NCBI GenBank assembly: GCA_039588915.1 | Contig: JBDGYV010000004.1 | Span: 2,632 to 66,631 of the forward strand | Source of the DNA: Gemmatimonadota bacterium | GTDB taxonomy: Bacteria > Gemmatimonadota > Gemmatimonadetes > JACCXV01 > JAHWKZ01 | Length of the DNA: 64,000 bases | Reading direction: 5' to 3' | Shown: positions 1 through 64,000 of the stretch, piece by piece | Numbering within the stretch: the stretch's first letter is position 1 | How the letters are laid out: the number at the start of each line of letters is the position of its first letter | Notes under the pieces: model-generated | What the model was told of the DNA's origin: nothing | Seen by the model: the letters and a program-made list of their open reading frames with translations, nothing else | The model's database searches: none | Program-made: the position numbers and the translations under genes

Positions 1-559
1 GAATGGCGCGCCTCGAAAAGCCGGCTACCGCCGCTTCCGTGTGAAGTATGCCGAGGGGCAGGACGATTTCGCGATGATGGCGGAGGTGGTCGAGCGATAC
101 TTCCGCGGTTTGTTGGATCACGACGAGCCGTTGCCCGATCTGCTGTTGATCGATGGTGGGAAAGGACAGCTCAATGCCGCCCGCGGGGTGCTGGAAGAGC
201 TCGGCGCACTGCCCGATCTCGACGTCGCTGGTCTGGCGAAGCGTGAAGAAGAGATCTACCTGCCCGGACGCAAAGAGCCCGTGTGGTTACCTCGCCGGTC
301 GCGGGGACTGCAGACGATGCAGCATATTCGTAACGAGGCTCACCGGTTTGCGGTCTCGTATCACCGCAAGCTTCACAGTCGGCGCCTGATCGGAAGCGAG
401 CTCGACGACATCCCCGGAATCGGTCCCAAGCGGCGAGCCACCTTGCTGCACCACTTTCAGTCGGTCGATCGGTTACGTCACTCGCCCGCCGACGAGATCG
501 CCAAGATTCCCGGATTCTCGATCGCACTCGCCGAGCGAGTGAAGGCGGCACTTGAGTGA
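1..559 (+). CDS. uvrC: Excinuclease ABC subunit C, C-terminal part (5' end lies upstream of the window)
   Basis: The frame is open from nt 2; its translation contains a GYRRFRVK-type motif followed by the RNase-H-like endonuclease and HhH regions (DIPGIGPKRRATLLHHF). The stop at 557-559 overlaps the next start. Confidence 0.8.
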   Translation, partial: NGAPRKAGYRRFRVKYAEGQDDFAMMAEVVERYFRGLLDHDEPLPDLLLIDGGKGQLNAARGVLEELGALPDLDVAGLAKREEEIYLPGRKEPVWLPRRSRGLQTMQHIRNEAHRFAVSYHRKLHSRRLIGSELDDIPGIGPKRRATLLHHFQSVDRLRHSPADEIAKIPGFSIALAERVKAALE

Positions 560-1605
560 CACCCGAGGCGCTGACCTCAGCGGTCAAATCCCACGCGCTG
601 GATCTGGGTTTCGATGTTGTAGGCGTTGCTGCCGCCAACCGTGTCAGCGACGCCTCTCGTCTCGCCGACTGGTTGAATCGCGGTCACCACGCAAGTATGG
701 ATTGGATGGCCAGCCACTTCGACAAGCGGGTCGATCCGCGTGAGCTGGTGCCTGGGTGTCGTTCGGTTGTGTGCGTCGGCTTGTTATATCGGCAAACCGG
801 TGGCGGCCCTCAGCCAGACGGCGTCGCTGTGGCTACCTACGCGTGGGGGGAGGACTACCATCGAGTTCTCAAAGACAAGCTTCATGCGTTGTTGGCACAC
901 GGTAGAACGCTTGAAGCGAGTTTTGACGGCCGAGCGTTCACTGACTCGGCGCCGGTCATGGATAAGTATTGGGCCGAACGCGCGGGTTTGGGTTGGCGCG
1001 GCAAGAACACCAATCTGATCAATGTTGACTTGGGGTCGTTCCTGTTCCTGGGGGAGCTGCTGGTCACCGCCGCGCTCGTACCTGACACGCCCGGGGTTGA
1101 TCACTGCGGCACCTGCACGCGTTGCCTCGAAGCGTGTCCGACCGGGGCACTCATCGAGCCCTATGTCCTCGACTCGGCGCGCTGCATCGCATACCAGACG
1201 ATCGAACACCGGGATGAGCTGTCTGCTGAGGAAGAGGAGGCACTCGGCAACTGGCTCTTCGGTTGCGACGTCTGCCAAGATGTGTGTCCCTGGAATCATG
1301 GTGGTCCAGTCGCCGACGAGCCGCGTTTCAAGCCACGCCGCAAAGCGTGGCCAACCGATCTGGACGGTGTACTCAGGGTGACCGAGGGTGACTTTGTCAG
1401 CCGCTTTGGAGATACCGCGATTGAGCGAACCCGATGGCGGGGTTTGGTGCGCAACGCAGCGATTGTGGCCGGGAACACCGAACTCGGCTCAATGTCTGCA
1501 CTGGAACGCGCGGCGGCCGACAGTGATCCAGTCGTGGCAGGTGCCGCCATGAGAGCGCTCGATCGGAAGCGCCTGCAGTACACCGAAGGGGATCAAACAT
1601 GTTGA
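556..1605 (+). CDS. queG: Epoxyqueuosine reductase QueG (tRNA queuosine biosynthesis)
   Basis: GTG start overlaps the uvrC stop. Two ferredoxin-type 4Fe-4S motifs (CGTCTRCLEACP and CDVCQDVCPWN) are present, and the tail is HEAT-like. Confidence 0.85.
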   Translation: MTPEALTSAVKSHALDLGFDVVGVAAANRVSDASRLADWLNRGHHASMDWMASHFDKRVDPRELVPGCRSVVCVGLLYRQTGGGPQPDGVAVATYAWGEDYHRVLKDKLHALLAHGRTLEASFDGRAFTDSAPVMDKYWAERAGLGWRGKNTNLINVDLGSFLFLGELLVTAALVPDTPGVDHCGTCTRCLEACPTGALIEPYVLDSARCIAYQTIEHRDELSAEEEEALGNWLFGCDVCQDVCPWNHGGPVADEPRFKPRRKAWPTDLDGVLRVTEGDFVSRFGDTAIERTRWRGLVRNAAIVAGNTELGSMSALERAAADSDPVVAGAAMRALDRKRLQYTEGDQTC

Positions 1606-2225
1606 CCGTTCGTCAGCATGCGGTCGGACCGTTTCAGTCCAACGCCTACTTGGTGTGGGAAGCTGCTCCAGGCGAGGCGCTGTTGGTCGATGCCTGCGCC
1701 GAGGCATCCCGCCTGTTGCGGGAACTCGACGAGCATGAGCTGACGTTGACGGCGATTCTGCAGACTCACGCGCACGCCGATCACATCGCAGCGCTGCCGG
1801 ATGTGGTGGCCGCGACAGGAGCCCCAGTCTACTTGCATCCAGACGCGCGACCGATGCTGACCAGCGCCGAGGAGAACCTTTCTGCGCTAGCTGGCATGCC
1901 GGTCACGGCGCCGGTCGAAACGTTCGATGTGGCGGAGGGGGACGAGTTTAACCTGCTGGGTCGCGAGCTGAGAATCTACCACACGCCAGGGCACGCGCCG
2001 GGAAGCGTGTGCTATCATTTTGTCGACGACGGCATCGTATTCACCGGCGACGCGCTGTTTGCCGGCTCGATCGGCCGGACCGACTTCCCGGGCGGATCCT
2101 ACGAGTTGCTGGTCGAGAGCATCAAGACAAAGCTCCTCGCGCTTCCGGACGACACTGAGGTTTACTCGGGCCACATGGGCCCGACCACGATCGGCCACGA
2201 ACGGGAGACGAACCCGTTCCTATAG
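1599..2225 (+). CDS. MBL-fold metallo-hydrolase (glyoxalase II-like)
   Basis: The HAHADH metal-binding motif and downstream H and D ligands are present. It overlaps the queG stop by 4 nt. Confidence 0.8.
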   Translation: MLTVRQHAVGPFQSNAYLVWEAAPGEALLVDACAEASRLLRELDEHELTLTAILQTHAHADHIAALPDVVAATGAPVYLHPDARPMLTSAEENLSALAGMPVTAPVETFDVAEGDEFNLLGRELRIYHTPGHAPGSVCYHFVDDGIVFTGDALFAGSIGRTDFPGGSYELLVESIKTKLLALPDDTEVYSGHMGPTTIGHERETNPFL

Positions 2226-2226
2226 T

Positions 2227-3162
2227 ATGAAGCGTGCTCTCGAGCGATACACGGAGTTCCTGCTGCTCGAGAAGGGTTTGGCGAAGCGCACCATCGATGC
2301 GTACCTGGCTGACATCAAGCGCTATCAATCGTTCGCGTCAGAGACCAGTGGGGATCCCGAACAGCGAGAGACGGTTCGCGCTTATTTGAGCGAACTCGAA
2401 CGCCAACACATGAAGGCATCGACGGTGGCACGCAGACTGACCGCACTGCGCGGGTTCTATACCTTTCTGGCTGCGGAGGACAGCACGGCGACGAATCCCA
2501 CGGAGGCGATCGATGCCCCTCGGCGTGGTCAGCGGCTTCCGACCGTGCTGACCCTCGAGGAAGTCGAGCGGATCATCGACGCAGTAGGGGGTGACGAACC
2601 CTTCCCGCTGCGTGATCGGGCGATGCTCGAGTTTCTCTATGGAACCGGAGTTCGGATCTCGGAGCTGATCGCCGTCCAACTAGAGGAGTTCGACTGGACG
2701 GAGCGCACCGTCCGACTCGTTCCCATCCGACGCCGGATCCGACGGCGTGACGCGAGCATCGACGTCGAGCTGGCCGGTCCCAAGGGCGAGAAGGTGCGCG
2801 TGGTGCCGGTTGGACGGCGTGCGATCGAGGCCGTGGTGAAATACGTCGAAGAAGAACGGGTCTCGCTGAAGGGTGAGGAGACACAGGGCGTGTTGTTCTT
2901 GAACTTCCGCGGCCGCCCTTTGTCACGGATGGGCGCGTGGAAGATCATTCAGCGGTACGTTGGGCGGGCAGGGATCGAGAAGAATGTTACACCGCACACG
3001 TTTCGCCATACTTTTGCCACCCATTTACTCGATCGTGGCGCCGATTTGAGGGCGGTTCAGGAGATGCTTGGTCACGCTGATATAACGACGACCCAGATTT
3101 ACACGCATATCGATCCTCCGTATCTAAGGGCCGAGCATCGCCGGTATCACCCCCGCGCGTGA
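2227..3162 (+). CDS. Tyrosine site-specific recombinase, XerC/XerD family
   Basis: The C-terminal catalytic region HTFRHTFATHLLDRGADLRAVQEMLGHADITTTQIYTHI is typical of the family. The start was chosen at ATG 2227, just after the MBL stop; the 2020 ORF extension overlaps the MBL gene. Confidence 0.85.
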   Translation: MKRALERYTEFLLLEKGLAKRTIDAYLADIKRYQSFASETSGDPEQRETVRAYLSELERQHMKASTVARRLTALRGFYTFLAAEDSTATNPTEAIDAPRRGQRLPTVLTLEEVERIIDAVGGDEPFPLRDRAMLEFLYGTGVRISELIAVQLEEFDWTERTVRLVPIRRRIRRRDASIDVELAGPKGEKVRVVPVGRRAIEAVVKYVEEERVSLKGEETQGVLFLNFRGRPLSRMGAWKIIQRYVGRAGIEKNVTPHTFRHTFATHLLDRGADLRAVQEMLGHADITTTQIYTHIDPPYLRAEHRRYHPRA

Positions 3163-4664
3163 GACCTTGGCGATACACCCTTGTAGCCGTGGGTTTCTGG
3201 CTTGTGGCGACCGCCTCGGATGCGACGGCTCAGCAGCCAGTCATCACGGTCGATCCCGAGATCCCAACGGCGGTCCGGGCACGCGTCGACACCGTTCTGA
3301 GTGGCGCCGACCCTGTCTCGATCGCCGATAGCGTCTTTGTGCCGCGAGGTCTGACCCGCGAAGGAGCGCTCGTTCAAGTCGGCGGAACGGTGATTCTCGA
3401 GGGCCGGGTGAGGGGCGACGTGACCGCGATCGACAGTCAGATGTACGTGCGACCCGGGGCGGTGGTCGAAGGTCGTTTGACGGTGTTCGCCGGCGCGCTC
3501 TTCGGGTCGACGCTGGCGACGGTGCAGGACGGCGAGGAGTGGTTGCGGGAAGCGCCGCTCGAGGTCGCTACCGATGCCGACGGCAACCTCCGGATCGCCT
3601 ACGTCAAGCCACAGCGTCCGTTTCCGATCGAACCCAAGGGCTTCCTGGGCTTTGTTCCGTATCACTACACGGGGGTCAACGGTTTGGCGTTCAGTCTCGC
3701 GGTCGGGCTCCGACAGCGACCCGAATGGCCGCGTACGAGGCTCGCTGGCGGGCCGGTATTTCGAACCGTTCGTGGCGATGTCGGTTGGGACGTCGAGCTG
3801 GCGCGTGAATTGAGCGAAGATGCCGAGATCGGTGTGCGGACGTACTCGACTACCGATACCAGCCAGCGGTGGCATCGGTCTGATCTGGGTAACTCGTTGC
3901 GGTCATTGTTCTTGGCCGACGACGACCGGTTGTACTTCGAGCGGGAGGGTTATGAAGCCTGGGCATCGATGTCGCCGGCTCCCAAGGTGCGCCTTGGTGT
4001 TCGCTGGCGCGATGATGACTTTGACAGTCTCGAGAACGAAGACCCGTTCGCGTTCTTCGGTGGCGATGAGGACTGGCGGATCAATCCGCCAATCACACCA
4101 GGGGAGGGCCGGGCGTTGGGCACCCGGCTCACGTTCGACGCGCGCAACTCGTCCTGGTTCGCGACGCGTGGCGTGTACGCCGACGTGCAGTACGATCACT
4201 GGGGGTTTGGTGGCGATTTCGAGTTCGATTGGGCGCAGGCCGAGGCCCGCGGCTACCTGCCGACTTGGGGAGAGTCGTTTGCGGCGATGCGCGTGGTCAC
4301 CGGTGGACGGTTAGGCGGTGGCGATAGCTTGGAACCGCAGTTTCTCTATGGCCTCGGCGGTCGCCGGACAGTGGTCGGCACCTCGGCCCTCTCCGAACAG
4401 TTGACCGGCGATCGGATGCTCATCGCCAACGTTCGCTATCACCTGGCTCTGCCGAGTCCCATCGACCGCTTTCAACACTTCTACGCGGTCGGTCTCTTCG
4501 ATATCGGAGATGCTTGGTTTCCCGGCGATTCTTTCGACTCCAACGTCGGCGTCGGCGGGGGTGTGGCGTTCCACGGACCAGTCAAGTATTTGGGCGCGTT
4601 CGTAGCCTACGGTGTGGACTCGGAGGAGTGGAAGTTTTACGGCATGATCTCGCCTTGGTTCTAG
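3159..4664 (+). CDS. Omp85-family (surface antigen D15-like) outer-membrane beta-barrel protein with an N-terminal beta-helical (bactofilin-like) domain
   Basis: There is a signal peptide, then N-terminal repeats (VILEGRVRGDVTAID.., RPGAVVEGRLTVFAG). The C-terminus carries Omp85 motifs (MLIANVRYHLALP, FYAVGLFDIGDAWF, GVGGGVAFHGPVKYL) and a terminal F. Confidence 0.5.
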   Translation: MRPWRYTLVAVGFWLVATASDATAQQPVITVDPEIPTAVRARVDTVLSGADPVSIADSVFVPRGLTREGALVQVGGTVILEGRVRGDVTAIDSQMYVRPGAVVEGRLTVFAGALFGSTLATVQDGEEWLREAPLEVATDADGNLRIAYVKPQRPFPIEPKGFLGFVPYHYTGVNGLAFSLAVGLRQRPEWPRTRLAGGPVFRTVRGDVGWDVELARELSEDAEIGVRTYSTTDTSQRWHRSDLGNSLRSLFLADDDRLYFEREGYEAWASMSPAPKVRLGVRWRDDDFDSLENEDPFAFFGGDEDWRINPPITPGEGRALGTRLTFDARNSSWFATRGVYADVQYDHWGFGGDFEFDWAQAEARGYLPTWGESFAAMRVVTGGRLGGGDSLEPQFLYGLGGRRTVVGTSALSEQLTGDRMLIANVRYHLALPSPIDRFQHFYAVGLFDIGDAWFPGDSFDSNVGVGGGVAFHGPVKYLGAFVAYGVDSEEWKFYGMISPWF

Positions 4665-5395
4665 CCGCCATCCCAGCTCGCTACGCGGCCACGCGCTTTC
4701 CTGGCAAAGCCCTGGCCGAGATTTCTGGCCGACCAATGATCGTATGGGTGGCAGAATTGGCCGGCCGGGCCGAGACGGTAGACGATGTGATTGTGATCAC
4801 CGACAGCGCGGCCATCGCGGAGGCGGCTGAAACGACCGGGGCCAAGGCCGTGATCAGCGAGCGCCCGGCGACGTCAGGTAGTGACCGTATAGCGCAATTG
4901 CTCGAGCTGGATCCTGCGGCCGGTAGGGCCACCGTCATCGTCAACGTGCAGGGGGACGAGCCGCTTCTCGAGCCGGCCGCGATCGATGCCGCCGTTCGCG
5001 CACTCGACGCCGATCCGCAGGTGGATATCGCGACCCTGGTGCGGCCGTTTCGCGCTCACGATCGCGCCGACGATTCGGATCTCGTCAAAGCGGTGATCGG
5101 TGAGGATGGGCGGGCGCTCGGTTTCCAGCGCGCACCGGTATCGGACGGCGAGGCGTCACGCGTTCACATCGGTCTTTACGCCTATCGACGGAGTGCCTTC
5201 GATCGCTTCGTGGCTGCTCCGCCCTCGAAATCGGAATCAGCGGAGCAGCTCGAGCAGCTTCGTGCCCTCGAGCTGGGGTTGGTGATTCAGTGCGTCGAAG
5301 TCGAGACGGCGGCGATCGGCGTGGACACACCGGCTGATTTACGCCGCGTGGAGGCCGTGCTGCGACATCTCGACGCGGAGCGTATCTCGCCTTAA
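4655..5395 (+). CDS. kdsB: 3-deoxy-manno-octulosonate cytidylyltransferase (CMP-Kdo synthetase)
   Basis: IPARYAATRFPGKAL at the N-terminus and the overall fold match KdsB. The start is uncertain (TTG 4655 proposed); the ORF track begins at 4514, inside the previous gene. Confidence 0.8.
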   Translation: MVLAAIPARYAATRFPGKALAEISGRPMIVWVAELAGRAETVDDVIVITDSAAIAEAAETTGAKAVISERPATSGSDRIAQLLELDPAAGRATVIVNVQGDEPLLEPAAIDAAVRALDADPQVDIATLVRPFRAHDRADDSDLVKAVIGEDGRALGFQRAPVSDGEASRVHIGLYAYRRSAFDRFVAAPPSKSESAEQLEQLRALELGLVIQCVEVETAAIGVDTPADLRRVEAVLRHLDAERISP

Positions 5396-7959
<2,564 letters not shown>

Positions 7960-7961
7960 GC

Positions 7962-8525
7962 ATGGATTTGGACCGGATCCGAGGTCTCGCGTTCGACGTC
8001 GATGGCGTGCTGACTGATGGTACGGTGTATGTCGGCGCGTCGGGCGAGGAGATGAAGCGGTTCTCGGTCCAAGACGGGACGGCGCTCTACTGGTGCCGAC
8101 TTCTCAGCTACGAGCTGGCGTTGGTGAGCGGTCGTGAGTCGGGAGCGACCCGTCGCCGTGCAGAGGAACTCGGCATTCGCGCGGTGTATCAAGGGGTGCG
8201 CGACAAACGAGATCGGCTCGAGTCGTGGGCTCTGGACCGCGGTCTGGGGCTCGACGAGGTGCTCTACATGGGAGACGATCTCATCGACTTGCCGGTGTTT
8301 GACGCTGTGGGCGTCAGCGTAGCGCCGGCCAACGCGGTGGCCGAGGTGCAAAGACAGGCGGCTCACGTGACCAAGCGGTCCGGTGGTGATGGCGCCGTAC
8401 GTGAGGCCGTCGAGTGGTTGCTGTCGACGACCGATCGTATGAACGAGGCGACCCGGCTCTACCGCGAGGAGCTGTTTCGAAAGGTAGGCATTGATGCGGG
8501 CGACCCAGGGCAAGACGACGACTGA
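7962..8525 (+). CDS. kdsC: Kdo-8-phosphate phosphatase (HAD family)
   Basis: FDVDGVLTDG HAD motif I and the small HAD size fit KdsC. The start was taken at ATG 7962, just after the kdsA stop. Confidence 0.8.
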   Translation: MDLDRIRGLAFDVDGVLTDGTVYVGASGEEMKRFSVQDGTALYWCRLLSYELALVSGRESGATRRRAEELGIRAVYQGVRDKRDRLESWALDRGLGLDEVLYMGDDLIDLPVFDAVGVSVAPANAVAEVQRQAAHVTKRSGGDGAVREAVEWLLSTTDRMNEATRLYREELFRKVGIDAGDPGQDDD

Positions 8526-9495
8526 GATCGGTCCCGCCGAGTGGCTGGCTCGCGCGCGCGAGACGCTGGCCGTTGAATCGGCGGCGATCGCCGCGCTGCA
8601 GACACGGCTCGGCCCGTCGTTTGTCGACGCGGTGGAGGCGCTGCACGCGTGTCGTGGCCGGGCGATCGTCACCGGGATTGGCAAGAGTGGCCTGGTCGGC
8701 AGGAAGATCGCCGCCACCCTCACCTCTACCGGTACGCCGGCCATTTTTGTGCATCCTGCCGAGGGTGTTCACGGCGACTCGGGTGTAGCGATGAGCGGCG
8801 ATGTCGTAGTCGCGCTATCAAAGAGCGGTGAGACCGGCGAATTGCTCGATCTGCTGGGTGTTTTCAAGCGATTCAACCTGCCGGTAATCGCGCTGGTGGG
8901 ACGTCCCGACTCGACACTCGGGCGGTATGCCGATGTGGCGCTCGACTGCTCGGTCGACCAAGAAGCCTGCCCCCATGACCTGACTCCGACCGCGTCGACC
9001 ACGGCTATGATCGCGTTTGGTGACGCGCTGGCGATGGCACTGCTTACGCGGCGCGATTTCCGGCCCGAGGAGTTTGCCCAGTTTCACCCCGGTGGGGGAC
9101 TTGGAAAGCGGCTGCTGTTGACTGTCGGCGAGGTCATGGCGGTAGGCGACGAGTGTCCCAGCGTTCCCACGAGCGCGACGATGCGCGAAGCAATCTTGGA
9201 GATGGCTCACAAGAGAGGCACCGTTCCGGTGGTGGACGACGCGCATCGCGTGGTCGGCGTGGTGACCAACGGCGACCTCATGCGGCTAATGGAGAAGACC
9301 GATCAGGTTTTTGCGATACCTGTCGAAGACGTGATGACTCGGAGTCCCCAGATCACCCGAGTGGATGCGCTAGCCGCGGCGGCGGTCAACCAGATGGAGA
9401 ACTTCGGTATTGTCGCGATGCCGGTTGTCGACGACGAACAGCGCTTGGTAGGGATCGTGCATCTCCACGATTGCATGCGGGCGGGTGTGGTTTGA
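8494..9495 (+). CDS. kdsD: Arabinose-5-phosphate isomerase (SIS + tandem CBS), KdsD/KpsF
   Basis: A SIS domain (VTGIGKSG, SKSGETGEL) is followed by two CBS domains. Overlaps the kdsC end. Confidence 0.85.
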   Translation: MRATQGKTTTEIGPAEWLARARETLAVESAAIAALQTRLGPSFVDAVEALHACRGRAIVTGIGKSGLVGRKIAATLTSTGTPAIFVHPAEGVHGDSGVAMSGDVVVALSKSGETGELLDLLGVFKRFNLPVIALVGRPDSTLGRYADVALDCSVDQEACPHDLTPTASTTAMIAFGDALAMALLTRRDFRPEEFAQFHPGGGLGKRLLLTVGEVMAVGDECPSVPTSATMREAILEMAHKRGTVPVVDDAHRVVGVVTNGDLMRLMEKTDQVFAIPVEDVMTRSPQITRVDALAAAAVNQMENFGIVAMPVVDDEQRLVGIVHLHDCMRAGVV

Positions 9496-10157
9496 CTATC
9501 GCGTTATCACGTTTCGGTTTGGTCGCTATTGCGGTGGGTCTCTTCGTTGTCGCATGTGACGAGGAAGCTCAGGTGCACACCGTCGACCCGCCGATAGGGA
9601 GGCCGGATCTACCGACGCCTGATCAAGTGGTGGAAAACGGGGAGCACCTGATCACCGAGCAAGGCGTTAAGAAGGCGCTGCTGACGGCCGAGCAGCTCTA
9701 CTTCTACAATCAGACCGGCAAGGTCTTTGGGGACACCGTTCAAGTCGAGTTCTACGACGAAACCGGTGCTTTCGTATCGCTGTTGACCGCCGAGACCGGT
9801 GAGATGGACCAATCGAGCCGCAAGATGATCGCGCGGGGCAACGTGTTCGTTCGCGGCAGAGACTCGACCATCAAGACCGAGGAGCTTCATTACGATCCCC
9901 AGGGTGACCGGATCTACAGCCAAGTCGAGACCGAGATCAACCAACGTGGCAACGTGATTCGCGGAAGCGGTGTCGAATCCGATCCCGCGTTGAAGGAGGT
10001 TAGGATCCAGGGCGGCTCGGCGGTGCTGCGATCCGAGCCGGAGCTCCGGCCCAAGTCGAACCCCACGCCGCCGGACTCGGCGGTACAGGCCGATCCTGCT
10101 CGTCCCCGCAGCCCCGCTACCGACGGCCCGGCGGCGGCCCCCGGTGACTCCAGCTAG
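9492..10157 (+). CDS. lptC: LptC-like LPS export lipoprotein
   Basis: TTG start overlaps the kdsD stop. There is a lipoprotein signal (..LFVVAC), an OstA/LptC-like beta-jellyroll region, and a Pro-rich C-terminal tail. Position is between kdsD and lptA. Confidence 0.55.
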   Translation: MTIALSRFGLVAIAVGLFVVACDEEAQVHTVDPPIGRPDLPTPDQVVENGEHLITEQGVKKALLTAEQLYFYNQTGKVFGDTVQVEFYDETGAFVSLLTAETGEMDQSSRKMIARGNVFVRGRDSTIKTEELHYDPQGDRIYSQVETEINQRGNVIRGSGVESDPALKEVRIQGGSAVLRSEPELRPKSNPTPPDSAVQADPARPRSPATDGPAAAPGDSS

Positions 10158-11328
10158 AAACCACCAGGCGATCGTCCTCCGGACCTGGTGGCCGCGCCTG
10201 CTCTTTCTGGTGATCGCTCACGCGGCGCCGTTGGGGGCGCAGGAGGACGACCCAGTCGTGATCGACCACGCCAATGTCATTCGTCGGGTAGAGGAGGGCG
10301 ACTCGCTGACGTACTTCCTGGAGGGCAACGTGCGGGCGCATCGTGGGCCGGTCAGAATGCGCAGTCAGTTGGCCACCATCTATCGCCAGTCGGGGATCGC
10401 CGACTTCCAGCGGAATGTCCGTTTCTGGGATCAGACGACCGAGATCTTCGCCGATCAGGTTGTCTATGAGGAGTTGACAAACGTTGCCGTTGCCACGGGT
10501 AACGTCCAGATGATCGATCGGGATAGCGGGTCGCAGGTCGTGGCTGATACAGTTCATTACTTTCGCGAGGAGAAGTTGATCATCGCTCGGCCCCGACCGC
10601 ATGGCACATTGCTCGGGAGTGACTCGACCGCGCAGAGTGATCCGTTCGACGTGTACGCGGATGAGATGCGGTTTCGCAGTGACTCCGTGGGCTCGACCGT
10701 GGTGGCCGTGCGGCGGGTGTTGATAGAGCGAACCGACTTGACCGCGTTGGCTGACAGCTTGATCTACGACGACACCGTAGAGACGGTCGCTCTGCGCATA
10801 AGCCCCCAGGTCGAGACGGAGGAGACCTTCCTGCGTGCTGATCGGATCGATATCCAGATGACCGAGAGTGAGATTGAATCGCTGGTCGCGGTCGAGGGAG
10901 CCCGGACGATCGACAAGACGGACTCCATTCCGGGTGTCGTTCCAGCTGCTTTCGAGCACGTGAGCCAGACATCGTTTCTCGAGGGGGACAGCATCTACAT
11001 TGCGTTCGCGGACGGAGGGATCGACTGGTTGGTGGCACAGGGGCGAGCGCGGAGCCTCAACTACACGCGGGAGTCGCCGCCCGGTACGATCGAGACCTGG
11101 AGCGTTAACTATCTGCTCGGCGAACGGCTGCGGCTCAACTTCCGTGGGGATACACTCGAGCAAGTCGTGGCGAGCGGGGGCCACCGGGGGCTCTACCGCA
11201 GCGAGGACGTGCGCGTCGGCGGCGTTGAGCGACGGCCCAGCGAGCCGATTCCACTTCCGGACCTCTCTGCGACCGTCGGGTTGATCCGAGCGACACGCCG
11301 ACGTTTGGACGATCGGAGGCGCGGTTGA
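10144..11328 (+). CDS. lptA: LptA/OstA-family periplasmic LPS transport protein (duplicated OstA-like domain)
   Basis: GTG start, signal peptide, and OstA_N-like repeats. At 394 aa it is longer than E. coli LptA. Synteny is lptC-lptA-lptB. Confidence 0.6.
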
Positions 11329-12128
11329 GCGAACGAACATTCGAAATCGCCGGTCACGCACCAAGCGAAGGTGCGTCGGTCCTGCCGAGTGTCCAGCCGC
11401 GACCCAATTCGCTTCTGAAGGCCGAGGATCTCGCCAAGCGCTACGGCAAGCGGAAGGTCGTCGACAACGTGACGCTTGAAGTGCATCCGGGCGAGGTCGT
11501 CGGTCTATTGGGGCCCAACGGTGCAGGAAAGACGACCACCTTCTACATGATCGTTGGGCTCATCAAACACTCCCAGGGTCGGATTTTTCTCGATGGCGAG
11601 GAAATCACGGATAAGCCGATGTTCCGGCGGGCGAGGCTGGGAATCGGTTATCTGTCACAGGAGCCTTCGGTGTTTCGCAAGTTGACGGTCGAAGAGAACA
11701 TCCGGGCGATCCTAGAAACGTGTGGTCTATCCCGTGAGGAGCAACTCCAGCGACTCGAGGTCTTGCTCGATGAGTTGGGTCTGCGACGGGTTCGGGGAAT
11801 CCGCGCCTACTCCCTCTCGGGTGGGGAACGACGCCGGCTCGAGATCACACGCGCTCTGGTTACCAAGCCCCGCTATATGTTGCTCGATGAGCCGTTCGCC
11901 GGTGTCGACCCGATCGCCGTGGACGACCTTCAGGGGATCGTCTCCACGTTGCGGGATCGGGGGCTGGGGATCCTCATCACTGATCATAATGTCCGGGAAA
12001 CGCTGGAGATCACCGACCGCGCGTACCTCTTGTACGACGGCCGAATCTTGAAATCCGGTGACGCTCAGACGCTCATCAACGACCCCGAGGCGAGAAGGCT
12101 CTACCTGGGGGAGGACTTCCGGTTGTAG
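11325..12128 (+). CDS. lptB: LPS export ABC transporter ATP-binding protein
   Basis: Walker [14 protein letters not shown], the LSGGERRR signature and Walker B LLDEP are present. TTGA overlap with lptA. Confidence 0.85.
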
Positions 12129-12187
12129 CGCGACGGCGGTTCGACGTTCCGCCGCCCCCATCAAGGGCTGAAAAGCCCGCGTTCGGG

Positions 12188-12216
12188 TTGAACTCCCAAC
12201 CCCGTCCTGGTACAAT
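12188..12216 (+). promoter_or_regulatory. Sigma70-type promoter for rpoN: -35 TTGAAC, 17-nt spacer, extended -10 TGgTACAAT
   Basis: Hexamers at 12188-12193 and 12211-12216, with TG at 12208-12209, lie about 90 nt upstream of the rpoN ATG. Confidence 0.5.
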
Positions 12217-12223
12217 GAATCGT

Positions 12224-12239
12224 TGGCACGGTTCCTGCA
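12224..12239 (+). promoter_or_regulatory. Sigma54-type -24/-12 element (TGGCACggttccTGCA) between the sigma70 promoter and the rpoN start
   Basis: Matches TGGCAC-N5-TTGCA with the correct GG-N10-GC spacing. Confidence 0.4.
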
Positions 12240-12302
12240 GCAGATCGGTGCACCTTTCGTTTCGTGCGCCATCGATCGTTGACCTCTACCCCGTGGGTGT
12301 AG

Positions 12303-13694
12303 ATGGCACTGAAACAACAGCTTGCGATGAGCCAGAAGCAAGAGATGAGAATGAATCCGCGCCTGTATCAGGCGATGGATTTGCTGTATTTGCCCCTCCT
12401 CGAGCTCGAACAACACCTCAAACAAGAGTTGACCGCCAATCCATTCCTCGAGATGACCGAGCCCGAGGAAGAGTTTGCCGAACAAGAGGAGGAAGCCGAG
12501 GAGCCGGAAGAAGAGGAAGATGAGATTGACTGGGAGGAGATCCTCCTCGATGGTTTTGACTCCGGCTATCGCAGCGGTTCAAATCACGAAGACATCGAGT
12601 CATATGAGCGTGTTCCGCACACCACGATCGATTTATGGAGCCATCTGCTTCAGCAACTCCACCAGACCAATGGTTACGCCGATGGGGAGCTGCGGATCGC
12701 TGAAGAGATTATTGGCAATATCAACGAGGATGGATTCCTCACCTGCCCGCTCGAAGACATCGCGGAGTCGCTCTCCGTTTCGATAGATCAGGTGGATCGC
12801 GCGTTGATCAGAGTACAGAAGTTTGACCCGATCGGGGTGGCTGCCCGCGATCTCCGGGAGTGCTTGTTGTTGCAGATAGCGGATCACATGGGCGCTGATA
12901 GCTTGGCCTTCCGCATTGTGGACTTGTATTTCGACGAGCTGTCAACACACAAGTACCACGATATCGCGCGGGCGGTGGGCATCACCCCGGTTGAGGTACA
13001 GGACGCCGCGGATGAGATCGCGATGCTGGATCCAAAACCAGGTCGCAAATACATGGACCTACCGCCGAACTACGTAACACCGGACATCGTGGTCGAGGAG
13101 ATAGAGGGCGAGTATGTGGTAACCCTGAATGACGGGAACCTTCCGCGGCTGAGAATAAGCAACACTTACCAACAGTTGGCTAGGAACGGTGAGTTCAAGG
13201 GGCGGGCGAAGGAATTTGCCCAGAATAAGCTGAACAGCGCCAACTGGATCATTCAAGCGATTGAGCAACGTCGCCAGACAATGCTCAAGGTGATGTACGT
13301 GATTCTCGATCGGCAGCGTGAGTTCTTTGAAGGTGGAATCCGCTTCCTGAGGCCCTTGACCCTGAAAGAAGTTGCTGATGAGATCGGAATGCATGAGTCG
13401 ACCGTAAGTCGGGTGACGAATGAGAAGTTTGTGCAGTCACCACGCGGGGTATTCCGGTTGAAGTTCTTCTTTTCGAGCGGGCTTGCGACGGAGGAGGGTG
13501 AGAATGTCTCGGCGCGTGGCGTCAAAGCCCGAATCTCAGAGATGATCGAGGAGGAGGACCCCCGCAAGCCACTGACCGATCAGCAGATCGTGGAGCTACT
13601 GCATGGCGAAGGCGTCAACATCGCCCGCCGTACGGTTCAGAAGTACCGCGACCAGCTCGGAATCCTTTCCTCACGCTATCGCAAACGCGTATAA
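12303..13694 (+). CDS. rpoN: RNA polymerase sigma-54 factor
   Basis: Gln/acidic-rich region I, the core-binding domain, and the RpoN box ARRTVQKYR at the C-terminus are all present. Confidence 0.95.
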   Translation: MALKQQLAMSQKQEMRMNPRLYQAMDLLYLPLLELEQHLKQELTANPFLEMTEPEEEFAEQEEEAEEPEEEEDEIDWEEILLDGFDSGYRSGSNHEDIESYERVPHTTIDLWSHLLQQLHQTNGYADGELRIAEEIIGNINEDGFLTCPLEDIAESLSVSIDQVDRALIRVQKFDPIGVAARDLRECLLLQIADHMGADSLAFRIVDLYFDELSTHKYHDIARAVGITPVEVQDAADEIAMLDPKPGRKYMDLPPNYVTPDIVVEEIEGEYVVTLNDGNLPRLRISNTYQQLARNGEFKGRAKEFAQNKLNSANWIIQAIEQRRQTMLKVMYVILDRQREFFEGGIRFLRPLTLKEVADEIGMHESTVSRVTNEKFVQSPRGVFRLKFFFSSGLATEEGENVSARGVKARISEMIEEEDPRKPLTDQQIVELLHGEGVNIARRTVQKYRDQLGILSSRYRKRV

Positions 13695-13753
13695 TCGCTC
13701 AGACAACATTTTCGCCCACCGATCGCGCGGTCTTTCCAATGGAAGGAGCGTAG

Positions 13754-14293
13754 ATGAAGGTCACACTCAGCGTTCGTCACGGCGACGTACCCGATTCGCT
13801 TCGGGCCCACGTTCAGGAAGGTGTCGCCGGTTTATCGAAGTATTTTGACAGGTTGGTTGAGGCGGACATCGTCCTTGACCAGGAGAACCATCGACACATA
13901 GCCGAGGTTCGGATTCACACCTCGACCGATACCCATTTTGCCAGAACCCAGGCCGCCGACTGGCGAACGGCTATCGACGGAACAGTCGGCAAGCTCCGCC
14001 GACAGCTCAAGCGACACAAATCGAAGCTCACACGGCGATCGCTTACCGCGGTCGAACGCGAGCAGCTTTTCCGCGATCGCATCGAGCGAGATGTCGCCGA
14101 TGATCCGACCGTGCCACCTCGAGATTGGGACCGGATCTCAAGCCGCGAGGCGATCGCCCGACTCGAGACCTCGGGTGAGGAAGTATTGGTCTTTGTCGAT
14201 GCCCAGGATGGAGCCGTGAAGATCGCCCGCCGCGACGGCGAGGGCTCTGTGAGCGTGGTCGAGGCCGAAGCGTTCGAGGTCGAGGAGCACTAG
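13754..14293 (+). CDS. hpf: Ribosome hibernation promoting factor (long HPF)
   Basis: The S30AE/RaiA N-domain plus a C-terminal dimerisation domain fit long HPF, and it sits in the canonical position after rpoN. RBS GGAAGGAG. Confidence 0.9.
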   Translation: MKVTLSVRHGDVPDSLRAHVQEGVAGLSKYFDRLVEADIVLDQENHRHIAEVRIHTSTDTHFARTQAADWRTAIDGTVGKLRRQLKRHKSKLTRRSLTAVEREQLFRDRIERDVADDPTVPPRDWDRISSREAIARLETSGEEVLVFVDAQDGAVKIARRDGEGSVSVVEAEAFEVEEH

Positions 14294-14298
14294 CCGCC

Positions 14299-15267
14299 AT
14301 GCCCCGGCTGACGGTTGCGGAGTTGCTGGCCAAGAGGGCCGGACCGCTAGGTCTCACGCTCCTTACCGATGAAGCCACTACCAAAAGTGAAATCGGTTCA
14401 AGCGAGGTCGGTAGTCCCGGTCTAGTTCTCGCAGGGTTCGACCAGCGCTTTGCGAATACCCGGCTGCAGATCCTCGGTGAAACGGAGATCGCCTACCTGG
14501 CGTCGCGGTCCGCGGACGAGCGAGAAGAAGCGATCCTTCGGCTGCTCGACTCCAATGTCCCAGTGATCATCTTGACCAAAAGTTTAGACCCGCCATCGGG
14601 GTTGATCGCGGCGGGCAACGAGCGTGGCATCCCTGTCGTTTCGAGTGCCCTCAAGACAGGTGAGTTCTACTCGACCATAAAGTCGTTCCTCGAATCGCAT
14701 TTTGCGCCTAGCACCTACATCCACGGTTCGTTAGCGGACGTCTACGGCGTAGGATTGCTGTTCGTCGGCCGGAGCGGGATCGGCAAGTCTGAGTGCGTGC
14801 TCGATTTGGTCGAACGGGGTCACCGGTTGGTGGCCGATGATCAAGTGCACGTCACTCGGAGATCGGGAGACATTCTCATCGGCAAGGGCAGCGAGGTGTT
14901 GGGATTCCACATGGAGATTCGAGGGATCGGGATCATTGACATCCAATCGTTGTTCGGTATCCGCGCCGTTCGTCTGCAGAAGCGGATCGAGGTCGTCGTT
15001 CAGCTCGAGGATTGGGATGAGACGACTAACGTGGAACGCGTTGGTCTAGAGGAAGGAGGGACCGAGATCCTGGGTGTCGAGATCCCACTCGTTCGCGTAC
15101 CGTTGAACCCGGGCAAGAACATCACCGTCATCGCCGAAGTCGTGTCGATGAATCACCTCCAGAAGTTTGCTGGTCGTCACGCCGCCGAACACTTCAATCA
15201 GCGATTGATCGAGCACATGCGCACTAAAGCGCAGACCGAGACTTACTTGGAGGAGGATTACGAGTGA
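14299..15267 (+). CDS. hprK: HPr kinase/phosphorylase
   Basis: The P-loop GRSGIGKSE and the C-terminal kinase domain (LVADD, EIRGIGII) match HprK. Confidence 0.9.
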   Translation: MPRLTVAELLAKRAGPLGLTLLTDEATTKSEIGSSEVGSPGLVLAGFDQRFANTRLQILGETEIAYLASRSADEREEAILRLLDSNVPVIILTKSLDPPSGLIAAGNERGIPVVSSALKTGEFYSTIKSFLESHFAPSTYIHGSLADVYGVGLLFVGRSGIGKSECVLDLVERGHRLVADDQVHVTRRSGDILIGKGSEVLGFHMEIRGIGIIDIQSLFGIRAVRLQKRIEVVVQLEDWDETTNVERVGLEEGGTEILGVEIPLVRVPLNPGKNITVIAEVVSMNHLQKFAGRHAAEHFNQRLIEHMRTKAQTETYLEEDYE

Positions 15268-15650
15268 CCGGTCGCTGCGGGGTGGTCGTGGCCCACGGTC
15301 ACCTCGGAGAGGGGTTGCTCTCGGCGCTCACTCGCGTAGCGGGGGCCCAGGACAACCTGTGGGCGGTATCGAACGACGACCTGGACACAGAGTCCCTGAT
15401 GGCTGAGATCGAGTCGCTGCTTACCGAACGCGGAGCGGGTCGGGAAGCGATTCTGTTCAGTGATCTCGACGGTGGTTCGTGTTGTCAGGCTTGTCGCCGG
15501 TTGTTGGGACGTGACTCTGTGCGGGCTGTGTTCTACGGGGTAAACCTGCCGTTATTGATCGAGTTCGTGTTCCTGCAGGATCTGCCCTTCGATGAGTTCT
15601 CAGCAGCGCTGTTGACGAAGAGCCGCGGTGCCCTCGGGGCCCACTCGTGA
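15264..15650 (+). CDS. PTS EIIA component, mannose/fructose/sorbose family
   Basis: The EIIA-Man fold has its phosphorylatable His in VVVAHGHLG. GTGA overlap with hprK. Confidence 0.75.
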   Translation: MTGRCGVVVAHGHLGEGLLSALTRVAGAQDNLWAVSNDDLDTESLMAEIESLLTERGAGREAILFSDLDGGSCCQACRRLLGRDSVRAVFYGVNLPLLIEFVFLQDLPFDEFSAALLTKSRGALGAHS

Positions 15651-16123
15651 GCGAGGTGCTGTTCCGGGTTGACGAACGGCTGATTCACGGACAGGTGGTT
15701 GTCGGCTGGGGACGACGACTCCACCCCGATCGAATCGTCGTCGTATCGGACGATCTCTCCCGCCAGCCGGTTGAGCAGGATATCTACCGTACCGGTTTGC
15801 CAGCCTCGATCGAAGCCGTGTTTTGGGACCTTGGTGAGGCCGTCGAGGGACTGCCGGCGCTGCTCGACTCCGGCAATAGCATCATCGTACTGACCGAAGA
15901 CTTGGGCACAATGCTGAGGCTGGCGAGTGCCGCTGTTACGATCGAAGAGGTCAACGTCGGAGGTCTGTTCGCCGGCGAAGGACGGACTCAGTTGCTGCCG
16001 TACGTGTGGTTTGATGCCGAAGACGAGCAGCGAGTGCGAGAACTGGAGGCGTTGGGGGTCCGCGTCGTCGCGCAGGACGTGCCGACCACGGCTCCGGTTC
16101 GGCTCCGAGAGCGCGTAGAGTGA
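15647..16123 (+). CDS. PTS EIIB component, mannose/sorbose family
   Basis: The N-terminal VDERLIHGQV active-site His region is typical of PTS IIB-Man. GTGA overlap. Confidence 0.75.
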   Translation: MSEVLFRVDERLIHGQVVVGWGRRLHPDRIVVVSDDLSRQPVEQDIYRTGLPASIEAVFWDLGEAVEGLPALLDSGNSIIVLTEDLGTMLRLASAAVTIEEVNVGGLFAGEGRTQLLPYVWFDAEDEQRVRELEALGVRVVAQDVPTTAPVRLRERVE

Positions 16124-16803
16124 GCCTAGAGCAGGCGGCGCTGTTGACGGTTCTCGGTGCGGTCGTGTTTCTAGACCAGTGGCCTGTCTTTCAGAGCATG
16201 CTATCGCGCCCCCTAGTGGTGGGAGCTTTGGTGGGCGTCGTGCTTGGCAAGCCCACCGATGGAGCGTTGTGGGGGGCGGTGTTTGAGGCAGTATACCTGG
16301 GACTCTTGCCGATCGGCGCCGCGCGGTATCCTGACGCTGGCCTGGCGACGCTGGCCGGCAGCGCCGTCGTGCTCTCAGCGCCGGCGAGCGTCGCACCACC
16401 GGTCGGGTGGGCGGTGGCGGTAGCACTCGCGACGGGCACTCTCGGCGACCATATGGGGGGATTCCTGCGGCGTTGGAACGGCCGCACCGCGGTCTACGTT
16501 CGAGAACGAGTCGCCGCTGGGGATCTCTCAGCACCCGGCCGCGCCATCGCCATTGCGCTGCTGCGCGGAGCCGCGCTCGGGGCCGTGGTCTCAGCGGTGG
16601 CGTTAACGGTCGGGCTAGGGGGCCTCGCCTTGGTGGTGTCGACTCCGTGGAGTGGGCCGTTGCCGATGAGGGTCGTCGTGTTGGCTGCCGCCGCAGCTCT
16701 GACCGTCAACGGGACTCGACTCTTTGTCGATGGCCGGTCGCGGTTAGGTGCCTGGGGAGTTGGGTTAGTCCTGGTTGTGGCCGCTTTCGGTCTGATGGGT
16801 TGA
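16120..16803 (+). CDS. PTS EIIC-like membrane component (mannose family, short)
   Basis: Polytopic hydrophobic protein in the IIC position of an EIIA-B-C-D array. GTGA overlap. Confidence 0.55.
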   Translation: MSLEQAALLTVLGAVVFLDQWPVFQSMLSRPLVVGALVGVVLGKPTDGALWGAVFEAVYLGLLPIGAARYPDAGLATLAGSAVVLSAPASVAPPVGWAVAVALATGTLGDHMGGFLRRWNGRTAVYVRERVAAGDLSAPGRAIAIALLRGAALGAVVSAVALTVGLGGLALVVSTPWSGPLPMRVVVLAAAAALTVNGTRLFVDGRSRLGAWGVGLVLVVAAFGLMG

Positions 16804-16807
16804 AGGC

Positions 16808-17596
16808 GTGAGTTCCACTCGTCGCCCGTTGGCCGCCGAGCGGCGCCGAATCGCTCGTCGTGCGACGTGTCTACAAGCGGTTTGGAACCACGAGACGCTG
16901 CAAGGAGTGGGGTTCGCTTGGGCGATCGCGCCAGGACTCGATCGGCTCTACCCGGATCTGCGCGCCCGTGGTGACCGGCTCCTGGCACACCTCGAACCGT
17001 TCAATAGCAACCCGTACCTGGCGACGATCGGAATCGGGTTCGCGCTTCGGCTCGAGCAGGAGGTCGCCCGTGGATCGGCGGGTGCTGACCACCGGCTGTC
17101 GAGCCTGATCAAAGCGCTCCGGAGCAGCTTGGGTGCGCTTGGGGACGACTTATTCTGGGCCGCATGGCGACCGATGCTCGGTGTGATTGGCGCGGCCGTC
17201 GCGCTTGCGACCGGGTCGCCTATCGCAGCACTGGTGTACTGGATCGCCTACAATGCGTTGGCGCAATCGGTTCGCTGGCGTGGCGTACGAGCCGGTTTCG
17301 CGAGTGGTGCAGGTATCGCTCGGGTGCTTCAAGACCCATTCTGGAGCCGCGCCAGTGGGATCACGAAGATAGCCGGTGCGGCGGCCTCTGGAGCGGTTGT
17401 CGGTGGGGCATTGTGGGCCGCGTCCGGTGGCGGTTTAGAGGGCATCTCAGTATTTTTCTTCATTACAGCTTTCCTGTGGCTTGCGGGCTTGCGGCGTGGC
17501 AGTAGGGGCCGCTGGCTGTCGCCCTCGGTGGCCTTTCTGGTCGTCGTGACCCTGCTCAGCGTAATGGTCCAGGTTTCCGCGGGGGTTCTGCCGTGA
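16808..17596 (+). CDS. PTS EIID-like membrane component (mannose family)
   Basis: GTG start. N-terminal cytoplasmic segment then TM helices, in the IID position. Confidence 0.6.
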   Translation: MSSTRRPLAAERRRIARRATCLQAVWNHETLQGVGFAWAIAPGLDRLYPDLRARGDRLLAHLEPFNSNPYLATIGIGFALRLEQEVARGSAGADHRLSSLIKALRSSLGALGDDLFWAAWRPMLGVIGAAVALATGSPIAALVYWIAYNALAQSVRWRGVRAGFASGAGIARVLQDPFWSRASGITKIAGAAASGAVVGGALWAASGGGLEGISVFFFITAFLWLAGLRRGSRGRWLSPSVAFLVVVTLLSVMVQVSAGVLP

Positions 17597-17913
17597 CGAG
17601 CGAAGTACACGAAGCAGAGGTCGAGATCCAAAACCACCTAGGGTTGCACGCCCGCCCGGCGGCCCAGCTCGTCCGCCTCTCGAACCATTTCGGGTCTGAC
17701 ATCTTTCTCAGCAAGAACGGTGTTGAGGTAAACGGAAAGAGCATCATGGGAGTCATGATGCTCGCCGCCGAACGCGGCGCTCGAGTCCAGATTCGTGCCG
17801 TCGGCACCGATGCCCGCGAGGCTATCCGGGACTTGGTGGCGCTCATCGAGCGACGGTTCGACGAGGATGACGAGGGTCAGCCGGTGGATGCCGACCCGTC
17901 GTCCGTCACCTGA
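17593..17913 (+). CDS. ptsH: Phosphocarrier protein HPr
   Basis: GLHARPAAQLV His-15 region. The regulatory Ser site appears to be present (GKSIMGVMML). Confidence 0.85.
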   Translation: MTSEVHEAEVEIQNHLGLHARPAAQLVRLSNHFGSDIFLSKNGVEVNGKSIMGVMMLAAERGARVQIRAVGTDAREAIRDLVALIERRFDEDDEGQPVDADPSSVT

Positions 17914-17921
17914 GTTCGCCG

Positions 17922-19685
17922 GTGGTTGTCGAGAAGATCCACGGCGGGGTACCGGCTTCTGTCGGGGTGGCGTTTGGTCCTGCCTACCTGATTACGCCTG
18001 ACGCGCTGCGCGTTCCACGCTACCCAATCAACGCATCAAGTGTGATTCGCGAGGTCGAGCGTTTGGAAACTGCCCTTGCGAAGACCCGGGTGGACATAAA
18101 ACGGGTACAGCAGGCGCTTGTGTCAGCTGGAAAAAGAGACGAAGCGACGATCTTTGATTCACATCTGCTTGTCCTCGAGGACAACGAGTTTCTGGATCAA
18201 GTTCGAGAGCAAATCCGTGTCGCAGGCGACAACGTAGAGTATGCGTTTCACTCTCAGATTCTCGAGGCCGTCACTCGGTTGGACCAGAGCGAGGATCCGT
18301 ATCTGCGTGAACGGGCCAAGGATATCCGTGATCTCGAGCATCGCGTTGTGCGCGCGCTGTTGGGAGAGCGCGAACCCGCATTTGGCGACCTGATCGACAA
18401 CGCGATCGTAGTGGCTCACGATCTCCCGGCCACGATCACGGCGGAGCTTGATCGCGACAAGATTCTGGGGATTGCGACCGAGGTTGGTGCGCCACATAGC
18501 CACACCGCGATTCTAGCCCGGGCATTGGAAATCCCGGCGGTGCTCGGTCTAGGACCCGTGCTCGCTGAGCTGCAGCACGGAGGGCCTGTGCTGCTGGACG
18601 GCCGGGAGGGGGTGCTGATCAGCGATCCGACAGAGGAGACGGTCGGTCGCTACGAACGGGTGCAAGATACGATCGCGCGGCGTCGCGCAGAGTTGGTGAC
18701 GATGGCCGGCGCACCCAGTCTGTCGAGAGACGGCGAATCGCTGACGTTTCAAGCCAACCTCGAGTTTGCACGCGAGGTCGATTCCGCGCTCGCGTTTGGG
18801 TGCGAAGGCGTCGGGCTCTATCGAACCGAGTATCTGTTTCTACAGAGCGGTGGTGAGGCGAGCGAAGAAGATCAGTATGCCGTCTATCGAAGACTTATCG
18901 ACCGGATGGACGGCCGCCTGGTCACGATCCGGACCGTCGATCTCGGCGGTGACAAGCTGCTCGCCGGAATGGAGCCCGAAGACAACCCGTTCCTGGGTTG
19001 GCGGGCGATTCGCTACTGTCTCGATCGGCCAGAGGTCTTCCGATCCCAGCTGCGGGCGATCCTCCGGGCCGGTACGCACGGCCCCGCGTCGATCATGTTG
19101 CCGATGGTCGTCACGGTTGACGAGGCGGATATCGCAATCGCGCACCTTGAGGCGGCGCGGCGCTCGCTGGATGATGAGGGAATCGAAAGTGCCGAGGTGT
19201 GCCCGATAGGGGCGTTGATCGAGACCCCGGCGGCAGCGTTGATGGCCGACGAACTCGCTGCGCGGTTCGATTTCCTATCTCTTGGGACGAACGATCTTGT
19301 CCAGTACACCCTGGCAGTGGATCGCGGAAACCGCCGGATCGCCCACTTATTTCAACCCTTTCACCCGGCAGTTCTGCGGCTCATACGAGATGTCTGCCAG
19401 GCCGCCGAAAGAGCCGGGGTAGAGGTGACCGTGTGCGGAGAGATGGCAGGCAACTCCCGAGGCGCGATCCTCTTGATGGGGCTGGGCGTTACCCGGTTCA
19501 GCATGGTGCCAGCCCGGATCCCACGCATCAAACAAGTGCTCAGCCGGATCACCATCGATGAGGCTCGGGTGGCGGCGAGTGACGCGCTGGCTCGAGCGAC
19601 TGCGGCATCCGCGCTATCGGTGATTGAAACCGGGTTTGCGGACCGCTTCGATTCCGCCACGGCGACAGTGAGCGAACGGTCTTGA
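17922..19685 (+). CDS. ptsI: Phosphoenolpyruvate-protein phosphotransferase (PTS Enzyme I)
   Basis: The EI N-domain, the phospho-His domain (GAPHSHTAILARALEIPAV) and the PEP-utilising TIM-barrel domain are all present. Confidence 0.9.
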   Translation: MVVEKIHGGVPASVGVAFGPAYLITPDALRVPRYPINASSVIREVERLETALAKTRVDIKRVQQALVSAGKRDEATIFDSHLLVLEDNEFLDQVREQIRVAGDNVEYAFHSQILEAVTRLDQSEDPYLRERAKDIRDLEHRVVRALLGEREPAFGDLIDNAIVVAHDLPATITAELDRDKILGIATEVGAPHSHTAILARALEIPAVLGLGPVLAELQHGGPVLLDGREGVLISDPTEETVGRYERVQDTIARRRAELVTMAGAPSLSRDGESLTFQANLEFAREVDSALAFGCEGVGLYRTEYLFLQSGGEASEEDQYAVYRRLIDRMDGRLVTIRTVDLGGDKLLAGMEPEDNPFLGWRAIRYCLDRPEVFRSQLRAILRAGTHGPASIMLPMVVTVDEADIAIAHLEAARRSLDDEGIESAEVCPIGALIETPAAALMADELAARFDFLSLGTNDLVQYTLAVDRGNRRIAHLFQPFHPAVLRLIRDVCQAAERAGVEVTVCGEMAGNSRGAILLMGLGVTRFSMVPARIPRIKQVLSRITIDEARVAASDALARATAASALSVIETGFADRFDSATATVSERS

Positions 19686-20782
19686 GCTCGCGCTCAGCAA
19701 CTGTGACGGTGGACGACGTCGAGACCTGGCGCCAGCGTGAAGCGGTCATCGATGACGAAGGAATGCGAGGTCACATCGCTGGTTTTCCAGATCAGCTCGC
19801 GGCTGGAGCCGATAGCGCATCGTCGTTCGTGAAGTTGCTCGATGTTCCCGCCAGTGAACCAACTGCGATCGCGGTCGCTGGTATGGGTGGCTCGGCGATT
19901 GGTGGCGATCTGGTCGCCGCCTACGCCGGCGAGCGGCGTGTTTTACCGTTGCATGTGATCCGGGGCTACGAACTGCCGGCATGGCTCGATCAGAACACGG
20001 CGCTGATCGTATCGTCATACTCGGGAAACACTGACGAGACACTCGCGTGTTACGAGGCCGCCCGGAAGCGTGCGCTATCGGTCGTCGCGATCACAACCGG
20101 TGGTCAAGTGGCGCAAATGGCGCGTGAAGCGGGTGATCCGTTACTCGAGATGCCAAGCGGGTTTCCACCTCGAGCGGCGCTCGGTCACTCGTTGTCGGCG
20201 TTGGCCTTGGTCGCGGCCCGATTGGATCCGGGTTTGGACCCTGAAGGCGAGGCCGATGCATTACGTCGTGCTGCCGAGCGCCTCCGACCGCTGGCGGAAC
20301 GGTGGCTAGAGTGGTCGAACGACAACCCCGCGCTGGACGTGGCCGCTTCGATAGCTAATCGGCTGCCGGTCGTCTACGGCGGTCATCCGATGTCGATGTC
20401 TGCCGCCGCACGTTGGAAGGCGCAACTCAACGAGAACGGCAAGATGCCCGCGTACTCGGGACAATTACCGGAGCACAATCACAACGAGATCGTGGGGTTC
20501 GAAGGTGACAACCCGGTGCTGCGCCAGATGGTGTTGGTCCACTTGGAGACTTCATGGGACCATCGGCAAGTCCGCCGACGGTTTGATTTCGTGCACGACT
20601 ACTGCTGCGACCGGGTGGCCCGCCAGCACCGAATCAGAACCACCAGCGACGTGCCGTTGGAGGGTATGCTCGAGTTGTGTTACTTGGGCGATTGCACTAG
20701 TTTTATTGTTTCCATTATCAACGGGTGGAACCCCACGCCCGTCGCTTCGATCGACGCCCTAAAGAACGAACTCAAAGGCTGA
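19682..20782 (+). CDS. Bifunctional phosphoglucose/phosphomannose isomerase (SIS family)
   Basis: TTGA overlap with ptsI. Two SIS-like halves (SYSGNTDETL) and the 366-aa size are typical of PGI/PMI bifunctional enzymes. Confidence 0.7.
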   Translation: MSSRSATVTVDDVETWRQREAVIDDEGMRGHIAGFPDQLAAGADSASSFVKLLDVPASEPTAIAVAGMGGSAIGGDLVAAYAGERRVLPLHVIRGYELPAWLDQNTALIVSSYSGNTDETLACYEAARKRALSVVAITTGGQVAQMAREAGDPLLEMPSGFPPRAALGHSLSALALVAARLDPGLDPEGEADALRRAAERLRPLAERWLEWSNDNPALDVAASIANRLPVVYGGHPMSMSAAARWKAQLNENGKMPAYSGQLPEHNHNEIVGFEGDNPVLRQMVLVHLETSWDHRQVRRRFDFVHDYCCDRVARQHRIRTTSDVPLEGMLELCYLGDCTSFIVSIINGWNPTPVASIDALKNELKG

Positions 20783-20790
20783 ACAAATAG

Positions 20791-21777
20791 GTGAAGATCA
20801 TTATTCCGGCGGCCGGGCAAGGCACCCGGCTGCGCCCTCACACACACACGGTCCCAAAAGTGATGCTGCCGGTCGCAGGCCGCCCGATCATTGGCCACAT
20901 CCTGGCCGATCTCGCGTCACTGGAGCCATCCGAGATTCGGTTGGTAGTCGGGTACCGAGGGGATTCGATCGAGGCTTACGTGCAAGAGGTGTTTCCAGAC
21001 TTACCGGTCGAGATCGTTTGGCAACAGGATCAACTGGGTCTTGGACACGCGGTGTTGACGGCGCTCGAGGCGAACGAACACGAACCGACGCTGGTGGTGC
21101 TCGGCGACACGGTTTTCGATGTCGACTACGCGGATATAGTCTCGTCTCCCGACCACGCGTTGGGTGTGCGACCGGTCCCGGATCCGGAACGATTCGGGAT
21201 CGTGGAACTCGACGCGGCCGGTGAGAGTATCGTCAAACTGGTCGAGAAACCGACGGAGCCGAAGGGTAACCTGGCGTTGGCAGGCCTGTACTTCGTCCGC
21301 GACGGAGAATTGTTGCGATCAGCATTGGCTGGCTTGGTCGACGAGGGCGGCATCACCCGTGGTGAGTATCAGCTCACCGATGCGTTGCAACGACTGATCG
21401 ATGCGGGCGAAAGGTTCATTCCGTACAGCATCAAGGGCTGGTTCGATTGCGGGAAACCTGAAACACTGCTGGCTACGAATCGCGAGTTGCTCAATCGGCA
21501 GCCGCCGCAAGTCGACGTATCAAGTGACGACACGAAGTTCATCGCGCCGGTGTTTGTTGGCGCAGATTGCGTTATCAAGAACTCGATCATCGGGCCACAC
21601 GTCTCGCTATCCAAAGGTGTCACCGTGCGCGATTCCGTGATTCGCGACTCGATCATCGGTGAACACGCCACGGTGAGCGGTTTTGTGCTCGAAGGTTCGA
21701 TCATCGGGCCTGGCGCGCGCGTGGAAGCGGCGCCACTGGGTCTCAATCTAGGAGAAGGATCGGAGTTGATATGCTGA
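20791..21777 (+). CDS. Sugar-1-phosphate nucleotidyltransferase with C-terminal left-handed beta-helix (mannose-1-P guanylyltransferase / glucose-1-P thymidylyltransferase-like)
   Basis: GTG start. [20 protein letters not shown] is the nucleotidyltransferase signature, and C-terminal hexapeptide repeats follow. Confidence 0.75.
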
Positions 21778-22976
21778 AAACGAAGGAACAAGAGGTGACG
21801 GCCTCGCCGCATCGCGTGAGGACCGATCGGTTCCTATTTACGTCAGAATCGGTAACCGAGGGTCACCCGGACAAGATCGCCGACCAAATCTCGGACGGGG
21901 TTTTGGATGCAGCGTTAGCCGGCGATCCGTCAAGCCGGGTCGCGTGTGAGACGTTGGTTACCACCGGTTTGATCGTGGTGGCGGGAGAGATCACTACCGA
22001 CGCGTACATCCCGGTCGCGCAGGTTGCCCGCGAGACGGTTCGTCAGATCGGCTATACGGACGCGCGGATGGGATTCGATGCGGATACCTGCGGGGTGATG
22101 GTCTCGATCGACCGACAGTCGCCCGATATCAGCATGGGAGTCGATCGTGACGGAGCCGGCGATCAGGGGATGATGTTTGGCTACGCGACGGACGAAACGT
22201 CGGAGTTGATGCCGTTGCCGATCGCGTTGGCTCACGCGCTCACCCATCGCCTGGCTGAGAAACGGAAGGACGGGACGTTGCCCTGGGTGCGGCCCGATGG
22301 AAAGAGCCAGGTGACGGTTGAATACGACGAAGGTCGAGCGCGAGAGATCCGAACGGTGGTCGTGTCTACCCAGACCGGTGACGAAGATGAGGTCTCGCCC
22401 GATGAGATCCAGGCTGGGATCCGCAAAGAGGTGATCGAGCCAATACTACCGAGCGGGATGTACGACGAGGACGAACTCACCGTTCACGTCAACCCGACTG
22501 GACGGTTTGTCATCGGTGGGCCGATGGGCGACGCTGGCGTGACTGGTCGGAAAATCATCGTGGATACGTACGGCGGTCTCGGCCGTCATGGTGGAGGCGC
22601 GTTTAGCGGAAAGGACCCGACCAAGGTCGATCGGTCTGCGACGTATGCCGCTCGATGGGTGGCCAAGAACATCGTGGCGGCCGGCCTTGCGCAGCGATGC
22701 GAGGTCCAGCTTGCGTACGCGATCGGCGTGGCCGAACCGGTCAGCGTCATGATCGACACGTTCGGTACGGGCGTGGTTGCCGACGCCGTGTTGGAAGAGA
22801 AGGCGCTCGAGGTGTGGGACCTGCGTCCGTTGGCGATCATCAAGGCGCTCGACCTGCGGCGGCCGATCTACCAGCCGACAGCCGCATACGGACATTTCGG
22901 CCGCGAACCGAAGAACGGCTTGTTTACGTGGGAGCTCAGCAACCGCGCCGAAGATTTGAGGGCGGCGATTTCATAA
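21771..22976 (+). CDS. metK: S-adenosylmethionine synthetase
   Basis: [17 protein letters not shown] and [17 protein letters not shown] motifs are present. RBS GGAGAAGGA. Confidence 0.95.
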
Positions 22977-22985
22977 CATCATTGA

Positions 22986-24356
<1,371 letters not shown>

Positions 24357-24439
24357 GCGCCCCTGGCCACGCCCGTGGCCGGTTGTCCTGGCCGCGGGAT
24401 GGCATTTATGTTGCAGTTGAAGCGTTAGAAAGGGGCACC

Positions 24440-24940
24440 GTGGAGAACGAAGTCATTGAAGTCAGCGTAGCGAGCCTGGGGATCGACGCCTCGACCCAGT
24501 CGCCGATCGTCATCCTGAAGGAGAAGGAGGGTGACCGGTACCTGCCGATCTGGATCGGGCCCAGCGAGGCGAGCGCTATCGCCACGGAGTTGGCGGGGGT
24601 GAAATTCTCGCGCCCGCTCACGCACGACCTCATGAAGAACATCGTTCGTGCACTTCACGGTGAGCTCACCCAAGTCATCATCGGTGCGCTCAAGAACAAT
24701 ACCTATTACGCACAGGTTTTCGTTCAGAATGCCGAGGACGTGATTTCGATCGATGCGCGTCCGAGCGACTCGATCGCCCTGGCACTCAGACTGAACGCTC
24801 CGATCTACGCCTCCGAGACGCTTCTCGACCACACCGCTGACGAGGTGGGAGAGGTCGAGGAAGAGGCGTACGAGCCGGAGGATCTGAAGGAGTACCTCCG
24901 ACGCATGAACCCGGAGGACTTCGGGCGCTTTTCGTTGTAG
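24440..24940 (+). CDS. Bifunctional nuclease family protein (DUF151/BFN)
   Basis: GTG start with a GGGG RBS. The conserved BFN core is IVILKEKEGDRYLPIWIGPSEASAIA. Confidence 0.7.
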   Translation: MENEVIEVSVASLGIDASTQSPIVILKEKEGDRYLPIWIGPSEASAIATELAGVKFSRPLTHDLMKNIVRALHGELTQVIIGALKNNTYYAQVFVQNAEDVISIDARPSDSIALALRLNAPIYASETLLDHTADEVGEVEEEAYEPEDLKEYLRRMNPEDFGRFSL

Positions 24941-24974
24941 ACGTCGTTAACGGTGAGGATAGAATGACGTAACG

Positions 24975-25215
24975 CTCTGATCGTTTCGAGGTGCCTGTCG
25001 GCGACGATGGTCGACGACGGGAGAATAGGGAATGCGGTGTGAATCCGCAGCGGCCCCGCCACTGTGAACGGCCCGCCCGACCGGGGCGGCCGAAGTCAGG
25101 AGACCTGCCTCGAAGCGTTCTCTCCGTTGTTATCCTTCGCGGGAGGGATGCGGCGAGAGGTCGGCTGGCCCGGTCTCCACCGCCTGTCCGCTTCCGCGGG
25201 CAGGCTTTTTTTTTG
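24975..25215 (+). ncRNA. Cobalamin (B12) riboswitch with intrinsic-terminator expression platform
   Basis: The core AAUAGGGAAUGCGGUGUGAAUCCGCAGCGGCCCCGCCACUGUGAACGG and the B12 box GAAGUCAGGAGACCUGCC are both present. The terminator hairpin follows, and the element sits immediately upstream of btuF-like transporter genes. Confidence 0.9.
25183..25214 (+). terminator. Rho-independent terminator (riboswitch OFF-state hairpin + T10)
   Basis: Hairpin cctgtccgc-ttcc-gcgggcagg followed by ten T residues. Confidence 0.8.
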
Positions 25216-25234
25216 ATCTCGTCAGGGTGGGGGT

Positions 25235-26122
25235 GTGACCACAAGCCGACTTCTCTCGATTGTCGCCGCATCGACGCTGTTGCTGGCAAGCTGCAACCGG
25301 CCAGAGCAGCGTGCGGCCGAGCGGGGTGACGCTGCGCCGGTGGTTCGCGCTCAGCGCGTGATATCGCTCGTTCCGAGCATGACGGATGCGATCGTGGCGC
25401 TGGACGCGACCGATCGTCTTGTCGGCCGGACGCGCTACGACACCGCCCCTGAGGTCACCGACTTGCCAAGCGTCGGCGGAGGGCTCGACCCGAGCCTGGA
25501 AGCGCTGATCGCGCTGGAGCCTGACTTGGTGATCGGCTGGGAGTCCGCTGAGTACAGGGGGCTGCGCTCGCGGCTCGAAGCCGGCGGCATCGGGTTCCAC
25601 GCGACGTCGATCGAGGATACGACCGACGTCTTTCGGTCCTTGGACGAGCTCGGGACGTTGCTCGACCTGTCCGATCGAGCCGCGAGGTTGTCGGCTGCGG
25701 TCCGTGAGTCGTTGGCAGTCGTTTCGGCGGCCGGCCTCAGGCACCCCAAACCCACAGTTTTCTACGCCCTGCTCGGAGACCCTCCGCGAACGGCGGGTCG
25801 GCGGACGTTTGTCGGCCAGCTGATTGAGGTCGCCGGCGGTATCCCAGCATTTGCCGAACTCTACGATGGTTGGCCCGAGGTCTCGCTCGAGGCGGTGCTG
25901 GCCGCTCAACCGGACATCATCGTCGTCCCAACCGACGATAGCGCGATCGAAGTCACGCACGCCTTCGCCGAGAAACCGGGTTGGCGTGATCTCAGAGCCG
26001 TTCGCGAGGGACGGATTGTGGTGATCCCGATCCACTTATTGAACCGCCCAGGCCCCCACCTGGGAGGCGTCGCGAGAACTCTCCACGAGGCACTGGTCGA
26101 TGCTTGGGGGGCGGCGCCATGA
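25235..26122 (+). CDS. Cobalamin/siderophore-type periplasmic substrate-binding lipoprotein (BtuF-like)
   Basis: GTG start, lipobox LLLASC, and a class III helical-backbone SBP fold. It is under the B12 riboswitch. Confidence 0.8.
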   Translation: MTTSRLLSIVAASTLLLASCNRPEQRAAERGDAAPVVRAQRVISLVPSMTDAIVALDATDRLVGRTRYDTAPEVTDLPSVGGGLDPSLEALIALEPDLVIGWESAEYRGLRSRLEAGGIGFHATSIEDTTDVFRSLDELGTLLDLSDRAARLSAAVRESLAVVSAAGLRHPKPTVFYALLGDPPRTAGRRTFVGQLIEVAGGIPAFAELYDGWPEVSLEAVLAAQPDIIVVPTDDSAIEVTHAFAEKPGWRDLRAVREGRIVVIPIHLLNRPGPHLGGVARTLHEALVDAWGAAP

Positions 26123-27117
26123 GCCGCGGTGCGGTGTTGGCCGGTTTGGTGCTGGCCGTGGCAGCGGCGATCGCCGTCAGCCTTCGCTTTGGCGCGGTTG
26201 GGCTCGGGTGGAGCGGTGTGTGGGAGGGGCTCTCGGGCAATGGCGACCCAATCGCGGTCGCAATCACTCGCGATCTCCGGCTCCCTCGGGCGGTGCTGGC
26301 CGCGCTCGTGGGCGGTGCTCTGGGTCTGGCTGGCGCCACGTTTCAGGCGCTCCTCAGAAACCCGCTCGCCGACCCGTACGTGCTTGGCGTCTCGGGCGGG
26401 GCGGCGGTCGGCGCGGTGTTGGCTATCGGCGCGGGTTGGGCTGGAGTGACCGGCTGGTCCGTGCCGGTTTCGGCGTTCGCCGGCGCAGCGTTGGCGATCG
26501 CGCTGGTGCTCAGGATCGCGACCAACGTCGAACGACGACTCGATGTCCGGGTGCTGCTCCTGTCAGGCGTGGTTGCCGGCACGTTCTTCAACGCTTGCAT
26601 CCTGCTGGCACTCAGCTTTCAGGAGACCGAAGCGTTTCGCGCTGCGGTCTTTTGGATGATGGGCGGTCTCGGCGGCGCCAGCTGGCGGTCGGTGTGGATG
26701 TTGGCGCTCGCGCTCGGCGGCGCATCGATCGTGCTGTTTGGGCTGGCGCGATCGTTCGATCTGATCGCACACGGCGAGGAGACAGCTGGGTTTCTTGGCG
26801 TGCCGGTTCAGCGGGTTCGTTTGCTAGCCTACCTGACCGCCTCGTTGTTGACCGCCGGCGCGGTCGTCGCCGCCGGAGGCATCGGGTTCGTCGGTTTGTT
26901 CGTGCCCCACACCGTGCGCCTCGTGTGGGGTGGTGGACACCGCTTCCTGTTGCCCGCGACCCTGCTCGTGGGGGCGGCGTTTCTACCGCTGGCGGATACC
27001 GTAGCCCGAGTGATCACCGCACCGGCGGAGTTGCCGTTGGGTGTCATCACTGCGTTCGTCGGCGTGCCGTTTTTCGTCCTCGTCCTGCGCCGCCAGACGC
27101 GCCGGGCGCCGGCATGA
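26104..27117 (+). CDS. FecCD-family ABC permease (BtuC-like)
   Basis: About 10 TM helices, with the FecCD signature regions (RLPRAVLAALVGGALGLAGATFQALLRNPLADP). Confidence 0.85.
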   Translation: MGGGAMSRGAVLAGLVLAVAAAIAVSLRFGAVGLGWSGVWEGLSGNGDPIAVAITRDLRLPRAVLAALVGGALGLAGATFQALLRNPLADPYVLGVSGGAAVGAVLAIGAGWAGVTGWSVPVSAFAGAALAIALVLRIATNVERRLDVRVLLLSGVVAGTFFNACILLALSFQETEAFRAAVFWMMGGLGGASWRSVWMLALALGGASIVLFGLARSFDLIAHGEETAGFLGVPVQRVRLLAYLTASLLTAGAVVAAGGIGFVGLFVPHTVRLVWGGGHRFLLPATLLVGAAFLPLADTVARVITAPAELPLGVITAFVGVPFFVLVLRRQTRRAPA

Positions 27118-27938
27118 AGTCGCGGCGGGACGACGTCGTGTGGCGTACGATTCAGCTCGGTTATCGCTATCCGAGTGCAGATCGGGAGGCGATCGACGAG
27201 GCCACGCTCGGTGTGGGCGCGGGCGAGATCGTTGCGTTGGTTGGGCCCAATGGGTCGGGAAAATCGACACTCATCCGGCTGTTGGTCGGCGCGCGCGAGC
27301 CAAACCGAGGGCAAACGGAGCTTCTTGGCCGGCCGTTGTCGGCGTGGGGCGCGCTCGAGATCGCACGCCGGGTGGGGATCATGGCTCAGCACGAGGAGCC
27401 GACGTTTCCCGTGACTGTCCGTGAGCTGGTGGCGATGGGACGCTACCCGCATCTGGGCGCATGGCGTCGGCCCGGCGCGGCCGATCGACGCGCGATTGAG
27501 CGTTCGATGCAGCGGTGCCGGGTCGAGACGCTAGCCGACCGATCGTTCGCGACACTGTCGGGTGGCGAGCGCCAAAGGGCCCGGCTGGCCCGAGCGCTGG
27601 CACAGGAGCCGCTCGCGCTGGCGCTGGATGAACCGACCGCGGCACTCGACATCGCCAGTGAGATGGCGATCTGGGAGCTCTTGACCGCTCAGGCAGCCAA
27701 GGGGAGGACCGTACTCTTATCGACCCACAACTTGAATCTGGCGGCGCGGTACGCGGATCGTCTGATCCTGCTGCATCGAGGCCGCGTAGCGGCCGAGGGA
27801 TCCCCCGAGGCCGTGCTCCAAGAGGACACGCTGAGCGATGTGTACGGATGGCCGGTCAAAGTGGTGGCGCACCCTGGGCCGGGCCCCGATCAGGGTGCCC
27901 CTCAAGTGATTACCCTGCATCCGGAGTCGGGCTCATGA
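27114..27938 (+). CDS. ABC transporter ATP-binding protein (BtuD/FhuC-like)
   Basis: ATGA overlap. Walker A GPNGSGKST, LSGGERQR and Walker B LDEPT are present. The 612-aa ORF in the track is an upstream extension of this same frame. Confidence 0.85.
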   Translation: MKSRRDDVVWRTIQLGYRYPSADREAIDEATLGVGAGEIVALVGPNGSGKSTLIRLLVGAREPNRGQTELLGRPLSAWGALEIARRVGIMAQHEEPTFPVTVRELVAMGRYPHLGAWRRPGAADRRAIERSMQRCRVETLADRSFATLSGGERQRARLARALAQEPLALALDEPTAALDIASEMAIWELLTAQAAKGRTVLLSTHNLNLAARYADRLILLHRGRVAAEGSPEAVLQEDTLSDVYGWPVKVVAHPGPGPDQGAPQVITLHPESGS

Positions 27939-30097
27939 CCCGAATGGCGATCTCGCTGATTATCGGACTCCCGTTGGCCGCGTTGGTTGATGGCGCGGCC
28001 GGCGACGGGGCTCGTGCCCAATGGCCGGGCGAGATCGTGGGCTCGATCGTTGATCGCGAAACCCAGCACGTGGTGCCGTTTGCGACCGTCGAGGTCGCCG
28101 GTTTGGGGCTCATCGCCACAGCCGGACCGAACGGCGAGTTCCGGTTCAAGGCGGTGCATTCGGGCACTCATGTGATCCACGTTCGGCGGCTCGGTTACCG
28201 GTCAAGTGAGGTCGAGGTCGAAGTTGCCCACGGGCGAACCACCCGGATCGCGGTGGAGCTGTCACTTGTCGCGGTGCCAGTTGAGCCGGTGATCGCCCGC
28301 GGCCCCAGTCGCGACGCGAGTGGTTTTCGCATTGATCGGTCGACGATCGCTCGATCGGGCGCAACGACGGTGGGCGACGTGGTCGACCGGGTGCCCGGCG
28401 TCGTGGTACGGCGGACCGGACTCGGGGGGCCAGAGCACGCCATGATCCGGGGTAGTGGTGCGGAAGGTGTGCTGGTCCTGCTGGATGGCGTGGCGATCAA
28501 CGATCCGGTGACTGGCGCCGCTGACTTGAGCACGATCTCTGCTGGCACCGTCGAGTCTGTGACGGTCCAGATTGGAGCGCGTTCGGCGCGGTACGGACCG
28601 CGCGCGCGGGCTGGTGTGATCGCCGTCGAGTCGCGGCCGCCGGGTGCTACCACGGAGGTCGTTATCGGCGTCGGATCGTTGGGGTCCAGACGCGGAAGCG
28701 TTGAAACCGGCAGCGCAGTCGGTGCGTGGCGGTGGTCGGCGGGCGGCCTCATGAGCGGCGCGGACGGCGGGTTCGACTACCGATTGCCGGCTGCTGCGGG
28801 AGGTCGTTCGGGGACCCGGACGAACGCCGATCTCCGCCGGACGAGCGTGTTTGGAACCGCCGAGCGCTCCATCGGGGGCGGTCGGGTGGGTGTTCGTGCC
28901 GCGGTCGAGTACGGCGATCGCGGGCTCCCAGGCAAGGCCTTCGCGCCATCGGTCCATGCGCGGCAGACCTTTGACCGGGTTCGTCTTCATGCCAGCTGGG
29001 GCGAAACGAGAGACAGTGGCTCGAACGAGCTCGCGTTCTATGGCGCCCGGCAGCGGCTCGAGCATCGTGATCCCGAGCCACCGTTGGGTCCCGCGTACGA
29101 CGATGAGACAACCGTGGACGAGCTGGGGCTGCGGGGTTCGATCACCCGCGGGGTGAGTTCGGGGCCGCTGCGTGAGATCGGTTTCGACGGCGATTTGCGA
29201 CATCGCGGAGTGGAGGCCGATGGTCTGGCAGACGGAACGTTTGGTGACTTCGACGATTTTGGCATCGGCGCCCGCGCGGTCGGTGACGTCGGTGATGTCG
29301 AGCTGACCGCTCAAGCACGGCTCGATCGGGACGACGTGACCAACGCTTGGTTCCTCAGTCATACCCTTGGGGCGGGCCTGACCACCGAGCGGCTACGATT
29401 CGACATCGCACACCGGAGCGCCTTTAACCCACCCGCGCTCGGCGACCTGTTCTTCGACGCGGCGATCGGTGTCGCCCCGAACCCGGAGCTCAGGCCGGAG
29501 CGGGTGGTGTCAGAGATCGAGATCGCAATGTCGGTACACCGACCCGGCCCGATCGCTCTGGCTCTCGGGGGATCGGTTTATCGCGCCGACGTCGATGACA
29601 TGATCGAGTGGGCCCCCGATTTCCGGTTCATATGGAGTCCGCAGAACTTCGACGTTCGGCGACGTGGCGGAGAGGTTTGGCTGAGCGCGGTGTTCGCGAA
29701 GCTCGACTTGACCGCCGATCTCAGCTACGCCAACGCTCGTGTTCGCTATGATTCATCTGAAGGGCGGGCTGATGCGCAGGTCGTGTACCGGCCGCAACAC
29801 AGCGCCCGCTCGCGGGTAGAGTGGACGCCCCGGGATTGGCGACTGCGGGCAGAGTCACGCTACACCGGTGCCCGTACGACCGCCCCGACAGAAGCCAATC
29901 AACTGCCCGGATTCTGGACGTTCGACGTCGCCCTGGCGTGGCTGTGGCGAGCTGGCTCGCTGGATGCAGAGACCGAGCTGGCGATCGACCGCGTGGGCGG
30001 GCAGACGCAGGCCCTTATCTTTGGCTTTCCCGAGCCCGGGCGACGGTTCCGGGTACAACTCAGGATCAGGCCCCAAACCAGTGATCGAGGATTATGA
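27935..30097 (+). CDS. TonB-dependent receptor with N-terminal carboxypeptidase-regulatory-like domain (putative corrinoid receptor, BtuB-like)
   Basis: ATGA overlap with the ATPase gene. Signal peptide, CarbopepD_reg-like domain, plug domain (GATTVGDVVDRVPGVVV), then a large beta-barrel. Riboswitch context. Confidence 0.75.
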   Translation: MTRMAISLIIGLPLAALVDGAAGDGARAQWPGEIVGSIVDRETQHVVPFATVEVAGLGLIATAGPNGEFRFKAVHSGTHVIHVRRLGYRSSEVEVEVAHGRTTRIAVELSLVAVPVEPVIARGPSRDASGFRIDRSTIARSGATTVGDVVDRVPGVVVRRTGLGGPEHAMIRGSGAEGVLVLLDGVAINDPVTGAADLSTISAGTVESVTVQIGARSARYGPRARAGVIAVESRPPGATTEVVIGVGSLGSRRGSVETGSAVGAWRWSAGGLMSGADGGFDYRLPAAAGGRSGTRTNADLRRTSVFGTAERSIGGGRVGVRAAVEYGDRGLPGKAFAPSVHARQTFDRVRLHASWGETRDSGSNELAFYGARQRLEHRDPEPPLGPAYDDETTVDELGLRGSITRGVSSGPLREIGFDGDLRHRGVEADGLADGTFGDFDDFGIGARAVGDVGDVELTAQARLDRDDVTNAWFLSHTLGAGLTTERLRFDIAHRSAFNPPALGDLFFDAAIGVAPNPELRPERVVSEIEIAMSVHRPGPIALALGGSVYRADVDDMIEWAPDFRFIWSPQNFDVRRRGGEVWLSAVFAKLDLTADLSYANARVRYDSSEGRADAQVVYRPQHSARSRVEWTPRDWRLRAESRYTGARTTAPTEANQLPGFWTFDVALAWLWRAGSLDAETELAIDRVGGQTQALIFGFPEPGRRFRVQLRIRPQTSDRGL

Positions 30098-31134
30098 TGA
30101 CAACAATGAAGAGCTTGATCATGGCGACGATCCTGGCCGTCGGCGTCGCTTGCGACGGTAGCAGCAGCTTCGGGCCTGACATTCCAGGTGGTGCAGAAGT
30201 CGGCGTGGTGTTAAACAGCATCTCTCGAACGCTGACGGTGTTCGAGGTCGATCGCCCAGATAACGCGGTCACGATCGGGATCGGGGATGATGGGTCTCCG
30301 GTGACGTTTGCCGTGCGGGGTTCGACCGCCGTCGTTCCGATGGGGTCCTTACCCGATGTGGCGATCGTCGACCTCGATCAGCGATTCGTCGTGCGCCGCC
30401 CGCAGCTCCCCGACAACTCGGGTGCGACCGGAGTGGCGTTCATCGATGACGAGACGGTGCTGGTAGGTAATCCAAACCTCGACTCGGTATCGCCGGTCAA
30501 CGTGCGGACCGGCAATGTCAGTGCGCAGATTCTGGTGGGTCTGTTTCCGGAGTTCATCGTGTCGGACGGCCAGCTGGCGTACGTGATCAACGCCGAGCTG
30601 GGCGACGACTTTGTTCCCGTGCGATCGGGGACCGTTTCGGTGATCGACATCCCGTCGCTACAGGTGATCGAGACGATCGAGCTCTCGGGCGAGAACCCTG
30701 GTGGGGCGGCGCTGGCGCCCGATGGTCGGTTGTTCGTCGTTAATCGGGGTCGATTTGGTGATCGTGACGGATCGTTGTCGGTCGTATCGACCGCAACTCT
30801 CGAGGAGACCGAGCATCATCTCGGTTTCGACGAGTTTCCGTCGCGCGTAGCGTTCAGTCCCGGGGGCCTGGTATTGGTGCTCTCGACGGAGTACGGCATC
30901 GCGGTGTGGGACCCCGAGGCACGGGAGTTCATTCGTGACCCGTTTAATCCGATAACACCCGGCGGAAACCGCTCCTCGGCCGGGGTTGGGTTCGACAGCA
31001 ACGGCACTCCGTACGCGCTCGAGCTCGAGTGTTCCGAGCTGGCGGATGTGTTCCGGTTGTCGGAGGATCTCGTTGTCCAGCGGACCATTCAGGTCGGGAC
31101 GTGCCCGTTCGACATCGCGTTTACGACGCTTTAA
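30094..31134 (+). CDS. Beta-propeller (YVTN-like repeat) surface lipoprotein, BtuG-like candidate
   Basis: ATGA overlap. Lipobox AVGVAC. Repeated strands such as LAPDGRLFVVNRG, AFSPGGLVLVLSTEYG, GFDSNGTPYALE. Embedded between two TonB-dependent receptors in a B12 riboswitch operon. Confidence 0.6.
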   Translation: MMTTMKSLIMATILAVGVACDGSSSFGPDIPGGAEVGVVLNSISRTLTVFEVDRPDNAVTIGIGDDGSPVTFAVRGSTAVVPMGSLPDVAIVDLDQRFVVRRPQLPDNSGATGVAFIDDETVLVGNPNLDSVSPVNVRTGNVSAQILVGLFPEFIVSDGQLAYVINAELGDDFVPVRSGTVSVIDIPSLQVIETIELSGENPGGAALAPDGRLFVVNRGRFGDRDGSLSVVSTATLEETEHHLGFDEFPSRVAFSPGGLVLVLSTEYGIAVWDPEAREFIRDPFNPITPGGNRSSAGVGFDSNGTPYALELECSELADVFRLSEDLVVQRTIQVGTCPFDIAFTTL

Positions 31135-31145
31135 GAGTAGCCCGC

Positions 31146-33278
31146 GTGTTCAGGCCACCAGCCCGGGTCGTCTTGATTGCCGTGTTCTTTGCTTCGGTGG
31201 GTCGAGCCGTGGCCCAGGAGCAACCCGAGCCGACCCCGGCGGACACCGTGGCCCCGGCCGATTCGGTGGCCCTGGCTGACTCGCTTAACGTCGATCGCTG
31301 GATCTACCCCGAACCGATTACTGATCCGCGCATCACCTTGCTCGGCGACACGCTAGGCACAGCCGACACGCTAAAGCCCCGCTTCACTGAGCTGGCCGAG
31401 ATCTACCCCGATAGTCTGATCGATCCCTATACGTTGGCCCGACCCGGAGCTTGGCCGGCGTGGGTCCTGAGCGGCGACCAGCTCCTCGGGCGCGGGGCGT
31501 TCAGCCTGCTCGACGTGATCGAGAGCGAGGGATTCACCCTAGGCCAAGACATGGGTGGCAGTGGGCTCAGCACGTTCGTCGGCTCGTCGTTTGGATCGCA
31601 TACGAACATCGAGGTCATGATCGATGGGGTGCCGGTCGGCGAGCCATTGTCGGTGAGCTGGGACTTGCGGCGGATAGCGATCGAGGGGATCGCGAAGGTC
31701 GCCTGGTATCCGGGGCCGCAAAGCGCTGCGTGGGGAAGCAGCGCAACCGGTGGTGTTCTGGCGATCACTACGCGCCGAAGCCTGACGCCGAGCTCCCGGT
31801 CGATGCTGGCGTTCACCGCCGGCTCGTTCAAGGTCGAGACATTCAGCGGGAACTTCGGTCGATCGATCACCCGGCGCGGCGACGTGTTCTTGGGCGCCAA
31901 CTTCGATGCCACCGACGGATTCTTGCGGATCGGTGACTTCACCCGTAACCAGTTCGTCACCAAGCTCGGTTGGCGGATCGGCTCGAAGCACCGAGTCGAG
32001 GTGTCGCGGCTGAGCGACGGGTTCTCGGGGGACGCCAGTCGCACGAACCTGTCCGGTTTTCAGGATCAAGACGGCAGCGTGGTGCACTTGTTTTACGCCG
32101 GTAGCTGGGGCGACGTGGGAACCCGCTTTCATTATGCGCGATCGCGTCAAGAGTTCCGCGAGAACTTTGACTTTCGCGACGCATTTGGATTGGTGGGCAA
32201 GGGAGAACGAGAAGGGTTCCGCGGCACGATCGACCTCCGGCGGGGTCCGTTGCTGGTGTGGGCGGCTGGTGCGCAAGAGGAGCTTGACGTGGAGTCGCTG
32301 CATCCAGCATTCGTGCGGGTCGATCAGAGCAGTGTGTTCGAGCCGGTCGAGGATGATCCCGAAGCGCCAATGGTCGAGAACCCGCGGAGACAGATCGAGT
32401 GGGGCGGAGGTGTTGGGTGGGGCGAGCCCGACGGCCGGTACGCGGCCAATGCAGCGGTGCGCCGGTTGTCGTTTGGCGACGCCGCCGAGAGTGGGATGAC
32501 TTGGCAGTTCGAAGCGCTGGGTCGGCCGCATCCCGAGCTCACCGTTCGGTTAGCCGGTGGTAGAGCCGTGCGGCCGGCCAGCTTCGCCGGTCAGGCGCTG
32601 CTCGTGGCATTGGCCGCCGAGGGTGTGGAAATCCACCCCGGTAAGGTGGCGATGCCCGAGCAGCTCGAGGCGTGGAGCGGTGTGCGCGGCGAAGTCGCGT
32701 GGACGCGCGCCGGCTGGAAAGCGACCGGACGCGTGTTCACGGCCAACGGCGATGAGGCGTTCCTGTGGCTGCCGCCGACGGCGTGGTTGTACTTTGACCG
32801 GGCCGACTTCGACAATTCGCGACTAGCGGAGATCGGTTTCAACACCTTCGATGTCGTCGACCTGTCGGTGAACGGTTTCGAGGGTGAGGTCACCGGGCCG
32901 CTGCCATGGGGGTTGCGCGGGCGGTTTGTCGCGCGGCGCTTGGATACGACTGAAGATGAGTCGGGTGACCGAGTACCGTACGTGCCTAAATCCCAATTCT
33001 TGGGGCAGGCTCGTTATGCCCGCCGACTGTTCCCGAGCGGTGATCTGTTGTTGGAGGCCCGGGTAACCGGGAGGTTCAACGGTGAGCGGACGACGCTGAC
33101 CGGTGAGACCCTGTCCTCGTACTTCGTCACCGATCTGCTTGTGCAGGGAACGATCATCAATTTCACGATCTTTCTGTCGTTAAAGAACCTGACCAACGAG
33201 GTGTTTCGGACCGAGGAAGCGTTCTTTCTCCCTGGCCGCGAGGGGTTTTTCGGGATCAACTGGCGGTTCCGCAACTGA
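31146..33278 (+). CDS. Second TonB-dependent receptor-like outer-membrane protein
   Basis: GTG start with signal peptide VFRPPARVVLIAVFFASVGRAVAQ. Plug-like region (LLDVIESEGFTLGQD..IEVMIDGVPVG) and a long beta-barrel. Confidence 0.65.
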   Translation: MFRPPARVVLIAVFFASVGRAVAQEQPEPTPADTVAPADSVALADSLNVDRWIYPEPITDPRITLLGDTLGTADTLKPRFTELAEIYPDSLIDPYTLARPGAWPAWVLSGDQLLGRGAFSLLDVIESEGFTLGQDMGGSGLSTFVGSSFGSHTNIEVMIDGVPVGEPLSVSWDLRRIAIEGIAKVAWYPGPQSAAWGSSATGGVLAITTRRSLTPSSRSMLAFTAGSFKVETFSGNFGRSITRRGDVFLGANFDATDGFLRIGDFTRNQFVTKLGWRIGSKHRVEVSRLSDGFSGDASRTNLSGFQDQDGSVVHLFYAGSWGDVGTRFHYARSRQEFRENFDFRDAFGLVGKGEREGFRGTIDLRRGPLLVWAAGAQEELDVESLHPAFVRVDQSSVFEPVEDDPEAPMVENPRRQIEWGGGVGWGEPDGRYAANAAVRRLSFGDAAESGMTWQFEALGRPHPELTVRLAGGRAVRPASFAGQALLVALAAEGVEIHPGKVAMPEQLEAWSGVRGEVAWTRAGWKATGRVFTANGDEAFLWLPPTAWLYFDRADFDNSRLAEIGFNTFDVVDLSVNGFEGEVTGPLPWGLRGRFVARRLDTTEDESGDRVPYVPKSQFLGQARYARRLFPSGDLLLEARVTGRFNGERTTLTGETLSSYFVTDLLVQGTIINFTIFLSLKNLTNEVFRTEEAFFLPGREGFFGINWRFRN

Positions 33279-33378
33279 CCACCCGCAAGAGCAGCAGCTA
33301 CCCGGCTACGAGCCGGCTCGGTAGCTTGAAATGATCTCATCAGTGGAGACGACACCCAACTCAACGATAGGGTTACCA

Positions 33379-33702
33379 ATGCGAGCGCTTTTTGTAATCA
33401 CCGTGGGGATGATCTGCGTCCCACCCGTCGCCTGCGGTGGTGGTGGGGAGGAAGCCGACAGCGCCGCTGTCGCCGATACCGCGGCCTACACCGACTCAAC
33501 CGCCGAGCTACTCGAGAATGGCATGGACCAGGACTCGGTGCGAAACCTGCTCGGCGAACCGCGTACCCGAGTGACGATGGAGGGCGGTCAGGAGCGGTGG
33601 ACCTATTACAGCTATGATCCGCAGGGACAGATCGTCGCCCGCACGATGATCATCTTCGGCGATGACGCGACGGTGGCCGAGGTGTTTCACGGTCAACGGT
33701 AG
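33379..33702 (+). CDS. BamE/SmpA-OmlA-like small lipoprotein
   Basis: Lipobox VPPVAC and the GMDQDSVRNLLGEP..W.Y SmpA_OmlA motif. Confidence 0.5.
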   Translation: MRALFVITVGMICVPPVACGGGGEEADSAAVADTAAYTDSTAELLENGMDQDSVRNLLGEPRTRVTMEGGQERWTYYSYDPQGQIVARTMIIFGDDATVAEVFHGQR

Positions 33703-33720
33703 GCGTAGCCGCAGTACACG

Positions 33721-34449
33721 ATGGGACGCACGGTCTTCGCCTGGACTATCGGGGTCGTCTACACGCTCTTCTGGTCGTCGGTCGGAATCATCACCTGGCC
33801 ATTCAGTCCTCGCGGCGAGCTGTACCTGTCGCTTGCTCGCACGTGGTCGCGATGGATCCTAGCCACGCTTCGGATTCCGTTCAGCGTTGAGTCGCAGGCG
33901 ACGCTGGAGCCGGACCAACCGTACATCTTCATGTCCAATCACCGATCGATCTTCGACATCTTCGCGTTGTTTCTGGCGACCGAGCATTCGCTCAGGATGG
34001 TCGCCAAGCGAGTGCTGTTCTTTATCCCCATCTTTGGGTGGGCGATGTGGATGTGCCGCTTCATTCCGATCGACCGCAGCGATCGCGAGAAGGCGATCAA
34101 GAGCCTCGAGAATTCGGCCCGCAAGATCCGCGAGGGAGTCAGCGTGCTCGTGTTCCCGGAGGGCACGCGCGGTCCCGGCGAGCCGTTGTTGCCGTTCAAG
34201 AAGGGCAGCTTCATGATGGCGCTCAAGGCCGGCGTGCCAGTTGTCCCGGTCGTGGTTCTGGGGACCGAAGACGTCATGGGGGCTCGATCGCTACGCGTCG
34301 GGCATGGTGCGATCACGGTGCGGTTAGGAATGCCGATCTCGACCGCCGGCCGTGGCGCCCAGGCGCGTGATGATCTGATGCGGGAGGTGCGCGTCGCGAT
34401 GGAGGCGATGATGTCCGAGCCCGTTGCTCAGCCGACCAGTGATGAGTAA
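33721..34449 (+). CDS. plsC: 1-acyl-sn-glycerol-3-phosphate acyltransferase
   Basis: HX4D motif NHRSIFD and FPEGTRG motif. Confidence 0.85.
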   Translation: MGRTVFAWTIGVVYTLFWSSVGIITWPFSPRGELYLSLARTWSRWILATLRIPFSVESQATLEPDQPYIFMSNHRSIFDIFALFLATEHSLRMVAKRVLFFIPIFGWAMWMCRFIPIDRSDREKAIKSLENSARKIREGVSVLVFPEGTRGPGEPLLPFKKGSFMMALKAGVPVVPVVVLGTEDVMGARSLRVGHGAITVRLGMPISTAGRGAQARDDLMREVRVAMEAMMSEPVAQPTSDE

Positions 34450-34530
34450 GTTTGTAGGCGACTCGAGATCGTAATCGCGCTCGAGCTTCCTTTTAAATCG
34501 ACGTCCTGTGAGGCGCGGAAAGGGAGTGCC

Positions 34531-34593
34531 ATGATCGATAGAATCCAGTGCATCGTGTGTCTCCGCCAGGCGGAGACTTTTTTTTGCGCATGA
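34531..34593 (+). CDS. Putative 20-codon leader peptide (MIDRIQCIVCLRQAETFFCA) overlapping the carA start
   Basis: Strong SD AAGGGAG 4 nt upstream of the ATG. The TGA stop overlaps the carA ATG (ATGA). The ORF encloses the terminator hairpin and the T8 run. Confidence 0.4.
   Translation: MIDRIQCIVCLRQAETFFCA
34559..34585 (+). terminator. Intrinsic terminator/attenuator hairpin (gtctccgcc-a-ggcggagac) + T8 inside the carA leader
   Basis: A perfect 9-nt inverted repeat is immediately followed by TTTTTTTT, ending 5 nt before the carA ATG. Confidence 0.7.
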
Positions 34594-35717
34594 GCGCGGT
34601 GCGGCAACCCGCTCGGCTAGCGCTCGAGGACGGTTGGACGGCCCTCGGGGTAGCGGTCGGCGCGACCGGTACCGCGACCGGTGAGTGCGTGTTCAACACC
34701 TGCCTCTCAGGCTACGAGGAGGTGTTGACCGATCCTTCCTACACCGGTCAGTTGGTCGTCATGACGTATCCGCTGATCGGGAACTACGGCATCACCGTCG
34801 AAGACGGCGAGTCGGATGCGCCCCAGGTGGCGGGTTTCGTGATGCGTGAGTGCATCCAGGAGCCATCCAGCTGGCGGGCGGTTGAAACGCTGCCGTCGCA
34901 TCTGGAGCGCAACGATGTCGTCGCGATCGAGGGAATCGACACACGCGCGCTGACTCGTCACCTGCGGCAGTGGGGCGCACTGAGGGGCGTCATTTCGACC
35001 GAGCTCTTGGAGCCGGACGCCGCGGTCGCCCGGGCGGCTTCGATCGCGCCGATGGAAGGGCAGGATCTGACGGGGGAAGTGTCGTGCCCGGCGGCCACGG
35101 TCGAAGGGGACGGTGAGCTGCTGGTCGCTGCGTTCGACTTGGGCTTGAAGCAGAATATCGTGCGACGGTTGAGCGCCGGGGGTTGCCGGGTCGTTCGGTT
35201 GCCTGCCGACGCCACTGCGGATGTGGCGTTGGAACTCGCGCCCGATGGGCTCTTCGTCTCCAATGGTCCCGGTGATCCGGCGGCGGTCGGGTGTGCGATC
35301 GCCACGCTCAAAGCGTTGGCGTTGCGAGCACCCGAGCTGCCCACGTTTGGCATCTGCCTGGGACATCAGCTGTTGGCATTGGCCCATGGCGGCGAGACGT
35401 ACAAGCTCAAGTTTGGTCACCACGGTGGGAATCATCCGGTCCAGAAGTTGTCGACCGGGCGGATCGATATCACGTCGCACAACCACGGGTTCGCGGTGGC
35501 GGAAGCGCGTCACGGACGGAAGCGCTCGGTTGCTGGGGCTCCCGAGCTCGAGGTCACTCACGTCAACTTGTACGACGACACTGTCGAGGGCTTTCGACAT
35601 GTCGACCGGCCACTGTTCGCCGTGCAGTACCATCCCGAGGCGGCGCCCGGACCACACGATGCCTTCCACCATCTGAACGAGTTCATCGGCGCGATGCGAG
35701 CAGCCAAGCGGGCCTAG
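34590..35717 (+). CDS. carA: Carbamoyl-phosphate synthase small (glutaminase) subunit
   Basis: CPSase small-chain N-domain and GATase with GICLGHQ and the catalytic HH. ATG 34590 was chosen; the track's 34548 GTG extension runs through the terminator. Confidence 0.9.
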   Translation: MSAVRQPARLALEDGWTALGVAVGATGTATGECVFNTCLSGYEEVLTDPSYTGQLVVMTYPLIGNYGITVEDGESDAPQVAGFVMRECIQEPSSWRAVETLPSHLERNDVVAIEGIDTRALTRHLRQWGALRGVISTELLEPDAAVARAASIAPMEGQDLTGEVSCPAATVEGDGELLVAAFDLGLKQNIVRRLSAGGCRVVRLPADATADVALELAPDGLFVSNGPGDPAAVGCAIATLKALALRAPELPTFGICLGHQLLALAHGGETYKLKFGHHGGNHPVQKLSTGRIDITSHNHGFAVAEARHGRKRSVAGAPELEVTHVNLYDDTVEGFRHVDRPLFAVQYHPEAAPGPHDAFHHLNEFIGAMRAAKRA

Positions 35718-35720
35718 CCG

Positions 35721-38936
<3,216 letters not shown>

Positions 38937-39025
38937 CAAGCGCTTGCGGCGACGTATCTTGGTCCGCGCTTCACGTCGATGACCGGATTTGGAGCCAACG
39001 ACGGCGCGAGGACAGGAGAGAGACC

Positions 39026-39346
39026 ATGACTAAAGCCGACCTCGTCGAGCAGATTGCTGAGGCGACCGGGCTCACCAAGAAGGACACAGCCGTCGTCGTT
39101 GACGGCTTTCTCGAAGCGGTCAAACAGGCCTTGACCCGCGAGCAGAACATCGAAATTCGTGGTTTCGGGTCGTTCAAGGTCAAGCAGCGCAAGGCCAGGA
39201 AAGCCCGCAACCCAAGGACCGGTGAGGCGGTTCACGTCCCCGGACGGATGGTGCCGACCTTCAAGCCCTCGAAGGAGCTGAAGGAGCTCGTGATGCAGGG
39301 TGGCGCAACCGCATCCGAGGCCCCGTCACGCAAGCCGGTCTACTAG
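39026..39346 (+). CDS. HU-family nucleoid-associated DNA-binding protein (with C-terminal extension)
   Basis: RBS AGGAGAG. MTKADLVEQIAEATGLTKKD..RGFGSFKVKQRKARKARNPRTGE is the HU/IHF fold. Confidence 0.85.
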   Translation: MTKADLVEQIAEATGLTKKDTAVVVDGFLEAVKQALTREQNIEIRGFGSFKVKQRKARKARNPRTGEAVHVPGRMVPTFKPSKELKELVMQGGATASEAPSRKPVY

Positions 39347-39396
39347 GCTAGAACCCGGGCGCACCGCCCGGTCGCAACTCAGTTTCCCCACCGACT

Positions 39397-39473
39397 GCGC
39401 CCGTAGCTCAGCTGGATAGAGCGACGGCCTCCGGAGCCGTAGGTCAGAGGTTCGAATCCTCTCGGGCGCACCA
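39397..39473 (+). tRNA. tRNA-Arg (anticodon CCG)
   Basis: Cloverleaf: acceptor gcgcccg/cgggcgc, D-arm gctcagctggatagagc, anticodon arm acggc-cuCCGga-gccgt, T-arm agagg-ttcgaat-cctct, discriminator A and encoded CCA. Confidence 0.85.
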
Positions 39474-39639
39474 CACACGTCGATGAATCCCCTCGTTTGA
39501 CCAGATTCTTAGCCTCGATTAGGCTTGAAGCAGAGTCAAGGGTCCTCGCTTCCTCCGCGACGCCTTCCTAACGACGCCACGAAGGACCCAAGATCGCCGA
39601 GCTCCTGAAGGGCGGAGCCCCACCCCAAGGAGACACACT

Positions 39640-39924
39640 ATGAGACTGCTCGGTCTAGCTCCTTCCTTATGGCTGATTTTGGCGCTGGCATGTCAGAGCG
39701 GATCCGGTGGAACTGGAGTTGCGACCTCGGGCGGAGAAGTTTCGAGCCCGGAACATGCCGCTTCGAGTCAGGACGAGGATCGGAACCGGGCAGCGGAACG
39801 GGAAGCTGCCGAGCGCTGGGCCGAGCGGGCCGCCGAACACGCAGCCAGAGAGCGCGCCATCCGCGAGCGCTGGCGAGAGCGAATCGACGAACAACAGCAA
39901 GCCCAAGCCGAGCGGTCAAGGTAG
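39640..39924 (+). CDS. Hypothetical lipoprotein with Ala/Glu/Arg-rich coiled-coil tail
   Basis: RBS AAGGAGA. Lipobox LALAC. Low-complexity helical repeat AAEREAAERWAERAAEHAARERAIRERWRER. Confidence 0.4.
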   Translation: MRLLGLAPSLWLILALACQSGSGGTGVATSGGEVSSPEHAASSQDEDRNRAAEREAAERWAERAAEHAARERAIRERWRERIDEQQQAQAERSR

Positions 39925-40017
39925 GGGAAGAAAACCGAGGAAGACGTCCCGAACAGGCAACCGCAGTAACCTGGCAATGCTCCGCGCGGAGGACCCCGCC
40001 GGAATAGGAGGTTAAAA

Positions 40018-41706
40018 ATGGCTCGTATTTCATTAGTTCCATCGATGGCCTTCACGGTCTTGCTTGCGGTTCTGGCCGGCTCCTGTACGGAGCCCGCCCG
40101 TGACGACGACTCGACCATGGACGAGTCGGCGACACCAGAGGCCGTCTCGCGCGTGCTCGGTCGGTACGTCACGGTGCCCCTCACTGCCGACCTGAGCGGC
40201 CTACCTGACCACGAACGGGCGATGATTCCCCTCCTCATCGAGGCCGTCGAGCCCATGAACTCTGCGTTTTGGATGGAAGCCTACGGCGACCCCGGCGACA
40301 TGCTCGGGGGCACGGGAGACGCCAACACGAAGCTGGCGCTAGAGGCGAACTTCGGACCTTGGGACCGCTTGGACGGCGATGCGCCCTTCCTGCCAGGCAT
40401 CGGGGAGAAGCCGGCGGGAGCAAACTTCTACCCGGCCGACATGACCCGCGAGGAATTCGAAGCCGCTGCCGAAGCCGCTCCGGACGGAGGCACTGCGCTA
40501 CGCAGCTTGTACACATTCGTTCGACGGGATGCCGCCGGAGAGTTGGAGGCCGTTCCGTACCACGTCGCGTTCGCCAGCGAGCACGCGCTCGCGGCCGAGA
40601 AGCTGCTGGCTGCCGCCGCGCTCACAACGGAGCCGGACGTCCGGGCGTACTTGGAGGCGCTATCGGCGGCACTCCTCACCGATGACTATCGAGCCAGCGA
40701 CCTCGCCTGGATGGACATGAAGGCGGGCGGACTCGACGTGGTCTTGGGCCCAATCGAGACGTACGAGGACCAGTTGTTCGGCCAGAAGGCGGCCCATGAG
40801 GGTTACGTGTTGGTCAAGGACCTGGTCTGGAGCGAACGACTCGGTCGCTATGCTACGATGCTGCCCGACATGCAGCGCGGCATCCCGGTTCCGGACGCTT
40901 ACAAGACGGAGACCCCCGGGTCGGATGCGGACCTGGGCGCGTACGATGTCGTGTACGTGGCGGGGCAGGCCAACGAGGGCGCAAAAACGATCGCCTTCAA
41001 CCTCCCCAATGACGAGGAAGTACAGCTCCAGAAGGGTACTCGGCGGGTACAGATGAAGAACGTGATGCGGGCGAAGTTCGACTACATCCTTAGCCCGCTC
41101 GCGGACGTGTTGATTGCCGAAGACCAGCGGTCGCTGGTGACGTTCGACGCGTTCTTCGATAACACCATGTTCCACGAAGTCGCCCACGGACTCGGGATCA
41201 AGAACACGATCACGGGGGCGGGTACCGTGCGGGAGGCGCTCCAGGCGCATTATTCGCCCCTGGAGGAGGGGAAGGCTGACGTGCTCGGTCTTTACTTCGT
41301 GACCCGGCTATACGATCAGGGTGAAGCCATGGACGGGACCTTGGAGGAGCATTACGTGACGTTTATGGCAAGCATCTTTCGCTCCATCCGGTTCGGCGCG
41401 TCCAGCGCGCACGGGCGAGCGAACATGATGCGTTTCAACTTTTTCAAGGAACGCGGGGCGTTCACGCGGGACCCGGCTTCGGGCACGTACCGCGTAAACA
41501 TCGATCGGATGCAGGAAGCCATGAACGACCTGACCGAGCTGATCCTCACCGTGCAGGGTGACGGCGACCACGAACGAGCCGGCGAGATCTTCGACGAGAT
41601 GGGCACGATCGGGAGCGAGCTGCAGTCGGACCTCGACCGCCTCGCCGAACTCGAGGTACCCGTCGACCTGCTCTTCGAACAGGGACCCGACGTGCTGGCC
41701 CGTTAG
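40018..41706 (+). CDS. Zn-metallopeptidase lipoprotein, dipeptidyl-peptidase III (M49)-like
   Basis: RBS GGAGG. Lipobox LAGSC. HEVAH zinc motif followed by the EEGKAD second ligand motif, in the spacing seen in M49-type enzymes. Confidence 0.5.
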   Translation: MARISLVPSMAFTVLLAVLAGSCTEPARDDDSTMDESATPEAVSRVLGRYVTVPLTADLSGLPDHERAMIPLLIEAVEPMNSAFWMEAYGDPGDMLGGTGDANTKLALEANFGPWDRLDGDAPFLPGIGEKPAGANFYPADMTREEFEAAAEAAPDGGTALRSLYTFVRRDAAGELEAVPYHVAFASEHALAAEKLLAAAALTTEPDVRAYLEALSAALLTDDYRASDLAWMDMKAGGLDVVLGPIETYEDQLFGQKAAHEGYVLVKDLVWSERLGRYATMLPDMQRGIPVPDAYKTETPGSDADLGAYDVVYVAGQANEGAKTIAFNLPNDEEVQLQKGTRRVQMKNVMRAKFDYILSPLADVLIAEDQRSLVTFDAFFDNTMFHEVAHGLGIKNTITGAGTVREALQAHYSPLEEGKADVLGLYFVTRLYDQGEAMDGTLEEHYVTFMASIFRSIRFGASSAHGRANMMRFNFFKERGAFTRDPASGTYRVNIDRMQEAMNDLTELILTVQGDGDHERAGEIFDEMGTIGSELQSDLDRLAELEVPVDLLFEQGPDVLAR

Positions 41707-41742
41707 GGCGTTGGGCCAGACAGCTTCTGAGGATTCAAAAAA

Positions 41743-41777
41743 AGAGGGGTCGCTGTTAGCGACCCCTCTTCTGTTTA
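41743..41777. terminator. Bidirectional intrinsic terminator (A-tract / agaggggtcgc-tgtt-gcgacccctct / T-rich)
   Basis: An 11-bp perfect stem is flanked by aaaaaa on one side and tctgttt on the other. Confidence 0.7.
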
Positions 41778-41940
41778 CGCGGGAACTCAATCGGTCGGGG
41801 GTTCACCTTCCTTTCATTGAGCCAGACCGAGTGCGACACTGTGTAAGGGTTTCCCTTGCGCTGTCTAAATGATCAGGGTTTTCACCTCAAGCACATCAAG
41901 GTGATCGCCGTCGTCGAAGGCTAGATTGCTTGCTCCGAGG

Positions 41941-44589
41941 ATGATCGCACAGCCAGCCACTGACGCTGATCTCCCGTCGGGGACGGTCACGTTCCTTTTC
42001 ACCGACATCGAGGGCAGCACTCGTTTGTGGGAGAAGGACGCCGCCCACATGAAGGCGAACCTCGAGCGCCACGACCAGATCATCCTCGACACCGTTGATG
42101 CCCACGGTGGCCACGTTTTCAATACGGTGGGTGACGGATTTTGGACGGTGTTTGAGCGGCCGCCACAAGCAGTGGAAGCGGCGCTGACCATTCACCGTGA
42201 TCTCGATCGGGAAGCCGAACGAGCCACGAATCCGCTGCGCGTTCGGGTAGCGATACACACCGGAGAGGCAGACCAACGAGAGGGAGTTTACTCCGGGGCT
42301 ACGGTGAGCCGAGTCGCCCGTCTTACCCCCGTGGCCCATGGTGGCCAGACGATCCTGTCCCGGACCGCGTGGGATCTGGTGCGCAACGCGCTGCCCGACG
42401 AAATGACGCTGCGCGACCTCGGCTACCACCGCCTCCCCGATCTCGAGTCTCCGGAACAGATCTACCAGCTTGAGCATCCCGGGCTCCGGTCGGAGTTCCC
42501 GCCGTTGAGATCGCTGGACACGATGCCCCACAACCTGCCCCTCCAACTGACAAGCTTCGTGGGTCGGGAAGCGGAGATCGAGGAAGTTCGGAAACTGTTG
42601 GCAGCCCATCGCGTCGTCACGCTTTCAGGAATCGGAGGTCAAGGCAAGACTCGCCTCGCGCTGCAATTGGCGGCTCAAGTGTTGAAGATGTTCCCGGACG
42701 GTGTCTGGTTCGTCGAACTCGCCAGACTTACCGATCCAGCGCGGGTTCCACAAGCTGTCGCGAACGCTCTCGGCGTACGTGAGGTGCCGGGACGTGACGT
42801 GGCCGACATGCTGATGCAGCACTTGTGTTCACAAACGGCTCTGATCGTGCTAGACAACTGCGAACATTTGATCGACGCGAGCGCGGTGTGGGTCGAGACG
42901 GCGTTGCAGACAGCGCCACGGTTGAAAGTGCTGGCAACAAGTCGGGAGATGCTGGGAATCCCCGGGGAAGTGGTATTCGTGGTTCCGTCGTTAGCTGCGC
43001 CGGCCATCGGAATCGATCCGAAGGACACGTCTCCATCGGACCTGACTGCCTATGAAGCGGTCCAGTTGTTTGTCGAACGCGCTGCACTTGTAAAACCAGG
43101 TTTCGCTATTGATGGGAGCGCTCAATCGGTGGGTCAGATCTGTGCGCGGCTGGATGGAATCCCCCATGCGATCGAGCTGGCCGCGGCGCGTGTTGCGGTT
43201 CTGTCGCCGGATCAGATCGCGGCGCGTCTCGACGACTGTTTTCAGCTTCTGGGAGTCGGCAGTCGTACGGCGTCGCCTCGTCATCAGACGCTTCGGGCGG
43301 TGATCGATTGGAGTCATGACTTACTAGAAGAGCAGGAACAGAGGTTACTGCGACGGCTGGCGGTCTTCGTTGGCGGTTGGACGCTGGAGGCCGCTGAAGA
43401 GATCTGGGGCGAGTCGGGGACCCTCGACCTTCTATCGCGGCTCGTCGACAAGTCTCTCGTCGTCGCCGAGCCGTCGGACGCGACAGGTATGCGCTATCGG
43501 CTACTGGAAACGACTCGACGCTACGCGCGCGAAAAGCTCGCTGCAGCGGGCGAGGGTGAAGCGATCGAGAGACGACACCGGGACTGGACGCTCGCGCTCG
43601 TCGAGTCGGTCGATCTTGGATTCCCGGGTTCGGACGTCGCGCTGAGACTGGAGTCACTGGAGACCGAGAACGACAACGTGCGCGCGGCGTTGGAGTGGAG
43701 CCTGGCGCGAAACGAATCTGAGCCGGCGCTTTGGATCGTTGCCTCGATGAAGCACTTCTGGAAGTCGAACGGTTTGTTGACTGAGGGGATCGAGTGGTGC
43801 AAGAGGGCGCTTGCCGCCGGCTCGGAGTTGAGCATAGCGAGGAGCCAGGCGCTGAGCGTTCTCAGCGCGCTTTCGTTTTTTCACGGCGATGTCGACCGCG
43901 CCCGTTCGGCGGCCGAGGAAGCGCTGACGATCGCGCGAGAGGTAGACGACACGCGGAGCCTGATGCTCGCGCTTTCAGCAGTCGCGAGGAACGCCTCGCT
44001 CAGTGAGAGCGACTACGAGATTGGAAGCGTCGCCGCCGACGAGGGATTGCGGTTGGCTCGGGAGCTCGGAAATCGGGATTCGGAACTGGTCCTCCTCGTG
44101 AATCAGGGGGACGCCGATCGATACTGGGGACACCTGAAACGAGCGGAAGAGATGTACGAAGAGGCGCGAGCTCTGTGTCGCGCTTCGGAGAATCGGTATC
44201 GAGAAGTGGAGCTGCTGTTCAACTTGGGTCAGACAGCGCTCGCCATGGGGAACGCGGATGAAGCCGACCGACGCTATCGACAATTGGAGCGGCTCACTAC
44301 CGAGTTCCACCATCTAGCTGGCCGTTTGCAGGCGCTCATCGGCATGGCGGAAGTCTATGCGACCAGGGGTGCGCACGATCGGGCGGCGCGACTGCTGGGC
44401 GCCAGCGAGGCGGGACTAGAAACCCAGGGCCGAACGCTCGATCCCCCCGATCACCTGCTCTACGATCGCTCCGTTGCTGCGGCGCGAGAGACCCTTGGCG
44501 AACGAGCCTTCGCGGCCGCCTGGGCAGAGGGGGGCGAATTGACGCTCGACGAGGCGGTAGCCGAGGCGTTTGGGGACGCGCCTACCTAG
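41941..44589 (+). CDS. Multidomain signalling protein: class III adenylate/guanylate cyclase domain + NB-ARC/AAA-type ATPase + TPR repeats
   Basis: N-terminal VTFLFTDIEGSTRLWE..FNTVGDGFW cyclase core. P-loop GIGGQGKTRLA and the hhhhD box LIVLDNCEH. C-terminal TPR-like repeats. TTG 41926 is an alternative start. Confidence 0.7.
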   Translation: MIAQPATDADLPSGTVTFLFTDIEGSTRLWEKDAAHMKANLERHDQIILDTVDAHGGHVFNTVGDGFWTVFERPPQAVEAALTIHRDLDREAERATNPLRVRVAIHTGEADQREGVYSGATVSRVARLTPVAHGGQTILSRTAWDLVRNALPDEMTLRDLGYHRLPDLESPEQIYQLEHPGLRSEFPPLRSLDTMPHNLPLQLTSFVGREAEIEEVRKLLAAHRVVTLSGIGGQGKTRLALQLAAQVLKMFPDGVWFVELARLTDPARVPQAVANALGVREVPGRDVADMLMQHLCSQTALIVLDNCEHLIDASAVWVETALQTAPRLKVLATSREMLGIPGEVVFVVPSLAAPAIGIDPKDTSPSDLTAYEAVQLFVERAALVKPGFAIDGSAQSVGQICARLDGIPHAIELAAARVAVLSPDQIAARLDDCFQLLGVGSRTASPRHQTLRAVIDWSHDLLEEQEQRLLRRLAVFVGGWTLEAAEEIWGESGTLDLLSRLVDKSLVVAEPSDATGMRYRLLETTRRYAREKLAAAGEGEAIERRHRDWTLALVESVDLGFPGSDVALRLESLETENDNVRAALEWSLARNESEPALWIVASMKHFWKSNGLLTEGIEWCKRALAAGSELSIARSQALSVLSALSFFHGDVDRARSAAEEALTIAREVDDTRSLMLALSAVARNASLSESDYEIGSVAADEGLRLARELGNRDSELVLLVNQGDADRYWGHLKRAEEMYEEARALCRASENRYREVELLFNLGQTALAMGNADEADRRYRQLERLTTEFHHLAGRLQALIGMAEVYATRGAHDRAARLLGASEAGLETQGRTLDPPDHLLYDRSVAAARETLGERAFAAAWAEGGELTLDEAVAEAFGDAPT

Positions 44590-44614
44590 CCTTTACCTGC
44601 TGTTGTCTTGATGC

Positions 44615-45064
44615 TTAGTAGTCGTCGTCGTGATCGTCCTCGTGGTCGTCGTGGTGCTTCTTGTCGTAGTGCTTCTTGAACTCGACTAGGATCGCTTCAC
44701 CGGCCTCATCGGACGGATTCTCCGGCAAGTGTACGACCGCGTCCGTCCAGAACGGCACGTTGGCTTCAGTCAGTGCATCAGCCGATGTCCCGTCGGGGGA
44801 TTGCATCAGCCAAGTTTGAGTCGTCAGCGAAATGACCACGCCTGCCGGGTGCTCATGCATGACCGACTTCTCACCCGGTCCGTAATGAACCCGCAGCACG
44901 CGAGCCTGGTCATTCTCGAACACTAGCTTGTAGTGGTCCGGATCGACCGCGGTCGGATCTTGCGCCCACGTTGCCGAGGCCGATAGGGCTACGAGCAGGA
45001 TCGAAAAGAGCGTTCGTACAAGCACAGCGTACCTCCGTCTTGGGACCCAGGGTTGAACCGTCAT
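44615..45064 (-). CDS. Secreted cupin-like protein with C-terminal His/Asp-rich tail (HYDKKHHDDHEDDHDDDY)
   Basis: Signal peptide, a small beta-barrel-like core (VLRVHYGPGEKSVMHEHPAGVV) and an acidic His-rich tail suggesting metal binding. The start was taken at the internal ATG 45064. Confidence 0.5.
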   Translation of the reverse strand: MTVQPWVPRRRYAVLVRTLFSILLVALSASATWAQDPTAVDPDHYKLVFENDQARVLRVHYGPGEKSVMHEHPAGVVISLTTQTWLMQSPDGTSADALTEANVPFWTDAVVHLPENPSDEAGEAILVEFKKHYDKKHHDDHEDDHDDDY

Positions 45065-45088
45065 CACCGTAGACAATAGACTGAGAGT

Positions 45089-45886
45089 ATGGGCACTGCC
45101 ATTTCGCGCATTCTCTACAAGGTGCACGGCGTACTGACGGCAAACGAACTCACGCGAGGTCCCCAGCGTCGCCTGGCACGGAAAGCAAAAGCGGCCTTCA
45201 ATGTGCCGGACGCGTACGGTGAGATCGTAAAGATCTGCCGGTTGCTACCTCCGGCAGCGATCCTCGACGTTGGGAGTCATCGTGGGGATACGATTGTCCG
45301 GTACCTCGATGAGTTCAGATCGATCCCTATTTATGGTTTCGAGCCCACCCCGGAATCGTTTCAATACCTCCAGCAACGGTTTGGTGGGTCCACCCAGGTG
45401 ACCCTTCACAGCGTAGCCCTGTCGAACGAGAGTGGAGTGCACGAGTTCTTCTGCAACGTTGATGAGCAGACAAACTCTCTCTTGGACAATGACGCTGAGA
45501 ACCAGGAGTCCTTCGGGGAGGATACTACCCACGTGCAACGGATTGAAGTTCGCACGACTACACTCGATGAGTGGGCAGCCAAAGAGTTTCCGGACGGACG
45601 CTTAGTGCTCAAGGTAGACGTCCAAGGCGCGGAGGGGCTCCTCATCGAAGGGGGTCGCGAGACTATCCGCAACCGCGTAATCGCGTTTTACAGCGAGGTA
45701 ATGCTCTCTCCTATGTACAGCGGACAGACGGACTTTGGCGCGGTTCACCAACGCCTGACGATGGAGCTTGGTTTCGTCCTACGGGACATTTATCCATGTC
45801 TGCACAGCGACAGCGGCAAAGCGGTCCAGGCGGATGCCCTGTGGGTCAAACCGGAGGTTCTAGAGGCCTTGAGCGGCCCAGCGTAG
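45089..45886 (+). CDS. FkbM-family SAM-dependent methyltransferase
   Basis: DVGSHRGDT SAM-binding region and the FkbM-type C-terminal half. Confidence 0.7.
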   Translation: MGTAISRILYKVHGVLTANELTRGPQRRLARKAKAAFNVPDAYGEIVKICRLLPPAAILDVGSHRGDTIVRYLDEFRSIPIYGFEPTPESFQYLQQRFGGSTQVTLHSVALSNESGVHEFFCNVDEQTNSLLDNDAENQESFGEDTTHVQRIEVRTTTLDEWAAKEFPDGRLVLKVDVQGAEGLLIEGGRETIRNRVIAFYSEVMLSPMYSGQTDFGAVHQRLTMELGFVLRDIYPCLHSDSGKAVQADALWVKPEVLEALSGPA

Positions 45887-46014
45887 GGAGTAGCCTACAC
45901 CGAAACACCTAATCCCCGACTTACCCCCTTCAAACGCCACAACGTATCGCAGCGGATCGTTCCCCAAGTAGGAGTTCGACTCCAGAACACCACAGGGAAG
46001 ATGCCGCGAAACGA

Positions 46015-46224
46015 TTGGAAACACGATTCTTGCCCGAAATCGCCGAGGACGCTGGGATGATCGTTGGGGTGGGGTCTGTCACTGTGCTGGCCGGAACGTT
46101 CACTCAGACGATCCGCGTTCGGGAGAGCAACCCCATCGATGGCGACAAGGACTACAAGGTCTTTGCCGCTGGCACCGGCGTCATCATCGATGGGCCGCTG
46201 GAGCTCATAGAGTCGGGACCCTGA
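46015..46224 (+). CDS. Small hypothetical ORF (56-69 aa) in long intergenic region
   Basis: TTG start at 46015, or ATG at 46054 (MIVGVGSVTVLAG...). No recognisable domain. Its stop overlaps a hairpin. Confidence 0.25.
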   Translation: METRFLPEIAEDAGMIVGVGSVTVLAGTFTQTIRVRESNPIDGDKDYKVFAAGTGVIIDGPLELIESGP

Positions 46225-46361
46225 TGCTCACTCAGGGTACCTAGGGCGCCAAACGGATGGGTTCCGGTGCCCTGGCACCGGGCCCATCTAGGCGCCCACC
46301 CTGCCAAAAACCCCGTCGGCGAGTTGCCCGCTGACCCTGTCAGACCTCCGCTTGAGCGGGC
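46219..46361 (+). repeat. Cluster of nested inverted repeats/palindromes in the 5' region of the TonB-dependent receptor gene
   Basis: ccctga-N7-tcaggg at 46219-46237. An 18-bp palindrome ccggtgcc-ct-ggcaccgg at 46264-46281, flanked by ctagggcgcc and ctaggcgccc. gcccgct-N22-agcgggc at 46326-46361, with an inner ctgac-ccT-gtcag. Confidence 0.5.
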
Positions 46362-46573
46362 TTCTCGCCACATTTTCATTCAGTCAGACGTTCCTCACGT
46401 ACAAGCCGTGAGTCATGGCCGAGGTGCACAAGCCGAGGTCGTTTCGGGAGGTGCGAAATCCCCGAATTGGCCACTTCTGCAGCTACCGATAAGGGACTCC
46501 GGATAGACAGGTTGGGCGCGGTCCGGTAAACTGAACTCATGCAGCGCCTGCAGTATTCCGGAGAGCGGATACT

Positions 46574-48886
46574 ATGATCAGGCTAGCGCTCATCGCCGTA
46601 ATGTCCCTCGGACCCCCTCCGGGTGACGGTTCCGTTCACGGAACGGTCCAGTCCGATCGTTACGAAACGGTCGCCGGGGTGCGGATCGAGATCCCGGCTG
46701 AGGGCGTAGTGGCGTGGTCGGACTCGACCGGGGCCTACCAGATCGAGGGCCTCGAGCCGGGCGAGCACAAGATCCGGTTCTCGCAGTTCGGGTATCACCC
46801 GCTCGAGCTTCAGGTCACGGTGCCGCATGATGGCTCGCTGAGCCTGGACGTTCGGTTGCGAACCCAGTTTATCGTTTTTCCCGAGATCTCGGCTCTCGCA
46901 TACGCGTCGCTCGATCCCGGCGAGGTGTTCGAGGCCAACGGATTGCCGGAGATCGGTTCGAGGGTGTTGGCGGGCGAGGTGCTTTGGTCCGACCCGTTGG
47001 CCCGCCAACCGGACGTCTTCGAGATCCTGTCCATCATTCCCGGCATCGACATGGCGGAGGAGTCGCCGACGCAGCTTCACGTGCGTGGCGGCTCGGCTGA
47101 CCAAAACCTCGTCCTGTTGGACGGCGCACCGGTTTACAATGCCTACCATACGAGCGGGATCATGTCCGCGATCAGCCCCGACGCGGTGTCGGAGGTGGCG
47201 ATTCACACCGGTGTGTTCCCGGCCCGGTACGGCGGCCGGCTGTCGAGCGTGATCGACGTATCAACACCAGAACCCGGCGAGTCCGGGCTGCGGGTCCGAG
47301 GCGGTGCGGGGCTGGCCGACCTGAGGATGACGGTCGACGCGCCGATGCCCGGTGCCGCCGGGGGAGTACTGATCGGCGGTCGTCGAACGAGGTACGACCT
47401 GTTCCGACGCGGCCCGTTCCTCGACAAGAACCGGACCAGCGGGTTTGACGATTTGCTGGGCAAGGTCTCGATCGACCTACCGGGAGGCCGGTTCGACGTC
47501 GTCTCGCTCACTTCGGACAACTGGCTCTTTTCGAACGTCATTGGAGATGAGGCCAGCGTCGCGACCGAGGAACAGCGGGCGCTGAGGAACAGCGTGCTGT
47601 GGTCGGCATCAACGAACGCCGTTGCGTGGAGTCGATCGTCCGACGCCACGTCCGACATCCGGTTTCAGATGTGGCGCGCCACAACAAACTCGGACGTCCA
47701 CTGGGGGGCGAGTTCCGAGCGCTACCGTGCCGTCAATGCGCTCAAGCACTGGGGTGCGTCGGGTGACGTGTCTTGGGTGCGACCCGAGACCGTGGGACGA
47801 GCTGGTTTCACGGTAGAAGCCCTGTCCTCCAAGTACGTGGCCGACCCCTTGACAAGCGACACAGTGCTGAGCCTAGCTGACGCAGACCCCGTTCTGGATC
47901 TGCGATCGAGCCAGAAGATCGTTTCCACGTACTTCGAGCACCGCTGGATCGCGCGCGATCACTGGATCGTCAATAACGGGTTGCGAGCTGTGTTTGTCGA
48001 TGGTCGCAGCGTCGCGCTTGAGCCGCGTGTCTCGGTTCACTACCGACCCGATGAAAGGTTGACGCTCTCCGGTGGGTACGCACGAGTTCATCAGTACGTG
48101 CAATCGCTCCGCAACGAGGAGTCGCTTTTAAACGCTGCTTTTGGCGCCGAGCCGTTGGTCACCGCGGACGCCCGAGAAGTGCCGGTCGGCCGGTCGGACC
48201 AGCTGACTGCGGCGTTGGAAGCACGGTTGTCGGAGCGTCTTCTCTTGACAGTCGACGGACACCTTCGGTGGCTCGATGACCTCGTTCTTGTGGCTCCCAC
48301 TACCGCCCAGCCGTTCGCGATCACCGGGTTTGAGCGTGGAAAGGGACGGGCGATAGGCACCGGGGCGGCTCTGTTCTATCGGGGGGATCGAGTCGATGCC
48401 GAGGCGATCGTCGAATGGAGTACCATTCGCAGACAGTATGGAAACGTCACCTATCATCCTGGATTCGAGCGTAGGCGATCGGTGATCACGGCTGCATCCT
48501 ACCGGCTTACGCCTCAGACCAAGGTCAGGACCGCTTTCCAGGCGGTTGCTGGCCGACCCACCAGTTCGGTCCAGGAGGGGTTTGACTGGGAATCATTTGA
48601 TCGGCTGAGCGGCGAGGTGGAGTTCAGCGGAACACCACTGCGGCTCTCCGACACGGTCAACGATGAGCGACTGCCGGCTTACGTCCGGTGGGACATCGGG
48701 ATCCGCAAGGAATGGAATCCCTCGCTGCTCGGTCTCTCTGGCTCGGTCATGACCTATCTGGACGTAACCAACGTGCTGGGACATGAGAACGTGGTTGGCT
48801 ACGGGGTCAATCCGTCGGGATTCGAGCGCCGGGACCTGCGTCTCCTCCCGGCATCGACCGCTTTCGGTCTCGAGTGGAGCTTCTGA
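46574..48886 (+). CDS. TonB-dependent receptor with carboxypeptidase-regulatory-like N-domain
   Basis: CarbopepD_reg (GTVQSDRYETVAGVRIEI..YQIEGLEPGEHKIRF), a plug domain, and a 22-strand-type barrel ending in the EWSF C-terminal aromatic signature. Confidence 0.75.
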   Translation: MIRLALIAVMSLGPPPGDGSVHGTVQSDRYETVAGVRIEIPAEGVVAWSDSTGAYQIEGLEPGEHKIRFSQFGYHPLELQVTVPHDGSLSLDVRLRTQFIVFPEISALAYASLDPGEVFEANGLPEIGSRVLAGEVLWSDPLARQPDVFEILSIIPGIDMAEESPTQLHVRGGSADQNLVLLDGAPVYNAYHTSGIMSAISPDAVSEVAIHTGVFPARYGGRLSSVIDVSTPEPGESGLRVRGGAGLADLRMTVDAPMPGAAGGVLIGGRRTRYDLFRRGPFLDKNRTSGFDDLLGKVSIDLPGGRFDVVSLTSDNWLFSNVIGDEASVATEEQRALRNSVLWSASTNAVAWSRSSDATSDIRFQMWRATTNSDVHWGASSERYRAVNALKHWGASGDVSWVRPETVGRAGFTVEALSSKYVADPLTSDTVLSLADADPVLDLRSSQKIVSTYFEHRWIARDHWIVNNGLRAVFVDGRSVALEPRVSVHYRPDERLTLSGGYARVHQYVQSLRNEESLLNAAFGAEPLVTADAREVPVGRSDQLTAALEARLSERLLLTVDGHLRWLDDLVLVAPTTAQPFAITGFERGKGRAIGTGAALFYRGDRVDAEAIVEWSTIRRQYGNVTYHPGFERRRSVITAASYRLTPQTKVRTAFQAVAGRPTSSVQEGFDWESFDRLSGEVEFSGTPLRLSDTVNDERLPAYVRWDIGIRKEWNPSLLGLSGSVMTYLDVTNVLGHENVVGYGVNPSGFERRDLRLLPASTAFGLEWSF

Positions 48887-48938
48887 TCCTCGGCCGAGGC
48901 CTTAGCCGCCGCAAAGTCTTCCCCCTCACGCCACATAT

Positions 48939-48950
48939 CTGACGCGTCAG
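48939..48950. promoter_or_regulatory. Perfect 12-bp palindrome CTGACGCGTCAG 34 nt upstream of the ECF sigma gene
   Basis: Seen directly in the sequence. It is followed by gcgttccatctgtgaacc, so it may be an operator or promoter element. Confidence 0.25.
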
Positions 48951-48983
48951 GCGTTCCATCTGTGAACCGGGTCTCCTGGGAGA

Positions 48984-49523
48984 GTGAGTGAGCGCCGGGA
49001 CGTGAATCGGAATGAACCATTCGAGGCCGCTTTTGGCGACGTCTTTGAGGCGCGGTTCCAGTCGTTGTTCCGCTATGTGAATCGTCTTTGCGGGGATTCA
49101 GCGGCGGCCGCGGACATCGCTCAGGAGTCCTTTGTGAGGTTGTACCAGCGAGGTGAACTACCCGATGACCCAAGAGCATGGCTGGTGACGGTGTCCAATA
49201 ACTTGTTCCGCGATGCGCACCGACGCACAGGTAGGCGGCAGGAGCTACTGGAAGCCAAAGCAGATCGCCTCTACGATGACGGGTCGGCTTCTGATCCGGC
49301 GGAGCAGTTGGAGGCTCGTGAGCGGAGACAGCGGGTCCGACAGGCTCTCGCGAAGTTGCCGTTGCGCGATCAGCAGGCGTTGCTGCTTCGTCACGAAGGC
49401 TACACCTATCGCGAGATCGCCCGGGCTCTCGACTACGGGGAGGCCGGGGTCGGAAAACTGATCAGTCGCGCCACACGCGCTTTTCAGCGCGCGTATGAGG
49501 ACTTGGTAGATGCATCTGCATGA
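48984..49523 (+). CDS. ECF-type RNA polymerase sigma factor (sigma-70 region 2 + region 4)
   Basis: Region 2 (FQSLFRYVNRLCGD..AADIAQESFVRLY) and a region-4 HTH (YREIARALDYGEAGVGKLISRA). Confidence 0.85.
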   Translation: MSERRDVNRNEPFEAAFGDVFEARFQSLFRYVNRLCGDSAAAADIAQESFVRLYQRGELPDDPRAWLVTVSNNLFRDAHRRTGRRQELLEAKADRLYDDGSASDPAEQLEARERRQRVRQALAKLPLRDQQALLLRHEGYTYREIARALDYGEAGVGKLISRATRAFQRAYEDLVDASA

Positions 49524-50238
49524 CGCCGAACTACAGGGGCTGCTCGACGAGGAGCCCAGCGTTAACGAGAACGAGAGCGTTCGCGCGCACGTCGCGGGTT
49601 GTGAGCAGTGCTCGGCGAGGATGGAGGACATGAAGCTTGCGTTTCGCGAGACCGGGCAACTATTGACAGTGCTCGACGAGTCCCCGCCGGCGATATCTGC
49701 CGATCAGCTGATCGAGATGGCGCAACGCCGTCACATTCCTGCCCGGAGAGCGCCTCGGGGAGTCGCATGGGCAGCCTCGGTGGCGGGTTTGGTCGTCGCG
49801 ACGATCGTTGCCGCCGCCATTCCGGGATCGCCGGTCCGTGCGATCGTGGAGAATCTGCTCCAAGATCTAGGACCTGAATCGCCCCAACCCACGGCTCCGG
49901 TGGAACCGTGGGAAGCTGGCGTCGCAATAACACCCGACGGAGCGATCGAGATCGTGTTCGATGCCGCTCAGTCGAGTGGTTCGATCGAGGTCCAGTTGGT
50001 CGAGATCGATGTCGCCCGAATCGAGGTTCGCGGTGACTCGGTTGGTTTCGCGGTAGGGGATCGTTCGATCCGAGTCGAGAACCAAGACGCGACCGCCAGT
50101 TATCGGATCACGCTCCCAGAGAACCTGTCGCAAACCGTAATCCGGGTCGGCACGCGCACCGTCTTCGCCAAGCAGGGCTCCCGGGTCTTGCAGAACGAGT
50201 TCGACCAGGACGGAGAGCTCTACCGGCTCGTGTTTTAG
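49510..50238 (+). CDS. Putative anti-sigma factor (zinc-finger type)
   Basis: Overlaps the sigma gene. N-terminal H-x3-C-x2-C (HVAGCEQC) as in ZAS/RsrA-like anti-sigma domains. A TM segment (AASVAGLVVATIVAAAI) and a periplasmic C-terminal domain follow. Confidence 0.5.
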   Translation: MHLHDAELQGLLDEEPSVNENESVRAHVAGCEQCSARMEDMKLAFRETGQLLTVLDESPPAISADQLIEMAQRRHIPARRAPRGVAWAASVAGLVVATIVAAAIPGSPVRAIVENLLQDLGPESPQPTAPVEPWEAGVAITPDGAIEIVFDAAQSSGSIEVQLVEIDVARIEVRGDSVGFAVGDRSIRVENQDATASYRITLPENLSQTVIRVGTRTVFAKQGSRVLQNEFDQDGELYRLVF

Positions 50239-50347
50239 TCGGTTTCACAGCTCCGCAGGCTTCACGCCCAACGCCACAAACTTTCGGCTTCACACGCTCC
50301 GTCTGTAGCAGTCGACATTACTTCTTGGAGGGGAGGCGCGACGGAGC

Positions 50348-51121
50348 ATGGTCCCGGTGGTGTACGACCCGGTCATCGTATCCGTCGTCGTCCCCCTCCT
50401 CGACGAGGCCGAAAACTTGCCACGGCTCCACGCCGAGATCGTCGACGCGATGACCGACCTGGATGTCGGTTGGGAGGTGGTTTACGTGGACGATGGCTCC
50501 CGCGACAACGGTCCCCGCATCCTGGCCCAACTCGCGGATCTCGATTCACGTGTACAGGTCGTCACTTTCGACCGCAACTACGGCCAATCGACGGCGATGA
50601 TCGCCGGTGTTGAGGCCGCGTTCGGCGACTGGATCGCGACGCTCGACGGGGACGGCCAGAGCGATCCCAAAGACCTCCCGCGAATGTGGGCGGTCATCTC
50701 GCGGCGGAAATGCGATGGTGTCACTGGCGTCCGCGTGGATCGTGCAGATGACTGGGTGAAGCGCTTCGCCTCTCGGATCGCTAACGATGTCCGAAACCGG
50801 GTACTCGGCAACGAGATCACCGACCTCGGTTGCTCGACTCGGATCTTTCCGAAGGCCGCGATCCTGGGCGCCGCCCGGTTCGAGGGGATGCACCGTTTTC
50901 TCCCGATGCTCGTTCGGGCTGGCGGGTACACGATCGACGAGCTGCCAGTCAATCACCGGCCCCGCATCGCCGGCCAGTCCAAGTACGGGATCAACAACCG
51001 ATTGTGGCGTGGGATAGCGGATCTGCTCATGGTCCGCAGACTGCTCCGGCGCAAGATCCGGTATCAAACGAAAGAAGCCGCGACGGTCGTGCAAAGCACG
51101 CGTCTCGGGGCCTGGCTGTAA
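50348..51121 (+). CDS. GT2-family polyprenyl-phosphate glycosyltransferase (DPM1/ArnC/GtrB-like)
   Basis: VSVVVPLLDEAENL and the DDGSRD (DXD) motif. C-terminal amphipathic/TM region typical of Und-P sugar transferases. Confidence 0.8.
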   Translation: MVPVVYDPVIVSVVVPLLDEAENLPRLHAEIVDAMTDLDVGWEVVYVDDGSRDNGPRILAQLADLDSRVQVVTFDRNYGQSTAMIAGVEAAFGDWIATLDGDGQSDPKDLPRMWAVISRRKCDGVTGVRVDRADDWVKRFASRIANDVRNRVLGNEITDLGCSTRIFPKAAILGAARFEGMHRFLPMLVRAGGYTIDELPVNHRPRIAGQSKYGINNRLWRGIADLLMVRRLLRRKIRYQTKEAATVVQSTRLGAWL

Positions 51122-51299
51122 TCGCTGCCCAGACGTGGCTCATGATCGGCTGGCCTGCTCGTTCTCGTCCTGGTGCTTGTGGATTACGTCTACCGCACCC
51201 GATTTCCGGTTAGAATGTTAAGATGCAAGAGCTAAGTGATGGTCGAGTGACCACTGAAGCCAAGCCAAACTCCTCAGGGTCAAATCCGGGAGATCTCGA

Positions 51300-52316
51300 A
51301 TGAACATTTTGGTTACCGGTGGGGCGGGCTTTGTCGGCTCGCACTTGTGTGAGGCGTTGGTCGAGCGTGGTGACCGAGTCGTGGCGCTGGACAATCTTGA
51401 TCCGTCCTACCCGAGAGAGCGGAAGCTGCAGAACGTGATTCAGCTTCGCGACCACGTTCGCTTCGATCTCGTTGAGAGAGATCTCAACGTTCCTGAGTCG
51501 TTGGTCGAGGTCCTTGCTGGCGGGTCGTTCGACGCCGTCGTCCATTTGGCAGCCAAGGCGGGAATTCGGGCATCGATGCGTAATCCGAGCGCCTACATCG
51601 AGACAAATCTCGGGGGAACGGCGAACCTCCTCGAAGCGATGACCAGAACTGGTTGTCGCCGGCTTGTTTTCGGTTCGTCTTCGTCGGTTTACGGCAACAA
51701 TCCGGGTCGGCCTTCGCGTGAGGACGACCGAGTGAAGCCAGTCTCGGTGTACGCAATGACGAAGAAGAGTGGGGAGGAGCTGTGTCGCGTCTACAATACG
51801 ACGCAAGACTTCAGCGTGCTTTGTCTCCGCTTCTTCACTGTCTACGGTCCACGTCAACGACCGGAGATGGCGATCCACAAGTTCACCCGCCTACTACTCA
51901 ACAACGAGCCGATACCGCTGTTCGGCGACGGTTCGATGGAGCGCGACTACACGTACGTCGACGACATCACCAGTGGCGTCGTGTCCGCGATCGACTTTGT
52001 TACCGCGCATGGAGGATTCGAGGTCGTGAATCTTGGATCAGGGATGCCGCCGGTGACGTTGAACGAGCTCGTCGCAAGGCTGGGTTGGCTGTCCAAGATC
52101 GAGCCGAGGGTCGAGTACCACTCGGCCCCTGGGGGTGACGTCGATAGCACTTGTGCTGATATCAACAAAGCACTCGGACTGCTCAGCTACCAACCGCAGG
52201 TCGACTTTTCAGAAGGGCTTGGGCGATTCCTCGAGTGGTATCGAGTTCTCGCCGCTGCCGGCACGGCCTCTTACGGCCATCGCGCAGAGCCCGACCCAGC
52301 GACAAAGGCCTCATGA
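51300..52316 (+). CDS. NAD-dependent nucleotide-sugar epimerase/dehydratase (SDR extended family)
   Basis: GGAGFVGSHL Rossmann motif and the YAMTK catalytic YxxxK. Confidence 0.85.
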   Translation: MNILVTGGAGFVGSHLCEALVERGDRVVALDNLDPSYPRERKLQNVIQLRDHVRFDLVERDLNVPESLVEVLAGGSFDAVVHLAAKAGIRASMRNPSAYIETNLGGTANLLEAMTRTGCRRLVFGSSSSVYGNNPGRPSREDDRVKPVSVYAMTKKSGEELCRVYNTTQDFSVLCLRFFTVYGPRQRPEMAIHKFTRLLLNNEPIPLFGDGSMERDYTYVDDITSGVVSAIDFVTAHGGFEVVNLGSGMPPVTLNELVARLGWLSKIEPRVEYHSAPGGDVDSTCADINKALGLLSYQPQVDFSEGLGRFLEWYRVLAAAGTASYGHRAEPDPATKAS

Positions 52317-52357
52317 CTTGCCATCTGCCCCGGCACTGTAACTAGCCTCAGACTAGA

Positions 52358-53164
52358 TTGCGGTCCGTACTGGCGAGTCGAATCGCAAGGGCCTTCCCGG
52401 TGGTGGAGCAAGTGAAGTCTACAATCTGTGTTCTTGTTCTCGTGCTGGCGCTATCGGTGCTGGCATCTTGCAGGAGCGTCCGGCTAGCGGATCTCGAGAC
52501 AACTCGCGCGGTCCCGCCCGGGGCTTGTGTTGTAGTGGGGTTTTTGGGCGGGATGGATGCTTGGAACGATGCCAGCAAGGGTGCGCGGGGACTGGCGCTC
52601 GCGTTGCGAGACCGTGATGAAGGCGTGTACGCCGAGACGTTCGAGAACCGACGCATCCCTCTGGCGCTGGCCTTTGTCGATCGGGCCCTGGACGCGAACC
52701 ACGATGGTGAGATCGACGCGGACGAGGTGGGGCGCGTGCGTCTCGTTGTCTACGGCCAGAGTCTCGGCGGTTGGGCAGCCGTTGAGTTTGCCCGGATGCT
52801 CGCCGCTCGACTGATTCCGATCGAGTTCCTGCTTCAGATCGACAGTGTGGGATTCTATGATGATGAAGTGCCGGCCAACGTTCGTCGGGCGGCCAATTTC
52901 TATCAGGACGACGGATGGGTAATCGCCGGTGAGAACCCTATCCGAGCGTTGGATCCGAGTCAGACCCAGGTCATCGGGAACTGGAAGTTCGACTATGACC
53001 GGCCACCAGGGTCGGCGATCGACGTCGGGGATTTGCCGTGGTGGAAAAAGGCGTTTCGTGTGGCGCATGCTCGGATGGACCGCGACCCACGGGTGTGGGC
53101 GACCGCAAGCGGCCTCATTCGGCACGCTTGCGAGCTTGGTGCAGGCGGCCGAACGAACAGCTAA
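52358..53164 (+). CDS. Hypothetical secreted/lipoprotein with alpha/beta-hydrolase-like nucleophile elbow
   Basis: Signal/lipobox VLASC and GQSLGG (GxSxG). Confidence 0.4.
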   Translation: MRSVLASRIARAFPVVEQVKSTICVLVLVLALSVLASCRSVRLADLETTRAVPPGACVVVGFLGGMDAWNDASKGARGLALALRDRDEGVYAETFENRRIPLALAFVDRALDANHDGEIDADEVGRVRLVVYGQSLGGWAAVEFARMLAARLIPIEFLLQIDSVGFYDDEVPANVRRAANFYQDDGWVIAGENPIRALDPSQTQVIGNWKFDYDRPPGSAIDVGDLPWWKKAFRVAHARMDRDPRVWATASGLIRHACELGAGGRTNS

Positions 53165-53176
53165 GCTGGTTTCAAC

Positions 53177-53686
53177 GTGGATGCAGAACGTAGTCGAACG
53201 CTGAGCCAGGGTCTGATCGCCGGAGTGATCGGGTACGCGACGGTAGCGATCTGTTTCAGCGTGCTGAACCTCATCGCCGGACGACACCTACTTCACACCG
53301 CAGCGGTTCTGGGACACCGGCTGCTCGGGACTCTGGATAACGGAGACGCCGTGACCATCGAGGCCGCTCCAATCTTTGTCTACAATGGTCTGCACCTGGT
53401 TCTCTTTCTGTTGGTCGGGCTAGTCGCGTCATGGGTTGTGTTCAAGCTCGAGAAGTATCCCCAGTTGTGGTATCTGGTCCTCTTTTTGGTTCTGTTCGTC
53501 TTCTTTCACACAATCGGGGTGGTGCTCGCTTTCGTCGAACCGGTGACCGGCTCTGTCCCGATGTGGACCACTCTGTTGGTGAGTCTTGCGGCGGTGCTAA
53601 TGATGGGAGGCTACCTATGGCTGGTTCACCCTCGACTTCGACAGGAAGTTGAACGCTTGGGCGACTTTGAGGACCCCTTCCCCTAG
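53177..53686 (+). CDS. Hypothetical integral membrane protein
   Basis: Four to five hydrophobic helices; no recognisable motif. Confidence 0.4.
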   Translation: MDAERSRTLSQGLIAGVIGYATVAICFSVLNLIAGRHLLHTAAVLGHRLLGTLDNGDAVTIEAAPIFVYNGLHLVLFLLVGLVASWVVFKLEKYPQLWYLVLFLVLFVFFHTIGVVLAFVEPVTGSVPMWTTLLVSLAAVLMMGGYLWLVHPRLRQEVERLGDFEDPFP

Positions 53687-53687
53687 T

Positions 53688-54017
53688 TCAGTCTGGCAGA
53701 TCATTCAAGACTCGTTGGATTCTGCGTTTGTAGTCTCGAAATGCCTTTCTGCCCTCAGGCGTGAGGCGAATCATGCTATGCGGCTTCTTGCCTCGGAACT
53801 CTTTTTCGATTCGAACGTAGCCGGCTGTTTCCAGCTTTCGCAGATGAGTCGACAGATTGCCCCAGGTCAAACCGGTGAGGTGTACTAAGAACACGTAGTC
53901 TGCCCGGTTTACGACGTACAGGTAGGTCAACACCATCAGACGTGCGGGGGCGTGGACAACCTGATCGATATCGGCAAGCGGGTGGAGCTCCACCGAATCG
54001 GTTTTGTGCTCAGGCAT
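53688..54017 (-). CDS. Winged-helix transcriptional regulator (ArsR/MarR-like)
   Basis: wHTH core HAPARLMVLTYL...LVHLTGLTWGNLSTHLRKLETAGYV. No metal-binding Cys pair. Confidence 0.55.
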   Translation of the reverse strand: MPEHKTDSVELHPLADIDQVVHAPARLMVLTYLYVVNRADYVFLVHLTGLTWGNLSTHLRKLETAGYVRIEKEFRGKKPHSMIRLTPEGRKAFRDYKRRIQRVLNDLPD

Positions 54018-54645
54018 TCTGGCCCTCGATCGGGGAGGGCATGGGGTTGCTGCGCAGGATTGAAGAGAACTTGGTCAACCCAACCGCAATCATCACGGCC
54101 GCGGTGGTGCCGAGCGTCAGCGGCAGCCCGTGATGAGGCACGCTGCTGTGAGTGTATAGCCACTCTCCGACAAAGGGTGACGCGGCGAACAGGGCTCCAT
54201 ACAAGTAGAGACGTGCGAAGCTCAAGAAGTAGGCCGCGATACCGAAAGCCATCAGCACGACAAGTGCGAACGAGGAGGCATGGACCCACCCAGGCCAACT
54301 GACGTTGATCGCTGAGAGTATGCCGAGGATCATTGCCAACGTCATGGCCGCAAACATGATCACGTTGAACTTTCGCAGTCTTGCCAGTCTGGGCGGTCTG
54401 AACTCAACAACCCCAACGCGGGGTGTGACGATTGTTGTCTTCAACCAACGAAGCGCGAAATACGCGATCCCGAAGACCGGCACGAGAAGAAATGAGCTCC
54501 AGAAATCGCCCAACCTCGGGCTGAGAAAGAGAGCGATCACGAAAACCAGGGTGCAAGATCCGAGCAGCAGATCCCACAGGCCGTGGTCGAGTGTCGCGCG
54601 GAACGCCCTTTGCTCGGCGTTCTCGAGACTGATGCTATCCGTCAT
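54010..54645 (-). CDS. Hypothetical integral membrane protein (upstream of and overlapping the wHTH regulator)
   Basis: Five to six TM helices. The 8-nt overlap suggests co-transcription with the regulator. Confidence 0.45.
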   Translation of the reverse strand: MTDSISLENAEQRAFRATLDHGLWDLLLGSCTLVFVIALFLSPRLGDFWSSFLLVPVFGIAYFALRWLKTTIVTPRVGVVEFRPPRLARLRKFNVIMFAAMTLAMILGILSAINVSWPGWVHASSFALVVLMAFGIAAYFLSFARLYLYGALFAASPFVGEWLYTHSSVPHHGLPLTLGTTAAVMIAVGLTKFSSILRSNPMPSPIEGQNA

Positions 54646-54817
54646 GATGGCGCCTCCTGCACTGTGTCCAATAGAACTCTCCTAAACATTATACTCGGTA
54701 TAACAGAGTTGTCAACCCTCCGACACCTTCTCGTGCACCCTTTTGACTTCACTAGCTTCCGAGTCGCCACCCCAAATATCTTAGGTACAGCGGACTAGGG
54801 CCAACGCCTCAAGTGGC

Positions 54818-55219
54818 GTGTTAAGTCCAGCTACGGCAACGCCAGGGGGCGTTAGACTGGAAGACATGATGACGAGCATCCCCGTAATAGTTGGTGTTTT
54901 GGTGGCCGCGGTCGCGGTCGTTTATGCGTTCGTTCAGAATCATCGACAAGTGCGGGAAGGACAAGCGATCAAGAAGTGCGTCTTGGCCAATGCGCCCGAG
55001 GCTTGGGAGGGCCTAGGGCCGTTACATCGTCGCTGGTTGTCGCCGGAAGTCGGTCTTACGGTTCTGCGGCAGAAAAAGGCGATCGACGACTCTGCGTTCG
55101 AGCAGCAGTTCGAGCAGATGCGCGAGTTTGGCCGCAAGAAGCTCCAGGCGCTGATCGCAGGGACGATCGCCATTCTGATCGTGCTCGTTGGGACGAAGTT
55201 GCTCGGCTGGAACTGGTAA
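54818..55219 (+). CDS. Hypothetical small membrane protein
   Basis: N- and C-terminal TM segments. Codon usage is consistent with a real gene. Confidence 0.35.
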   Translation: MLSPATATPGGVRLEDMMTSIPVIVGVLVAAVAVVYAFVQNHRQVREGQAIKKCVLANAPEAWEGLGPLHRRWLSPEVGLTVLRQKKAIDDSAFEQQFEQMREFGRKKLQALIAGTIAILIVLVGTKLLGWNW

Positions 55220-55225
55220 CGTCGG

Positions 55226-56497
55226 CTACGTTTGTCGGGTCGCCCCACCGGCGATATCGGGCTCGAAGATCCGGTTCATCGCCAGCGTAAACAGAACCTG
55301 CAGCTTGTTTTGCAACCCCACCAGTTTGGCCACGTAAGCGGCTCGGTAGATGAACCACGCTGGTTTGCCGGTGATCTTGAACCCCAACAGGTCGATCAAC
55401 GCGACTCCTGCACCGAGCGAGATAATCTTGCCGGCGTGGTGAGCCTGGTAGGGCTCGAGTGGTCGTCCCAGGATGTGATTCTCGATGTTGCCGGCGGCCC
55501 GGACGCCCTGGCTGATTGCGATCGGGGCGACCGGTGGGTACGGCCGGTCGCTTCGTTCGTCGACGAGCGTCGCCACATCGCCGATTGCGAAGACGTTGTC
55601 GAACCCCTCGACGCGGAGCAGTGGATCGATCACGATCGCGCCACGCTCAGTCTGTAGCCCGATCTCGGTGACCCAGCTGGCCGGCGCTGTGCCGGCCGTC
55701 CAGACTAGCGTCTCCGCGGCGATCAACACTTCACGATCGGAGTTCTTGTCTCTTGTCGTGATTGAACCAGGCGTGGCGCCCGTAATAAGGGTTTCCATCC
55801 TGACATCGATTCCGCGCTCGCGGAGCTTCGCCAACCCTTCGGCGGCGAGCTCGTCGTCCCAGCCCGGCAAGATTCGATTCCCGCCGTTGACGAGTAGGAC
55901 CCGAACCGGCGGCACGCCAGGGTAGTAGGGTTTGAGCACCTCATTGGCCAGCGTCTGGATCTCGCTGGCGACCTCGACGCCGGCCGGACCTGCCCCGGCG
56001 ACGACAAACGTCAGCCACTGCGCCCTCTCGCTCGTGTCTTTGATCTTTGTGGCCTGCTCCAGCGTCTCGATAACACGGTTCCGTATCGCGCGAGCGTCGT
56101 CGACGGTCGTTAGCGGAAGAGAGTGCCGCCTGAGATCGTCATTCCCGAAGTAGCGCGGCGCAGCACCGACGGCGATCACGAGGTAGTCATAACCGACGTC
56201 GACATCGCCAGCGTGGACGACTTGGCGCTGCAAGTCGATGTCGCGTACCTCGGCTTGGATAAAGTCGAATCCGAAGCGCTGGCCGAGCAATCGAAGCGGA
56301 TAGGTCACGTGACGATGATCGAGGGAGCCGGCGGCCACTTCGGCCAACAGCGGTGAGAAAGTGAAGTAGTTCTTCCGATCCAGGAGAGTGATCTTGGCGC
56401 CGTCGATAGCCAACTCGGAGCGACCCAAGTAGGTGGCGGCGTACACGCCGCCAAAGCCACCGCCCAGGATCACGATTCGCGGTGTTCTTCGAGTCAT
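55226..56497 (-). CDS. ndh: Type II NADH:quinone oxidoreductase (NDH-2), FAD-dependent pyridine nucleotide-disulfide oxidoreductase
   Basis: Two dinucleotide-binding motifs (IVILGGGFGG and VVAGAGPAGVE). The start was taken at ATG 56497, which overlaps the upstream gene's stop as ATGA. Confidence 0.85.
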   Translation of the reverse strand: MTRRTPRIVILGGGFGGVYAATYLGRSELAIDGAKITLLDRKNYFTFSPLLAEVAAGSLDHRHVTYPLRLLGQRFGFDFIQAEVRDIDLQRQVVHAGDVDVGYDYLVIAVGAAPRYFGNDDLRRHSLPLTTVDDARAIRNRVIETLEQATKIKDTSERAQWLTFVVAGAGPAGVEVASEIQTLANEVLKPYYPGVPPVRVLLVNGGNRILPGWDDELAAEGLAKLRERGIDVRMETLITGATPGSITTRDKNSDREVLIAAETLVWTAGTAPASWVTEIGLQTERGAIVIDPLLRVEGFDNVFAIGDVATLVDERSDRPYPPVAPIAISQGVRAAGNIENHILGRPLEPYQAHHAGKIISLGAGVALIDLLGFKITGKPAWFIYRAAYVAKLVGLQNKLQVLFTLAMNRIFEPDIAGGATRQT

Positions 56498-56967
56498 TGC
56501 CCGAACGGCATCGAACGGCTCGGCAGGAGATCCGGGTAGTAGACGATCATCGTGCCGATCAAGGTGATGATGCCGACAATTAAGATGCCGACGAGCTGGG
56601 TCGACAGGCACCAGACCATCGCCTGGCGGTCCTCCTGGAGGTACGATCGCTTACGGCCGCTCCAGTAAAGGAATAAGCCGTAGACGAGCAAGAGCGAGGT
56701 CGCGAGCACAGCTTTAAAGAACAGCCAACCGCCGACTGGACCGCTGAAACGAGCGATCGACCCGAAGAACGCGTCGCGTAGGCCGGCGATCATGGAGAGC
56801 ACAATGGTGACTACGCCGGCTTTGGTGTTTGCTCGGGCGAAACGATAGATCCGGTCCTCGAATACGCTGGTCGCCAAGCCGCGAAAGAGCCACGCGTACA
56901 TGGCGATAAACGCCATGACGAGGAACGCGATGTGGAGGTGCACAAACAGCGGGTGAAGGATTCTCAT
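56494..56967 (-). CDS. Hypothetical polytopic membrane protein translationally coupled to ndh
   Basis: Four TM helices. Its stop overlaps the ndh start. Confidence 0.5.
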   Translation of the reverse strand: MRILHPLFVHLHIAFLVMAFIAMYAWLFRGLATSVFEDRIYRFARANTKAGVVTIVLSMIAGLRDAFFGSIARFSGPVGGWLFFKAVLATSLLLVYGLFLYWSGRKRSYLQEDRQAMVWCLSTQLVGILIVGIITLIGTMIVYYPDLLPSRSMPFGQ

Positions 56968-56985
56968 TGCTCTCGGAGGTTGAAG

Positions 56986-57426
56986 ATGAGGCTCGACAAG
57001 AGTTCCAACGGCAAGCCGGCGCAGGTCATTCCTGCGCTGCTTCTCACGATAATCGCCGGGGCGTGCGGCTCGGAGCCGGCGCGTGAGAGCGCACCGGCAA
57101 GTGAGCCGGTCATGTCAGGCGAGCACAAGCTGGTAATCCGGATGACCGACAACATGCGCTTCGCCCCTGATACGCCTACGATCAGCGTCGGCGATACGGT
57201 GGTCTGGGTCAACAACGGAAGGATGGAACATACGACCACCGACGTACCGGGCAAGGCGGGGGTCAACGAGCACAACATACTGCCGTCCAACGCCGACCCG
57301 TGGGATTCGGGTGAGCTGGCTCCGGGTGCGACTTTTAGGCAGGTCTTTAAGACGCCGGGTGAATACACCTACCTGTGCACGCTTCACGAGGCCGCAGGAA
57401 TGGTTGCCCGCCTGAACGTGCGCTAG
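56986..57426 (+). CDS. Type-1 copper cupredoxin (plastocyanin/pseudoazurin-like) lipoprotein
   Basis: RBS GGAGG. Lipobox IAGAC. Copper ligands H (MEHTT) and C-x2-H-x4-M (CTLHEAAGM). Confidence 0.8.
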   Translation: MRLDKSSNGKPAQVIPALLLTIIAGACGSEPARESAPASEPVMSGEHKLVIRMTDNMRFAPDTPTISVGDTVVWVNNGRMEHTTTDVPGKAGVNEHNILPSNADPWDSGELAPGATFRQVFKTPGEYTYLCTLHEAAGMVARLNVR

Positions 57427-57483
57427 CGTTGATCGCAACGGGTGGAAGTTTGTTGAACTCCTTTACTCAGCCAGCGAGGGAAT

Positions 57484-57914
57484 GTGAGAGCGAGTCTGTG
57501 TCTTGCGGTGTGCTTGTTCTTCGGAATAGCGATGATCCCCACCGTCCAAGCCCGGGACGAGGCAGCAGGGACGATCGCGGTCAGCTACTGGAAGTGCCCG
57601 TTTGGTGATCTGGGTGAGGCGATTCAATTGCTCAACGACGATGTGCGCTCGGTCGCCCAGAGTGTGATCGACGACGGCATGTGGATGGACTGGGGGATCC
57701 TTAGCCACGCTTGGGGGACGACTGGAACCTCTTGATCTACACCGCGGCGGCCGATCGGAATGCGTTTTTCACCGGGTGGGACGAGTACATCCGTCGTCTC
57801 GGCGAAAACGACCCCGACGGTGAATTGACCGAACGGTTTTTTGCCCTTTGCCCCGAGCACAAGGACAACATCTATAGCGTCGTCTCACCTGGCGGTGGTG
57901 ACGACGGTATGTAG
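57484..57914 (+). pseudogene. Hypothetical secreted protein split into two frames at a G5 run (57713-57717)
   Basis: ORFs 57484-57735 and 57711-57914 abut in different frames. A 1-nt indel would fuse them into one ~150-aa protein. Confidence 0.3.
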
Positions 57915-58065
57915 GCGATTTCCCGACAAGCGTTTTTCCAATCAACTCGCTCGGTTGACGCAATCGAGATATACTGGCAGGAACGACGCTTGTGATTTTG
58001 GGTACAAGGACGATAGGAACGCACTGACGGGTTTTATTCAACCGACCAAGCGGGGGTCATCACAG

Positions 58066-58500
58066 ATGGGAATCCGACGACAGTTGCTGTGGGCGATCGT
58101 GCTGCTGCTCGCATTCGGGGCGGCCACGGCATACGGGCAGGAAGCAACGAAGCCTAGCGCTGAGGCGGCAAAGCCTGCAGCAGTAAGCCACGACCTGGAA
58201 GGGCGCTCCGAGTGTCTAATGTGCCATTCCGGGGCCATGGAGGGAGTACCGGCTGCGCCCGAAGACCACGCTGAGCGTGGCAACGACACATGCCTCTGGT
58301 GTCACGGACCTAGCGCTGCGATGCAGACCATAGCGGCACCGCAAATAAAGCACGAGCTAGAAGGCCGTGGGGATTGCGCCATGTGCCACACCAGCGGGAT
58401 GGAGTCGATCCTTCAGGCACCGGCGGATCACAAGGATAGGCCGAGCGGTAGCTGCACGATGTGTCATCTGCCGATGGCAAGCGACGCCTCTGGCGAGTAA
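58066..58500 (+). CDS. Tetraheme c-type cytochrome (tandem duplication of a doubled-CXXCH module)
   Basis: RBS GGGGG. Signal peptide. Four CxxCH motifs (CLMCH, CLWCH, CAMCH, CTMCH) lie in two near-identical halves, H[DE]LEGRxxCxMCH...DHxxRxxxCxxCH. Confidence 0.75.
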   Translation: MGIRRQLLWAIVLLLAFGAATAYGQEATKPSAEAAKPAAVSHDLEGRSECLMCHSGAMEGVPAAPEDHAERGNDTCLWCHGPSAAMQTIAAPQIKHELEGRGDCAMCHTSGMESILQAPADHKDRPSGSCTMCHLPMASDASGE

Positions 58501-59167
58501 GCCCCGCATTACTCGCGACCCAGCCCCGCTGGACAAGCGCTACCTGGATGACGAGATCGTCGACCAGTACGACACGAAGCGCTACCAAGGCGGGTTCAAA
58601 GCCGTCAAGAGCCGGGTCTGGATTCGTGTCGTCGAGAAGGCGCTCGAACACATCACCCCCGCGCGGTCGATCATCGACATACCCTGCGGTACTGGCTACC
58701 TGACCGACGTCGTGAGCAGCGTCTTCCCGCTGACAATCGCCGCGGATGTTTCGCCGACGATGGTCCACAAAGCGTTATCCAAGATGGACGCCGTGGGGTT
58801 GGTCGCGGACCTGCAACGACTACCACTCCAGGACAGCGCCGTCGACTGTGTGCTCAACGTGCGCTTCATGGTTCACTTCGGTCCCGAAGAGCGAACCCAG
58901 TTCTTGAGCGAAATGGCCCGCGTCAGCCGACGGTACGTGCTGGTCAACTACAATCATCGATACAACGTCAAGTATGCTCTGCGTCGAATCCGGTCAGCGT
59001 TCGGGCGGGTGGAGAGCAAGAAGGTGGCGAGGAAAGCATCGCGCCGCGAGTTGAACCGGGAAGCCAAGGCCGCCAGCCTACGCGTCGTCAAGATCTTTCG
59101 GGGCAACCCACTGCTACCCTTCATGAGCGAGCGGTGGTTGGTGCTGTTGGAAAAAGAGCGCAGCTGA
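58367..59167 (+). CDS. Class I SAM-dependent methyltransferase (start uncertain)
   Basis: SAM motif IDIPCGTGYL and a DxxxxxLQ motif II. The ATG at 58367 overlaps the cytochrome gene by 134 nt. In-frame non-canonical start candidates lie at 58508-58544. Confidence 0.65.
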   Translation: MGIAPCATPAGWSRSFRHRRITRIGRAVAARCVICRWQATPLASKPRITRDPAPLDKRYLDDEIVDQYDTKRYQGGFKAVKSRVWIRVVEKALEHITPARSIIDIPCGTGYLTDVVSSVFPLTIAADVSPTMVHKALSKMDAVGLVADLQRLPLQDSAVDCVLNVRFMVHFGPEERTQFLSEMARVSRRYVLVNYNHRYNVKYALRRIRSAFGRVESKKVARKASRRELNREAKAASLRVVKIFRGNPLLPFMSERWLVLLEKERS

Positions 59168-59190
59168 CCGCTCTCAGGCTGAGGCGTGAC

Positions 59191-60009
59191 TCAGTCCTTG
59201 CGTGCTCGGCGACGCTGCCGGGTGATTAGCGCTCGTTGCATCGACCGCCACAAGCTACGGCGTTCCTCGCCGGGCTGATCACTGATTTCTAGTGCGCCTT
59301 CGAGCAGTCGTGCCTGGTCAGAGCGAGTGAGGCCAGGAATGCTGATCCACACTTGGGCCAGGTTCACTCCGCGCTGACGCATCGTCGGCCGCCGTCCAGT
59401 AACAGACCGGTAGAGGTCTAGCAGGACGATGCCGTGGATCCCGTCCTCGGGCAGTTGACCCTGGGCTGCTAGGATGTGTGGCGCTTTGAGATCATCGTGA
59501 AAGAGACCCCGTGCATGAAGTGTACCGATCAGCCGTCCGAGTAACCGGACCGCACGTCGGCGTTCCGAACCACTGGCGTCGCGGACGATCAAGTCAGCGG
59601 ACTTCACGTCGTGGACCTCTCGCGTAGCGAGAAAACTCTCCCGCCTCAGAAAGCCGATTTGCCGCACGCCGAACAAAACCGGTGGGGAAACACCGATTCC
59701 TAGATCCTCGACCGCGTGGATCGCGAGCCATTCGCCCCGGGCTCTGGTCCGCCCGAGAGCGTCCTTCAATCGCCGTCGAAGGTCGCCAAACTGGTAGCGT
59801 TTGAGATACACCCGCTCCGGTTGGCCATCGACTTCGAAGGGGACGCGGACGACGATCTGGTTGGGGTGGGTACGAACAACTTCAACTTCCTGGTGGAGCC
59901 GGTCCAGCTCGAGCCATGGGAGCGACTCCACGACCAGGTCCTTGTAGGCAGGCAGGCATTCGAATGTGGCGCCATTGCGTGTGAACCGCACCGTCGTGTC
60001 TGAGACCAC
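59191..60009 (-). CDS. Lipopolysaccharide/Kdo kinase family protein (KdkA/InaA/WaaP-like)
   Basis: Protein-kinase-like fold with catalytic HARGLFHDDLKAPHIL and a DLY Mg-binding motif. Size and motifs fit the Kdo kinase family. Confidence 0.65.
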   Translation of the reverse strand: MVSDTTVRFTRNGATFECLPAYKDLVVESLPWLELDRLHQEVEVVRTHPNQIVVRVPFEVDGQPERVYLKRYQFGDLRRRLKDALGRTRARGEWLAIHAVEDLGIGVSPPVLFGVRQIGFLRRESFLATREVHDVKSADLIVRDASGSERRRAVRLLGRLIGTLHARGLFHDDLKAPHILAAQGQLPEDGIHGIVLLDLYRSVTGRRPTMRQRGVNLAQVWISIPGLTRSDQARLLEGALEISDQPGEERRSLWRSMQRALITRQRRRARKD

Positions 60010-60018
60010 AGCGTCCCT

Positions 60019-60762
60019 TCAGCGGCTGTTCCGGCGATCGAGAACGTCACGCCCTGGGTAGACACCGCCAAGCGCGTCGAAGGTGTCCAGGCTGACGCCG
60101 TGAGTTCTTTTCGAGCTTGCGGTTTCCGTCGTCTTTGAGCCTTCGCGCTCGTACAACCGCGTCTTGCTCATGATCGGTCGATCGCGGCGTCGTTCAGTTT
60201 CGGCGATTACCGTGTGCGGCATCGATTCGAGAAACCGGTTGATCGGCCGGCGGATCCACTTTCCACGTGAACCAGTATCGTTGTTGGGCGGGCTTTCGAT
60301 GATCACGGTGTCGCCCAGATTGAGGATCGCTCGCGCAGCCATGCGCCAACGCCACCGAAAGTGGTGGATCACATTGAGGGCGAGTACAACGTCAAAATGC
60401 TCGGTCTGACTCAAGCTTTTTAGCTCTCGGGCGCTAACCGCACGCTGTAGGAGCACCACCCGGTCGCTCTCGTTTTGCCGGCAGTTCTCTAACAGGTCGG
60501 GCTGCTTTTCGATCATTACGCAGATAGCGTCGAACTCGTGGGCGATGCGAAAGCTGAAGTAACCTTGGTTGGCACCGATGTCGAGCACCGTGAACGATCT
60601 CGGACAATTTTTGAGGACTTCGGCGACCGCCTGGTAACGCTCTTCCGAGCTCCGCGTACCGTGGCGGACGACGCGGCCTTTGAGATAGATGTCCTGGTAA
60701 ACCTTGTCTTGGTCGGGCATCCTCAATAAGCGAAACGGCGTCCGACGCTCGAGGTCGAGCAC
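60019..60762 (-). CDS. FkbM-family/class I SAM-dependent methyltransferase
   Basis: VLDIGANQGYFSF SAM-binding motif. Confidence 0.65.
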   Translation of the reverse strand: MLDLERRTPFRLLRMPDQDKVYQDIYLKGRVVRHGTRSSEERYQAVAEVLKNCPRSFTVLDIGANQGYFSFRIAHEFDAICVMIEKQPDLLENCRQNESDRVVLLQRAVSARELKSLSQTEHFDVVLALNVIHHFRWRWRMAARAILNLGDTVIIESPPNNDTGSRGKWIRRPINRFLESMPHTVIAETERRRDRPIMSKTRLYEREGSKTTETASSKRTHGVSLDTFDALGGVYPGRDVLDRRNSR

Positions 60763-60797
60763 CGAACGTCACTTCGGGTCGGTTGCGGGCCGTAGAG

Positions 60798-63059
60798 CTA
60801 CGAGATCGGCTTCTCGGGAAGCTCGACCGTAAACGTCCACAGTCCAGAGTTGTAGTCGGTCGCATAGAGCGTGTCGCCGACCGGCGACCACTCGTCCCCG
60901 AACATCGGGAACACACCCCACACGCTGGGAGCGAACGGTAGTTTGGCGTCCTCAGGCCCGGCCGACGGTAAAAAGTAGGCGATCTCACGACCCTGAGCGT
61001 AGAGGTCGCCACGCAACTCGCCACTGACGTCGACAACCCGGATTCCACCCTGGTAATAGCCGATGTACAAGACGTCATCGTTGACCCAGAAGTTGTGCGC
61101 ACCCGCTTCGGGAACCTCGTACTTGGCGACGTACTTCGGCCTGGTCGGGTCGCTAACGTCTACGACGTGCACCGGTCCACGTGGATCGTTCCCCGACCCC
61201 GGGATGCTAGGGGTCGTGCCCGCGAGGCTGAAGTCCTCATCGCCCACGAACACGTAGTTGCGATGCCGGATCGCCGAGTGGGTCGGACCACCCGGATAAA
61301 AGATTCGGCTCACCTGCGTCGGTGCCTCAGGGGTTCCGCCACGACCGCCACCGCCGACGTCGAGGATCACAAGCCCGTCGTTCATGTACGACACGTACGC
61401 CATACCATCCTGCACCCAAATGTCGTGCAATGAGCGACCGACGACGGGGAGGCCCCACCGACCGACTTCGCGCGGACGGGTAGGATCCGAGAGATCGATG
61501 ATGTGCAGATCGTTGGTGCCGTCGTTGACCGCGTAGACGAGATGCCCGATCCAGAACACGTTGTGCACTCCGGCCGTCAGGGTCTCGGTGTACTCGCTCA
61601 CCAACTCCGGCTGAGCTGGATCCTCGAGTGAGAACACCAGGATCCCGTTGCGTCGGTTGGCTGCCCCTTCACGCGTGGCGACCAGCCACTGGCCGTCTTC
61701 AGACACCTTGACGTCGTTTATGACGCGCGCATCAAACTCCTGCTCGTTCGTCAACACGGGGTTGGCTGGGTCCGAGACGTCGAATGTGAGCAGACGATTG
61801 GCCTGGTGCGTGCCCACGTACACGTACGAGTTTTGTGGCCACAGATCGGAGGTGTACGTTTCAACGTTCTTGCCGTGTCCGTTCATGTGGATACGGCCGG
61901 ATATCCCCCTGGCAATGGCTTCGATTGACGCGGTCGCGACCCGGTCGCCCAATACTGCCACCACCGTGTACCGGCCTGGATGTTCGGCGACGAACGAACC
62001 GTCCGGGTACACCTGAGCGCCGGCCTGGGCTACTGACCAAACCGGGCGGGCGTGATCTTCGTCCATCGCGAGTTGGACGACGTCGCCGGTACGGATCGCG
62101 CCGCTTGGCACGTCTTCGATCGACAACGGATCCCCGGACTCGGCCACCACCGAGATCGTGTACTCGGTCCTCGTGTCGTCAGCTTTGACAGTGATGGTGG
62201 CTTGACCCGGTGATTGCGCGACGAGCGTGTGAGCGTCGACTCCGATCACATCAGAAGCGCTGGATGTGATTTCGACATCGGGATCCAGCACCCAGCGATG
62301 GATCGAGTTCAGCGCGTCGATCTCGAGCGGCACCCGACTGCCGGTCACAAGTCGCGACGGCACGTTGGTGTAGACGCTGATCGACTCGATCTTCGGACTC
62401 GAGATCGCGACTGCGGCCGTGCCAATGGCATTGTTGACCACTGCAACGACCACTCTGTCTCCCGCGTTCACGCCGACGAAGTCTCCCGATTGGTTGATCG
62501 TCCCGCCCAACGAGAACCATTCGACATCGCTATCCGCGATCTCAACACCCGCCTCGTCGTAGGCGCGAGCTACAAACCGCTGTGTTTGTTCCGAGTCGAG
62601 GGTGATGTTGCTTGGTACGACCTCGACCCGCGAGATGCCGGGTGCGGCACGGAACATGTCAAAGCTCGGCTCGAGTTGTGTGTCTTGACCGACCGGTACA
62701 AGCGCAATCGGTATCACGAAGCGGTTATCTTCGCCGAGGCTGAACCAGAGGCCAACGAACGCATCGCCATCGCGCGTACCAACGAAACGGCCGGGACCGA
62801 ACGGCGTATCGAACTCCATCTGCGCCCGATCGTCAGTCACCTGGCTGTCCGTGACCTGCACGAACGTTCCTGGACTTTCGGGCGTCACGATCTTGTCGGC
62901 GTCGATCTTGAACGGCATCGGCGGTGCGTTTATCCCCTGACCGACCAGCTGATAAGGGGTGTAGCCTGCAGGGATCGTCGGTGCATCTTGGGCCATGGCT
63001 TGACTCGTGATTGTCGACCCGGCAGTTACCGCTATCAGGGCGAGTGTATAACGGAGCAT
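60798..63059 (-). CDS. Secreted LVIVD-repeat beta-propeller protein with N-terminal Big_2-like Ig domains
   Basis: Signal peptide. Ig-like domains. Repeated LVIVD-type strands (GLVILDVGG, GIRVVDVSG, LHIIDLSDPTRP, VHVVDVSDPTRP, LLTFDVSDPANP). Confidence 0.6.
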   Translation of the reverse strand: MLRYTLALIAVTAGSTITSQAMAQDAPTIPAGYTPYQLVGQGINAPPMPFKIDADKIVTPESPGTFVQVTDSQVTDDRAQMEFDTPFGPGRFVGTRDGDAFVGLWFSLGEDNRFVIPIALVPVGQDTQLEPSFDMFRAAPGISRVEVVPSNITLDSEQTQRFVARAYDEAGVEIADSDVEWFSLGGTINQSGDFVGVNAGDRVVVAVVNNAIGTAAVAISSPKIESISVYTNVPSRLVTGSRVPLEIDALNSIHRWVLDPDVEITSSASDVIGVDAHTLVAQSPGQATITVKADDTRTEYTISVVAESGDPLSIEDVPSGAIRTGDVVQLAMDEDHARPVWSVAQAGAQVYPDGSFVAEHPGRYTVVAVLGDRVATASIEAIARGISGRIHMNGHGKNVETYTSDLWPQNSYVYVGTHQANRLLTFDVSDPANPVLTNEQEFDARVINDVKVSEDGQWLVATREGAANRRNGILVFSLEDPAQPELVSEYTETLTAGVHNVFWIGHLVYAVNDGTNDLHIIDLSDPTRPREVGRWGLPVVGRSLHDIWVQDGMAYVSYMNDGLVILDVGGGGRGGTPEAPTQVSRIFYPGGPTHSAIRHRNYVFVGDEDFSLAGTTPSIPGSGNDPRGPVHVVDVSDPTRPKYVAKYEVPEAGAHNFWVNDDVLYIGYYQGGIRVVDVSGELRGDLYAQGREIAYFLPSAGPEDAKLPFAPSVWGVFPMFGDEWSPVGDTLYATDYNSGLWTFTVELPEKPIS

Positions 63060-63299
63060 CTTTCACCTCGGAGAAGATTACAATTGCGGCGGTCGGTTTG
63101 ACGGGAGCGGTTGTTCTGATAGAGAGAGTGGCCTCGGCTCGATCGCGTTCAACTTGTACTGGCCAGGCTCACCGGCAGCCCACAAGCTATCCGATCCTCG
63201 CATGTACGTCGAGGTGTGGCGCTAGCGGGTGTGGAGTCCGATTGTGATAGGGTGCTGAGCTTTCGAGCGAGCCGATCCCCGCGCCTTCTTCAATGGGTT

Positions 63300-64000
63300 G
63301 TGGGGGGCACGGTTATCGTGGTCGCGATACCAGTTCTGATTGTAGCCTCAGCCCTGGTTCATCTCCCGACCGTGGCTTGGCACCGTTATCGCGCACCCGA
63401 ACGAACATCTATTATGATGTACCGCGCAGGTGAGGCCGAGGCCGGCAATGTCGATTGGGATCCGCGTTACAAATGGGTGCCACTCGAAGCGATCTCGCCG
63501 CATCTCCAGCGGGCAGTGCTGATCGGGGAAGACAGCCGGTTCTATGACCACGCCGGTTTTGATTATGAGGAGATTCGGTCGGCCTGGAACAGGTGGAGAC
63601 GTGGCGGGCGGTTGCGCGGCGCATCGACCATCAGCCAGCAAGCTGCCCGGAGCCTGTACCTGTCGCCGTCGCGAAACGCGTTTCGGAAGCTACGAGAGGC
63701 GGTGATCACTGTTGGGATGGAGATTATACTACCGAAGGATCGTATCTTTGAACTGTACCTCAACGTCGTCGAATGGGGACCTGGTATCTTTGGTGTGGAA
63801 GCGGCATCGCAAACCTATTTCAATCGACCGGCGTCTCAGTTGACTCGCCCGCAAGCGGCACTCTTGGCAGCCACGCTGCCAGCTCCACGTTCCTCCAACC
63901 CCGCTCGACCGACGCCTGGTCTTCGCCGTCGCCAGTGGCGCATCCTCGATCGGATGGAACGGTGGGACCAGCCTCCTGCACCTGCGGAGGAGCCTTCGCG
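63300..64000 (+). CDS. mtgA: Monofunctional biosynthetic peptidoglycan transglycosylase (partial, continues beyond the window)
   Basis: N-terminal TM helix, then GT51 motifs EDSRFYDHAGFD, GASTISQQ and RKLRE. No stop before position 64000. The start is uncertain (GTG 63300 or further upstream). Confidence 0.8.
   Translation, partial: MGGTVIVVAIPVLIVASALVHLPTVAWHRYRAPERTSIMMYRAGEAEAGNVDWDPRYKWVPLEAISPHLQRAVLIGEDSRFYDHAGFDYEEIRSAWNRWRRGGRLRGASTISQQAARSLYLSPSRNAFRKLREAVITVGMEIILPKDRIFELYLNVVEWGPGIFGVEAASQTYFNRPASQLTRPQAALLAATLPAPRSSNPARPTPGLRRRQWRILDRMERWDQPPAPAEEPS

What the first reader, a model, noticed from the sequence alone, without database searches (positions are those of the whole stretch)
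34519..34593. Leader-peptide transcription attenuator in front of carAB (pyrBI-like logic)
A 20-codon ORF (MIDRIQCIVCLRQAETFFCA) has a strong SD and its TGA overlaps the carA ATG (ATGA). Inside it sits a perfect 9-bp hairpin followed by T8, 5 nt before carA. Ribosome progression through the leader would melt the terminator, so coupling of transcription and translation (for example UTP-dependent RNAP pausing in the U tract, as at E. coli pyrBI) could gate carAB expression. The U-tract itself encodes Phe-Phe. carAB feeds pyrimidine and arginine synthesis, so nucleotide-sensing attenuation is plausible. This arrangement for carA is not the canonical E. coli P1/P2 scheme.
Basis: seen in the sequence. 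Interest (0 to 1): 0.7.

Follow-up and report, generated by a model that had tools for sequence, protein, structure and literature searches.

The report
PyrR-gated leader-peptide attenuator before carAB
The short reading frame and terminator in front of carAB are real and conserved, but directly upstream lies an overlooked binding hairpin for the pyrimidine-sensing protein PyrR that covers the leader's ribosome-binding site, so this is most likely a PyrR-controlled, translation-dependent attenuator of a kind already proposed for Thermus.

Summary
There is a 20-codon ORF (34531-34593), an 8-bp GC-rich hairpin (34559-34577), a T8 run (34578-34585), and a TGA that overlaps the carA ATG (34590).

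Rfam RF00515 scores it 38.4 bits, below the family threshold of 54. Sites next to real pyrR genes in other phyla score 41-57. The hairpin's 3' strand is the leader's Shine-Dalgarno sequence.

The window comes from an uncultured Gemmatimonadota clade.
- Ten distinct relatives keep the box, leader ORF, terminator and ATGA/GTGA overlap. The box shows compensatory base changes. The leader peptide's N-terminal half is not conserved, but its start, frame and stop are.
- Two relatives lack the box and keep the ORF and terminator.
- Two lack the whole module.

No RNA antiterminator exists. The same layout precedes pyrR in Rokubacteria, Acidobacteriota, Omnitrophota and Methylomirabilota, with variants in Nitrospirota and Binatia.

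Best model: PyrR blocks leader translation, so the terminator forms. Without PyrR, the translating ribosome melts the terminator and hands over to carA.

The ribosome-versus-terminator logic is supported. UTP-dependent pausing as the sensor is not. No pyrR gene was found in the window, and its presence in the genome is untested.

Verdict: a new member of a known kind, of moderate interest.

The parts
33721..34449 (+). Upstream gene: PlsC-like 1-acylglycerol-3-phosphate acyltransferase. It is probably co-transcribed with the leader.
   Evidence: PF01553 at 5e-34 and TIGR00530. The order TonB receptor - BamE - acyltransferase - carA - carB is conserved in all relatives. No sigma-70-like promoter was found in 33000-36000.
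34485..34528 (+). PyrR-binding hairpin. The lower stem pairs 34485-34494 with 34518-34527. The internal loop is AAAU. The upper stem is CG(A)CGUC/GGCGCG. The terminal loop is CUGUGA (34506-34511).
   Evidence: RF00515 matches 34485-34586 at 38.4 bits, E 3e-4, with the consensus CCUUuUAAa..AGUCCaGaGAGGCU..aAAGG. 90% of cells are paired against 38-63% in slid controls. Three pairs covary: CG/UA/GU, UA/CG/UG and AU/CG/GC/GU. It is the only such site in the window with custom model R1 (65 bits; the next hit is 10 bits). Hairpin energy is -16.0 kcal/mol.
34520..34526 (+). Shine-Dalgarno sequence of the leader ORF (AAGGGAG). It lies entirely within the 3' strand of the PyrR hairpin.
   Evidence: Read from the sequence. 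The same relation (box 3' arm GGAAGG/AAGGAG, then a start codon 25-30 nt after the loop start) holds in all box-bearing relatives and in pyrR leaders of other phyla.
34531..34593 (+). Leader ORF of 20 codons (MIDRIQCIVCLRQAETFFCA*). It crosses the terminator, and its TGA overlaps the carA ATG.
   Evidence: There are 11 distinct versions of 20, 21 or 28 codons. The N-terminal half is not conserved, while the start, frame and ATGA/GTGA overlap always are. Length differences are multiples of 3. The chance of such an ORF is 0.08-0.14 per sequence.
34559..34577 (+). Terminator stem-loop: GUCUCCGC / CAG / GCGGAGAC, 8 bp. The 3' arm contains GGAG.
   Evidence: -14.0 kcal/mol. The stem is invariant in 12 distinct relatives while the loop varies. 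It coexists with the PyrR hairpin in every minimum-free-energy fold, and no competing structure exists.
34578..34585 (+). U8 tract of the terminator. It encodes Phe-Phe in the leader frame.
   Evidence: It is one of only two T>=8 runs in the 64 kb and is invariant in relatives.
34590..35717 (+). carA, the carbamoyl-phosphate synthase small subunit. An alternative in-frame start is TTG 34584.
   Evidence: PF00988 and PF00117; TIGR01368 at 421 bits. The fourth base A, which makes the leader's TGA, is kept in all relatives although codon 2 varies (AGC, AAC, AAA, ATC, ACC, ACG, AAG).
35721..38936 (+). carB, the carbamoyl-phosphate synthase large subunit. It is the second regulated gene.
   Evidence: CPSase_L_D2, D1 and D3 plus MGS domains.

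Best explanation
This is a PyrR-responsive transcription attenuator that uses translation of a leader ORF, instead of an RNA antiterminator, to prevent termination.

Transcription probably reads in from the upstream bamE-plsC genes, because no promoter is visible. It produces, in order:
1. a PyrR-binding hairpin (34485-34528) whose 3' strand is the leader's Shine-Dalgarno sequence;
2. a 20-codon leader ORF;
3. inside that ORF, an intrinsic terminator (8-bp stem plus U8) that ends 4 nt before carA.

When uridine nucleotides are high, PyrR clamps the hairpin and the leader is not translated. The terminator then forms, and transcripts end at the U8 tract. Any read-through RNA keeps the carA start region folded.

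When pyrimidines are low, PyrR is off. A ribosome starts on the leader, follows the polymerase and occupies the 5' arm of the terminator. The hairpin cannot form and the polymerase reads into carAB. The ribosome then stops at the UGA of AUGA and restarts on carA.

What is shown:
- all sequence elements, their conservation and the covariation in the box;
- the absence of an antiterminator;
- recurrence of the same layout in front of pyrR in other phyla.

What is inferred:
- PyrR binding and the presence of a pyrR gene in this genome;
- actual translation of the leader and termination at the U8 tract;
- translational coupling to carA;
- the effector molecules, taken from B. subtilis PyrR.
For: 1. 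The PyrR box. RF00515 matches its full length at 38.4 bits, with the conserved loop and bulge letters. Boxes directly upstream of true pyrR genes in other phyla score 41-57 bits, mostly below the threshold as well. Covariation supports the hairpin. It is the single site in 64 kb, and it sits in front of a pyrimidine gene.
2. The SD lies inside the hairpin's 3' strand. The start codon follows 25-30 nt after the loop start. This is the same spacing at which pyrR's own start sits in L049, where the box lies directly on the RBS.
3. The leader ORF's start, frame and stop overlap are kept in 11 distinct versions although the peptide diverges. Length changes are +3, +3 and +24 nt. In L093 a +1 change in the loop is offset by +23 further on. 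The chance expectation is about 0.1 per lineage.
4. There is no antiterminator. The two hairpins coexist. With the 3' arm blocked, the 5' arm has no consistent partner. The terminator-forced fold is 9-13 kcal/mol better. RNAalifold finds only the two hairpins.
5. The same architecture precedes pyrR in four other loci:
   - L037, Rokubacteria: promoter, box, MDSPKASRASRPTPERGSFFCP*, U8-GCCCATGA;
   - L055, Acidoferrum;
   - L039, Omnitrophota;
   - L027, Methylomirabilota.
   Variants occur in L026, L045, L031, L014, L073 and L082.
6. carA has no SD of its own at normal spacing. The exception is L093, where the spacer is 27 nt and a GAGGGAG appears.
7. Both long-T terminators in the window are regulatory. 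The other one belongs to the B12 riboswitch.
Against: - No pyrR gene is present in the window or in any Gemmatimonadota locus fetched. Its presence in the genome could not be tested.
- The Rfam score is below the gathering threshold (38.4 against 54).
- L093 and L094 keep the ORF and terminator without a box. L091, L092 and L096 lack the module altogether. PyrR gating is therefore not obligatory for this carA locus.
- Timing is tight. Only 54 nt separate the leader AUG from the end of U8, so a polymerase pause is needed, and no pause signal was identified.
- The box hairpin is stable on its own (-12.6 to -16.6 kcal/mol). The SD may be poorly accessible even without PyrR.
- The terminator stem is invariant, so it offers no covariation evidence. 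This also hints at an extra, unexplained constraint.
- There are no transcript or ribosome data, and the transcription start is unknown.
Confidence: 0.65

Rival explanations
1. A pyrBI-like attenuator that works without PyrR. Coupling between the polymerase and the leader-translating ribosome is set by UTP-dependent polymerase pausing or by general translation capacity. The upstream hairpin is incidental or only modulatory.
For: The layout matches E. coli pyrL: a leader ORF through the attenuator, a U8-GCCC junction and the same reading phase. L093 and L094 keep the ORF, terminator and overlap with no PyrR box. A leader peptide with pyrimidine attenuation is reported for P. aeruginosa carAB (PMC4997734).
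Against: There is no U-rich pause region or pause hairpin before the terminator in any relative, unlike E. coli pyrL. A conserved, covarying PyrR-type hairpin sits exactly on the leader's SD in 10 of 12 distinct leaders. The identical box-SD-ORF-terminator design stands in front of pyrR genes elsewhere.
Confidence: 0.1
2. PyrR acts only on translation, as in Mycobacterium. It represses the leader, and through the AUGA overlap it represses carA. The hairpin plus U8 is just the (leaky) terminator of the plsC transcript, and its efficiency is not regulated.
For: The SD lies inside the box hairpin. The AUGA/GUGA overlap and the A at position +4 are conserved. L049 shows the box working directly on an RBS. 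The terminator lies 110 nt downstream of the plsC stop.
Against: An unregulated strong terminator 4 nt before an essential biosynthetic operon with no promoter behind it would be costly. The ORF always crosses the terminator, and the spacing from start to stem is fixed at 28-31 nt. Canonical long-T terminators are otherwise almost absent from gene ends in this window.
Confidence: 0.12
3. A Bacillus-type PyrR attenuator. PyrR stabilises an anti-antiterminator, and an RNA antiterminator (not a ribosome) competes with the terminator. The small ORF is irrelevant.
For: RF00515, which was built on such attenuators, aligns over the whole 115-position model, including the terminator.
Against: The middle (antiterminator) part of the Rfam alignment has low posterior probability and few matches. 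Folding finds no alternative pairing for the terminator's 5' arm in any of 9 leaders, and the terminator is favoured by 9-13 kcal/mol. In a rough Bacillota control (L077) the alternative fold is favoured by 4.7 kcal/mol. This model would not explain conservation of the ORF.
Confidence: 0.05
4. An ordinary terminator of the upstream gene plus a chance small ORF, with no regulatory role.
For: In GC-rich DNA short open frames are common. The loose terminator scan is not enriched.
Against: The ORF start, frame and overlap are conserved across diverged sequences. The PyrR box covaries. The module recurs before pyrR in other phyla.
Confidence: 0.03

Closest known systems
Thermus strain ZO5 pyr operon leader (Van de Casteele et al. 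1997, J Bacteriol 179:3470). Cited from memory; the paper is not held in the library.
   Same: As I recall the paper, it has a PyrR-binding site at the start of a leader ORF, a terminator inside the ORF and no antiterminator. It proposes that a translating ribosome prevents terminator formation and that PyrR blocks this. The layout found here and in L037, L055, L039 and L027 fits that description.
   Different: There the module precedes pyrR-pyrB-pyrC and has its own promoter. Here it precedes carAB, lies behind plsC without a visible promoter, and the organism is a Gemmatimonadota. I could not compare the sequence directly with Thermus.
Bacillus subtilis pyr attenuators / Rfam RF00515 (PyrR binding site)
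   Same: The binding hairpin shares its sequence and structure motif (UUUAA bulge, GUCC.G.GAGGC loop region, AAAGG closing). A terminator follows, and the regulated gene is a pyrimidine gene. PyrR stabilises an upstream hairpin and thereby promotes termination (PMC4347634; PMC6524683).
   Different: No antiterminator is present. The hairpin carries an SD, and a leader ORF crosses the terminator. The score is below the family threshold.
Mycobacterium smegmatis PyrR-dependent translational repression (Fields and Switzer 2007; title seen in the reference list of PMC13328217; mechanism from memory)
   Same: The PyrR hairpin overlaps a ribosome-binding site, so binding blocks initiation. L049 in this data set shows that form.
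   Different: Here the repressed start belongs to a 20-codon leader that crosses a terminator, not to the structural gene.
E. coli pyrBI leader (pyrL) attenuator
   Same: The leader ORF runs through a hairpin plus U8 and stops next to the structural gene's start. It has the same U8-GCCC junction and reading phase (…GAFFCP… against …ETFFCA/P*). A ribosome prevents termination (established knowledge).
   Different: pyrL is 44 codons long, with a U-rich pause region and a pause hairpin upstream, and no protein-binding site. Here the leader has 20 codons, no U-rich segment and a PyrR box.
Pseudomonas aeruginosa carAB leader (Kwon et al. 1994, as cited in PMC4997734)
   Same: A leader peptide lies upstream of carA, and pyrimidine control possibly works by attenuation.
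   Different: No PyrR box is known there (from memory), and arginine control acts through ArgR at the promoter. The sequence was not compared.
E. coli carAB tandem promoters P1/P2
   Same: The same operon is regulated by pyrimidines.
   Different: E. coli controls initiation (reiterative transcription and the PepA/IHF/PyrH proteins at P1, ArgR at P2; established knowledge). It has no leader ORF and no terminator.

Membership tests
PyrR binding site (Rfam RF00515) | Hairpin with the conserved internal-loop and terminal-loop letters (CCUUUUAAA…GUCCaGaGAGGC…AAAGG) | tested here: met
   The cmscan alignment has high posterior probability over the hairpin. Covariation on 10 sequences supports it, as does the RNAalifold consensus.
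PyrR binding site (Rfam RF00515) | Score at or above the curated gathering threshold (54 bits) | tested here: not met
   38.4 bits. For calibration, boxes next to real pyrR genes in other phyla score 57.2, 43.9, 42.4 and 41.4 bits, and one scores below E 0.05.
PyrR binding site (Rfam RF00515) | Location in the 5' leader of a pyrimidine biosynthesis or uptake gene, followed by an intrinsic terminator | tested here: met
   carA and carB lie immediately downstream. The terminator is at 34559-34585.
PyrR binding site (Rfam RF00515) | A PyrR protein encoded in the same genome | not testable with these tools
   tblastn found no pyrR in the window or in the Gemmatimonadota loci held.
Bacillus-type PyrR attenuator (anti-antiterminator / antiterminator / terminator) | An antiterminator helix that shares bases with both the binding hairpin and the terminator's 5' arm | tested here: not met
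   Constrained folding of 9 leaders and the alignment fold show two independent hairpins.
Thermus-type PyrR / leader-peptide attenuator (definition recalled from Van de Casteele et al. 1997) | The PyrR box overlaps the SD or start of a leader ORF | tested here: met
   The SD at 34520-34526 lies inside the hairpin's 3' strand, and the ATG follows 3 nt after the hairpin. The same holds in relatives.
Thermus-type PyrR / leader-peptide attenuator (definition recalled from Van de Casteele et al. 1997) | The leader ORF spans the terminator hairpin, and no antiterminator exists | tested here: met
Thermus-type PyrR / leader-peptide attenuator (definition recalled from Van de Casteele et al. 1997) | Pyrimidine-dependent termination that requires PyrR and depends on leader translation | not testable with these tools
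   This needs transcript mapping and genetics or biochemistry.
E. coli pyrBI-type UTP-sensitive coupling attenuator | The leader ORF is translated through the attenuator hairpin | tested here: met
   The architecture is shared. Translation itself is inferred from conservation.
E. coli pyrBI-type UTP-sensitive coupling attenuator | A U-rich, UTP-sensitive pause region upstream of the attenuator | tested here: not met
   The longest T run is at most 3 in the 28-31 nt before the stem in all 10 leaders tested. E. coli pyrL has TTTT and TTTTT runs.
Classical amino-acid leader-peptide attenuator (trp/his type) | A run of codons for the regulated amino acid, plus alternative 2:3 and 3:4 hairpins | tested here: not met
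   There is no alternative hairpin. Arg codons number 1-4 per leader, which is about what GC-rich sequence gives. One CGC is fixed because it is part of the stem.

The most novel reading that the evidence does not exclude
The core of the device (leader ORF, terminator and AUGA overlap) may be a working coupling sensor that does not need PyrR. PyrR gating would then be a removable add-on.

On this reading, the box-less relatives L093 and L094 are natural pyrBI-like attenuators outside the Proteobacteria. E. coli pyrL has the same U8-GCCC junction and reading phase, and could be a descendant of this widespread PyrR/leader design that lost the box.

A related possibility is that the invariant stem, with its fixed Arg codon CGC (often CGU-CUC-CGC) in the 5' arm, lets a ribosome stalled for lack of arginine mask the terminator. 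carAB would then have a second, arginine input.
Probability: 0.15. Interest if true: 0.6.

Novelty: new member of a known kind. Interest (0 to 1): 0.4.

Why it matters
carAB supplies carbamoyl phosphate for both pyrimidines and arginine, and nothing is known about its control in Gemmatimonadota, a major soil phylum that is largely uncultured.

The data show that a PyrR design proposed once for Thermus is widespread. In that design a ribosome on a leader ORF, rather than an RNA antiterminator, opposes the terminator. It occurs in Gemmatimonadota, Rokubacteria/Methylomirabilota, Acidobacteriota, Omnitrophota and Nitrospirota. The Firmicutes-trained Rfam model mostly misses it, because four of the six sites tested here, including the window's, score below its threshold.

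This gives annotators a concrete reason to retrain the family. It also gives experimenters a compact, 110-nt, two-level switch to test. The natural box-less and module-less variants in one clade offer a ready comparison set.

Tried and rejected
- **pyrR in the window and loci.** It found no pyrR in the window or in Gemmatimonadota loci, only in pyrR-pyrB-pyrC-carA operons of other phyla.
- **Metagenome scan for the box pattern.** It gave only two contigs (L081, L082). Their PyrB relatives are Acidobacteriota (Polarisedimenticolia), not Gemmatimonadota.
- **Taxon of the PyrR homologues.** I tried to read it from source names or to match accession series with the CarA MAGs. Both failed because names are truncated and the assemblies differ.
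- **Literature.**
  - The Thermus ZO5 paper, Turnbough and Switzer 2008, Bonner 2001 and Fields and Switzer 2007 are not held.
  - A search for PyrR together with Gemmatimonadetes, Gemmatimonadota or Gemmatimonas listed 10 of 1,089 hits, and none of those mentions PyrR.
- **Promoter scan.** No sigma-70-like site was found in 33000-36000. The same tool does find TTGACG-17-TATTGT just before the box in L037.
- **Antiterminator search.** Negative. The L077 and L039 controls are rough, because I specified the arms by hand.
- **Other weak Rfam hits.** asX2 and ncS011 on the minus strand, c-di-GMP-II inside plsC and sR1 are far below threshold. They are driven by the terminator palindrome or by chance.
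- **Arginine-codon enrichment in the leaders.** Not above expectation.
- **Frameshift idea.** The U8 tract is in phase (U UUU UUU) for a -1 slip, or a U insertion by the polymerase, that would fuse the leader to the carA frame (TTT TTT TTG CGC ATG is open). There is no downstream stimulatory structure, and L093 breaks the arrangement, so I did not pursue it.
Full report
**1. The observation**

The sequence at 34519-34593 is as described.
- GAAAGGGAG is followed by ATG 34531.
- A 20-codon frame (MIDRIQCIVCLRQAETFFCA) ends in TGA 34591-34593, which overlaps ATG 34590 of a 375-aa ORF.
- The inverted repeat GTCTCCGCC-A-GGCGGAGAC (34559-34577) is followed by T8 (34578-34585).

The downstream ORFs are carA (PF00988 and PF00117; TIGR01368 at 421 bits) and carB.

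The physical stem is 8 bp with a 3-nt loop, at -14.0 kcal/mol. Four bases, not five, separate T8 from the ATG.

A loose terminator scan alone is not enriched. However, T>=8 runs occur only twice in this 62% GC window. The other one is the terminator behind the cobalamin riboswitch.

**2.

An Rfam scan of the region matches RF00515, the PyrR binding site, over its whole length at 34485-34586. The score is 38.4 bits, E is 3e-4 to 2e-3, and the gathering score is 54.

The well-aligned parts are the terminator and a hairpin, CCUUUUAAAucGACGUCCUGUGAGGCGCGgAAAGG. The hairpin reproduces the family's conserved letters. The middle part, which holds the antiterminator in Firmicutes, aligns poorly.

The hairpin spans 34485-34528. 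Its 3' strand (34518-34527) contains the leader's Shine-Dalgarno sequence, and the leader ATG follows 3 nt later.

**3. Origin and relatives**

CarA places the window in a clade of uncultured Gemmatimonadota. About 75 protein clusters share at least 68% identity, followed by a gap down to 56%.

I collected the carA upstream region from 14 further distinct relatives. The gene order TonB-dependent receptor - BamE - PlsC-like acyltransferase - carA - carB is the same in all of them, and in the window.

- **Ten distinct leaders** carry box, leader ORF, terminator, T8 and an ATGA or GTGA overlap: window, L083, L085, L087, L001, L015, L089, L090, L095 and L100.
- **Two (L093, L094)** have no box but keep the ORF, terminator and overlap.
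- **Two (L091/L092, L096)** have no intergenic region at all. The acyltransferase stop overlaps the carA start.

**4. The box is a real structure**

On 10 sequences, 90% of cells pair, against 38-63% when the partners are slid. Three pairs change on both sides: CG/UA/GU, UA/CG/UG and AU/CG/GC/GU. RNAalifold finds the same result on the whole leader.

A covariance model of the hairpin finds one site in the window (65 bits). The next hit scores 10 bits.

In loci from other phyla, the model finds boxes directly upstream of pyrR genes. The pyrR gene of one such locus, L082, passes the PyrR equivalog model NF003549.

For calibration, RF00515 scores such bona fide sites at 57, 44, 42 and 41 bits. 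Scores below threshold are therefore normal outside the Firmicutes.

**5. The leader ORF is under selection for being open, not for its peptide**

The eleven distinct versions read:

| Leader peptide |
|---|
| MIDRIQCIVCLRQAETFFCA |
| MIDRIQCIVRLRQAETFFCE |
| MIDTTKCIVCLRQAETFFCR |
| MIDLVKCIVRLRQAETFFCA |
| (V)IHSPAFAPCLRSAETFFCP |
| MLVTSLRSIRRLRPAETFFCA |
| MKHPPGFVRRLRSAETFFCP |
| MRMHSPRTPACLRPAETFFCP |
| MSLASSHTSARLRPAETFFCP |
| (V)IALPPSPPGRLRCAETFFCP |
| MDRPQDDTDAGLRASGDFFLPASEGATR |

- Only the part encoded by the terminator is conserved.
- Lengths are 20, 21 or 28 codons.
- In L093, a 4-nt loop shifts the frame, and 23 extra bases restore the stop on the carA ATG.
- The base after the carA start is always A, which completes the TGA, while codon 2 varies over seven codons.
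- In shuffles of the 30-36 nt between box and terminator, an in-frame ATG or GTG near the SD with an open frame appears in 8-14% of cases. It is present in every lineage, at least four to six of which have unrelated sequence there.

**6. No antiterminator**

- In all nine box-bearing leaders tested, the minimum-energy fold contains both hairpins side by side.
- On the nascent transcript the 5' arm of the terminator is unpaired, or pairs weakly with different partners.
- With the 3' arm blocked, the best alternative is 9-13 kcal/mol worse than the terminator fold.
- The alignment fold shows only the two hairpins.
- In a rough Bacillota control (L077), the alternative fold is better than the terminator by 4.7 kcal/mol.

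By default the terminator should therefore form. The only conserved feature that could prevent this is a ribosome on the leader ORF.

**7. The same module elsewhere**

In front of pyrR in other phyla I find box (3' arm = SD), start codon, an ORF through the terminator, and a stop on or next to the pyrR start.

| Locus | Label | Leader and junction |
|---|---|---|
| L037 | Rokubacteria | Promoter TTGACG-17-TATTGT; MDSPKASRASRPTPERGSFFCP*; junction TTTTTTTTGCCCATGA, identical to L015 |
| L055 | Acidoferrum | Stop on GTGA |
| L026 | mislabelled | Stop on GTGA |
| L039 | Omnitrophota | Stop on ATGA |
| L027 | Methylomirabilota | TGAgTTG |
| L082 | Acidobacteriota-like | Stop 3 nt before the ATG |
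| L045, L031 | Omnitrophota, Nitrospirae | ORF passes through the terminator and stops later |
| L014, L009 | Nitrospirota | Stop in the terminator loop |
| L073 | Binatia | Stop just before the stem |

These leaders also lack an antiterminator.

In L049 the box sits on pyrR's own RBS, at the same loop-to-start spacing. The box therefore appears to be a device for controlling initiation at the start codon just behind it.

**8. Mechanism**

In B. subtilis, PyrR stabilises an upstream hairpin in response to uridine nucleotides and thereby favours termination (PMC4347634; PMC6524683).

Here, I infer that PyrR binding locks the SD, so the untranslated leader lets the terminator form. Without PyrR, a ribosome translates into the 5' arm, which lies 28 nt from the AUG. 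That prevents the hairpin and lets the polymerase enter carAB. The ribosome then terminates on the UGA of AUGA and reinitiates on carA.

carA has no SD at normal spacing. The GGAG of the terminator's 3' arm lies 15 nt before the ATG, or 9 nt before an in-frame TTG at 34584. Only L093, with its longer spacer, has its own GAGGGAG. The folded terminator would therefore also mask carA initiation.

From memory, this is the model proposed for the Thermus ZO5 pyr operon (Van de Casteele et al. 1997). I could not read that paper here.

**9. Weak points**

- No pyrR gene lies in the window or in the short Gemmatimonadota loci. I could not test the whole genomes.
- The L082 contig that shares the box type is Acidobacteriota-like.
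- The box-less L093 and L094 show that the ORF and terminator can persist without PyrR.
- The ribosome has only 54 nt in which to catch the polymerase. No pause signal is visible, and T runs before the stem are at most 3. E. coli pyrL has U-rich pause tracts.
- The box hairpin is stable by itself, at -12.6 to -16.6 kcal/mol.
- The terminator stem never varies in 12 distinct leaders, although the box covaries in the same sequences. I cannot explain this.
- No promoter was recognised. The leader is probably reached by transcription from bamE-plsC, and the attenuator would then also end the plsC message.

**10. Comparison and verdict**

The proposed sensor (UTP-dependent pausing as at pyrBI) lacks its defining upstream pause region. 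It is displaced by a conserved PyrR site on the leader's SD.

The element fails two membership tests. It does not reach the RF00515 threshold, and it has no antiterminator, so it is not a Bacillus-type attenuator. It fits the Thermus-type description.

Leader-peptide attenuation of carAB has a precedent in P. aeruginosa (PMC4997734).

I rate it a new member of a known kind. The added value is the evidence that this leader-ORF form of PyrR control is widespread and under-annotated.

Noticed in passing
window 24972-25214 (+) and genes to 33278: A cobalamin riboswitch (RF00174, 91 bits) is followed by a hairpin at 25184-25203 and a T9 run, the only other T>=8 run in the window. Downstream lie a BtuF-like binding protein, an ABC transporter and two TonB-dependent receptors. 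This looks like a B12-uptake operon under a terminator-type riboswitch.
   Followed up: partly
L101 100-234 (-) (E. coli pyrL) compared with window 34576-34593, L037 and L055: E. coli pyrL reads its attenuator U8 in the same phase (xxU UUU UUU UGC CCx, …GAFFCP…). It has the same U8-GCCC junction as the Gemmatimonadota and Rokubacteria leaders (…ETFFCP*, …GSFFCP*). This may be coincidence (1 in 3 for the phase) or shared ancestry.
   Followed up: partly
window 34578-34592: The U8 tract is in phase (U UUU UUU) for a -1 ribosomal slip, or a one-U insertion by the polymerase, that would join the leader frame to the carA frame (TTT TTT TTG CGC ATG has no stop). That would give an N-terminally extended CarA. 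No downstream stimulatory structure is present (read).
   Followed up: no
window 34559-34577 and the same element in L001, L015, L083-L095 and L100: The terminator stem GTCTCCGC/GCGGAGAC is invariant in 12 distinct leaders, although the loop varies and the PyrR hairpin covaries in the same sequences. This suggests a sequence-level constraint, such as GGAG acting as an SD for carA, or the fixed Arg codon CGC.
   Followed up: partly
L096 2960-3004; L091 and L092 about 3001: In these relatives the acyltransferase stop overlaps the carA start and there is no attenuator. L096 retains GCCGAGCCCGGCCGTCTCCG directly before ATGA. That sequence matches the L094 leader up to the 5' arm of the terminator, as if the loop, 3' arm and U8 had been deleted.
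   Followed up: partly
L093 2870-3003; L094 2935-3009: These two relatives have lost the PyrR box. L093 has a different hairpin, CCGACCG…CGGUUGG, in its place. Both keep the leader ORF, the terminator and the stop-start overlap.
   Followed up: partly
L049 2893-2935: In this Binatia locus the PyrR box lies directly on pyrR's own ribosome-binding site, with no terminator. This is the Mycobacterium-type translational form. The loop-to-start spacing is the same as for leader ORFs elsewhere.
   Followed up: partly
L026 (DASRWT010000086.1): This contig is labelled Candidatus Nitrosocosmicus, an archaeon. It carries a bacterial pyrR-pyrB-pyrC-carA operon with a leader nearly like that of Acidoferrum L055. 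It is probably mis-binned.
   Followed up: no
window 41737-41775: An 11-bp perfect palindrome, GAGGGGTCGC…GCGACCCCTC, is flanked by A7 on one side and a T-rich tail on the other. It looks like a two-way terminator after the M49-like peptidase gene at 40018-41706.
   Followed up: no
window 39397-39470 (+): A tRNA gene lies 460 nt downstream of carB.
   Followed up: no

Follow-up and report, generated by a model that had tools for sequence, protein, structure and literature searches.

Locus and genomic neighbourhood

Positions 41941-44589 of the window (the whole 64-kb stretch of DNA analysed) encode a signalling protein in which a nucleotidyl cyclase domain is joined to an NB-ARC-type STAND ATPase and a TPR sensor. 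The gene is monocistronic, and it lies between a hairpin and a convergent gene:

41742-41770, plus strand: intrinsic-terminator-like hairpin, found by RNA folding, that ends the upstream gene for an M49-like peptidase
41941-44589, plus strand: complete coding sequence of the cyclase-NB-ARC-TPR protein, 882 amino acids plus stop (ATG at 41941, stop at 44587-44589)
44615-45025, minus strand: convergent gene for a cupin-like protein of 136 amino acids, identified by PDB sequence search

An earlier note on this DNA had the cyclase gene standing alone after a terminator, and both parts of that description are borne out, since the downstream gene is convergent at 25 bp and the hairpin has a GC-rich 13-bp stem of -24.8 kcal/mol (z -5.4 versus shuffles), followed by UCUGUUU. 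As predicted from its sequence, the hairpin would separate the cyclase gene from upstream transcription. A simple consensus scan missed this hairpin, which was revealed by folding; the consensus scan for a sigma-70-like promoter found none.

There is modest support for the description of the convergent neighbour as cupin-like, in that its product matched 2fqp, a small cupin-like chain (E 1.4e-4), and a ‘Cupin type-2’ chain (E 0.006) in the PDB sequence search, but had no Pfam match at E ≤ 1. Judged by eye, the product has an N-terminal hydrophobic segment resembling a signal peptide as well as a His/Asp-rich C-terminal tail, and it is probably secreted. Of the 5 distinct gene orders examined at orthologous loci, 4 have the cupin-like gene next to the cyclase gene; the convergent gene encodes 130-147 amino acids in orthologous loci, and has shrunk to 46 amino acids in both loci that carry P0003. 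This gene is not co-transcribed with the cyclase gene and probably lies outside the cyclase system.

A further neighbour encodes an FkbM methyltransferase, and the flanks consist of housekeeping genes (carAB, HU, metK, ahcY, rpoN and LPS genes). No cNMP-binding receptor, phosphodiesterase, second cyclase or second NOD gene is encoded in the 64-kb window, no defence gene lies near the cyclase gene, and none of the neighbours encodes a CNBD, TIR or TM effector.

The start codon

The ATG at 41941 lines up with the ATG of two orthologues among the orthologous loci that we compared, and codons 10-36, the 27 codons 5' of M37, are conserved in frame in orthologues, with a dN/dS of 0.075. The shared ATG and the conserved codons before M37 confirm 41941 as the correct start, and the same upstream conservation rules out a cyclase domain truncated at M37. 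The gene calls of 8 of 10 database orthologues, P0001 (the identical entry) among them, begin at an internal Met and thereby lose the first catalytic Asp. In public gene calls, the M37 start conceals the cyclase domain, and the label of every such orthologue entry that names its source is just ‘predicted ATPase’.

Domain architecture and structural model

The protein is composed of three modules, and both ATPase motifs are intact:

41974-42486, plus strand: class III nucleotidyl cyclase domain, residues ~12-182 (Pfam PF00211, phmmer, Foldseek)
42556-43545, plus strand: STAND module of P-loop NTPase, helical domain and winged-helix domain, residues ~206-535 (Pfam, model, Foldseek)
42628-42651, plus strand: Walker A motif GIGGQGKT, residues 230-237
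42841-42867, plus strand: Walker B motif LIVLDNCEH, residues 301-309
43555-44571, plus strand: C-terminal, all-helical TPR sensor array, residues ~539-877 (Pfam TPR_MalT and TPR_12, model)

This is the domain order, at the coordinates, that had been proposed from the letters of the sequence, and it is recovered both by Pfam domain annotation and by an AlphaFold2 model (single chain, mean pLDDT 89). Guanylate_cyc (PF00211) matches residues 13-111 at 36.2 bits (cutoff 21.9), covering only positions 6-112 of the 183 in the profile; the two motifs quoted earlier, FTDIEGST and GDGF, are present at residues 20-27 and 64-67. NB-ARC matches residues 210-337 at 27.5 bits (cutoff 23.5), AAA_22 is also matched, and all 66 family members compared share G230, G233, G235, K236, T237, D305 and E308. 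The winged-helix domain WHD_ROQ1 matches residues 460-531, the precomputed annotation of the identical protein gives HTH_77, and TPR_MalT/TPR_12 match residues 613-822. By profile match and predicted fold, we place the protein in the class III cyclase fold and among the NB-ARC/AP-ATPase-type STAND NTPases.

In the model, an alpha/beta NTPase is followed at 464-535 by three helices and a beta-hairpin wing (helices 464-503, beta-hairpin 508-520), and then by paired, TPR-like helices up to residue 877, with no HTH after the TPR array. Likewise, Pfam reports no GerE or other HTH at E ≤ 0.1, which upholds the earlier statement that a C-terminal LuxR/HTH output is absent.

The N-terminal domain of the model superposes on Ma1120 of M. 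avium with a TM of 0.92 and an rmsd of 1.7 Å (Foldseek), and the PDB phmmer search gives E 1e-21 at 31-33% identity. Ma1120 (PDB 4wp3, 4wp9, 5d15) is the closest solved cyclase domain, although its crystallised constructs of 171-210 residues lack a STAND or TPR module. The remainder of the model matches the STAND-TPR protein 6mfv (E 8.8e-13, 697 aligned columns), Apaf-1 and the plant NLR ZAR1 (Foldseek). Residues ~200-880 find their best structural match in 6mfv (16% identity), which likewise has a NOD, a winged-helix domain and a TPR sensor; for the cyclase domain of the model, other PDB entries were matched instead. The 6mfv protein is the archaeal PH0952 of Pyrococcus horikoshii, reportedly presented by Lisa and colleagues in 2019 as the structural template for how TPRs autoinhibit the NOD. 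PDB sequence matches to the TPR region are the TPRs of LGN/Pins.

The best NCBIfam matches are HaaT (E 2.3e-17), AfsR (E 1.3e-11, residues 193-781) and FxSxx_TPR (E 3.3e-11), all far below their equivalog cutoffs. The Streptomyces AfsR/SARP-NB-ARC-TPR regulators and the HaaT/FxSxx TPR proteins share the core of an NB-ARC-type NOD and TPRs, but AfsR carries an N-terminal SARP DNA-binding effector where the window protein has a cyclase. An AfsR-like transcription factor was rejected as an identity for the protein, which has no SARP or HTH domain.

The family and its orthologues

The architecture is common: more than 8000 database proteins match it, and Chloroflexota, Actinomycetota and Armatimonadota are among the phyla with full-length relatives. 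Within this cyclase-NB-ARC-TPR family, the lack of an HTH is the norm and not an anomaly. To our knowledge no HTH-less member has been characterised, and literature searches returned no studies of HTH-less cyclase-STAND-TPR proteins.

Among the matches listed in whole-protein contig scans, relatives were mostly of 33-52% identity, which crowd these scans because the DNCEHLID motif is common, and the only close relative listed was L004, a Gemmatimonadales MAG with 78% identity. Close orthologues were therefore collected one by one, via the contigs that encode each database protein. Downstream gene order is the same in orthologues of 77-92% identity, and thus vertical inheritance fits better than a mobile defence island. 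The gene, from a Gemmatimonadales host, is an ordinary, vertically inherited member of its family with a modest twist, the altered nucleotide pocket described below.

Rv0386, reportedly still an AC with a GC side activity in spite of its non-canonical Gln/Asn pair (Castro et al., 2005), differs in these substrate residues from the window protein, which has Asn/Val. Together with Rv1358 and Rv2488c of M. tuberculosis, Rv0386 forms a group that, like the window protein, opens with a class III cyclase and continues with a P-loop ATPase of STAND type and helical/TPR repeats. These are class IIIc adenylyl cyclase-ATPase-TPR-LuxR HTH proteins whose ATPase is termed MalT-like (bioRxiv 10.1101/2024.03.06.583649); in contrast to this group, which ends in a LuxR-type HTH, the window protein has no HTH and its ATPase scores as NB-ARC.

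The cyclase active site

Four catalytic residues of the cyclase domain are kept and four substrate contacts are altered:

42004-42006, plus strand: D22, metal-binding Asp in FTDIEGST, kept
42121-42123, plus strand: N61, at the adenine-specifying Lys position, non-canonical
42133-42135, plus strand: D65, metal-binding Asp in GDGF, kept
42244-42246, plus strand: R102, phosphate-binding Arg, kept
42286-42288, plus strand: V116, at the adenine-specifying Asp position, non-canonical
42307-42309, plus strand: S123, at the transition-state Asn position, non-canonical
42319-42321, plus strand: R127, transition-state Arg, kept
42436-42438, plus strand: P166, at the presumed gamma-phosphate Lys/Arg position, non-canonical

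D22 and D65 align with the family-invariant Asp residues and with the corresponding pair of Ma1120, and R102 and R127 are invariant. By contrast, the family has K in 88% at position 61 (K101 in Ma1120), D in 97% at position 116 (D157 in Ma1120) and N in 97% at position 123. Thus Ma1120 keeps the adenine-specifying pair that is N61 and V116 in the window protein, while both proteins lack the canonical transition-state Asn and keep the Arg. N61/V116 corresponds to neither the AC pair (Lys/Asp) nor the GC pair (Glu/Cys-Ser-Gly). Of 64 relatives, 62 (97%) have K or R at position 166, where the window protein has P and most orthologues have H; the position is identified with the gamma-phosphate Lys, for which K612 of CaGC served as the comparison (PMC7384201), by spacing and by this 97% K/R conservation only.

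The hexad D-D-K-D-N-R is the consensus at the catalytic positions, found in 90 of 120 full-length relatives and in 108 of 120 domain-only relatives, and the ancestor was therefore a canonical AC-type cyclase fused to a STAND switch. Throughout the orthologue clade, other residues (N61, V/G116) stand in for the adenine-specifying Lys and Asp, and no other N/V-type cyclase appears among the 120 closest domains in a domain-only homologue search. S123 and P166 mark the sublineage of the window gene. Position 123 is N in 7 of 10 database orthologues, S in one and D in one, and it is also N in the L004 orthologue; at position 166, close orthologues carry H or P. The ancestor of the clade still had N123 and H166. 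D22, D65, R102 and R127 are kept at every readable position in the ~11 orthologues, which share ~80% identity.

We know of no characterised enzyme in which K61N, D116V, N123S and K/R166P are combined. Asn occurs at the Lys position in Rv1900c (Asn/His), which is active. Two of the four substitutions, at 116 and 123, have precedent because Ma1120 has Ala at the Asn position and its D157 mutants are still active. Ma1120, with a natural Ala (Ala164) in place of the transition-state Asn, is an active AC with a Vmax of 166 nmol/min/mg, and the D157G, D157T and D157C mutations reduce activity only 3-5 fold, while the single mutation K101E removes more than 90% of AC activity at pH 7.5 (PMC4215837).

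The earlier note proposed a cAMP/cGMP-producing signal integrator, and this proposal stands in part: it is plausible by homology, and the protein has both metal-binding Asp residues and the transition-state Arg, but the Asn is Ser, the purine-specifying pair is replaced and Lys/Arg166 is Pro. Similarly, missing catalytic Asp or Asn/Arg residues had been named as the mark of a degenerate cyclase, and half of this pattern is found, with the Asp pair and the Arg in place and Ser instead of Asn. Since both purine-specifying residues, the Asn and Lys/Arg166 are all altered, an AC or GC identity cannot be assigned to the window protein from sequence. With four altered substrate contacts, its cyclase may be weak, re-specified or inactive.

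Selection and constraint on the cyclase domain

The cyclase domain is under purifying selection and is not decaying. Among orthologues, the dN/dS of the cyclase is 0.165, compared to 0.14 in the WHD and TPR regions and 0.089 in the NOD, and amino-acid identity is 81% in the cyclase compared to 86% in the NOD. Departures from family-conserved columns amount to 12% in the cyclase and in the NOD, compared to 22-24% in the WHD and TPR regions, and clade-defining substitutions are similar in the two domains (13.7% in the cyclase, 12.7% in the NOD). Of the 10 departures in the cyclase domain, 3 hit the six classic catalytic positions (hypergeometric p = 0.023), an enrichment that speaks for change directed at the pocket. 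The variation at positions 123 and 166 among close orthologues looks like relaxed constraint on the pocket.

A proposed STAND-gated cyclase and the alternatives

From the established biochemistry of STAND proteins and of class III cyclases, we infer the following mechanism. At rest, the NB-ARC module would be closed, with ADP bound, and held so by the TPR array and the winged-helix domain. Binding of a ligand or partner protein to the TPR sensor would lead to ADP/ATP exchange and oligomerisation, upon which the N-terminal cyclase domains could pair as the head-to-tail dimers that a class III active site requires, and the paired domains would make a cyclic nucleotide. In the Gemmatimonadales lineage the nucleotide pocket has been remodelled (N61 and V116, here with S123 and P166 as well), with the two-metal centre and Arg102/Arg127 kept, and a slow or specificity-shifted enzyme would therefore be the most likely outcome. 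We consider it about an even call that the protein is such a cyclase: cytoplasmic, STAND-gated, of class III, slow or with relaxed or shifted specificity, and not a canonical adenylate cyclase.

The main rival is a pseudo-cyclase, in which the domain makes no cNMP and serves dimerisation or nucleotide binding within the STAND scaffold, the output being protein-protein interaction via the oligomer and the TPR array; we regard this as a possible but distinctly less probable reading. The clade-wide loss of the base-specifying residues, followed in the sublineage by N123 to S and H166 to P, would fit stepwise erosion, and the slightly faster evolution of the cyclase relative to the NOD and the failure to find a cNMP receptor nearby, within the window, point the same way. 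However, the domain does not show a general loss of family-conserved residues, and the metal-binding Asp pair, R102 and R127 are all kept, which at ~80% identity among so few orthologues is weak evidence either way. At positions 61 and 166 there is at most the precedent of Rv1900c and Rv0386. The changes at 116 and 123 are tolerated in active Ma1120 (PMC4215837).

The division between kept residues (D22, D65, R102) and lost ones (K61, D116, N123, K166) also fits the C1/C2 split of mammalian adenylyl cyclase, a division of labour reportedly described by Tesmer and colleagues in 1999. The window protein might accordingly be a half-site subunit, with the C1-like residues kept (the two metal-binding Asp and the Arg for the beta-phosphate), most C2-like residues lost, and activity dependent on mixed oligomers in which a canonical cyclase-STAND paralogue supplies the other half; several family paralogues can share one contig in other taxa (P0015, P0016 and P0045, whose longest contigs have the same length of 65,724 bp). 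We find this improbable, because R127, a C2-type residue, is retained, no second cyclase or NOD gene was found in the window, no complementary Asp-less partner was identified, and the pattern may be coincidental, given the N123 and H166 of the clade ancestor.

An anti-phage or abortive-infection STAND sensor of the Avs or Pycsar kind, in which the TPRs detect a phage protein and a cyclic nucleotide signals or poisons the cell, seems more doubtful still. Repeat-sensor STAND NTPases do include defence proteins, and pocket residues that are not of purine type leave room for an unusual product, but the suggestion of a role in phage defence in the earlier note finds no support. PADLOC matched no Avs, NLR-type or other STAND defence model, and its matches to PycC, the cyclase of Pycsar, were weak and at domain level only (at best E 1.4e-5 and 22 bits). 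PycC shares with the window protein a class III-like cyclase fold and two catalytic Asp residues but is not fused to a STAND-TPR module; it has an adjacent gene for a cNMP-activated effector, a Pycsar requirement that the window does not provide next to the cyclase gene, and the pocket residues fit none of the three PycC specificity sets (PMC11224242). The housekeeping flanks and the conserved downstream order also argue against a defence locus. Thus a Pycsar cyclase was rejected on the low scores (10-22 bits) and the missing adjacent effector, and an Avs-type defence protein on the absence of an Avs match and of a defence-island context.

Implications for STAND-fused cyclases

What is new here is the altered active site, as the architecture itself is not rare. 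In metagenomes, the cyclase-NB-ARC-TPR arrangement ranks among the most abundant of the bacterial STAND architectures. Since a class III cyclase functions only as a dimer, proteins of this kind offer the simplest setting in which oligomerisation of an NLR-like switch could itself form the active site of an enzyme, and the window gene leaves this picture as it is. For annotation, the lesson is that gene calls from an internal Met drop the first catalytic Asp. A natural variant with a remodelled pocket could reveal which residues STAND-fused cyclases truly need. It is unlikely, in our estimate, that the Gemmatimonadales clade has been re-specified, either for a product other than cAMP or cGMP (for instance a pyrimidine cNMP) outside known defence operons or as a C1-like half-site subunit that acts with a canonical paralogue; if true, either version would be a new coupling of an NLR-like switch to second-messenger synthesis.

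Domain architecture and start of the STAND gene

The gene at 41941-44589 encodes a class III cyclase domain fused to a P-loop module, a winged-helix domain (WHD) and TPR repeats.

Features of the STAND gene and its flanks
41742-41770 (+): terminator-like hairpin, 13-bp GC-rich stem followed by UCUGUUU (-24.8 kcal/mol, z -5.4, by folding)
41941-44589 (+): STAND gene, ATG at 41941 to stop at 44587-44589, 882 aa
residues 13-111 (+): class III cyclase domain (Pfam PF00211, 36 bits, profile positions up to 112 of 183 only)
residues about 205-337 (+): NB-ARC/AAA_22 P-loop module (Pfam)
residues 460-531 (+): winged-helix domain (Pfam)
residues 613-822 (+): TPR_MalT/TPR_12 repeats (Pfam)
44615-45025 (-): cupin-like gene, product probably secreted, weakly similar to PDB 2fqp and a Cupin type-2 chain

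A Pfam search of the 882-aa protein found no LuxR/GerE or other output HTH, and NCBIfam similarity, to LipJ-type cyclases and the NB-ARC-TPR proteins HaaT, AfsR and FxSxx, was sub-threshold only. The AlphaFold2 model (alignment of 66 relatives) has a mean pLDDT of 89; in Foldseek comparison with the PDB, its N-terminal domain superimposes on Ma1120, an adenylyl cyclase of M. avium (TM 0.92, rmsd 1.7 Å), and the rest resembles the STAND-TPR protein 6mfv (E 9e-13), Apaf-1 and a plant NLR. Pfam and the model thus bear out the architecture read in an earlier note, a cyclase, STAND ATPase and TPR protein lacking a LuxR/HTH. Judged by motifs and fold, the protein is a bona fide STAND NTPase; its fold and metal site place it in the class III cyclase superfamily, but not as a canonical adenylyl or guanylyl cyclase.

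The hairpin closes the upstream M49-like peptidase gene and the downstream gene is convergent, 25 bp distant; the STAND gene is therefore monocistronic, standing alone after a terminator as previously described. Several antisense ORFs, between 100 and 237 aa long, also overlap it within 41941-44589 (e.g. 41896-42609, -), and are most likely artefacts, given the 62% GC of the DNA and the well-supported sense CDS.

Eight of the ten database orthologues (P0001-P0003, P0005-P0007, P0009 and P0010) are annotated from an internal Met (M37, window 42049), at the cost of 36 residues, the first catalytic Asp among them. The PF00211 match is absent from all eight entries, even the 100%-identical P0001, and five carry only the JGI name 'predicted ATPase'. 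M37 is ruled out as the true start, since four independent orthologous loci keep in frame the 27 codons that run from D10 to just before M37 (DLPSGTVTFLFTDIEGSTRLWE), the dN/dS of these codons is 0.075, and ATG 41941 lines up with the ATG of two orthologues. Thus, the first metal-binding Asp belongs to the protein, and a mis-called start recurs in public annotations of its orthologues.

Substitutions in the substrate pocket

We mapped the catalytic positions by HMMER and MAFFT alignment to 240 relatives and to Ma1120, in which the reference residues K101, D157, A164 and R168 were set experimentally (PMC4215837).

Catalytic positions in the family, the target and its orthologue clade
Metal-binding Asp 1: family D; target D22; clade D wherever the N-terminus is readable
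Metal-binding Asp 2: family D; target D65; clade all D
Conserved Arg, RxxxHxG strand: family R; target R102; clade all R
Transition-state Arg: family R; target R127; clade all R
Adenine-specifying Lys: family K (81-88%); target N61; clade all N
Adenine-specifying Asp: family D (97%); target V116; database orthologues all V, G in the Gemmatimonadales MAG orthologue (L004)
Transition-state Asn: family N (97%); target S123; clade mostly N, S in P0001 and P0002, D in P0009
Presumed gamma-phosphate Lys/Arg: family K or R in 62 of 64; target P166; clade mostly H, P in the query and P0002

The metal-binding pair and R127, which the earlier note's reading of an active cyclase called for, are kept (D22, D65), but the Asn is S123 and the Lys/Asp pair is N61/V116. 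The family consensus is the hexad D-D-K-D-N-R (90 of the best 120 full-length and 108 of the best 120 domain-only relatives); among the relatives listed (120 of each kind), the N61/V116 pair occurs only in ten Gemmatimonadales orthologues. Since the change is clade-wide and departs from this consensus, the clade ancestor appears to have lost purine-specific recognition, and the target's sublineage to have lost two further substrate contacts. Position 166 lies 39 residues past R127, and in CaGC the gamma-phosphate is bound by K612, 35 residues past R577 (PMC7384201); the spacing and the family's K/R conservation suggest that 166 is the equivalent position. Non-canonical pockets are also seen in a handful of distant family members (patterns DEETHR and DDDGHR), one of them with a guanylate-cyclase-like Glu/Thr pair, so pocket remodelling recurs within the cyclase-STAND family.

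Across six orthologous genes, dN/dS is 0.165 for the cyclase domain, 0.089 for the nucleotide-binding oligomerisation module (NOD), with the WHD and TPR regions at 0.14. The query departs from family columns conserved at ≥80% at 12.3% in the cyclase, 12.0% in the NOD and 22-24% in the WHD/TPR regions; for clade-defining substitutions the cyclase stands at 13.7%, against 12.7% for the NOD. Of the ten cyclase-domain departures, three hit one of the six classic catalytic positions (p = 0.023). As a whole, the cyclase domain is not decaying; variation at positions 123 and 166 among close orthologues looks like relaxed constraint.

Ma1120, which is active, has a natural Ala at the Asn position, and restoring Asn cuts its activity; the mutations D157G/T/C cost it only 3-5 fold, and K101E >90% at pH 7.5 (PMC4215837). 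Ala164 and the tolerance at D157 thus provide a precedent for two of the four target substitutions, and to our knowledge the four-way combination has none. Rv1900c, whose Lys position carries Asn, and Rv0386, with Gln/Asn at the substrate positions, are both active enzymes of relaxed specificity.

Relatives and known systems

A word-indexed protein search returned at least 8000 relatives at E ≤ 1e-5. The best 120 of these (E ≤ 1e-205, about 850-1150 aa) nearly all combine PF00211, a P-loop domain (NB-ARC, AAA_22 or AAA_16) and TPR domains, many under the JGI label 'predicted ATPase/class 3 adenylate cyclase'. Relatives occupy at least 590 loci in GTDB species representatives. Among the matches listed, full-length relatives come from Chloroflexota, Actinomycetota (including Mycobacterium), Armatimonadota, Bacillota, Ignavibacteria, Planctomycetota and Proteobacteria, and the closest genome match is a Gemmatimonadales MAG (78% identity). 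This shared domain set across phyla indicates that absence of an HTH is the norm for the family.

In working, the target is closest to mycobacterial Rv0386, Rv1358 and Rv2488c, which consist of cyclase, MalT-type ATPase, TPR and LuxR domains (bioRxiv 10.1101/2024.03.06.583649). However, a C-terminal HTH defines that group and is lacking here, and the target ATPase is of the NB-ARC/AfsR rather than the MalT type. We rejected an AfsR-type regulator because the protein lacks a SARP or HTH domain.

Genomic neighbourhood

The window is ordinary chromosome, carrying queG, an XerC/D-like recombinase, kdsB, pyrG, kdsA, lptC/A/B, rpoN, hpf, hprK, PTS genes, pgi, metK, ahcY, a cobalamin-riboswitch-controlled uptake operon, carAB, HU and a tRNA-Arg gene. 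The STAND gene is followed by the cupin-like gene, an FkbM methyltransferase, a TonB-dependent receptor, an ECF sigma/anti-sigma pair and glycosyltransferases; in orthologues of 77-92% identity these downstream neighbours are mostly kept and the upstream side is variable. No defence gene, cNMP-binding gene, second cyclase or second NOD was found within the 64-kb window. The context accords with a signalling gene passed on vertically rather than with a mobile defence island.

The cupin-like protein has no Pfam family and a strongly His/Asp-rich C-terminal tail (KKHHDDHEDDHDDDY); its gene is convergent to the STAND gene in four of five distinct orthologous gene orders, and has shrunk to 46 aa in loci carrying P0003.

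Other features of the window and of orthologous loci
24972-25126 (+): cobalamin riboswitch (Rfam RF00174, 91 bits) preceding a periplasmic binding protein, ABC transporter and TonB-dependent receptors, which look like a B12 uptake operon
39397-39473 (+): tRNA-Arg(CCG), directly 3' of the HU gene
46574-50238 (+): TonB-dependent receptor with CarboxypepD_reg N-terminal domain, ECF sigma factor and putative zf-HC2 anti-sigma factor, resembling a trans-envelope signalling cassette; most orthologous loci have these genes after the STAND gene as well
60798-63059 (-): 753-aa LVIVD-repeat protein adjoining a Kdo/WaaP-family kinase and a methyltransferase
L002 (locus carrying P0004) 9233-9613 (+): truncated cyclase-like fragment, 126-aa ORF

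The interval between HU/tRNA and the STAND gene (here up to 41706) holds the M49-like peptidase in the window, an AraC regulator and alpha/beta hydrolase (with or without the peptidase) elsewhere, and trehalose genes in a third type, which suggests a variable tRNA-adjacent segment. The L002 fragment, just 3' of the 80%-identical P0004, reads ILFTGIVGST, with Gly for the first metal Asp, and its homology gives out some 70 residues in; probably the remnant of a decayed paralogue, it is absent from the window.

Proposed mechanism and alternatives

Sequence anatomy, selection pattern and genomic context are observed; for catalysis and gating we propose a scheme. By analogy with STAND proteins at large and the solved 6mfv structure, the TPR array and WHD would hold the NOD closed and ADP-bound; a ligand or partner protein on the TPRs would trigger nucleotide exchange and oligomerisation, pushing the N-terminal cyclase domains into head-to-tail dimers. 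Class III cyclases form an active site only as such dimers, and the paired domains would then make cyclic nucleotide, the altered pocket being expected to give low turnover, or else relaxed or shifted specificity. We give this STAND-gated cyclase an even chance. For the cNMP-producing signal integrator suggested earlier, architecture and metal site fit, but the substrate pocket is non-canonical at N61, V116, S123 and P166.

With the same four substitutions, a catalytically dead cyclase domain retained as a dimerisation or nucleotide-binding module is possible, if doubtful. The kept D22, D65 and R102 form a C1-type set and the lost K61, D116, N123 and K166 are C2-type, as in a 'C1-like' half-site subunit dependent on a canonical paralogue; R127 is nevertheless kept and the window offers no second cyclase or NOD, making such a subunit a long shot. 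An anti-phage role, also raised earlier, gains weak PycC matches but lacks a partner effector or defence gene in the 64-kb window, whose context is housekeeping; we rejected both Pycsar and Avs assignments on these grounds and consider the role very unlikely.

It is improbable that NLR-like control here acts on a cyclase with a re-specified product, or on a half-site enzyme that works as a heteromer. The target belongs to a known and abundant kind of protein, and its remodelled active site is modestly interesting.

Follow-up and report, generated by a model that had tools for sequence, protein, structure and literature searches.

A predicted self-activating ECF sigma/zinc-finger anti-sigma pair in a Gemmatimonadota genome, with a TonB-dependent receptor and a truncated glycosylation operon in its putative local regulon

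Promoters used by ECF sigma factors usually have an AC-containing -35 and a CGT-containing -10 element, 16-17 nt apart, with GGAAC being the common textbook -35. Of the sugar pathways relevant here, Arn is controlled by two-component systems and not by an ECF sigma factor, and the galacturonosylation pathway of Rhizobium and Aquifex includes the UDP-glucuronate (UDP-GlcA) 4-epimerase LpsL. Lipid A galacturonosylation in Rhizobium/Aquifex also involves RgtE, a bactoprenyl-phosphate galacturonic acid (GalA) transferase, and the GT-C transferases RgtD and RgtF (PMC7663294). In cell-surface signalling, the signalling domain of the TonB-dependent receptor is required for signal transfer, and this domain is missing from non-signalling receptors (PMC11637429).

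The window, the whole 64,000 nt stretch of Gemmatimonadota contig JBDGYV010000004.1 that was analysed, contains a module with elements of several of these systems. The five genes called in the initial annotation, from receptor to epimerase, are all ORFs at the positions assigned, with the domains assigned, and the features now recognized are:

45936..45963, + strand: P1, ECF-type promoter motif GCCACA-N16-CGTTCC (exact match), distal of two copies 5′ of the receptor gene
46015..46224, + strand: 69-codon ORF, by homology probably what is left of the C-terminal end of a lipoprotein gene associated with the module
46367..46394, + strand: P2, ECF-type promoter motif (exact match), proximal copy 5′ of the receptor gene
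46395..46573, + strand: conserved 5′ leader of the receptor gene (alignment), with a sigma-70-like promoter, TAGACA-17-TAAACT, at 46504-46532
46574..48886, + strand: TonB-dependent receptor; CarboxypepD_reg domain at the N-terminus, signalling domain absent (Pfam)
48930..48957, + strand: P3, predicted autoregulatory ECF-type promoter of the sigma gene (exact match)
48984..49523, + strand: ECF sigma factor with regions 2 and 4 only (Pfam sigma-70 regions 2 and 4_2; NCBIfam)
49510..50238, + strand: class I zinc-finger (HxxxCxxC) anti-sigma; single membrane helix, all-beta domain in the periplasm (Pfam, alignment, model)
50273..50300, + strand: P4, ECF-type promoter motif GCCACA-N16-CGCTCC (exact match), 5′ of the GT2 operon
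50348..51121, + strand: ArnC/RgtE-like GT2 polyprenyl-phosphate glycosyltransferase of 257 aa, with no membrane helices at its C-terminus (Pfam GT2, 3.6e-29)
51122..51299, + strand: deletion scar with fragments of the LAB_N start and the GT-C C-terminus (blastn/tblastn against the related locus L001, junction alignments)
51300..52316, + strand: extended-SDR, NAD-dependent epimerase (Pfam, PDB matches)
52358..53164, + strand: lipoprotein-like protein with a GQSLG serine-hydrolase-type motif (translation)
53177..53686, + strand: small multi-pass membrane protein (translation)

We consider it likely that the sigma factor and anti-sigma form a self-activating pair, with a local regulon made up of the targets of P1 to P4, including a truncated glycosylation operon. 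An envelope cue would inactivate the membrane-bound anti-sigma, with regulated proteolysis, the route known from other class I anti-sigmas, as the most likely mechanism, and the freed sigma factor would guide RNA polymerase to P1 to P4, each with a putative -35 GCCACA, a 16-nt spacer and a -10 CG(T/C)TCC. Transcription from P3 would extend through the sigma factor's own operon, resulting in positive feedback, with P1 and P2 driving the CarboxypepD_reg TonB-dependent receptor and P4 the envelope-glycosylation operon. This regulon prediction, in which the sigma factor appears to switch on itself, the receptor and the sugar-lipid operon, is well supported and of an ordinary kind.

The first 14 nt of the anti-sigma gene lie within the sigma gene. 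Initially described as a short zinc-finger protein, the anti-sigma is of the zinc-finger type but is not short. The zf-HC2 match, at 19 bits, is below the 22.2 cut-off; the motif H27-x3-C31-x2-C34 is present, and H2, H27, C31 and C34 are retained without exception by 31 homologues. The 242 residues comprise an N-terminal cytoplasmic HxxxCxxC domain, with weak structural matches to RslA, RsiW, RseA and ChrR, a single membrane helix and, on the periplasmic side, an all-beta domain of ~110 aa. This C-terminal domain was modelled at pLDDT > 90 and resembles, weakly, only 'putative adhesin' folds of the DUF4097/DUF2807 type. In a 19-sequence alignment, the PGSPVR motif that follows the helix is invariant. 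The receptor has CarboxypepD_reg, Plug and TonB barrel domains, with the barrel match being marginal (28.4 bits, cut-off 27). As the initial annotation had it, Pfam places CarboxypepD_reg at the N-terminus of the window receptor and reveals no FecA-type signalling domain there. All 30 family receptors have CarboxypepD_reg, and the receptor gene adjoins the sigma/anti-sigma genes, in two gene orders, at 22 of the 23 loci with enough flanking sequence to be informative.

Such a near-constant partnership, the sigma-type promoters upstream of the receptor gene, as in cell-surface signalling, and a well-folded periplasmic domain with an invariant PGSPVR motif would all fit a receptor that is a sensor as well as a target, one that senses an extracellular ligand and signals to the anti-sigma through its CarboxypepD_reg domain in place of a FecA-type signalling domain. 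We regard this non-canonical cell-surface signalling as unlikely. The signalling domain required for signal transfer (PMC11637429) is present in 0 of 30 receptors and a FecR-like domain in 0 of 31 family anti-sigmas, the periplasmic domain of the anti-sigma does not resemble the C-terminal domain of PupR/FecR, and the sigma factor scores 44.5 bits with the FecI model, for which the cut-off is 260. Adjacency and co-regulation are, moreover, explained equally well if the receptor is the main target gene. With no signalling domain in the receptors and no FecR-like anti-sigma, the response to an extracellular ligand proposed earlier is unsupported.

Upstream of the receptor gene, the 5′ leader has a mean column identity of 92% over 5 genomes, with coding dS values of up to ~0.8, and its sigma-70-like site sits in an invariant block. 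The leader has no Rfam match and its predicted fold is not significant (z = -0.6). The 69-codon ORF, which has no Pfam family, lies within ~240 bp that are missing from L001 and L003, and aligns with the final ~63 residues of lipoproteins, 228-284 aa in length, encoded beside the sigma/anti-sigma/receptor module at five other loci (L040, L045, L046, L050, L061). It is probably a pseudogene fragment.

The motif GCCACA-N16-CG(T/C)TCC has four exact copies in the window, where 0.02 would be expected. All are intergenic, on the + strand and within a span of 4.4 kb, with two 5′ of the receptor gene, one 5′ of the sigma gene (P3, ending 27 nt before the start codon) and one 5′ of the GT2 gene (P4, ending 47 nt before the start codon). 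The hexamers are unchanged across 9 related Gemmatimonadota loci while the spacers and flanks drift, and when 17 promoter regions from 6 genomes are aligned, no columns other than those of GCCACA and CG-TCC are invariant. P1 is at the equivalent place in L001, L002, L003, L119, L120 and L121 but is missing from L035, in which the upstream flank differs, P2 is kept in all near-clade loci, and all four sites are present in L119 to L121. Among 86 more distant loci (sigma identity 41-56%), the form G[TC]CACA-N16-CGTTC[TC] or G[TC]CAC[AGT]-N16-CGTTC[TC] is present no more than 230 nt 5′ of the sigma gene in 45 (strict) to 59 (relaxed). Over 1.1 Mb there are 80 strict matches, with 9.6 expected, and the copies inside one genome carry that genome's own variant.

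We infer that this motif is a lineage-specific promoter read by the sigma factor itself; its layout is the one usual for ECF promoters. The GGAAC...CGTC-like motifs initially suggested as a search target upstream of 48984 and 50348 do not occur in the intergenic regions 5′ of the sigma and GT2 genes, and their window-wide count is at chance; the motif actually present is GCCACA-N16-CGTTCC. The perfect 12-bp palindrome pointed out earlier, CTGACGCGTCAG at 48939-48950, is indeed located 5′ of the sigma gene, in a single copy, but is unremarkable. The window has 32 perfect 12-bp palindromes, with ~21 in shuffled sequences, and at this position relatives read CTGAAGAGTCAA or CTGAAGGGTCAA, so that it is not kept as a palindrome. 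It lies inside the 16-nt spacer of P3 and, with P3 read as a promoter, is spacer sequence.

A promoter assignment of this kind is purely comparative, the -35 half GCCACA differs from the textbook GGAAC, and just 5′ of the module lies a conserved gene for a STAND-type regulator. The motif could serve some other regulator as its operator, or another alternative sigma factor as its promoter, with the module merely co-regulated. This we consider very improbable, as the motif tracks the sigma gene over ~60 loci with unrelated flanking genes, always with 16 nt between its halves, in one orientation relative to the gene that follows and at the distances from start codons that are typical of promoters. 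It also lacks the symmetry of a typical dimer operator, and the STAND gene is missing in distant loci that still have the motif.

When read as the sigma factor's own promoter, the motif supports ECF control of the GT2/epimerase operon, as the initial annotation had proposed. P4 is kept in L002, L003, L035, L118, L119, L120 and L121, with its hexamers invariant while the surrounding intergenic sequence diverges. In L001, P4 is cleanly deleted and the GT2 gene is located 45 nt after the anti-sigma gene, directly joined to the sigma operon. The epimerase gene has no promoter motif of its own, and its coupling to these genes in relatives suggests that it belongs to the operon. The lipoprotein-like gene, syntenic in L001-L003 and L117-L121 and separated from the epimerase gene by neither a motif nor a terminator, is probably also in the operon, and the small membrane protein gene, syntenic in L001 and L003, is probably its last gene.

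The initial annotation overlooked a truncation of the glycan pathway. In L001-3, L120 and L121 the intact order is GT2 - LAB_N - ArnT-like GT-C - epimerase. The window lacks ~1.9 kb that is found in relatives, with LAB_N and GT-C deleted between the two genes, and the glycan pathway is therefore truncated at this locus. The same deleted architecture is seen on 6 contigs, and loss of LAB_N and GT-C recurs with three different junctions. In relatives, with an operon predicted to continue to the lipoprotein hydrolase and membrane protein, the epimerase would convert UDP-GlcA to UDP-GalA, the ArnC/RgtE-like GT2 would load the sugar onto undecaprenyl phosphate, and the ArnT-like GT-C would transfer it in the periplasm to an envelope acceptor such as lipid A or LPS core. 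Without the GT-C, the window pathway would presumably make the lipid-linked sugar but could not transfer it with genes in cis. All module genes have dN/dS values of ~0.1-0.2 (sigma 0.07-0.14, receptor 0.10-0.16, GT2 0.09-0.17) and, as the GT2 and epimerase genes remain under purifying selection, their products probably feed a transferase encoded elsewhere.

ArnC provides the best NCBIfam and PDB matches to the GT2, over residues 10-219 (PDB E = 2e-32). For the epimerase, the top PDB match is 5u4q, annotated as a dTDP-glucose 4,6-dehydratase, followed by the Bacillus cereus UDP-GlcA 4-epimerase 6zl6 (E = 1e-57) and MoeE5 (6kv9). In the 6zl6 alignment, counted by hand, S127-S129, Y151, K155, T180 and R187 are opposite T126, S127, S128, Y149, K153, T178 and Arg185 of the B. 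cereus enzyme, in which Arg185 contacts the carboxylate (PMC12338863). The catalytic and carboxylate-binding residues of a UDP-GlcA 4-epimerase are thus retained, and the protein is most likely such an enzyme, making UDP-galacturonate. As the ArnC model on the GT2 (130, cut-off 529) and GalE, the best NCBIfam model for the epimerase (176, cut-off 262), are both below their cut-offs, the sugar identity rests on similarity and a few residues.

The GT2/epimerase linkage is confined to the near clade (it is missing in L115, L116 and all distant loci) and both genes persist under purifying selection despite GT-C loss, which points to a role beyond the operon, but that they are mere neighbours of the sigma operon, expressed without the ECF sigma factor either constitutively or for general polysaccharide synthesis, is very improbable, given P4 hexamers invariant in at least 7 genomes amid diverging intergenic sequence, the fusion of GT2 to the sigma operon in L001 where P4 was lost, and no sigma-70-like promoter found upstream of either GT2 or the epimerase.

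Of the described systems, the FecI/FecR/FecA type (for example, Fox and Pup in Pseudomonas) likewise combines a TonB-dependent receptor, a single-pass anti-sigma and an ECF sigma factor, with the sigma operon clustered with a receptor gene that is an apparent sigma target. The resemblance to cell-surface-signalling cassettes noted initially holds for the three components and their clustering, with nothing to support FecA-type signalling. In the window, the receptor N-domain is CarboxypepD_reg, the anti-sigma has a zinc finger and a small beta domain whereas the FecR type has an STN-like C-terminus, the sigma factor is not FecI-like, and the predicted regulon has a glycolipid operon where those systems have genes for iron uptake.

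The Rgt pathway is comparable in enzyme logic, with the sugar and acceptor here assigned by inference. Intact relatives have a UDP-GlcA 4-epimerase-like SDR, a GT2 polyprenyl-phosphate transferase and an ArnT/PMT-like GT-C. Here, in contrast, the GT2 has no membrane helices at its C-terminus and in the intact relatives precedes the LAB_N membrane protein, control is apparently by an ECF sigma factor, and the GT-C is deleted in the window. For ArnC/ArnT (PmrF/PmrK), which are the best sequence match of the GT2 and the best NCBIfam match of the relatives' GT-C, both matches are far below the equivalog cut-offs (130 versus 529 and 77.5 versus 567, respectively), ArnA, ArnB and ArnD genes are missing, and the adjacent SDR is of the epimerase, not the decarboxylase/formyltransferase, type. 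The zinc-binding class I pairs RsiW-SigW and RslA-SigL share overlapping sigma and anti-sigma genes, an N-terminal HxxxCxxC, one membrane helix and an autoregulatory promoter, predicted in the window, with a CGT-containing -10. They differ in that the periplasmic domain and PGSPVR motif are specific to the window family, in which the -35 is GCCACA or GTCACA and a TonB-dependent receptor is an obligate neighbour.

Gene calling and Pfam searches gave five ORFs with the coordinates and domains that the initial annotation had proposed for a receptor, sigma, anti-sigma, glycosyltransferase and epimerase module. Two further genes follow the epimerase gene in all near relatives:

46574-48886, TonB-dependent receptor, 770 aa, CarboxypepD_reg and Plug matches, TonB barrel match marginal
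48984-49523, ECF sigma factor, Sigma70_r2 and Sigma70_r4_2, regions 2 and 4 only
49510-50238, anti-sigma factor, 242 aa, zf-HC2 below threshold, H27-x3-C31-x2-C34 clear
50348-51121, GT2 glycosyltransferase, 257 aa, ArnC the best match
51300-52316, NAD-dependent epimerase
52358-53164, lipoprotein-like protein, GQSLG serine-hydrolase motif, EF-hand-like match weak
53177-53686, small multi-pass membrane protein

The receptor scores 38.6 bits for Plug (cut-off 23.9) and 28.4 bits for the barrel (cut-off 27) and, by these Pfam matches, has the plug and 22-strand barrel that define TonB-dependent receptors. No PDB sequence match was found for it and, by eye, the linker between its N-terminal extension and plug (residues 99-146) contains no clear consensus TonB box. 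The sigma factor matches TIGR02937 at 79.6 bits (cut-off 42.9), and the sigma and anti-sigma genes share a 14-nt overlap.

Side-by-side reading of the intergenic regions revealed a shared bipartite motif, GCCACA-N16-CG(T/C)TCC, that is present exactly four times in the 64 kb, versus 0.02 occurrences expected. All four copies are intergenic, on the + strand and within a span of 4.4 kb:

45936-45963, +, P1, upstream of the receptor gene
46367-46394, +, P2, upstream of the receptor gene
48930-48957, +, P3, with 27 nt between its end and the sigma start
50273-50300, +, P4, with 47 nt between its end and the GT2 start

The receptor gene is preceded, at the sequence level, by two conserved copies (P1 and P2) of the sigma-associated motif. 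All four positions are kept in L002, L003, L119, L120 and L121, homologous loci of the near clade of which the last three were retrieved via their anti-sigma homologues, and three are kept in the near-clade locus L001. An alignment of 17 promoter regions is invariant at GCCACA and CG-TCC and nowhere else, with the spacers and flanks diverging. P4 is the copy cleanly deleted from L001, where GT2 begins 45 nt after the anti-sigma gene, the outcome expected if both units are co-regulated. In the usual ECF promoter, the -35 element contains AC and the -10 element CGT, with a spacing of 16-17 nt.

Neither intergenic region contains a canonical ECF motif (GAAC-N15-18-CGT) of the type suggested by the initial annotation, and the 56 matches to it in the window, versus 59.8 expected, are at the level of chance. 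An AAC-N18-CGTC match within P4 is gone in L003, where GCCACA and CGCTCC are retained. The perfect 12-bp palindrome to which attention had been drawn upstream of the sigma gene, CTGACGCGTCAG at 48939-48950, is located within the 16-nt spacer of P3. With 32 perfect 12-bp palindromes in the window, versus ~21 in shuffles, this one is unremarkable by itself. In relatives at 83-86% identity, the site is CTGAAGAGTCAA or CTGAAGGGTCAA, with the centre and one arm altered, and so the palindromic form is not conserved. On these two observations, the palindrome was rejected as an operator.

Scanning genomes with the sigma protein identified relatives in Gemmatimonadota MAGs with 96% (L001), 86% (L002 and L003), 83% (L004) and 42-53% (L005-L010) identity, and a metagenome scan with the sigma alignment added 80 further loci of 368 relatives. 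The family seems to be limited to the Gemmatimonadota. At 86 loci the sequence extends far enough upstream to be scored; in 45 (strict) to 59 (relaxed) of these, the 230 nt before the sigma gene contain the motif as G[TC]CAC[AGT]-N16-CGTTC[TC], and most of the others carry, by eye, one-base variants. Across 1.1 Mb, the strict form has 80 matches, with 9.6 expected. The element is asymmetric and bipartite, keeps a fixed spacing and tracks the sigma gene across unrelated flanks, as is characteristic of autoregulated ECF promoters; on sequence grounds, the P3-type motif qualifies as the predicted autoregulatory promoter of the sigma gene. We consider the regulon prediction to be solid. To our knowledge, there are almost no experimental data on regulation in Gemmatimonadota, and the family gains a concrete, testable regulon and a promoter consensus, G[TC]CACA-N16-CGTTC[TC], in this understudied phylum. 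No group matching this sigma is described in the main text of the ECF classification paper; the family may already bear an ECF group number.

A receptor with a CarboxypepD_reg domain adjoins the sigma/anti-sigma pair at 58 of 90 loci or, when only the 23 loci flanked by 3 kb or more on each side are counted, at 22, with the gene order either receptor-sigma-anti-sigma or sigma-anti-sigma-receptor. CarboxypepD_reg was found in each of the 30 family receptors tested, and a signalling-domain match in none. Similarly, zf-HC2 is present in all 31 family anti-sigmas tested, none of which is FecR-like, and H2, H27, C31 and C34 are invariant in 31 anti-sigma homologues. In two distant loci, a divergent motif copy faces an ORF encoding a serpin (serine protease inhibitor), 5796-5823 (-) facing 4455-5993 (-) in L008 and 4051-4078 (-) facing 2724-3983 (-) in L009, which suggests that this subclade has another regulon output.

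The 180-nt receptor leader (46395-46573) is 92% identical over five genomes, with coding dS values of up to about 0.8, and its conservation is well above that of adjacent synonymous sites. A riboswitch or other known RNA was rejected, as the leader has no Rfam match (with only one sub-threshold chance match across 45800-52400) and no significant fold (z = -0.6, with 2 of 56 predicted pairs covarying). A leader peptide was also rejected, as the ORF has 25 codons in the window versus 13 in L002 and L003 and so, by eye, is not conserved. The leader contains an invariant sigma-70-like sequence, TAGACA-17-TAAACT (46504-46532), that may provide basal receptor expression. Upstream of the leader, ~240 bp that are missing from L001 and L003 contain a 69-codon ORF (46015-46224) that is not a real small gene, being the tail of a longer lipoprotein gene. 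A lipoprotein of 228-284 aa, with no Pfam match, is encoded beside the module in five loci:

L040, 1483-2169
L046, 2214-3068 (-)
L050, ~7300-8016
L061, 2156-2713
L045, 1672-2109

The window retains the last ~65 codons of this gene directly downstream of P1, and P1 may once have been its promoter. An FkbM-family methyltransferase gene (45089-45886) is positioned between P1 and a STAND NTPase gene (41926-44589; NB-ARC/AAA and TPR, with an N-terminal adenylate/guanylate cyclase domain). Near-clade loci keep the STAND gene just upstream of the module, and the methyltransferase gene is present in the window, L002, L003, L119 and L121 and not in L001 and L120. In L121, which has an intact glycosylation operon, the receptor is split into ORFs of 264 and 512 aa (4153-6382) and the anti-sigma has 206 aa (7001-7621), as a result of either gene decay or assembly error. 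The window also has a second transport cluster (25235-33278) that encodes a periplasmic binding protein (Peripla_BP_2), an ABC ATPase fusion and a further pair of TonB-dependent receptors, one at 27848-30097 that has CarboxypepD_reg and one at 31029-33278, and this cluster has no adjoining sigma/anti-sigma pair and no motif copy. Downstream of the module are a Kdo/WaaP-family LPS kinase homologue (59191-60009, -) and a large LVIVD-repeat protein (60798-63059, -), and the remainder of the window is housekeeping in content (rpoN, hprK, ptsI, metK, ahcY, carAB).

The operon downstream of P4 is intact in L001-L003, L120 and L121, where GT2, LAB_N, GT-C and epimerase genes follow each other with overlapping gene boundaries. 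The two genes present in these relatives and deleted in the window encode:

LAB_N protein (PF07578), about 98 aa
GT-C transferase, ArnT/PMT-like, 553-569 aa

The window is short of ~1.9 kb, with 51122-51299 keeping just the initial LAB_N codons and a short C-terminal piece of GT-C. No other GT-C was found by tblastn within the 64 kb, a PDB sequence search with the GT-C of the relatives gave no match and a literature search on LAB_N returned no relevant paper. The deletion architecture of the window is repeated on 6 contigs, and there are two further deletion alleles with other junctions, one shared by L035 and L118 and one in L119 that leaves GT2 and the epimerase gene with a 4-nt overlap. The junctions are:

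51122-51299, window
8136-8213, L035
3069-3143, L118
8608-8611, L119

Given the six contigs and the two additional alleles, an assembly artefact was rejected as the source of the deletion. Among close relatives, loss of LAB_N together with GT-C has occurred at least three times, with its own junction in each case. Both intact and deleted alleles are present in one JGI sample (3300041080).

GT2 and the epimerase gene are intact and under purifying selection, with dN/dS values of about 0.07-0.17, also between deletion carriers, and therefore both genes are still functional. Presumably, their products feed a transferase encoded elsewhere; alternatively, the deletions could be recent. The two genes at 52358-53164 and 53177-53686 probably complete the glycosylation operon, and their products may be envelope-modifying. 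dN/dS values for the 268-aa downstream gene versus L002 and L003 were discarded, as misalignment made them meaningless. Repeated loss of the transferase with retention of the donor-making genes suggests strain-level variation in surface chemistry.

GT2 matches PF00535 at 3.6e-29 and ArnC structures with E = 2e-32 over residues 10-219, and scores 130 bits with the ArnC equivalog NF007986, below the cut-off of 529. ArnC has C-terminal membrane helices whereas the window GT2 has none; the alignment to the 322-aa ArnC stops at residue 219, the last 38 residues of GT2 are charged and amphipathic and, in relatives, a separate LAB_N membrane protein is encoded after GT2. The ArnT score of GT-C is likewise far below the equivalog cut-off. 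The top PDB match of the epimerase is 5u4q, annotated as a dTDP-glucose 4,6-dehydratase, followed by the Bacillus cereus UDP-glucuronate 4-epimerase (6zl6) and MoeE5, and its best NCBIfam model is GalE, at 176 versus a cut-off of 262. The alignment to 6zl6 (E = 1e-57) identifies an extended SDR with the Ser/Thr-Tyr-Lys set and a carboxylate-contacting Arg, with S127-S129, Y151, K155, T180 and R187 positioned, by hand count, opposite B. cereus T126, S127, S128, Y149, K153, T178 and Arg185. In the B. cereus enzyme, Arg185 contacts the GalA carboxylate (PMC12338863). Based on this residue set, the protein is likely a UDP-glucuronate 4-epimerase.

With this epimerase, an ArnC-like GT2 and an ArnT-like GT-C, the intact operon follows the logic of lipid A galacturonosylation in rhizobia, where GalA is first attached to bactoprenyl phosphate by RgtE and then passed to lipid A by RgtD and RgtF, both GT-C enzymes (PMC7663294). 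By analogy, which also supplies the sugar and the acceptor, the pathway probably directs a galacturonate-type envelope modification. Within this one clade, an ECF sigma is tied to an ArnC/ArnT-like operon, and a literature search found no paper that links an ECF sigma to lipid A modification or to control of such an operon. ECF control of envelope-charge modification is familiar, as exemplified by SigX and the dlt operon in Bacillus.

The AlphaFold model of the anti-sigma (19 homologues, mean pLDDT 74) has a helical N-terminal domain, a single membrane helix and a 12-strand beta domain (131-242; pLDDT > 90). The HxxxCxxC domain weakly resembles RslA, RsiW and RseA in fold, and the periplasmic domain has no match to the PupR/FecR periplasmic domain. 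A PGSPVR sequence just outside the membrane is invariant in the 19-homologue alignment. As in other class I anti-sigmas, inactivation would occur through regulated proteolysis.

Membership of the FecIRA class of cell-surface signalling systems was assessed with the features listed in PMC11637429, and the module fails on every one that could be tested. In FecIRA, the receptor has an N-terminal STN signalling domain that is needed for signal transfer (PMC11637429), whereas the window receptor has only CarboxypepD_reg, Plug and the barrel. FecR has a periplasmic beta-solenoid and, after it, a C-terminal subdomain that resembles STN, an arrangement not found in the window anti-sigma, and the window sigma scores only 44.5 bits with the NCBIfam FecI equivalog (cut-off 260). 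The likeness to cell-surface signalling is confined to the receptor partner which, without classical signalling domains, is either the main stress-induced target or signals via another receptor domain. It is rather improbable that the triad, widespread in Gemmatimonadota, constitutes STN-less TonB-dependent trans-envelope signalling, in which the CarboxypepD_reg extension of the receptor would engage the anti-sigma beta domain with outer-membrane remodelling as the output, here through a GalA-type glycolipid operon and in other lineages through serpins and lipoproteins. Among the papers searched, none describes a CarboxypepD_reg receptor as the partner of an ECF system. None of the data point to a new mechanism; an obligate STN-less receptor partner and the repeated loss of the transferase are mildly surprising. 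The features of an ECF/class I (zinc-binding) anti-sigma pair, a two-region sigma, an overlapping gene for an HxxxCxxC anti-sigma and an autoregulatory motif, are all found in the window, and the module behaves like a classical autoregulated ECF/class I anti-sigma stress module.

Follow-up and report, generated by a model that had tools for sequence, protein, structure and literature searches.

The window, a stretch of 64,000 nt from a Gemmatimonadota bacterium, carries a compact group of redox genes (Table 1). The four genes named in an earlier sequence-only reading, those of an NDH-2, a four-helix membrane protein, a cupredoxin and a 144-aa tetrahaem cytochrome, were all found as described.

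Table 1. Positions of the genes and junctions of the redox locus in the window.
Feature	Position	Strand	Remark
ndh (NDH-2)	55226..56497	-	423 aa from ATG at 56497
ATGA stop/start overlap (DUF2231 TGA, ndh ATG)	56494..56497	-	plus strand reads TCAT
DUF2231 four-helix membrane protein, 157 aa	56494..56967	-	Pfam PF09990
18-nt spacer between divergent start codons (DUF2231/cupredoxin)	56968..56985	.	read directly
Type-1 (blue) copper lipoprotein, 146 aa	56986..57426	+	PF00127
Frameshifted small secreted protein	57484..57914	+	two overlapping ORFs
Periplasmic tetrahaem cytochrome c, 144 aa, 2 x 2-haem repeat	58066..58500	+	PF14522

The ndh product is an NDH-2, a predicted NADH:quinone oxidoreductase. 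Its best PDB match was the Caldalkalibacillus NDH-2 4nwz (E=1.4e-60, residues 5–383), and the S. aureus NDH-2 5na1 (E=1.3e-45) and yeast Ndi1 (about 1e-27) were also retrieved, while sulfide:quinone reductases reached only about 1e-12 and aligned at the N-terminus alone. The homology to NDH-2 covers both dinucleotide-binding domains, which are shared, as is the length, with the canonical enzymes of C. thermarum (4NWZ) and S. aureus (5NA1). Pfam Pyr_redox_2 matched at E=1.2e-42, and both GxGxxG motifs are present, GGGFGG at residues 12–17 and GAGPAG at residues 168–173, with G12, G14, G17, G168, G170, and G173 conserved clade-wide. In alignments, the C-terminal part falls on the membrane-anchor domain of canonical NDH-2s; the corresponding Pfam domain NDH2_C matched the window protein weakly (20.4 bits, cutoff 27.7), precomputed PF22366 matches were found on many clade members, and W381, Y384, R385, and Y388 within this region are conserved in the clade.

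At the quinone site the whole clade carries APIAISQG. Compared with the canonical AQxAxQ, the first Q of A-P-I-A-I-S-Q is replaced by P and the last Q is shifted one position later. Accepted quinone-site variants of NDH-2 include AQxAxR and APxAxQ, the latter occurring in about 10% of NDH-2s, and a clade-specific loss of the quinone site through Q317-to-P was dropped as APxAxQ is a documented variant. With an apparently normal anchor region, even if below the NDH2_C cutoff in the window protein, and a Q-to-P change known from other NDH-2s, the enzyme could therefore work alone, which is a counterpoint to the model proposed below. No conserved Cys was found in the clade alignment, so that a thiol-based mechanism is unlikely, and the acidic residue marking NADH specificity was not reliably readable from the alignment.

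The 157-aa membrane protein belongs to DUF2231, as PF09990 matched residues 4–143 with 37.7 bits (cutoff 26.4) and the AlphaFold2 model showed four helices (residues 4–28, 34–68, 79–105, and 114–143; mean pLDDT 82). Invariant residues include HPLFVHLH (5–12), SVFEDR (34–39), LQE (110–112), and WCL (119–121), and Y109 and D113, flanking LQE, are at least 90% conserved. By the positive-inside rule and the AlphaFold2 model, the two bases of the predicted topology, loops 1 and 3 (Lys+Arg count 8.4) are placed inside and the termini and loop 2 (4.1) outside. The protein has no cofactor motif and no His outside helix 1, and the monomer therefore cannot ligate a haem by two His. No PDB entry was hit at E ≤ 10 when the DUF2231 alignment was used as a profile, and full-text searches of the available literature for DUF2231 (PF09990, IPR019251, or COG4244) found no functional study. 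The subfamily is narrow: a profile search of 1.84 billion representative proteins gave 32 matches, mostly fragments, with no informative fusion among them. In detail, P0157 was rejected as a fusion, being a glycosyltransferase ORF that continues into a fragment of DUF2231, and the apparent DUF2231–NDH-2 fusion ORFs in L060 and L062 were rejected as frameshifts or assembly errors, since the latter part of DUF2231, its second half, is encoded in another frame.

The DUF2231 stop codon overlaps the ndh start codon in ATGA, as had been read from the sequence. The DUF2231 alignment was scanned against one genome per species, which gave 54 loci, mostly in Gemmatimonadota and also in Rokubacteria/Methylomirabilota, two gammaproteobacteria, and one Acidimicrobiia bin. 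By tblastn, an NDH-2 homologue lay immediately 3′ of DUF2231 in 52 loci; of the two others, L059 ends 1.8 kb past the match and L063 is an 18-residue fragment. Wherever the junction was readable (50/50 species-level genomes), the NDH-2 gene directly followed DUF2231, and 47 of the 50 measurable gaps ranged from −4 to +17 nt (−4 nt in 17 genomes, −1 nt in 13, and +2 to +17 nt in 17). Not one of about 50 species, which span three phyla, has lost the linkage. Further, in a reverse test starting from three NDH-2 homologues of 52–56% identity that were picked irrespective of context, DUF2231 was directly upstream in all three, with a 4-nt overlap in two and a 30-nt gap in one. A coupled pair seen in about 50 genomes and found again from the NDH-2 side strongly supports the earlier idea that the membrane protein is an anchor or partner of NDH-2. 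Mean identities to the window proteins across 41 genomes were 69.5% for DUF2231, 53.6% for NDH-2, and 48.9% for cupredoxin, and DUF2231 identity (58–79%) exceeded that of NDH-2 in each of the 41. The genomes compared are nearly all metagenome bins; the module also occurs in the cultured Litchfieldella qijiaojingensis KCTC 22228, as a tight three-gene operon immediately followed by a gene for a DHOR di-haem protein, so the idea is directly testable.

On the other side of the DUF2231 start lies the divergent cupredoxin gene, and the earlier description of its product as a lipoprotein with intact type-1 ligands held. PF00127 matched with 46.9 bits (cutoff 21.2, E=3.9e-12), the lipobox IIAGAC contains Cys27, and the copper ligands are H82, C131, H134, and M139. 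The type-1 ligands are kept in most cupredoxins adjacent to the module, except that the two gammaproteobacterial proteins lack a Met in the aligned position and the alignment of two others is poor in this part; a lipobox was recognized by a strict pattern in 19 of 33 cupredoxin-type ORFs. A cupredoxin gene adjoins the module in 31 loci, divergently in 19, co-directionally and directly upstream in 10, and convergently downstream in 2, and it overlaps DUF2231 by 1 nt in both gammaproteobacteria. A neighbouring cupredoxin gene is missing from about 20 of 50 loci, and the copper protein is therefore not obligatory, at least not in cis. No other gene family recurred near the module in more than six loci. 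With only 18 nt between the divergent starts, both 5′ UTRs and promoters must lie inside the opposite gene; GGAGG is found in the spacer, 6 nt upstream of the cupredoxin ATG, and no sigma-70-like site was found there. Promoter and terminator scans of the cluster gave nothing exceeding shuffled expectation, and an Rfam scan of positions 52000–60000 gave no match.

Between cupredoxin and cytochrome is a gap of 639 nt, which holds an ORF pair (57484–57735 and 57711–57914) that the earlier reading had overlooked. The orthologue in L013 is intact, 143 aa long and without a Pfam match. At 57713–57717 the window has a run of five G, and two contigs of 99.9% identity, L064 and L065, have six G in this place. 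L001 and L010 lack the gene, whose presence thus varies among close relatives, and it stands outside the conserved module.

The cytochrome carries a visible Sec-type signal peptide and CxxCH motifs at residues 50, 76, 104, and 130, and Pfam Cytochrome_C7 (PF14522) matched with 31.5 bits (cutoff 24.8). It resembles the small multihaem cytochromes c7/c3 (PF14522, PF02085) in being small and periplasmic with several CxxCH and distal His, a combination that fits bis-His haems. All four motifs and four extra His (H42, H68, H96, and H122) are invariant in 35 homologues; an assembly error, which had been considered for the motifs, is therefore excluded. The internal repeat is real, scoring 135 vs. 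27 ± 6 for shuffles, but the two di-haem halves are not near-identical as claimed: they share 46% identity in an alignment of 46 residues and 49% when the halves are delimited by the motifs, with no significant DNA similarity. Nor is the duplication recent. Both halves occur in every family member and those of the window are the most diverged of 34 compared, so that the duplication, common to all 35, is ancient. The 3′ end of the gene overlaps a called 266-aa methyltransferase ORF, and in near-identical JGI contigs no gene is called over the cytochrome; an exact look-up of the protein gave no match.

The conserved unit is thus a two-gene operon, often extended to a three-gene module, and not four genes. 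Observed are the identities of the genes, the conserved coupling of the two, the statistics of their neighbourhoods, and the residues that are conserved. We consider it probable that this clade represents a two-subunit NDH-2, with DUF2231 as the dedicated membrane subunit, which in most lineages is functionally tied to a cupredoxin. DUF2231, being co-translated with NDH-2, would most likely be its dedicated integral-membrane subunit, and the two proteins presumably form a physical complex. The conserved positive loops SVFEDR...R..N and YLQED are predicted to be cytoplasmic, on the NDH-2 side, while the invariant His cluster (H5, H10, and H12) would be at the end of helix 1 that the predicted topology places in the periplasm. 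NADH would be oxidised at the FAD of NDH-2 and electrons would pass to quinone close to or at the NDH-2/DUF2231 interface; in most lineages a type-1 copper protein, tethered to the membrane and facing the periplasm, would be the likely downstream acceptor. Electrons would presumably flow in this direction, reaching the cupredoxin either by way of DUF2231 or via the general quinone pool and further complexes.

A further-reaching reading, which we regard as doubtful, makes DUF2231 a redox-active or quinol-handling subunit, so that with NDH-2 and cupredoxin it would form a minimal NADH:cupredoxin oxidoreductase bypassing the bc1 complex. The cytoplasmic polar cluster of DUF2231 would then dock the quinone site of NDH-2, the periplasmic cluster of H5, H10, H12, D65, and K85 would oxidise quinol or carry a metal, and electrons would pass straight from DUF2231 to the tethered cupredoxin. 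If this were true and protons were released outside, a simple redox loop would result, and the cupredoxin could feed peroxidases, copper nitrite reductase, N2O reductase, or terminal oxidases.

One alternative is an ordinary monotopic NDH-2 that feeds the bulk quinone pool, with DUF2231 as an assembly, insertion, or regulatory factor or as an unrelated protein, and with a merely co-regulated cupredoxin. The enzyme retains both Rossmann motifs, a quinone motif whose Q-to-P change is a known variant, and apparently the amphipathic C-terminal region, DUF2231 lacks a cofactor motif, and the absence of a neighbouring cupredoxin from some two-fifths of the loci (about 20/50) agrees with this alternative as well. 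However, a linkage never lost in about 50 species of three phyla, the maintained translational coupling, and a DUF2231 more conserved than the enzyme in 41/41 genomes fit a stoichiometric, constrained partner better than a dispensable accessory, and cupredoxin adjacency survives three gene arrangements; we thus judge the alternative unlikely. The sequence-only reading had instead proposed a single dedicated periplasmic electron-transfer chain of ndh, DUF2231, cupredoxin, and tetrahaem cytochrome. Its cupredoxin part is supported by the neighbourhoods of the 31 loci described above, but the cytochrome part is weak. In the window, as in relatives with 86–98% DUF2231 identity (L001-3 and L010-13), the four genes are contiguous, and independent lineages, too, have a c-type cytochrome beside the module: that of L040 is a monohaem cytochrome c and that of L035 a DHOR di-haem protein. 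Yet the tetrahaem cytochrome adjoins the module only in those closest relatives; the 41 loci with a more distant DUF2231 are all without it. Its homologues of 49–60% identity have cytochrome b and multihaem clusters as neighbours, one locus also containing a Rieske gene, and no ndh, DUF2231, or cupredoxin gene was found near them. In the window the frameshifted gene, itself variably present among close relatives, also splits cupredoxin from cytochrome. Bis-His haems, moreover, usually have low midpoint potentials, and four of them point to no specific pairing with a blue copper protein. The four-gene chain is therefore very unlikely; the cytochrome belongs to a small separate family of periplasmic carriers in Gemmatimonadota-like metagenome bins and happens to adjoin the module in this lineage alone.

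A role in copper handling was also weighed, in which the lipoprotein and the His-rich membrane protein would be CopC/CopD-like and NDH-2 would act as a cupric reductase, an activity reported for the NDH-2 of E. coli. The E. coli NDH-2 is described as a copper-dependent enzyme whose activity is linked to the periplasmic CopC homologue YobA and to YebY, of the CopC/CopD-type AZY operon, in which the CopD homologue YebZ is dispensable (PMC8689200). H5, H10, and H12, the invariant His of DUF2231 helix 1 that are predicted to be periplasmic, would suit such a role, and one relative, P0157, gave a faint CopD match (E=0.008; 17 bits vs. 32.1 cutoff). But the cupredoxin is a plastocyanin/azurin-family protein with a complete buried His-Cys-His-Met site, typical of electron carriers rather than chaperones, neither it nor the window DUF2231 matched CopC or CopD in Pfam at E ≤ 0.01, and no copper-resistance genes recur around the module, all of which makes copper handling highly improbable.

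Among known systems, canonical NDH-2 is described as a single-subunit, monotopic enzyme, while the enzyme of this clade is always encoded directly after the gene of a four-helix DUF2231 protein. A close likeness is Ndh-Ncp, where B. subtilis Ndh and the DUF1641 protein Ncp (YjlC) are in a strict synteny that defines an NDH-2 clade; Ncp forms lipid-filled filaments and alters how Ndh meets the membrane and the quinone pool, and the complex is reported from Bacillota only (PMC13524794). Both cases thus combine an NDH-2 clade with a strictly syntenic small partner gene. In the present module, however, a four-helix DUF2231 protein that is integral to the membrane takes the partner's place, its distribution being Gemmatimonadota, Rokubacteria, and a few gammaproteobacteria; no obvious remodelling is seen at the NDH-2 C-terminus, a copper protein joins the module, and Pfam scans of the window neighbourhood gave no DUF1641 match. 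In Listeria and Lactiplantibacillus, the locus for flavin-based extracellular electron transfer encodes a specialised Ndh2, EetA/EetB, and PplA together, the outer lipoprotein being flavinylated. It likewise combines an NDH-2 with small membrane protein(s) and a redox lipoprotein at the outer face, which in the present module is a cupredoxin instead. The flavin-based system (PMC9888254) is a mechanistic analogy only: no homology was found between the partners of the two systems, and the Ndh2 of the Listeria-type locus carries transmembrane helices of its own (clade D; PMC13524794).

In textbooks, NDH-2 is the respiratory dehydrogenase that consists of a single subunit; it is also a drug target. 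Work of 2026 on Ndh-Ncp showed that a hidden partner can change its access to quinone (PMC13524794). The module described here gives a first functional handle on DUF2231, as the probable partner, more conserved than the enzyme itself, of an NDH-2 clade that often has a blue copper protein beside it as well, and it suggests an undescribed multi-part respiratory branch in Gemmatimonadota, which are common and little-studied in soils and sediments.

The ORFs, the profile matches and direct reading of the sequence at these coordinates agreed with the redox cluster described by the sequence-only reading, comprising NDH-2, a four-helix membrane protein (DUF2231), a cupredoxin and a tetrahaem cytochrome c, and that description was correct for the most part. 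A gene in the 639-nt gap between cupredoxin and cytochrome had been overlooked, and a pair of overlapping ORFs was found there. The remaining gene content of the window, whose G+C content is about 60%, is housekeeping, and no further cytochrome or respiratory genes were found among its ORFs of at least 90 aa.

Genes of the redox cluster and its surroundings in the window
Feature	Position	Strand	Description
ndh (NDH-2)	55226-56497	-	423 aa if the ATG at 56497 is the start
DUF2231	56494-56967	-	157-aa ORF; Pfam match above cutoff
Cupredoxin, plastocyanin/azurin family		+	146 aa; opposite strand to DUF2231, start 18 nt away
Small secreted protein, split	57484-57735 and 57711-57914	+	two overlapping ORFs
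Tetrahaem cytochrome c	58066-58500	+	144 aa; signal peptide; four CxxCH motifs

As had been claimed, the stop codon of DUF2231 (TGA) and the ATG of ndh share an ATGA overlap; positions 56494-56497 are TCAT on the plus strand. A homology search with DUF2231 returned 249 matches, of which the best 120 were 69-100% identical; the few named sources among these 120 were Gemmatimonadota, Gemmatimonadales or Longimicrobiales. Taking one genome per species, 54 loci were obtained; the majority came from Gemmatimonadota, six from Rokubacteria/Methylomirabilota, two from gammaproteobacteria, namely Litchfieldella qijiaojingensis KCTC 22228 and an Aquisalimonas bin, and two from short contigs assigned to Acidimicrobiia. 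An NDH-2 homologue lay directly downstream of DUF2231 in 52 of the 54 loci; the exceptions were a contig that stops 1.8 kb past the match without an NDH-2 match (L059) and a DUF2231 fragment of merely 18 residues (L063). The distance from the DUF2231 stop to the ndh start, measurable in 50 loci, was -4 nt in 17 genomes, -1 nt in 13 and +2 to +17 nt in another 17, while three cases were artefactual or degraded. Conversely, three NDH-2 homologues of 52-56% identity on long contigs all had DUF2231 directly upstream, with a 4-nt overlap in two and a 30-nt gap in one, and a divergent cupredoxin was also present at one of them. The mean identity to the window proteins was 69.5% for DUF2231 vs. 53.6% for NDH-2, DUF2231 being higher in 41 of 41 genomes. 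These results show that translational coupling between DUF2231 and ndh is conserved and that DUF2231 is under stronger constraint than the enzyme, and the coupling strongly supports the proposal that the membrane protein is a partner of NDH-2.

Two seeming DUF2231-NDH-2 fusions (L060 6001-7725 and L062 5992-7767) were rejected, as the second DUF2231 half lies in another frame; these long ORFs are frameshifts in two metagenome bins. In a close relative (L013 2635-3723), DUF2231 is intact (86% identical), ndh matches only at both ends and 81 aa are left of the cupredoxin, which may reflect decay of the module or a misassembly of this stretch.

The window enzyme belongs to the NDH-2 family, matching Pyr_redox_2 of Pfam with E=1.2e-42. 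Its best solved match was the Caldalkalibacillus thermarum enzyme (4nwz, E=1.4e-60, nearly full length), followed by the S. aureus, B. subtilis and yeast NDH-2s, with sulfide:quinone reductases far lower. As judged from both Rossmann motifs, a probable C-terminal anchor region and a quinone motif, APIAISQ, near the APxAxQ variant carried by about 10% of NDH-2s, it looks competent by itself.

The AlphaFold2 model of DUF2231 contains four long helices (mean pLDDT 82). One group of invariant residues comprises the HPLFVHLH opening helix 1 and D65, W81, K85, T135 and T139, predicted near the same end; a second, at the opposite end, comprises SVFEDR...R45, N47, LQE (110-112), W119, C120 and Q124, with the near-invariant Y109 and D113 flanking LQE. 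Lys and Arg number 8.4 in loops 1 and 3 vs. 4.1 elsewhere, so the positive-inside rule, combined with the modelled helices, predicts that the SVFEDR and LQE group faces the cytoplasm, like NDH-2, and the His cluster the periplasm. Since His residues are confined to helix 1, a DUF2231 monomer cannot ligate haem by bis-His coordination; its periplasmic surface might instead bind a metal through three His, or quinol. Of 1.84 billion representatives, no more than 32 sequences matched the subfamily profile, so this branch of DUF2231 is narrow and tightly constrained. Full-text searches of the literature collection used here found no functional study of DUF2231 (PF09990, IPR019251, COG4244).

Direct reading also confirmed the divergent cupredoxin lipoprotein and its 18-nt spacer, with lipobox Cys27 and the type-1 ligands H82, C131, H134 and M139. 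An HMM built from copper proteins adjoining the pair detected a cupredoxin in 31 loci, 19 divergent upstream, 10 co-directional directly upstream and 2 convergent downstream. Adjacency across phyla in three arrangements argues for a functional link to the pair, which makes the proposed cupredoxin connection plausible, but about 20 loci lack an adjacent cupredoxin, so the pair does not strictly require one in cis. Among the other neighbours, no gene family recurred in more than six loci. Most adjacent cupredoxins keep the type-1 ligands, the pattern being C-x2-H-x4-M for the main group of Gemmatimonadota and C-x2-H-x2-M for Rokubacteria; those of the two gammaproteobacteria have Asn or Asp at the aligned Met position, those of L033 and L043 align poorly around Met, and that of L013 is represented by a fragment only. 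In many, the lipobox is followed by a 25-30-residue linker.

The occurrence of the module in the two gammaproteobacteria is probably due to horizontal transfer. There it forms a tight cupredoxin-DUF2231-ndh operon (L035 5561-9434, Litchfieldella; L040 716-3440, Aquisalimonas), in which DUF2231 is 67-70% identical to that of the window and the co-directional cupredoxin gene overlaps it by 1 nt.

The two cytochrome halves are a true repeat (score 135 vs. 27 +/- 6 for shuffled halves), yet they are not near-identical as had been stated, being 46-49% identical with no significant DNA similarity. Nor is the duplication recent: both halves are present in all 35 family members, so it is ancestral. 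All four CxxCH motifs are invariant in these 35 members and hence not assembly errors; together with the invariant H42, H68, H96 and H122, they make four bis-His haems likely. The window protein has the most diverged halves (49%) of 34 members compared, while in many members the halves are 70-87% identical (alignment A1; e.g., P0015, P0033, P0032, P0017) and share lineage-specific residues, which suggests an old tandem repeat under concerted evolution, by gene conversion or symmetric selection.

Adjacency of the cytochrome to the module is confined to relatives with a DUF2231 of 86% identity or more (L001-3, L010-13). Homologues of 49-60% identity instead adjoin genes for cytochrome b and large multihaem cytochromes, joined at one locus by a Rieske gene, and no ndh, DUF2231 or cupredoxin was found near them. 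We therefore read the cytochrome as an independent periplasmic carrier family, usually accompanying a bc-type complex, and a neighbour here through lineage-specific rearrangement. The case for a dedicated chain including it, as first proposed, is thus weak, although a periplasmic chain in general gains slight support from the gammaproteobacterial loci, where the module has a monohaem cytochrome c upstream (Aquisalimonas) or a DHOR di-haem protein downstream (Litchfieldella). The cytochrome b genes beside the homologues at L004 6001-6387 (with Rieske), L006 6001-6411 and L008 4648-5037 are flanked by several large multihaem cytochromes, in what looks like an uncharacterised bc-type/multihaem complex; one bin is named Gemmatimonadales. 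In the window, the longest methyltransferase ORF (58367-59167, plus strand) overlaps the cytochrome 3' end by 134 nt. On near-identical JGI contigs (L064 800-1600) this 266-aa ORF is the one called, with no call over the cytochrome, which is consequently missing from the protein collection; a 151-aa methyltransferase is called instead in a close relative.

The ORF pair at 57484-57914 corresponds to a secreted protein of 143 aa that is intact in L013 and has no Pfam match. In the window the gene is interrupted where a G homopolymer (57713-57717) has lost 1 nt, with five G against six in the 99.9%-identical contigs L064 and L065 and the orthologues L012 and L013; sequencing error, strain variation and phase variation are all possible causes. 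The gene is absent altogether from the slightly more distant L001 and L010. Elsewhere, a perfect sigma-70 consensus (54688-54715, minus strand; TTGACA, 16 nt, TATAAT; 12/12 matches), unusual in 60% G+C DNA, lies about 40 nt upstream of genes for a 211-aa membrane protein and an HTH_34 regulator (54645 down to 53688).

The connection to copper described for E. coli NDH-2 (PMC8689200) would fit a CopC/CopD-like role of the module in copper handling, but this is unlikely given the complete type-1 site of the cupredoxin and the absence of CopC or CopD profile matches for the window's own DUF2231 and cupredoxin. More probably the module transfers electrons: DUF2231 would be a stoichiometric membrane subunit whose cytoplasmic loops dock NDH-2, and NADH electrons would finish on the tethered cupredoxin, either directly via DUF2231 or by way of the bulk quinone pool and further complexes. 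In logic the module resembles the Ndh2/EetAB/PplA locus, without homology between the partners; that locus serves extracellular electron transfer in Listeria and Lactiplantibacillus (PMC9888254). Closest in working is the Ndh-Ncp complex, an NDH-2 clade likewise recognised by the synteny of ndh with the gene of a small partner; there, however, the partner is the filament-forming DUF1641, confined to Bacillota (PMC13524794), rather than DUF2231. We infer a two-subunit, cupredoxin-linked NDH-2 module, a variant within the known NDH-2 family, and its presence in a cultured organism makes the idea testable there.
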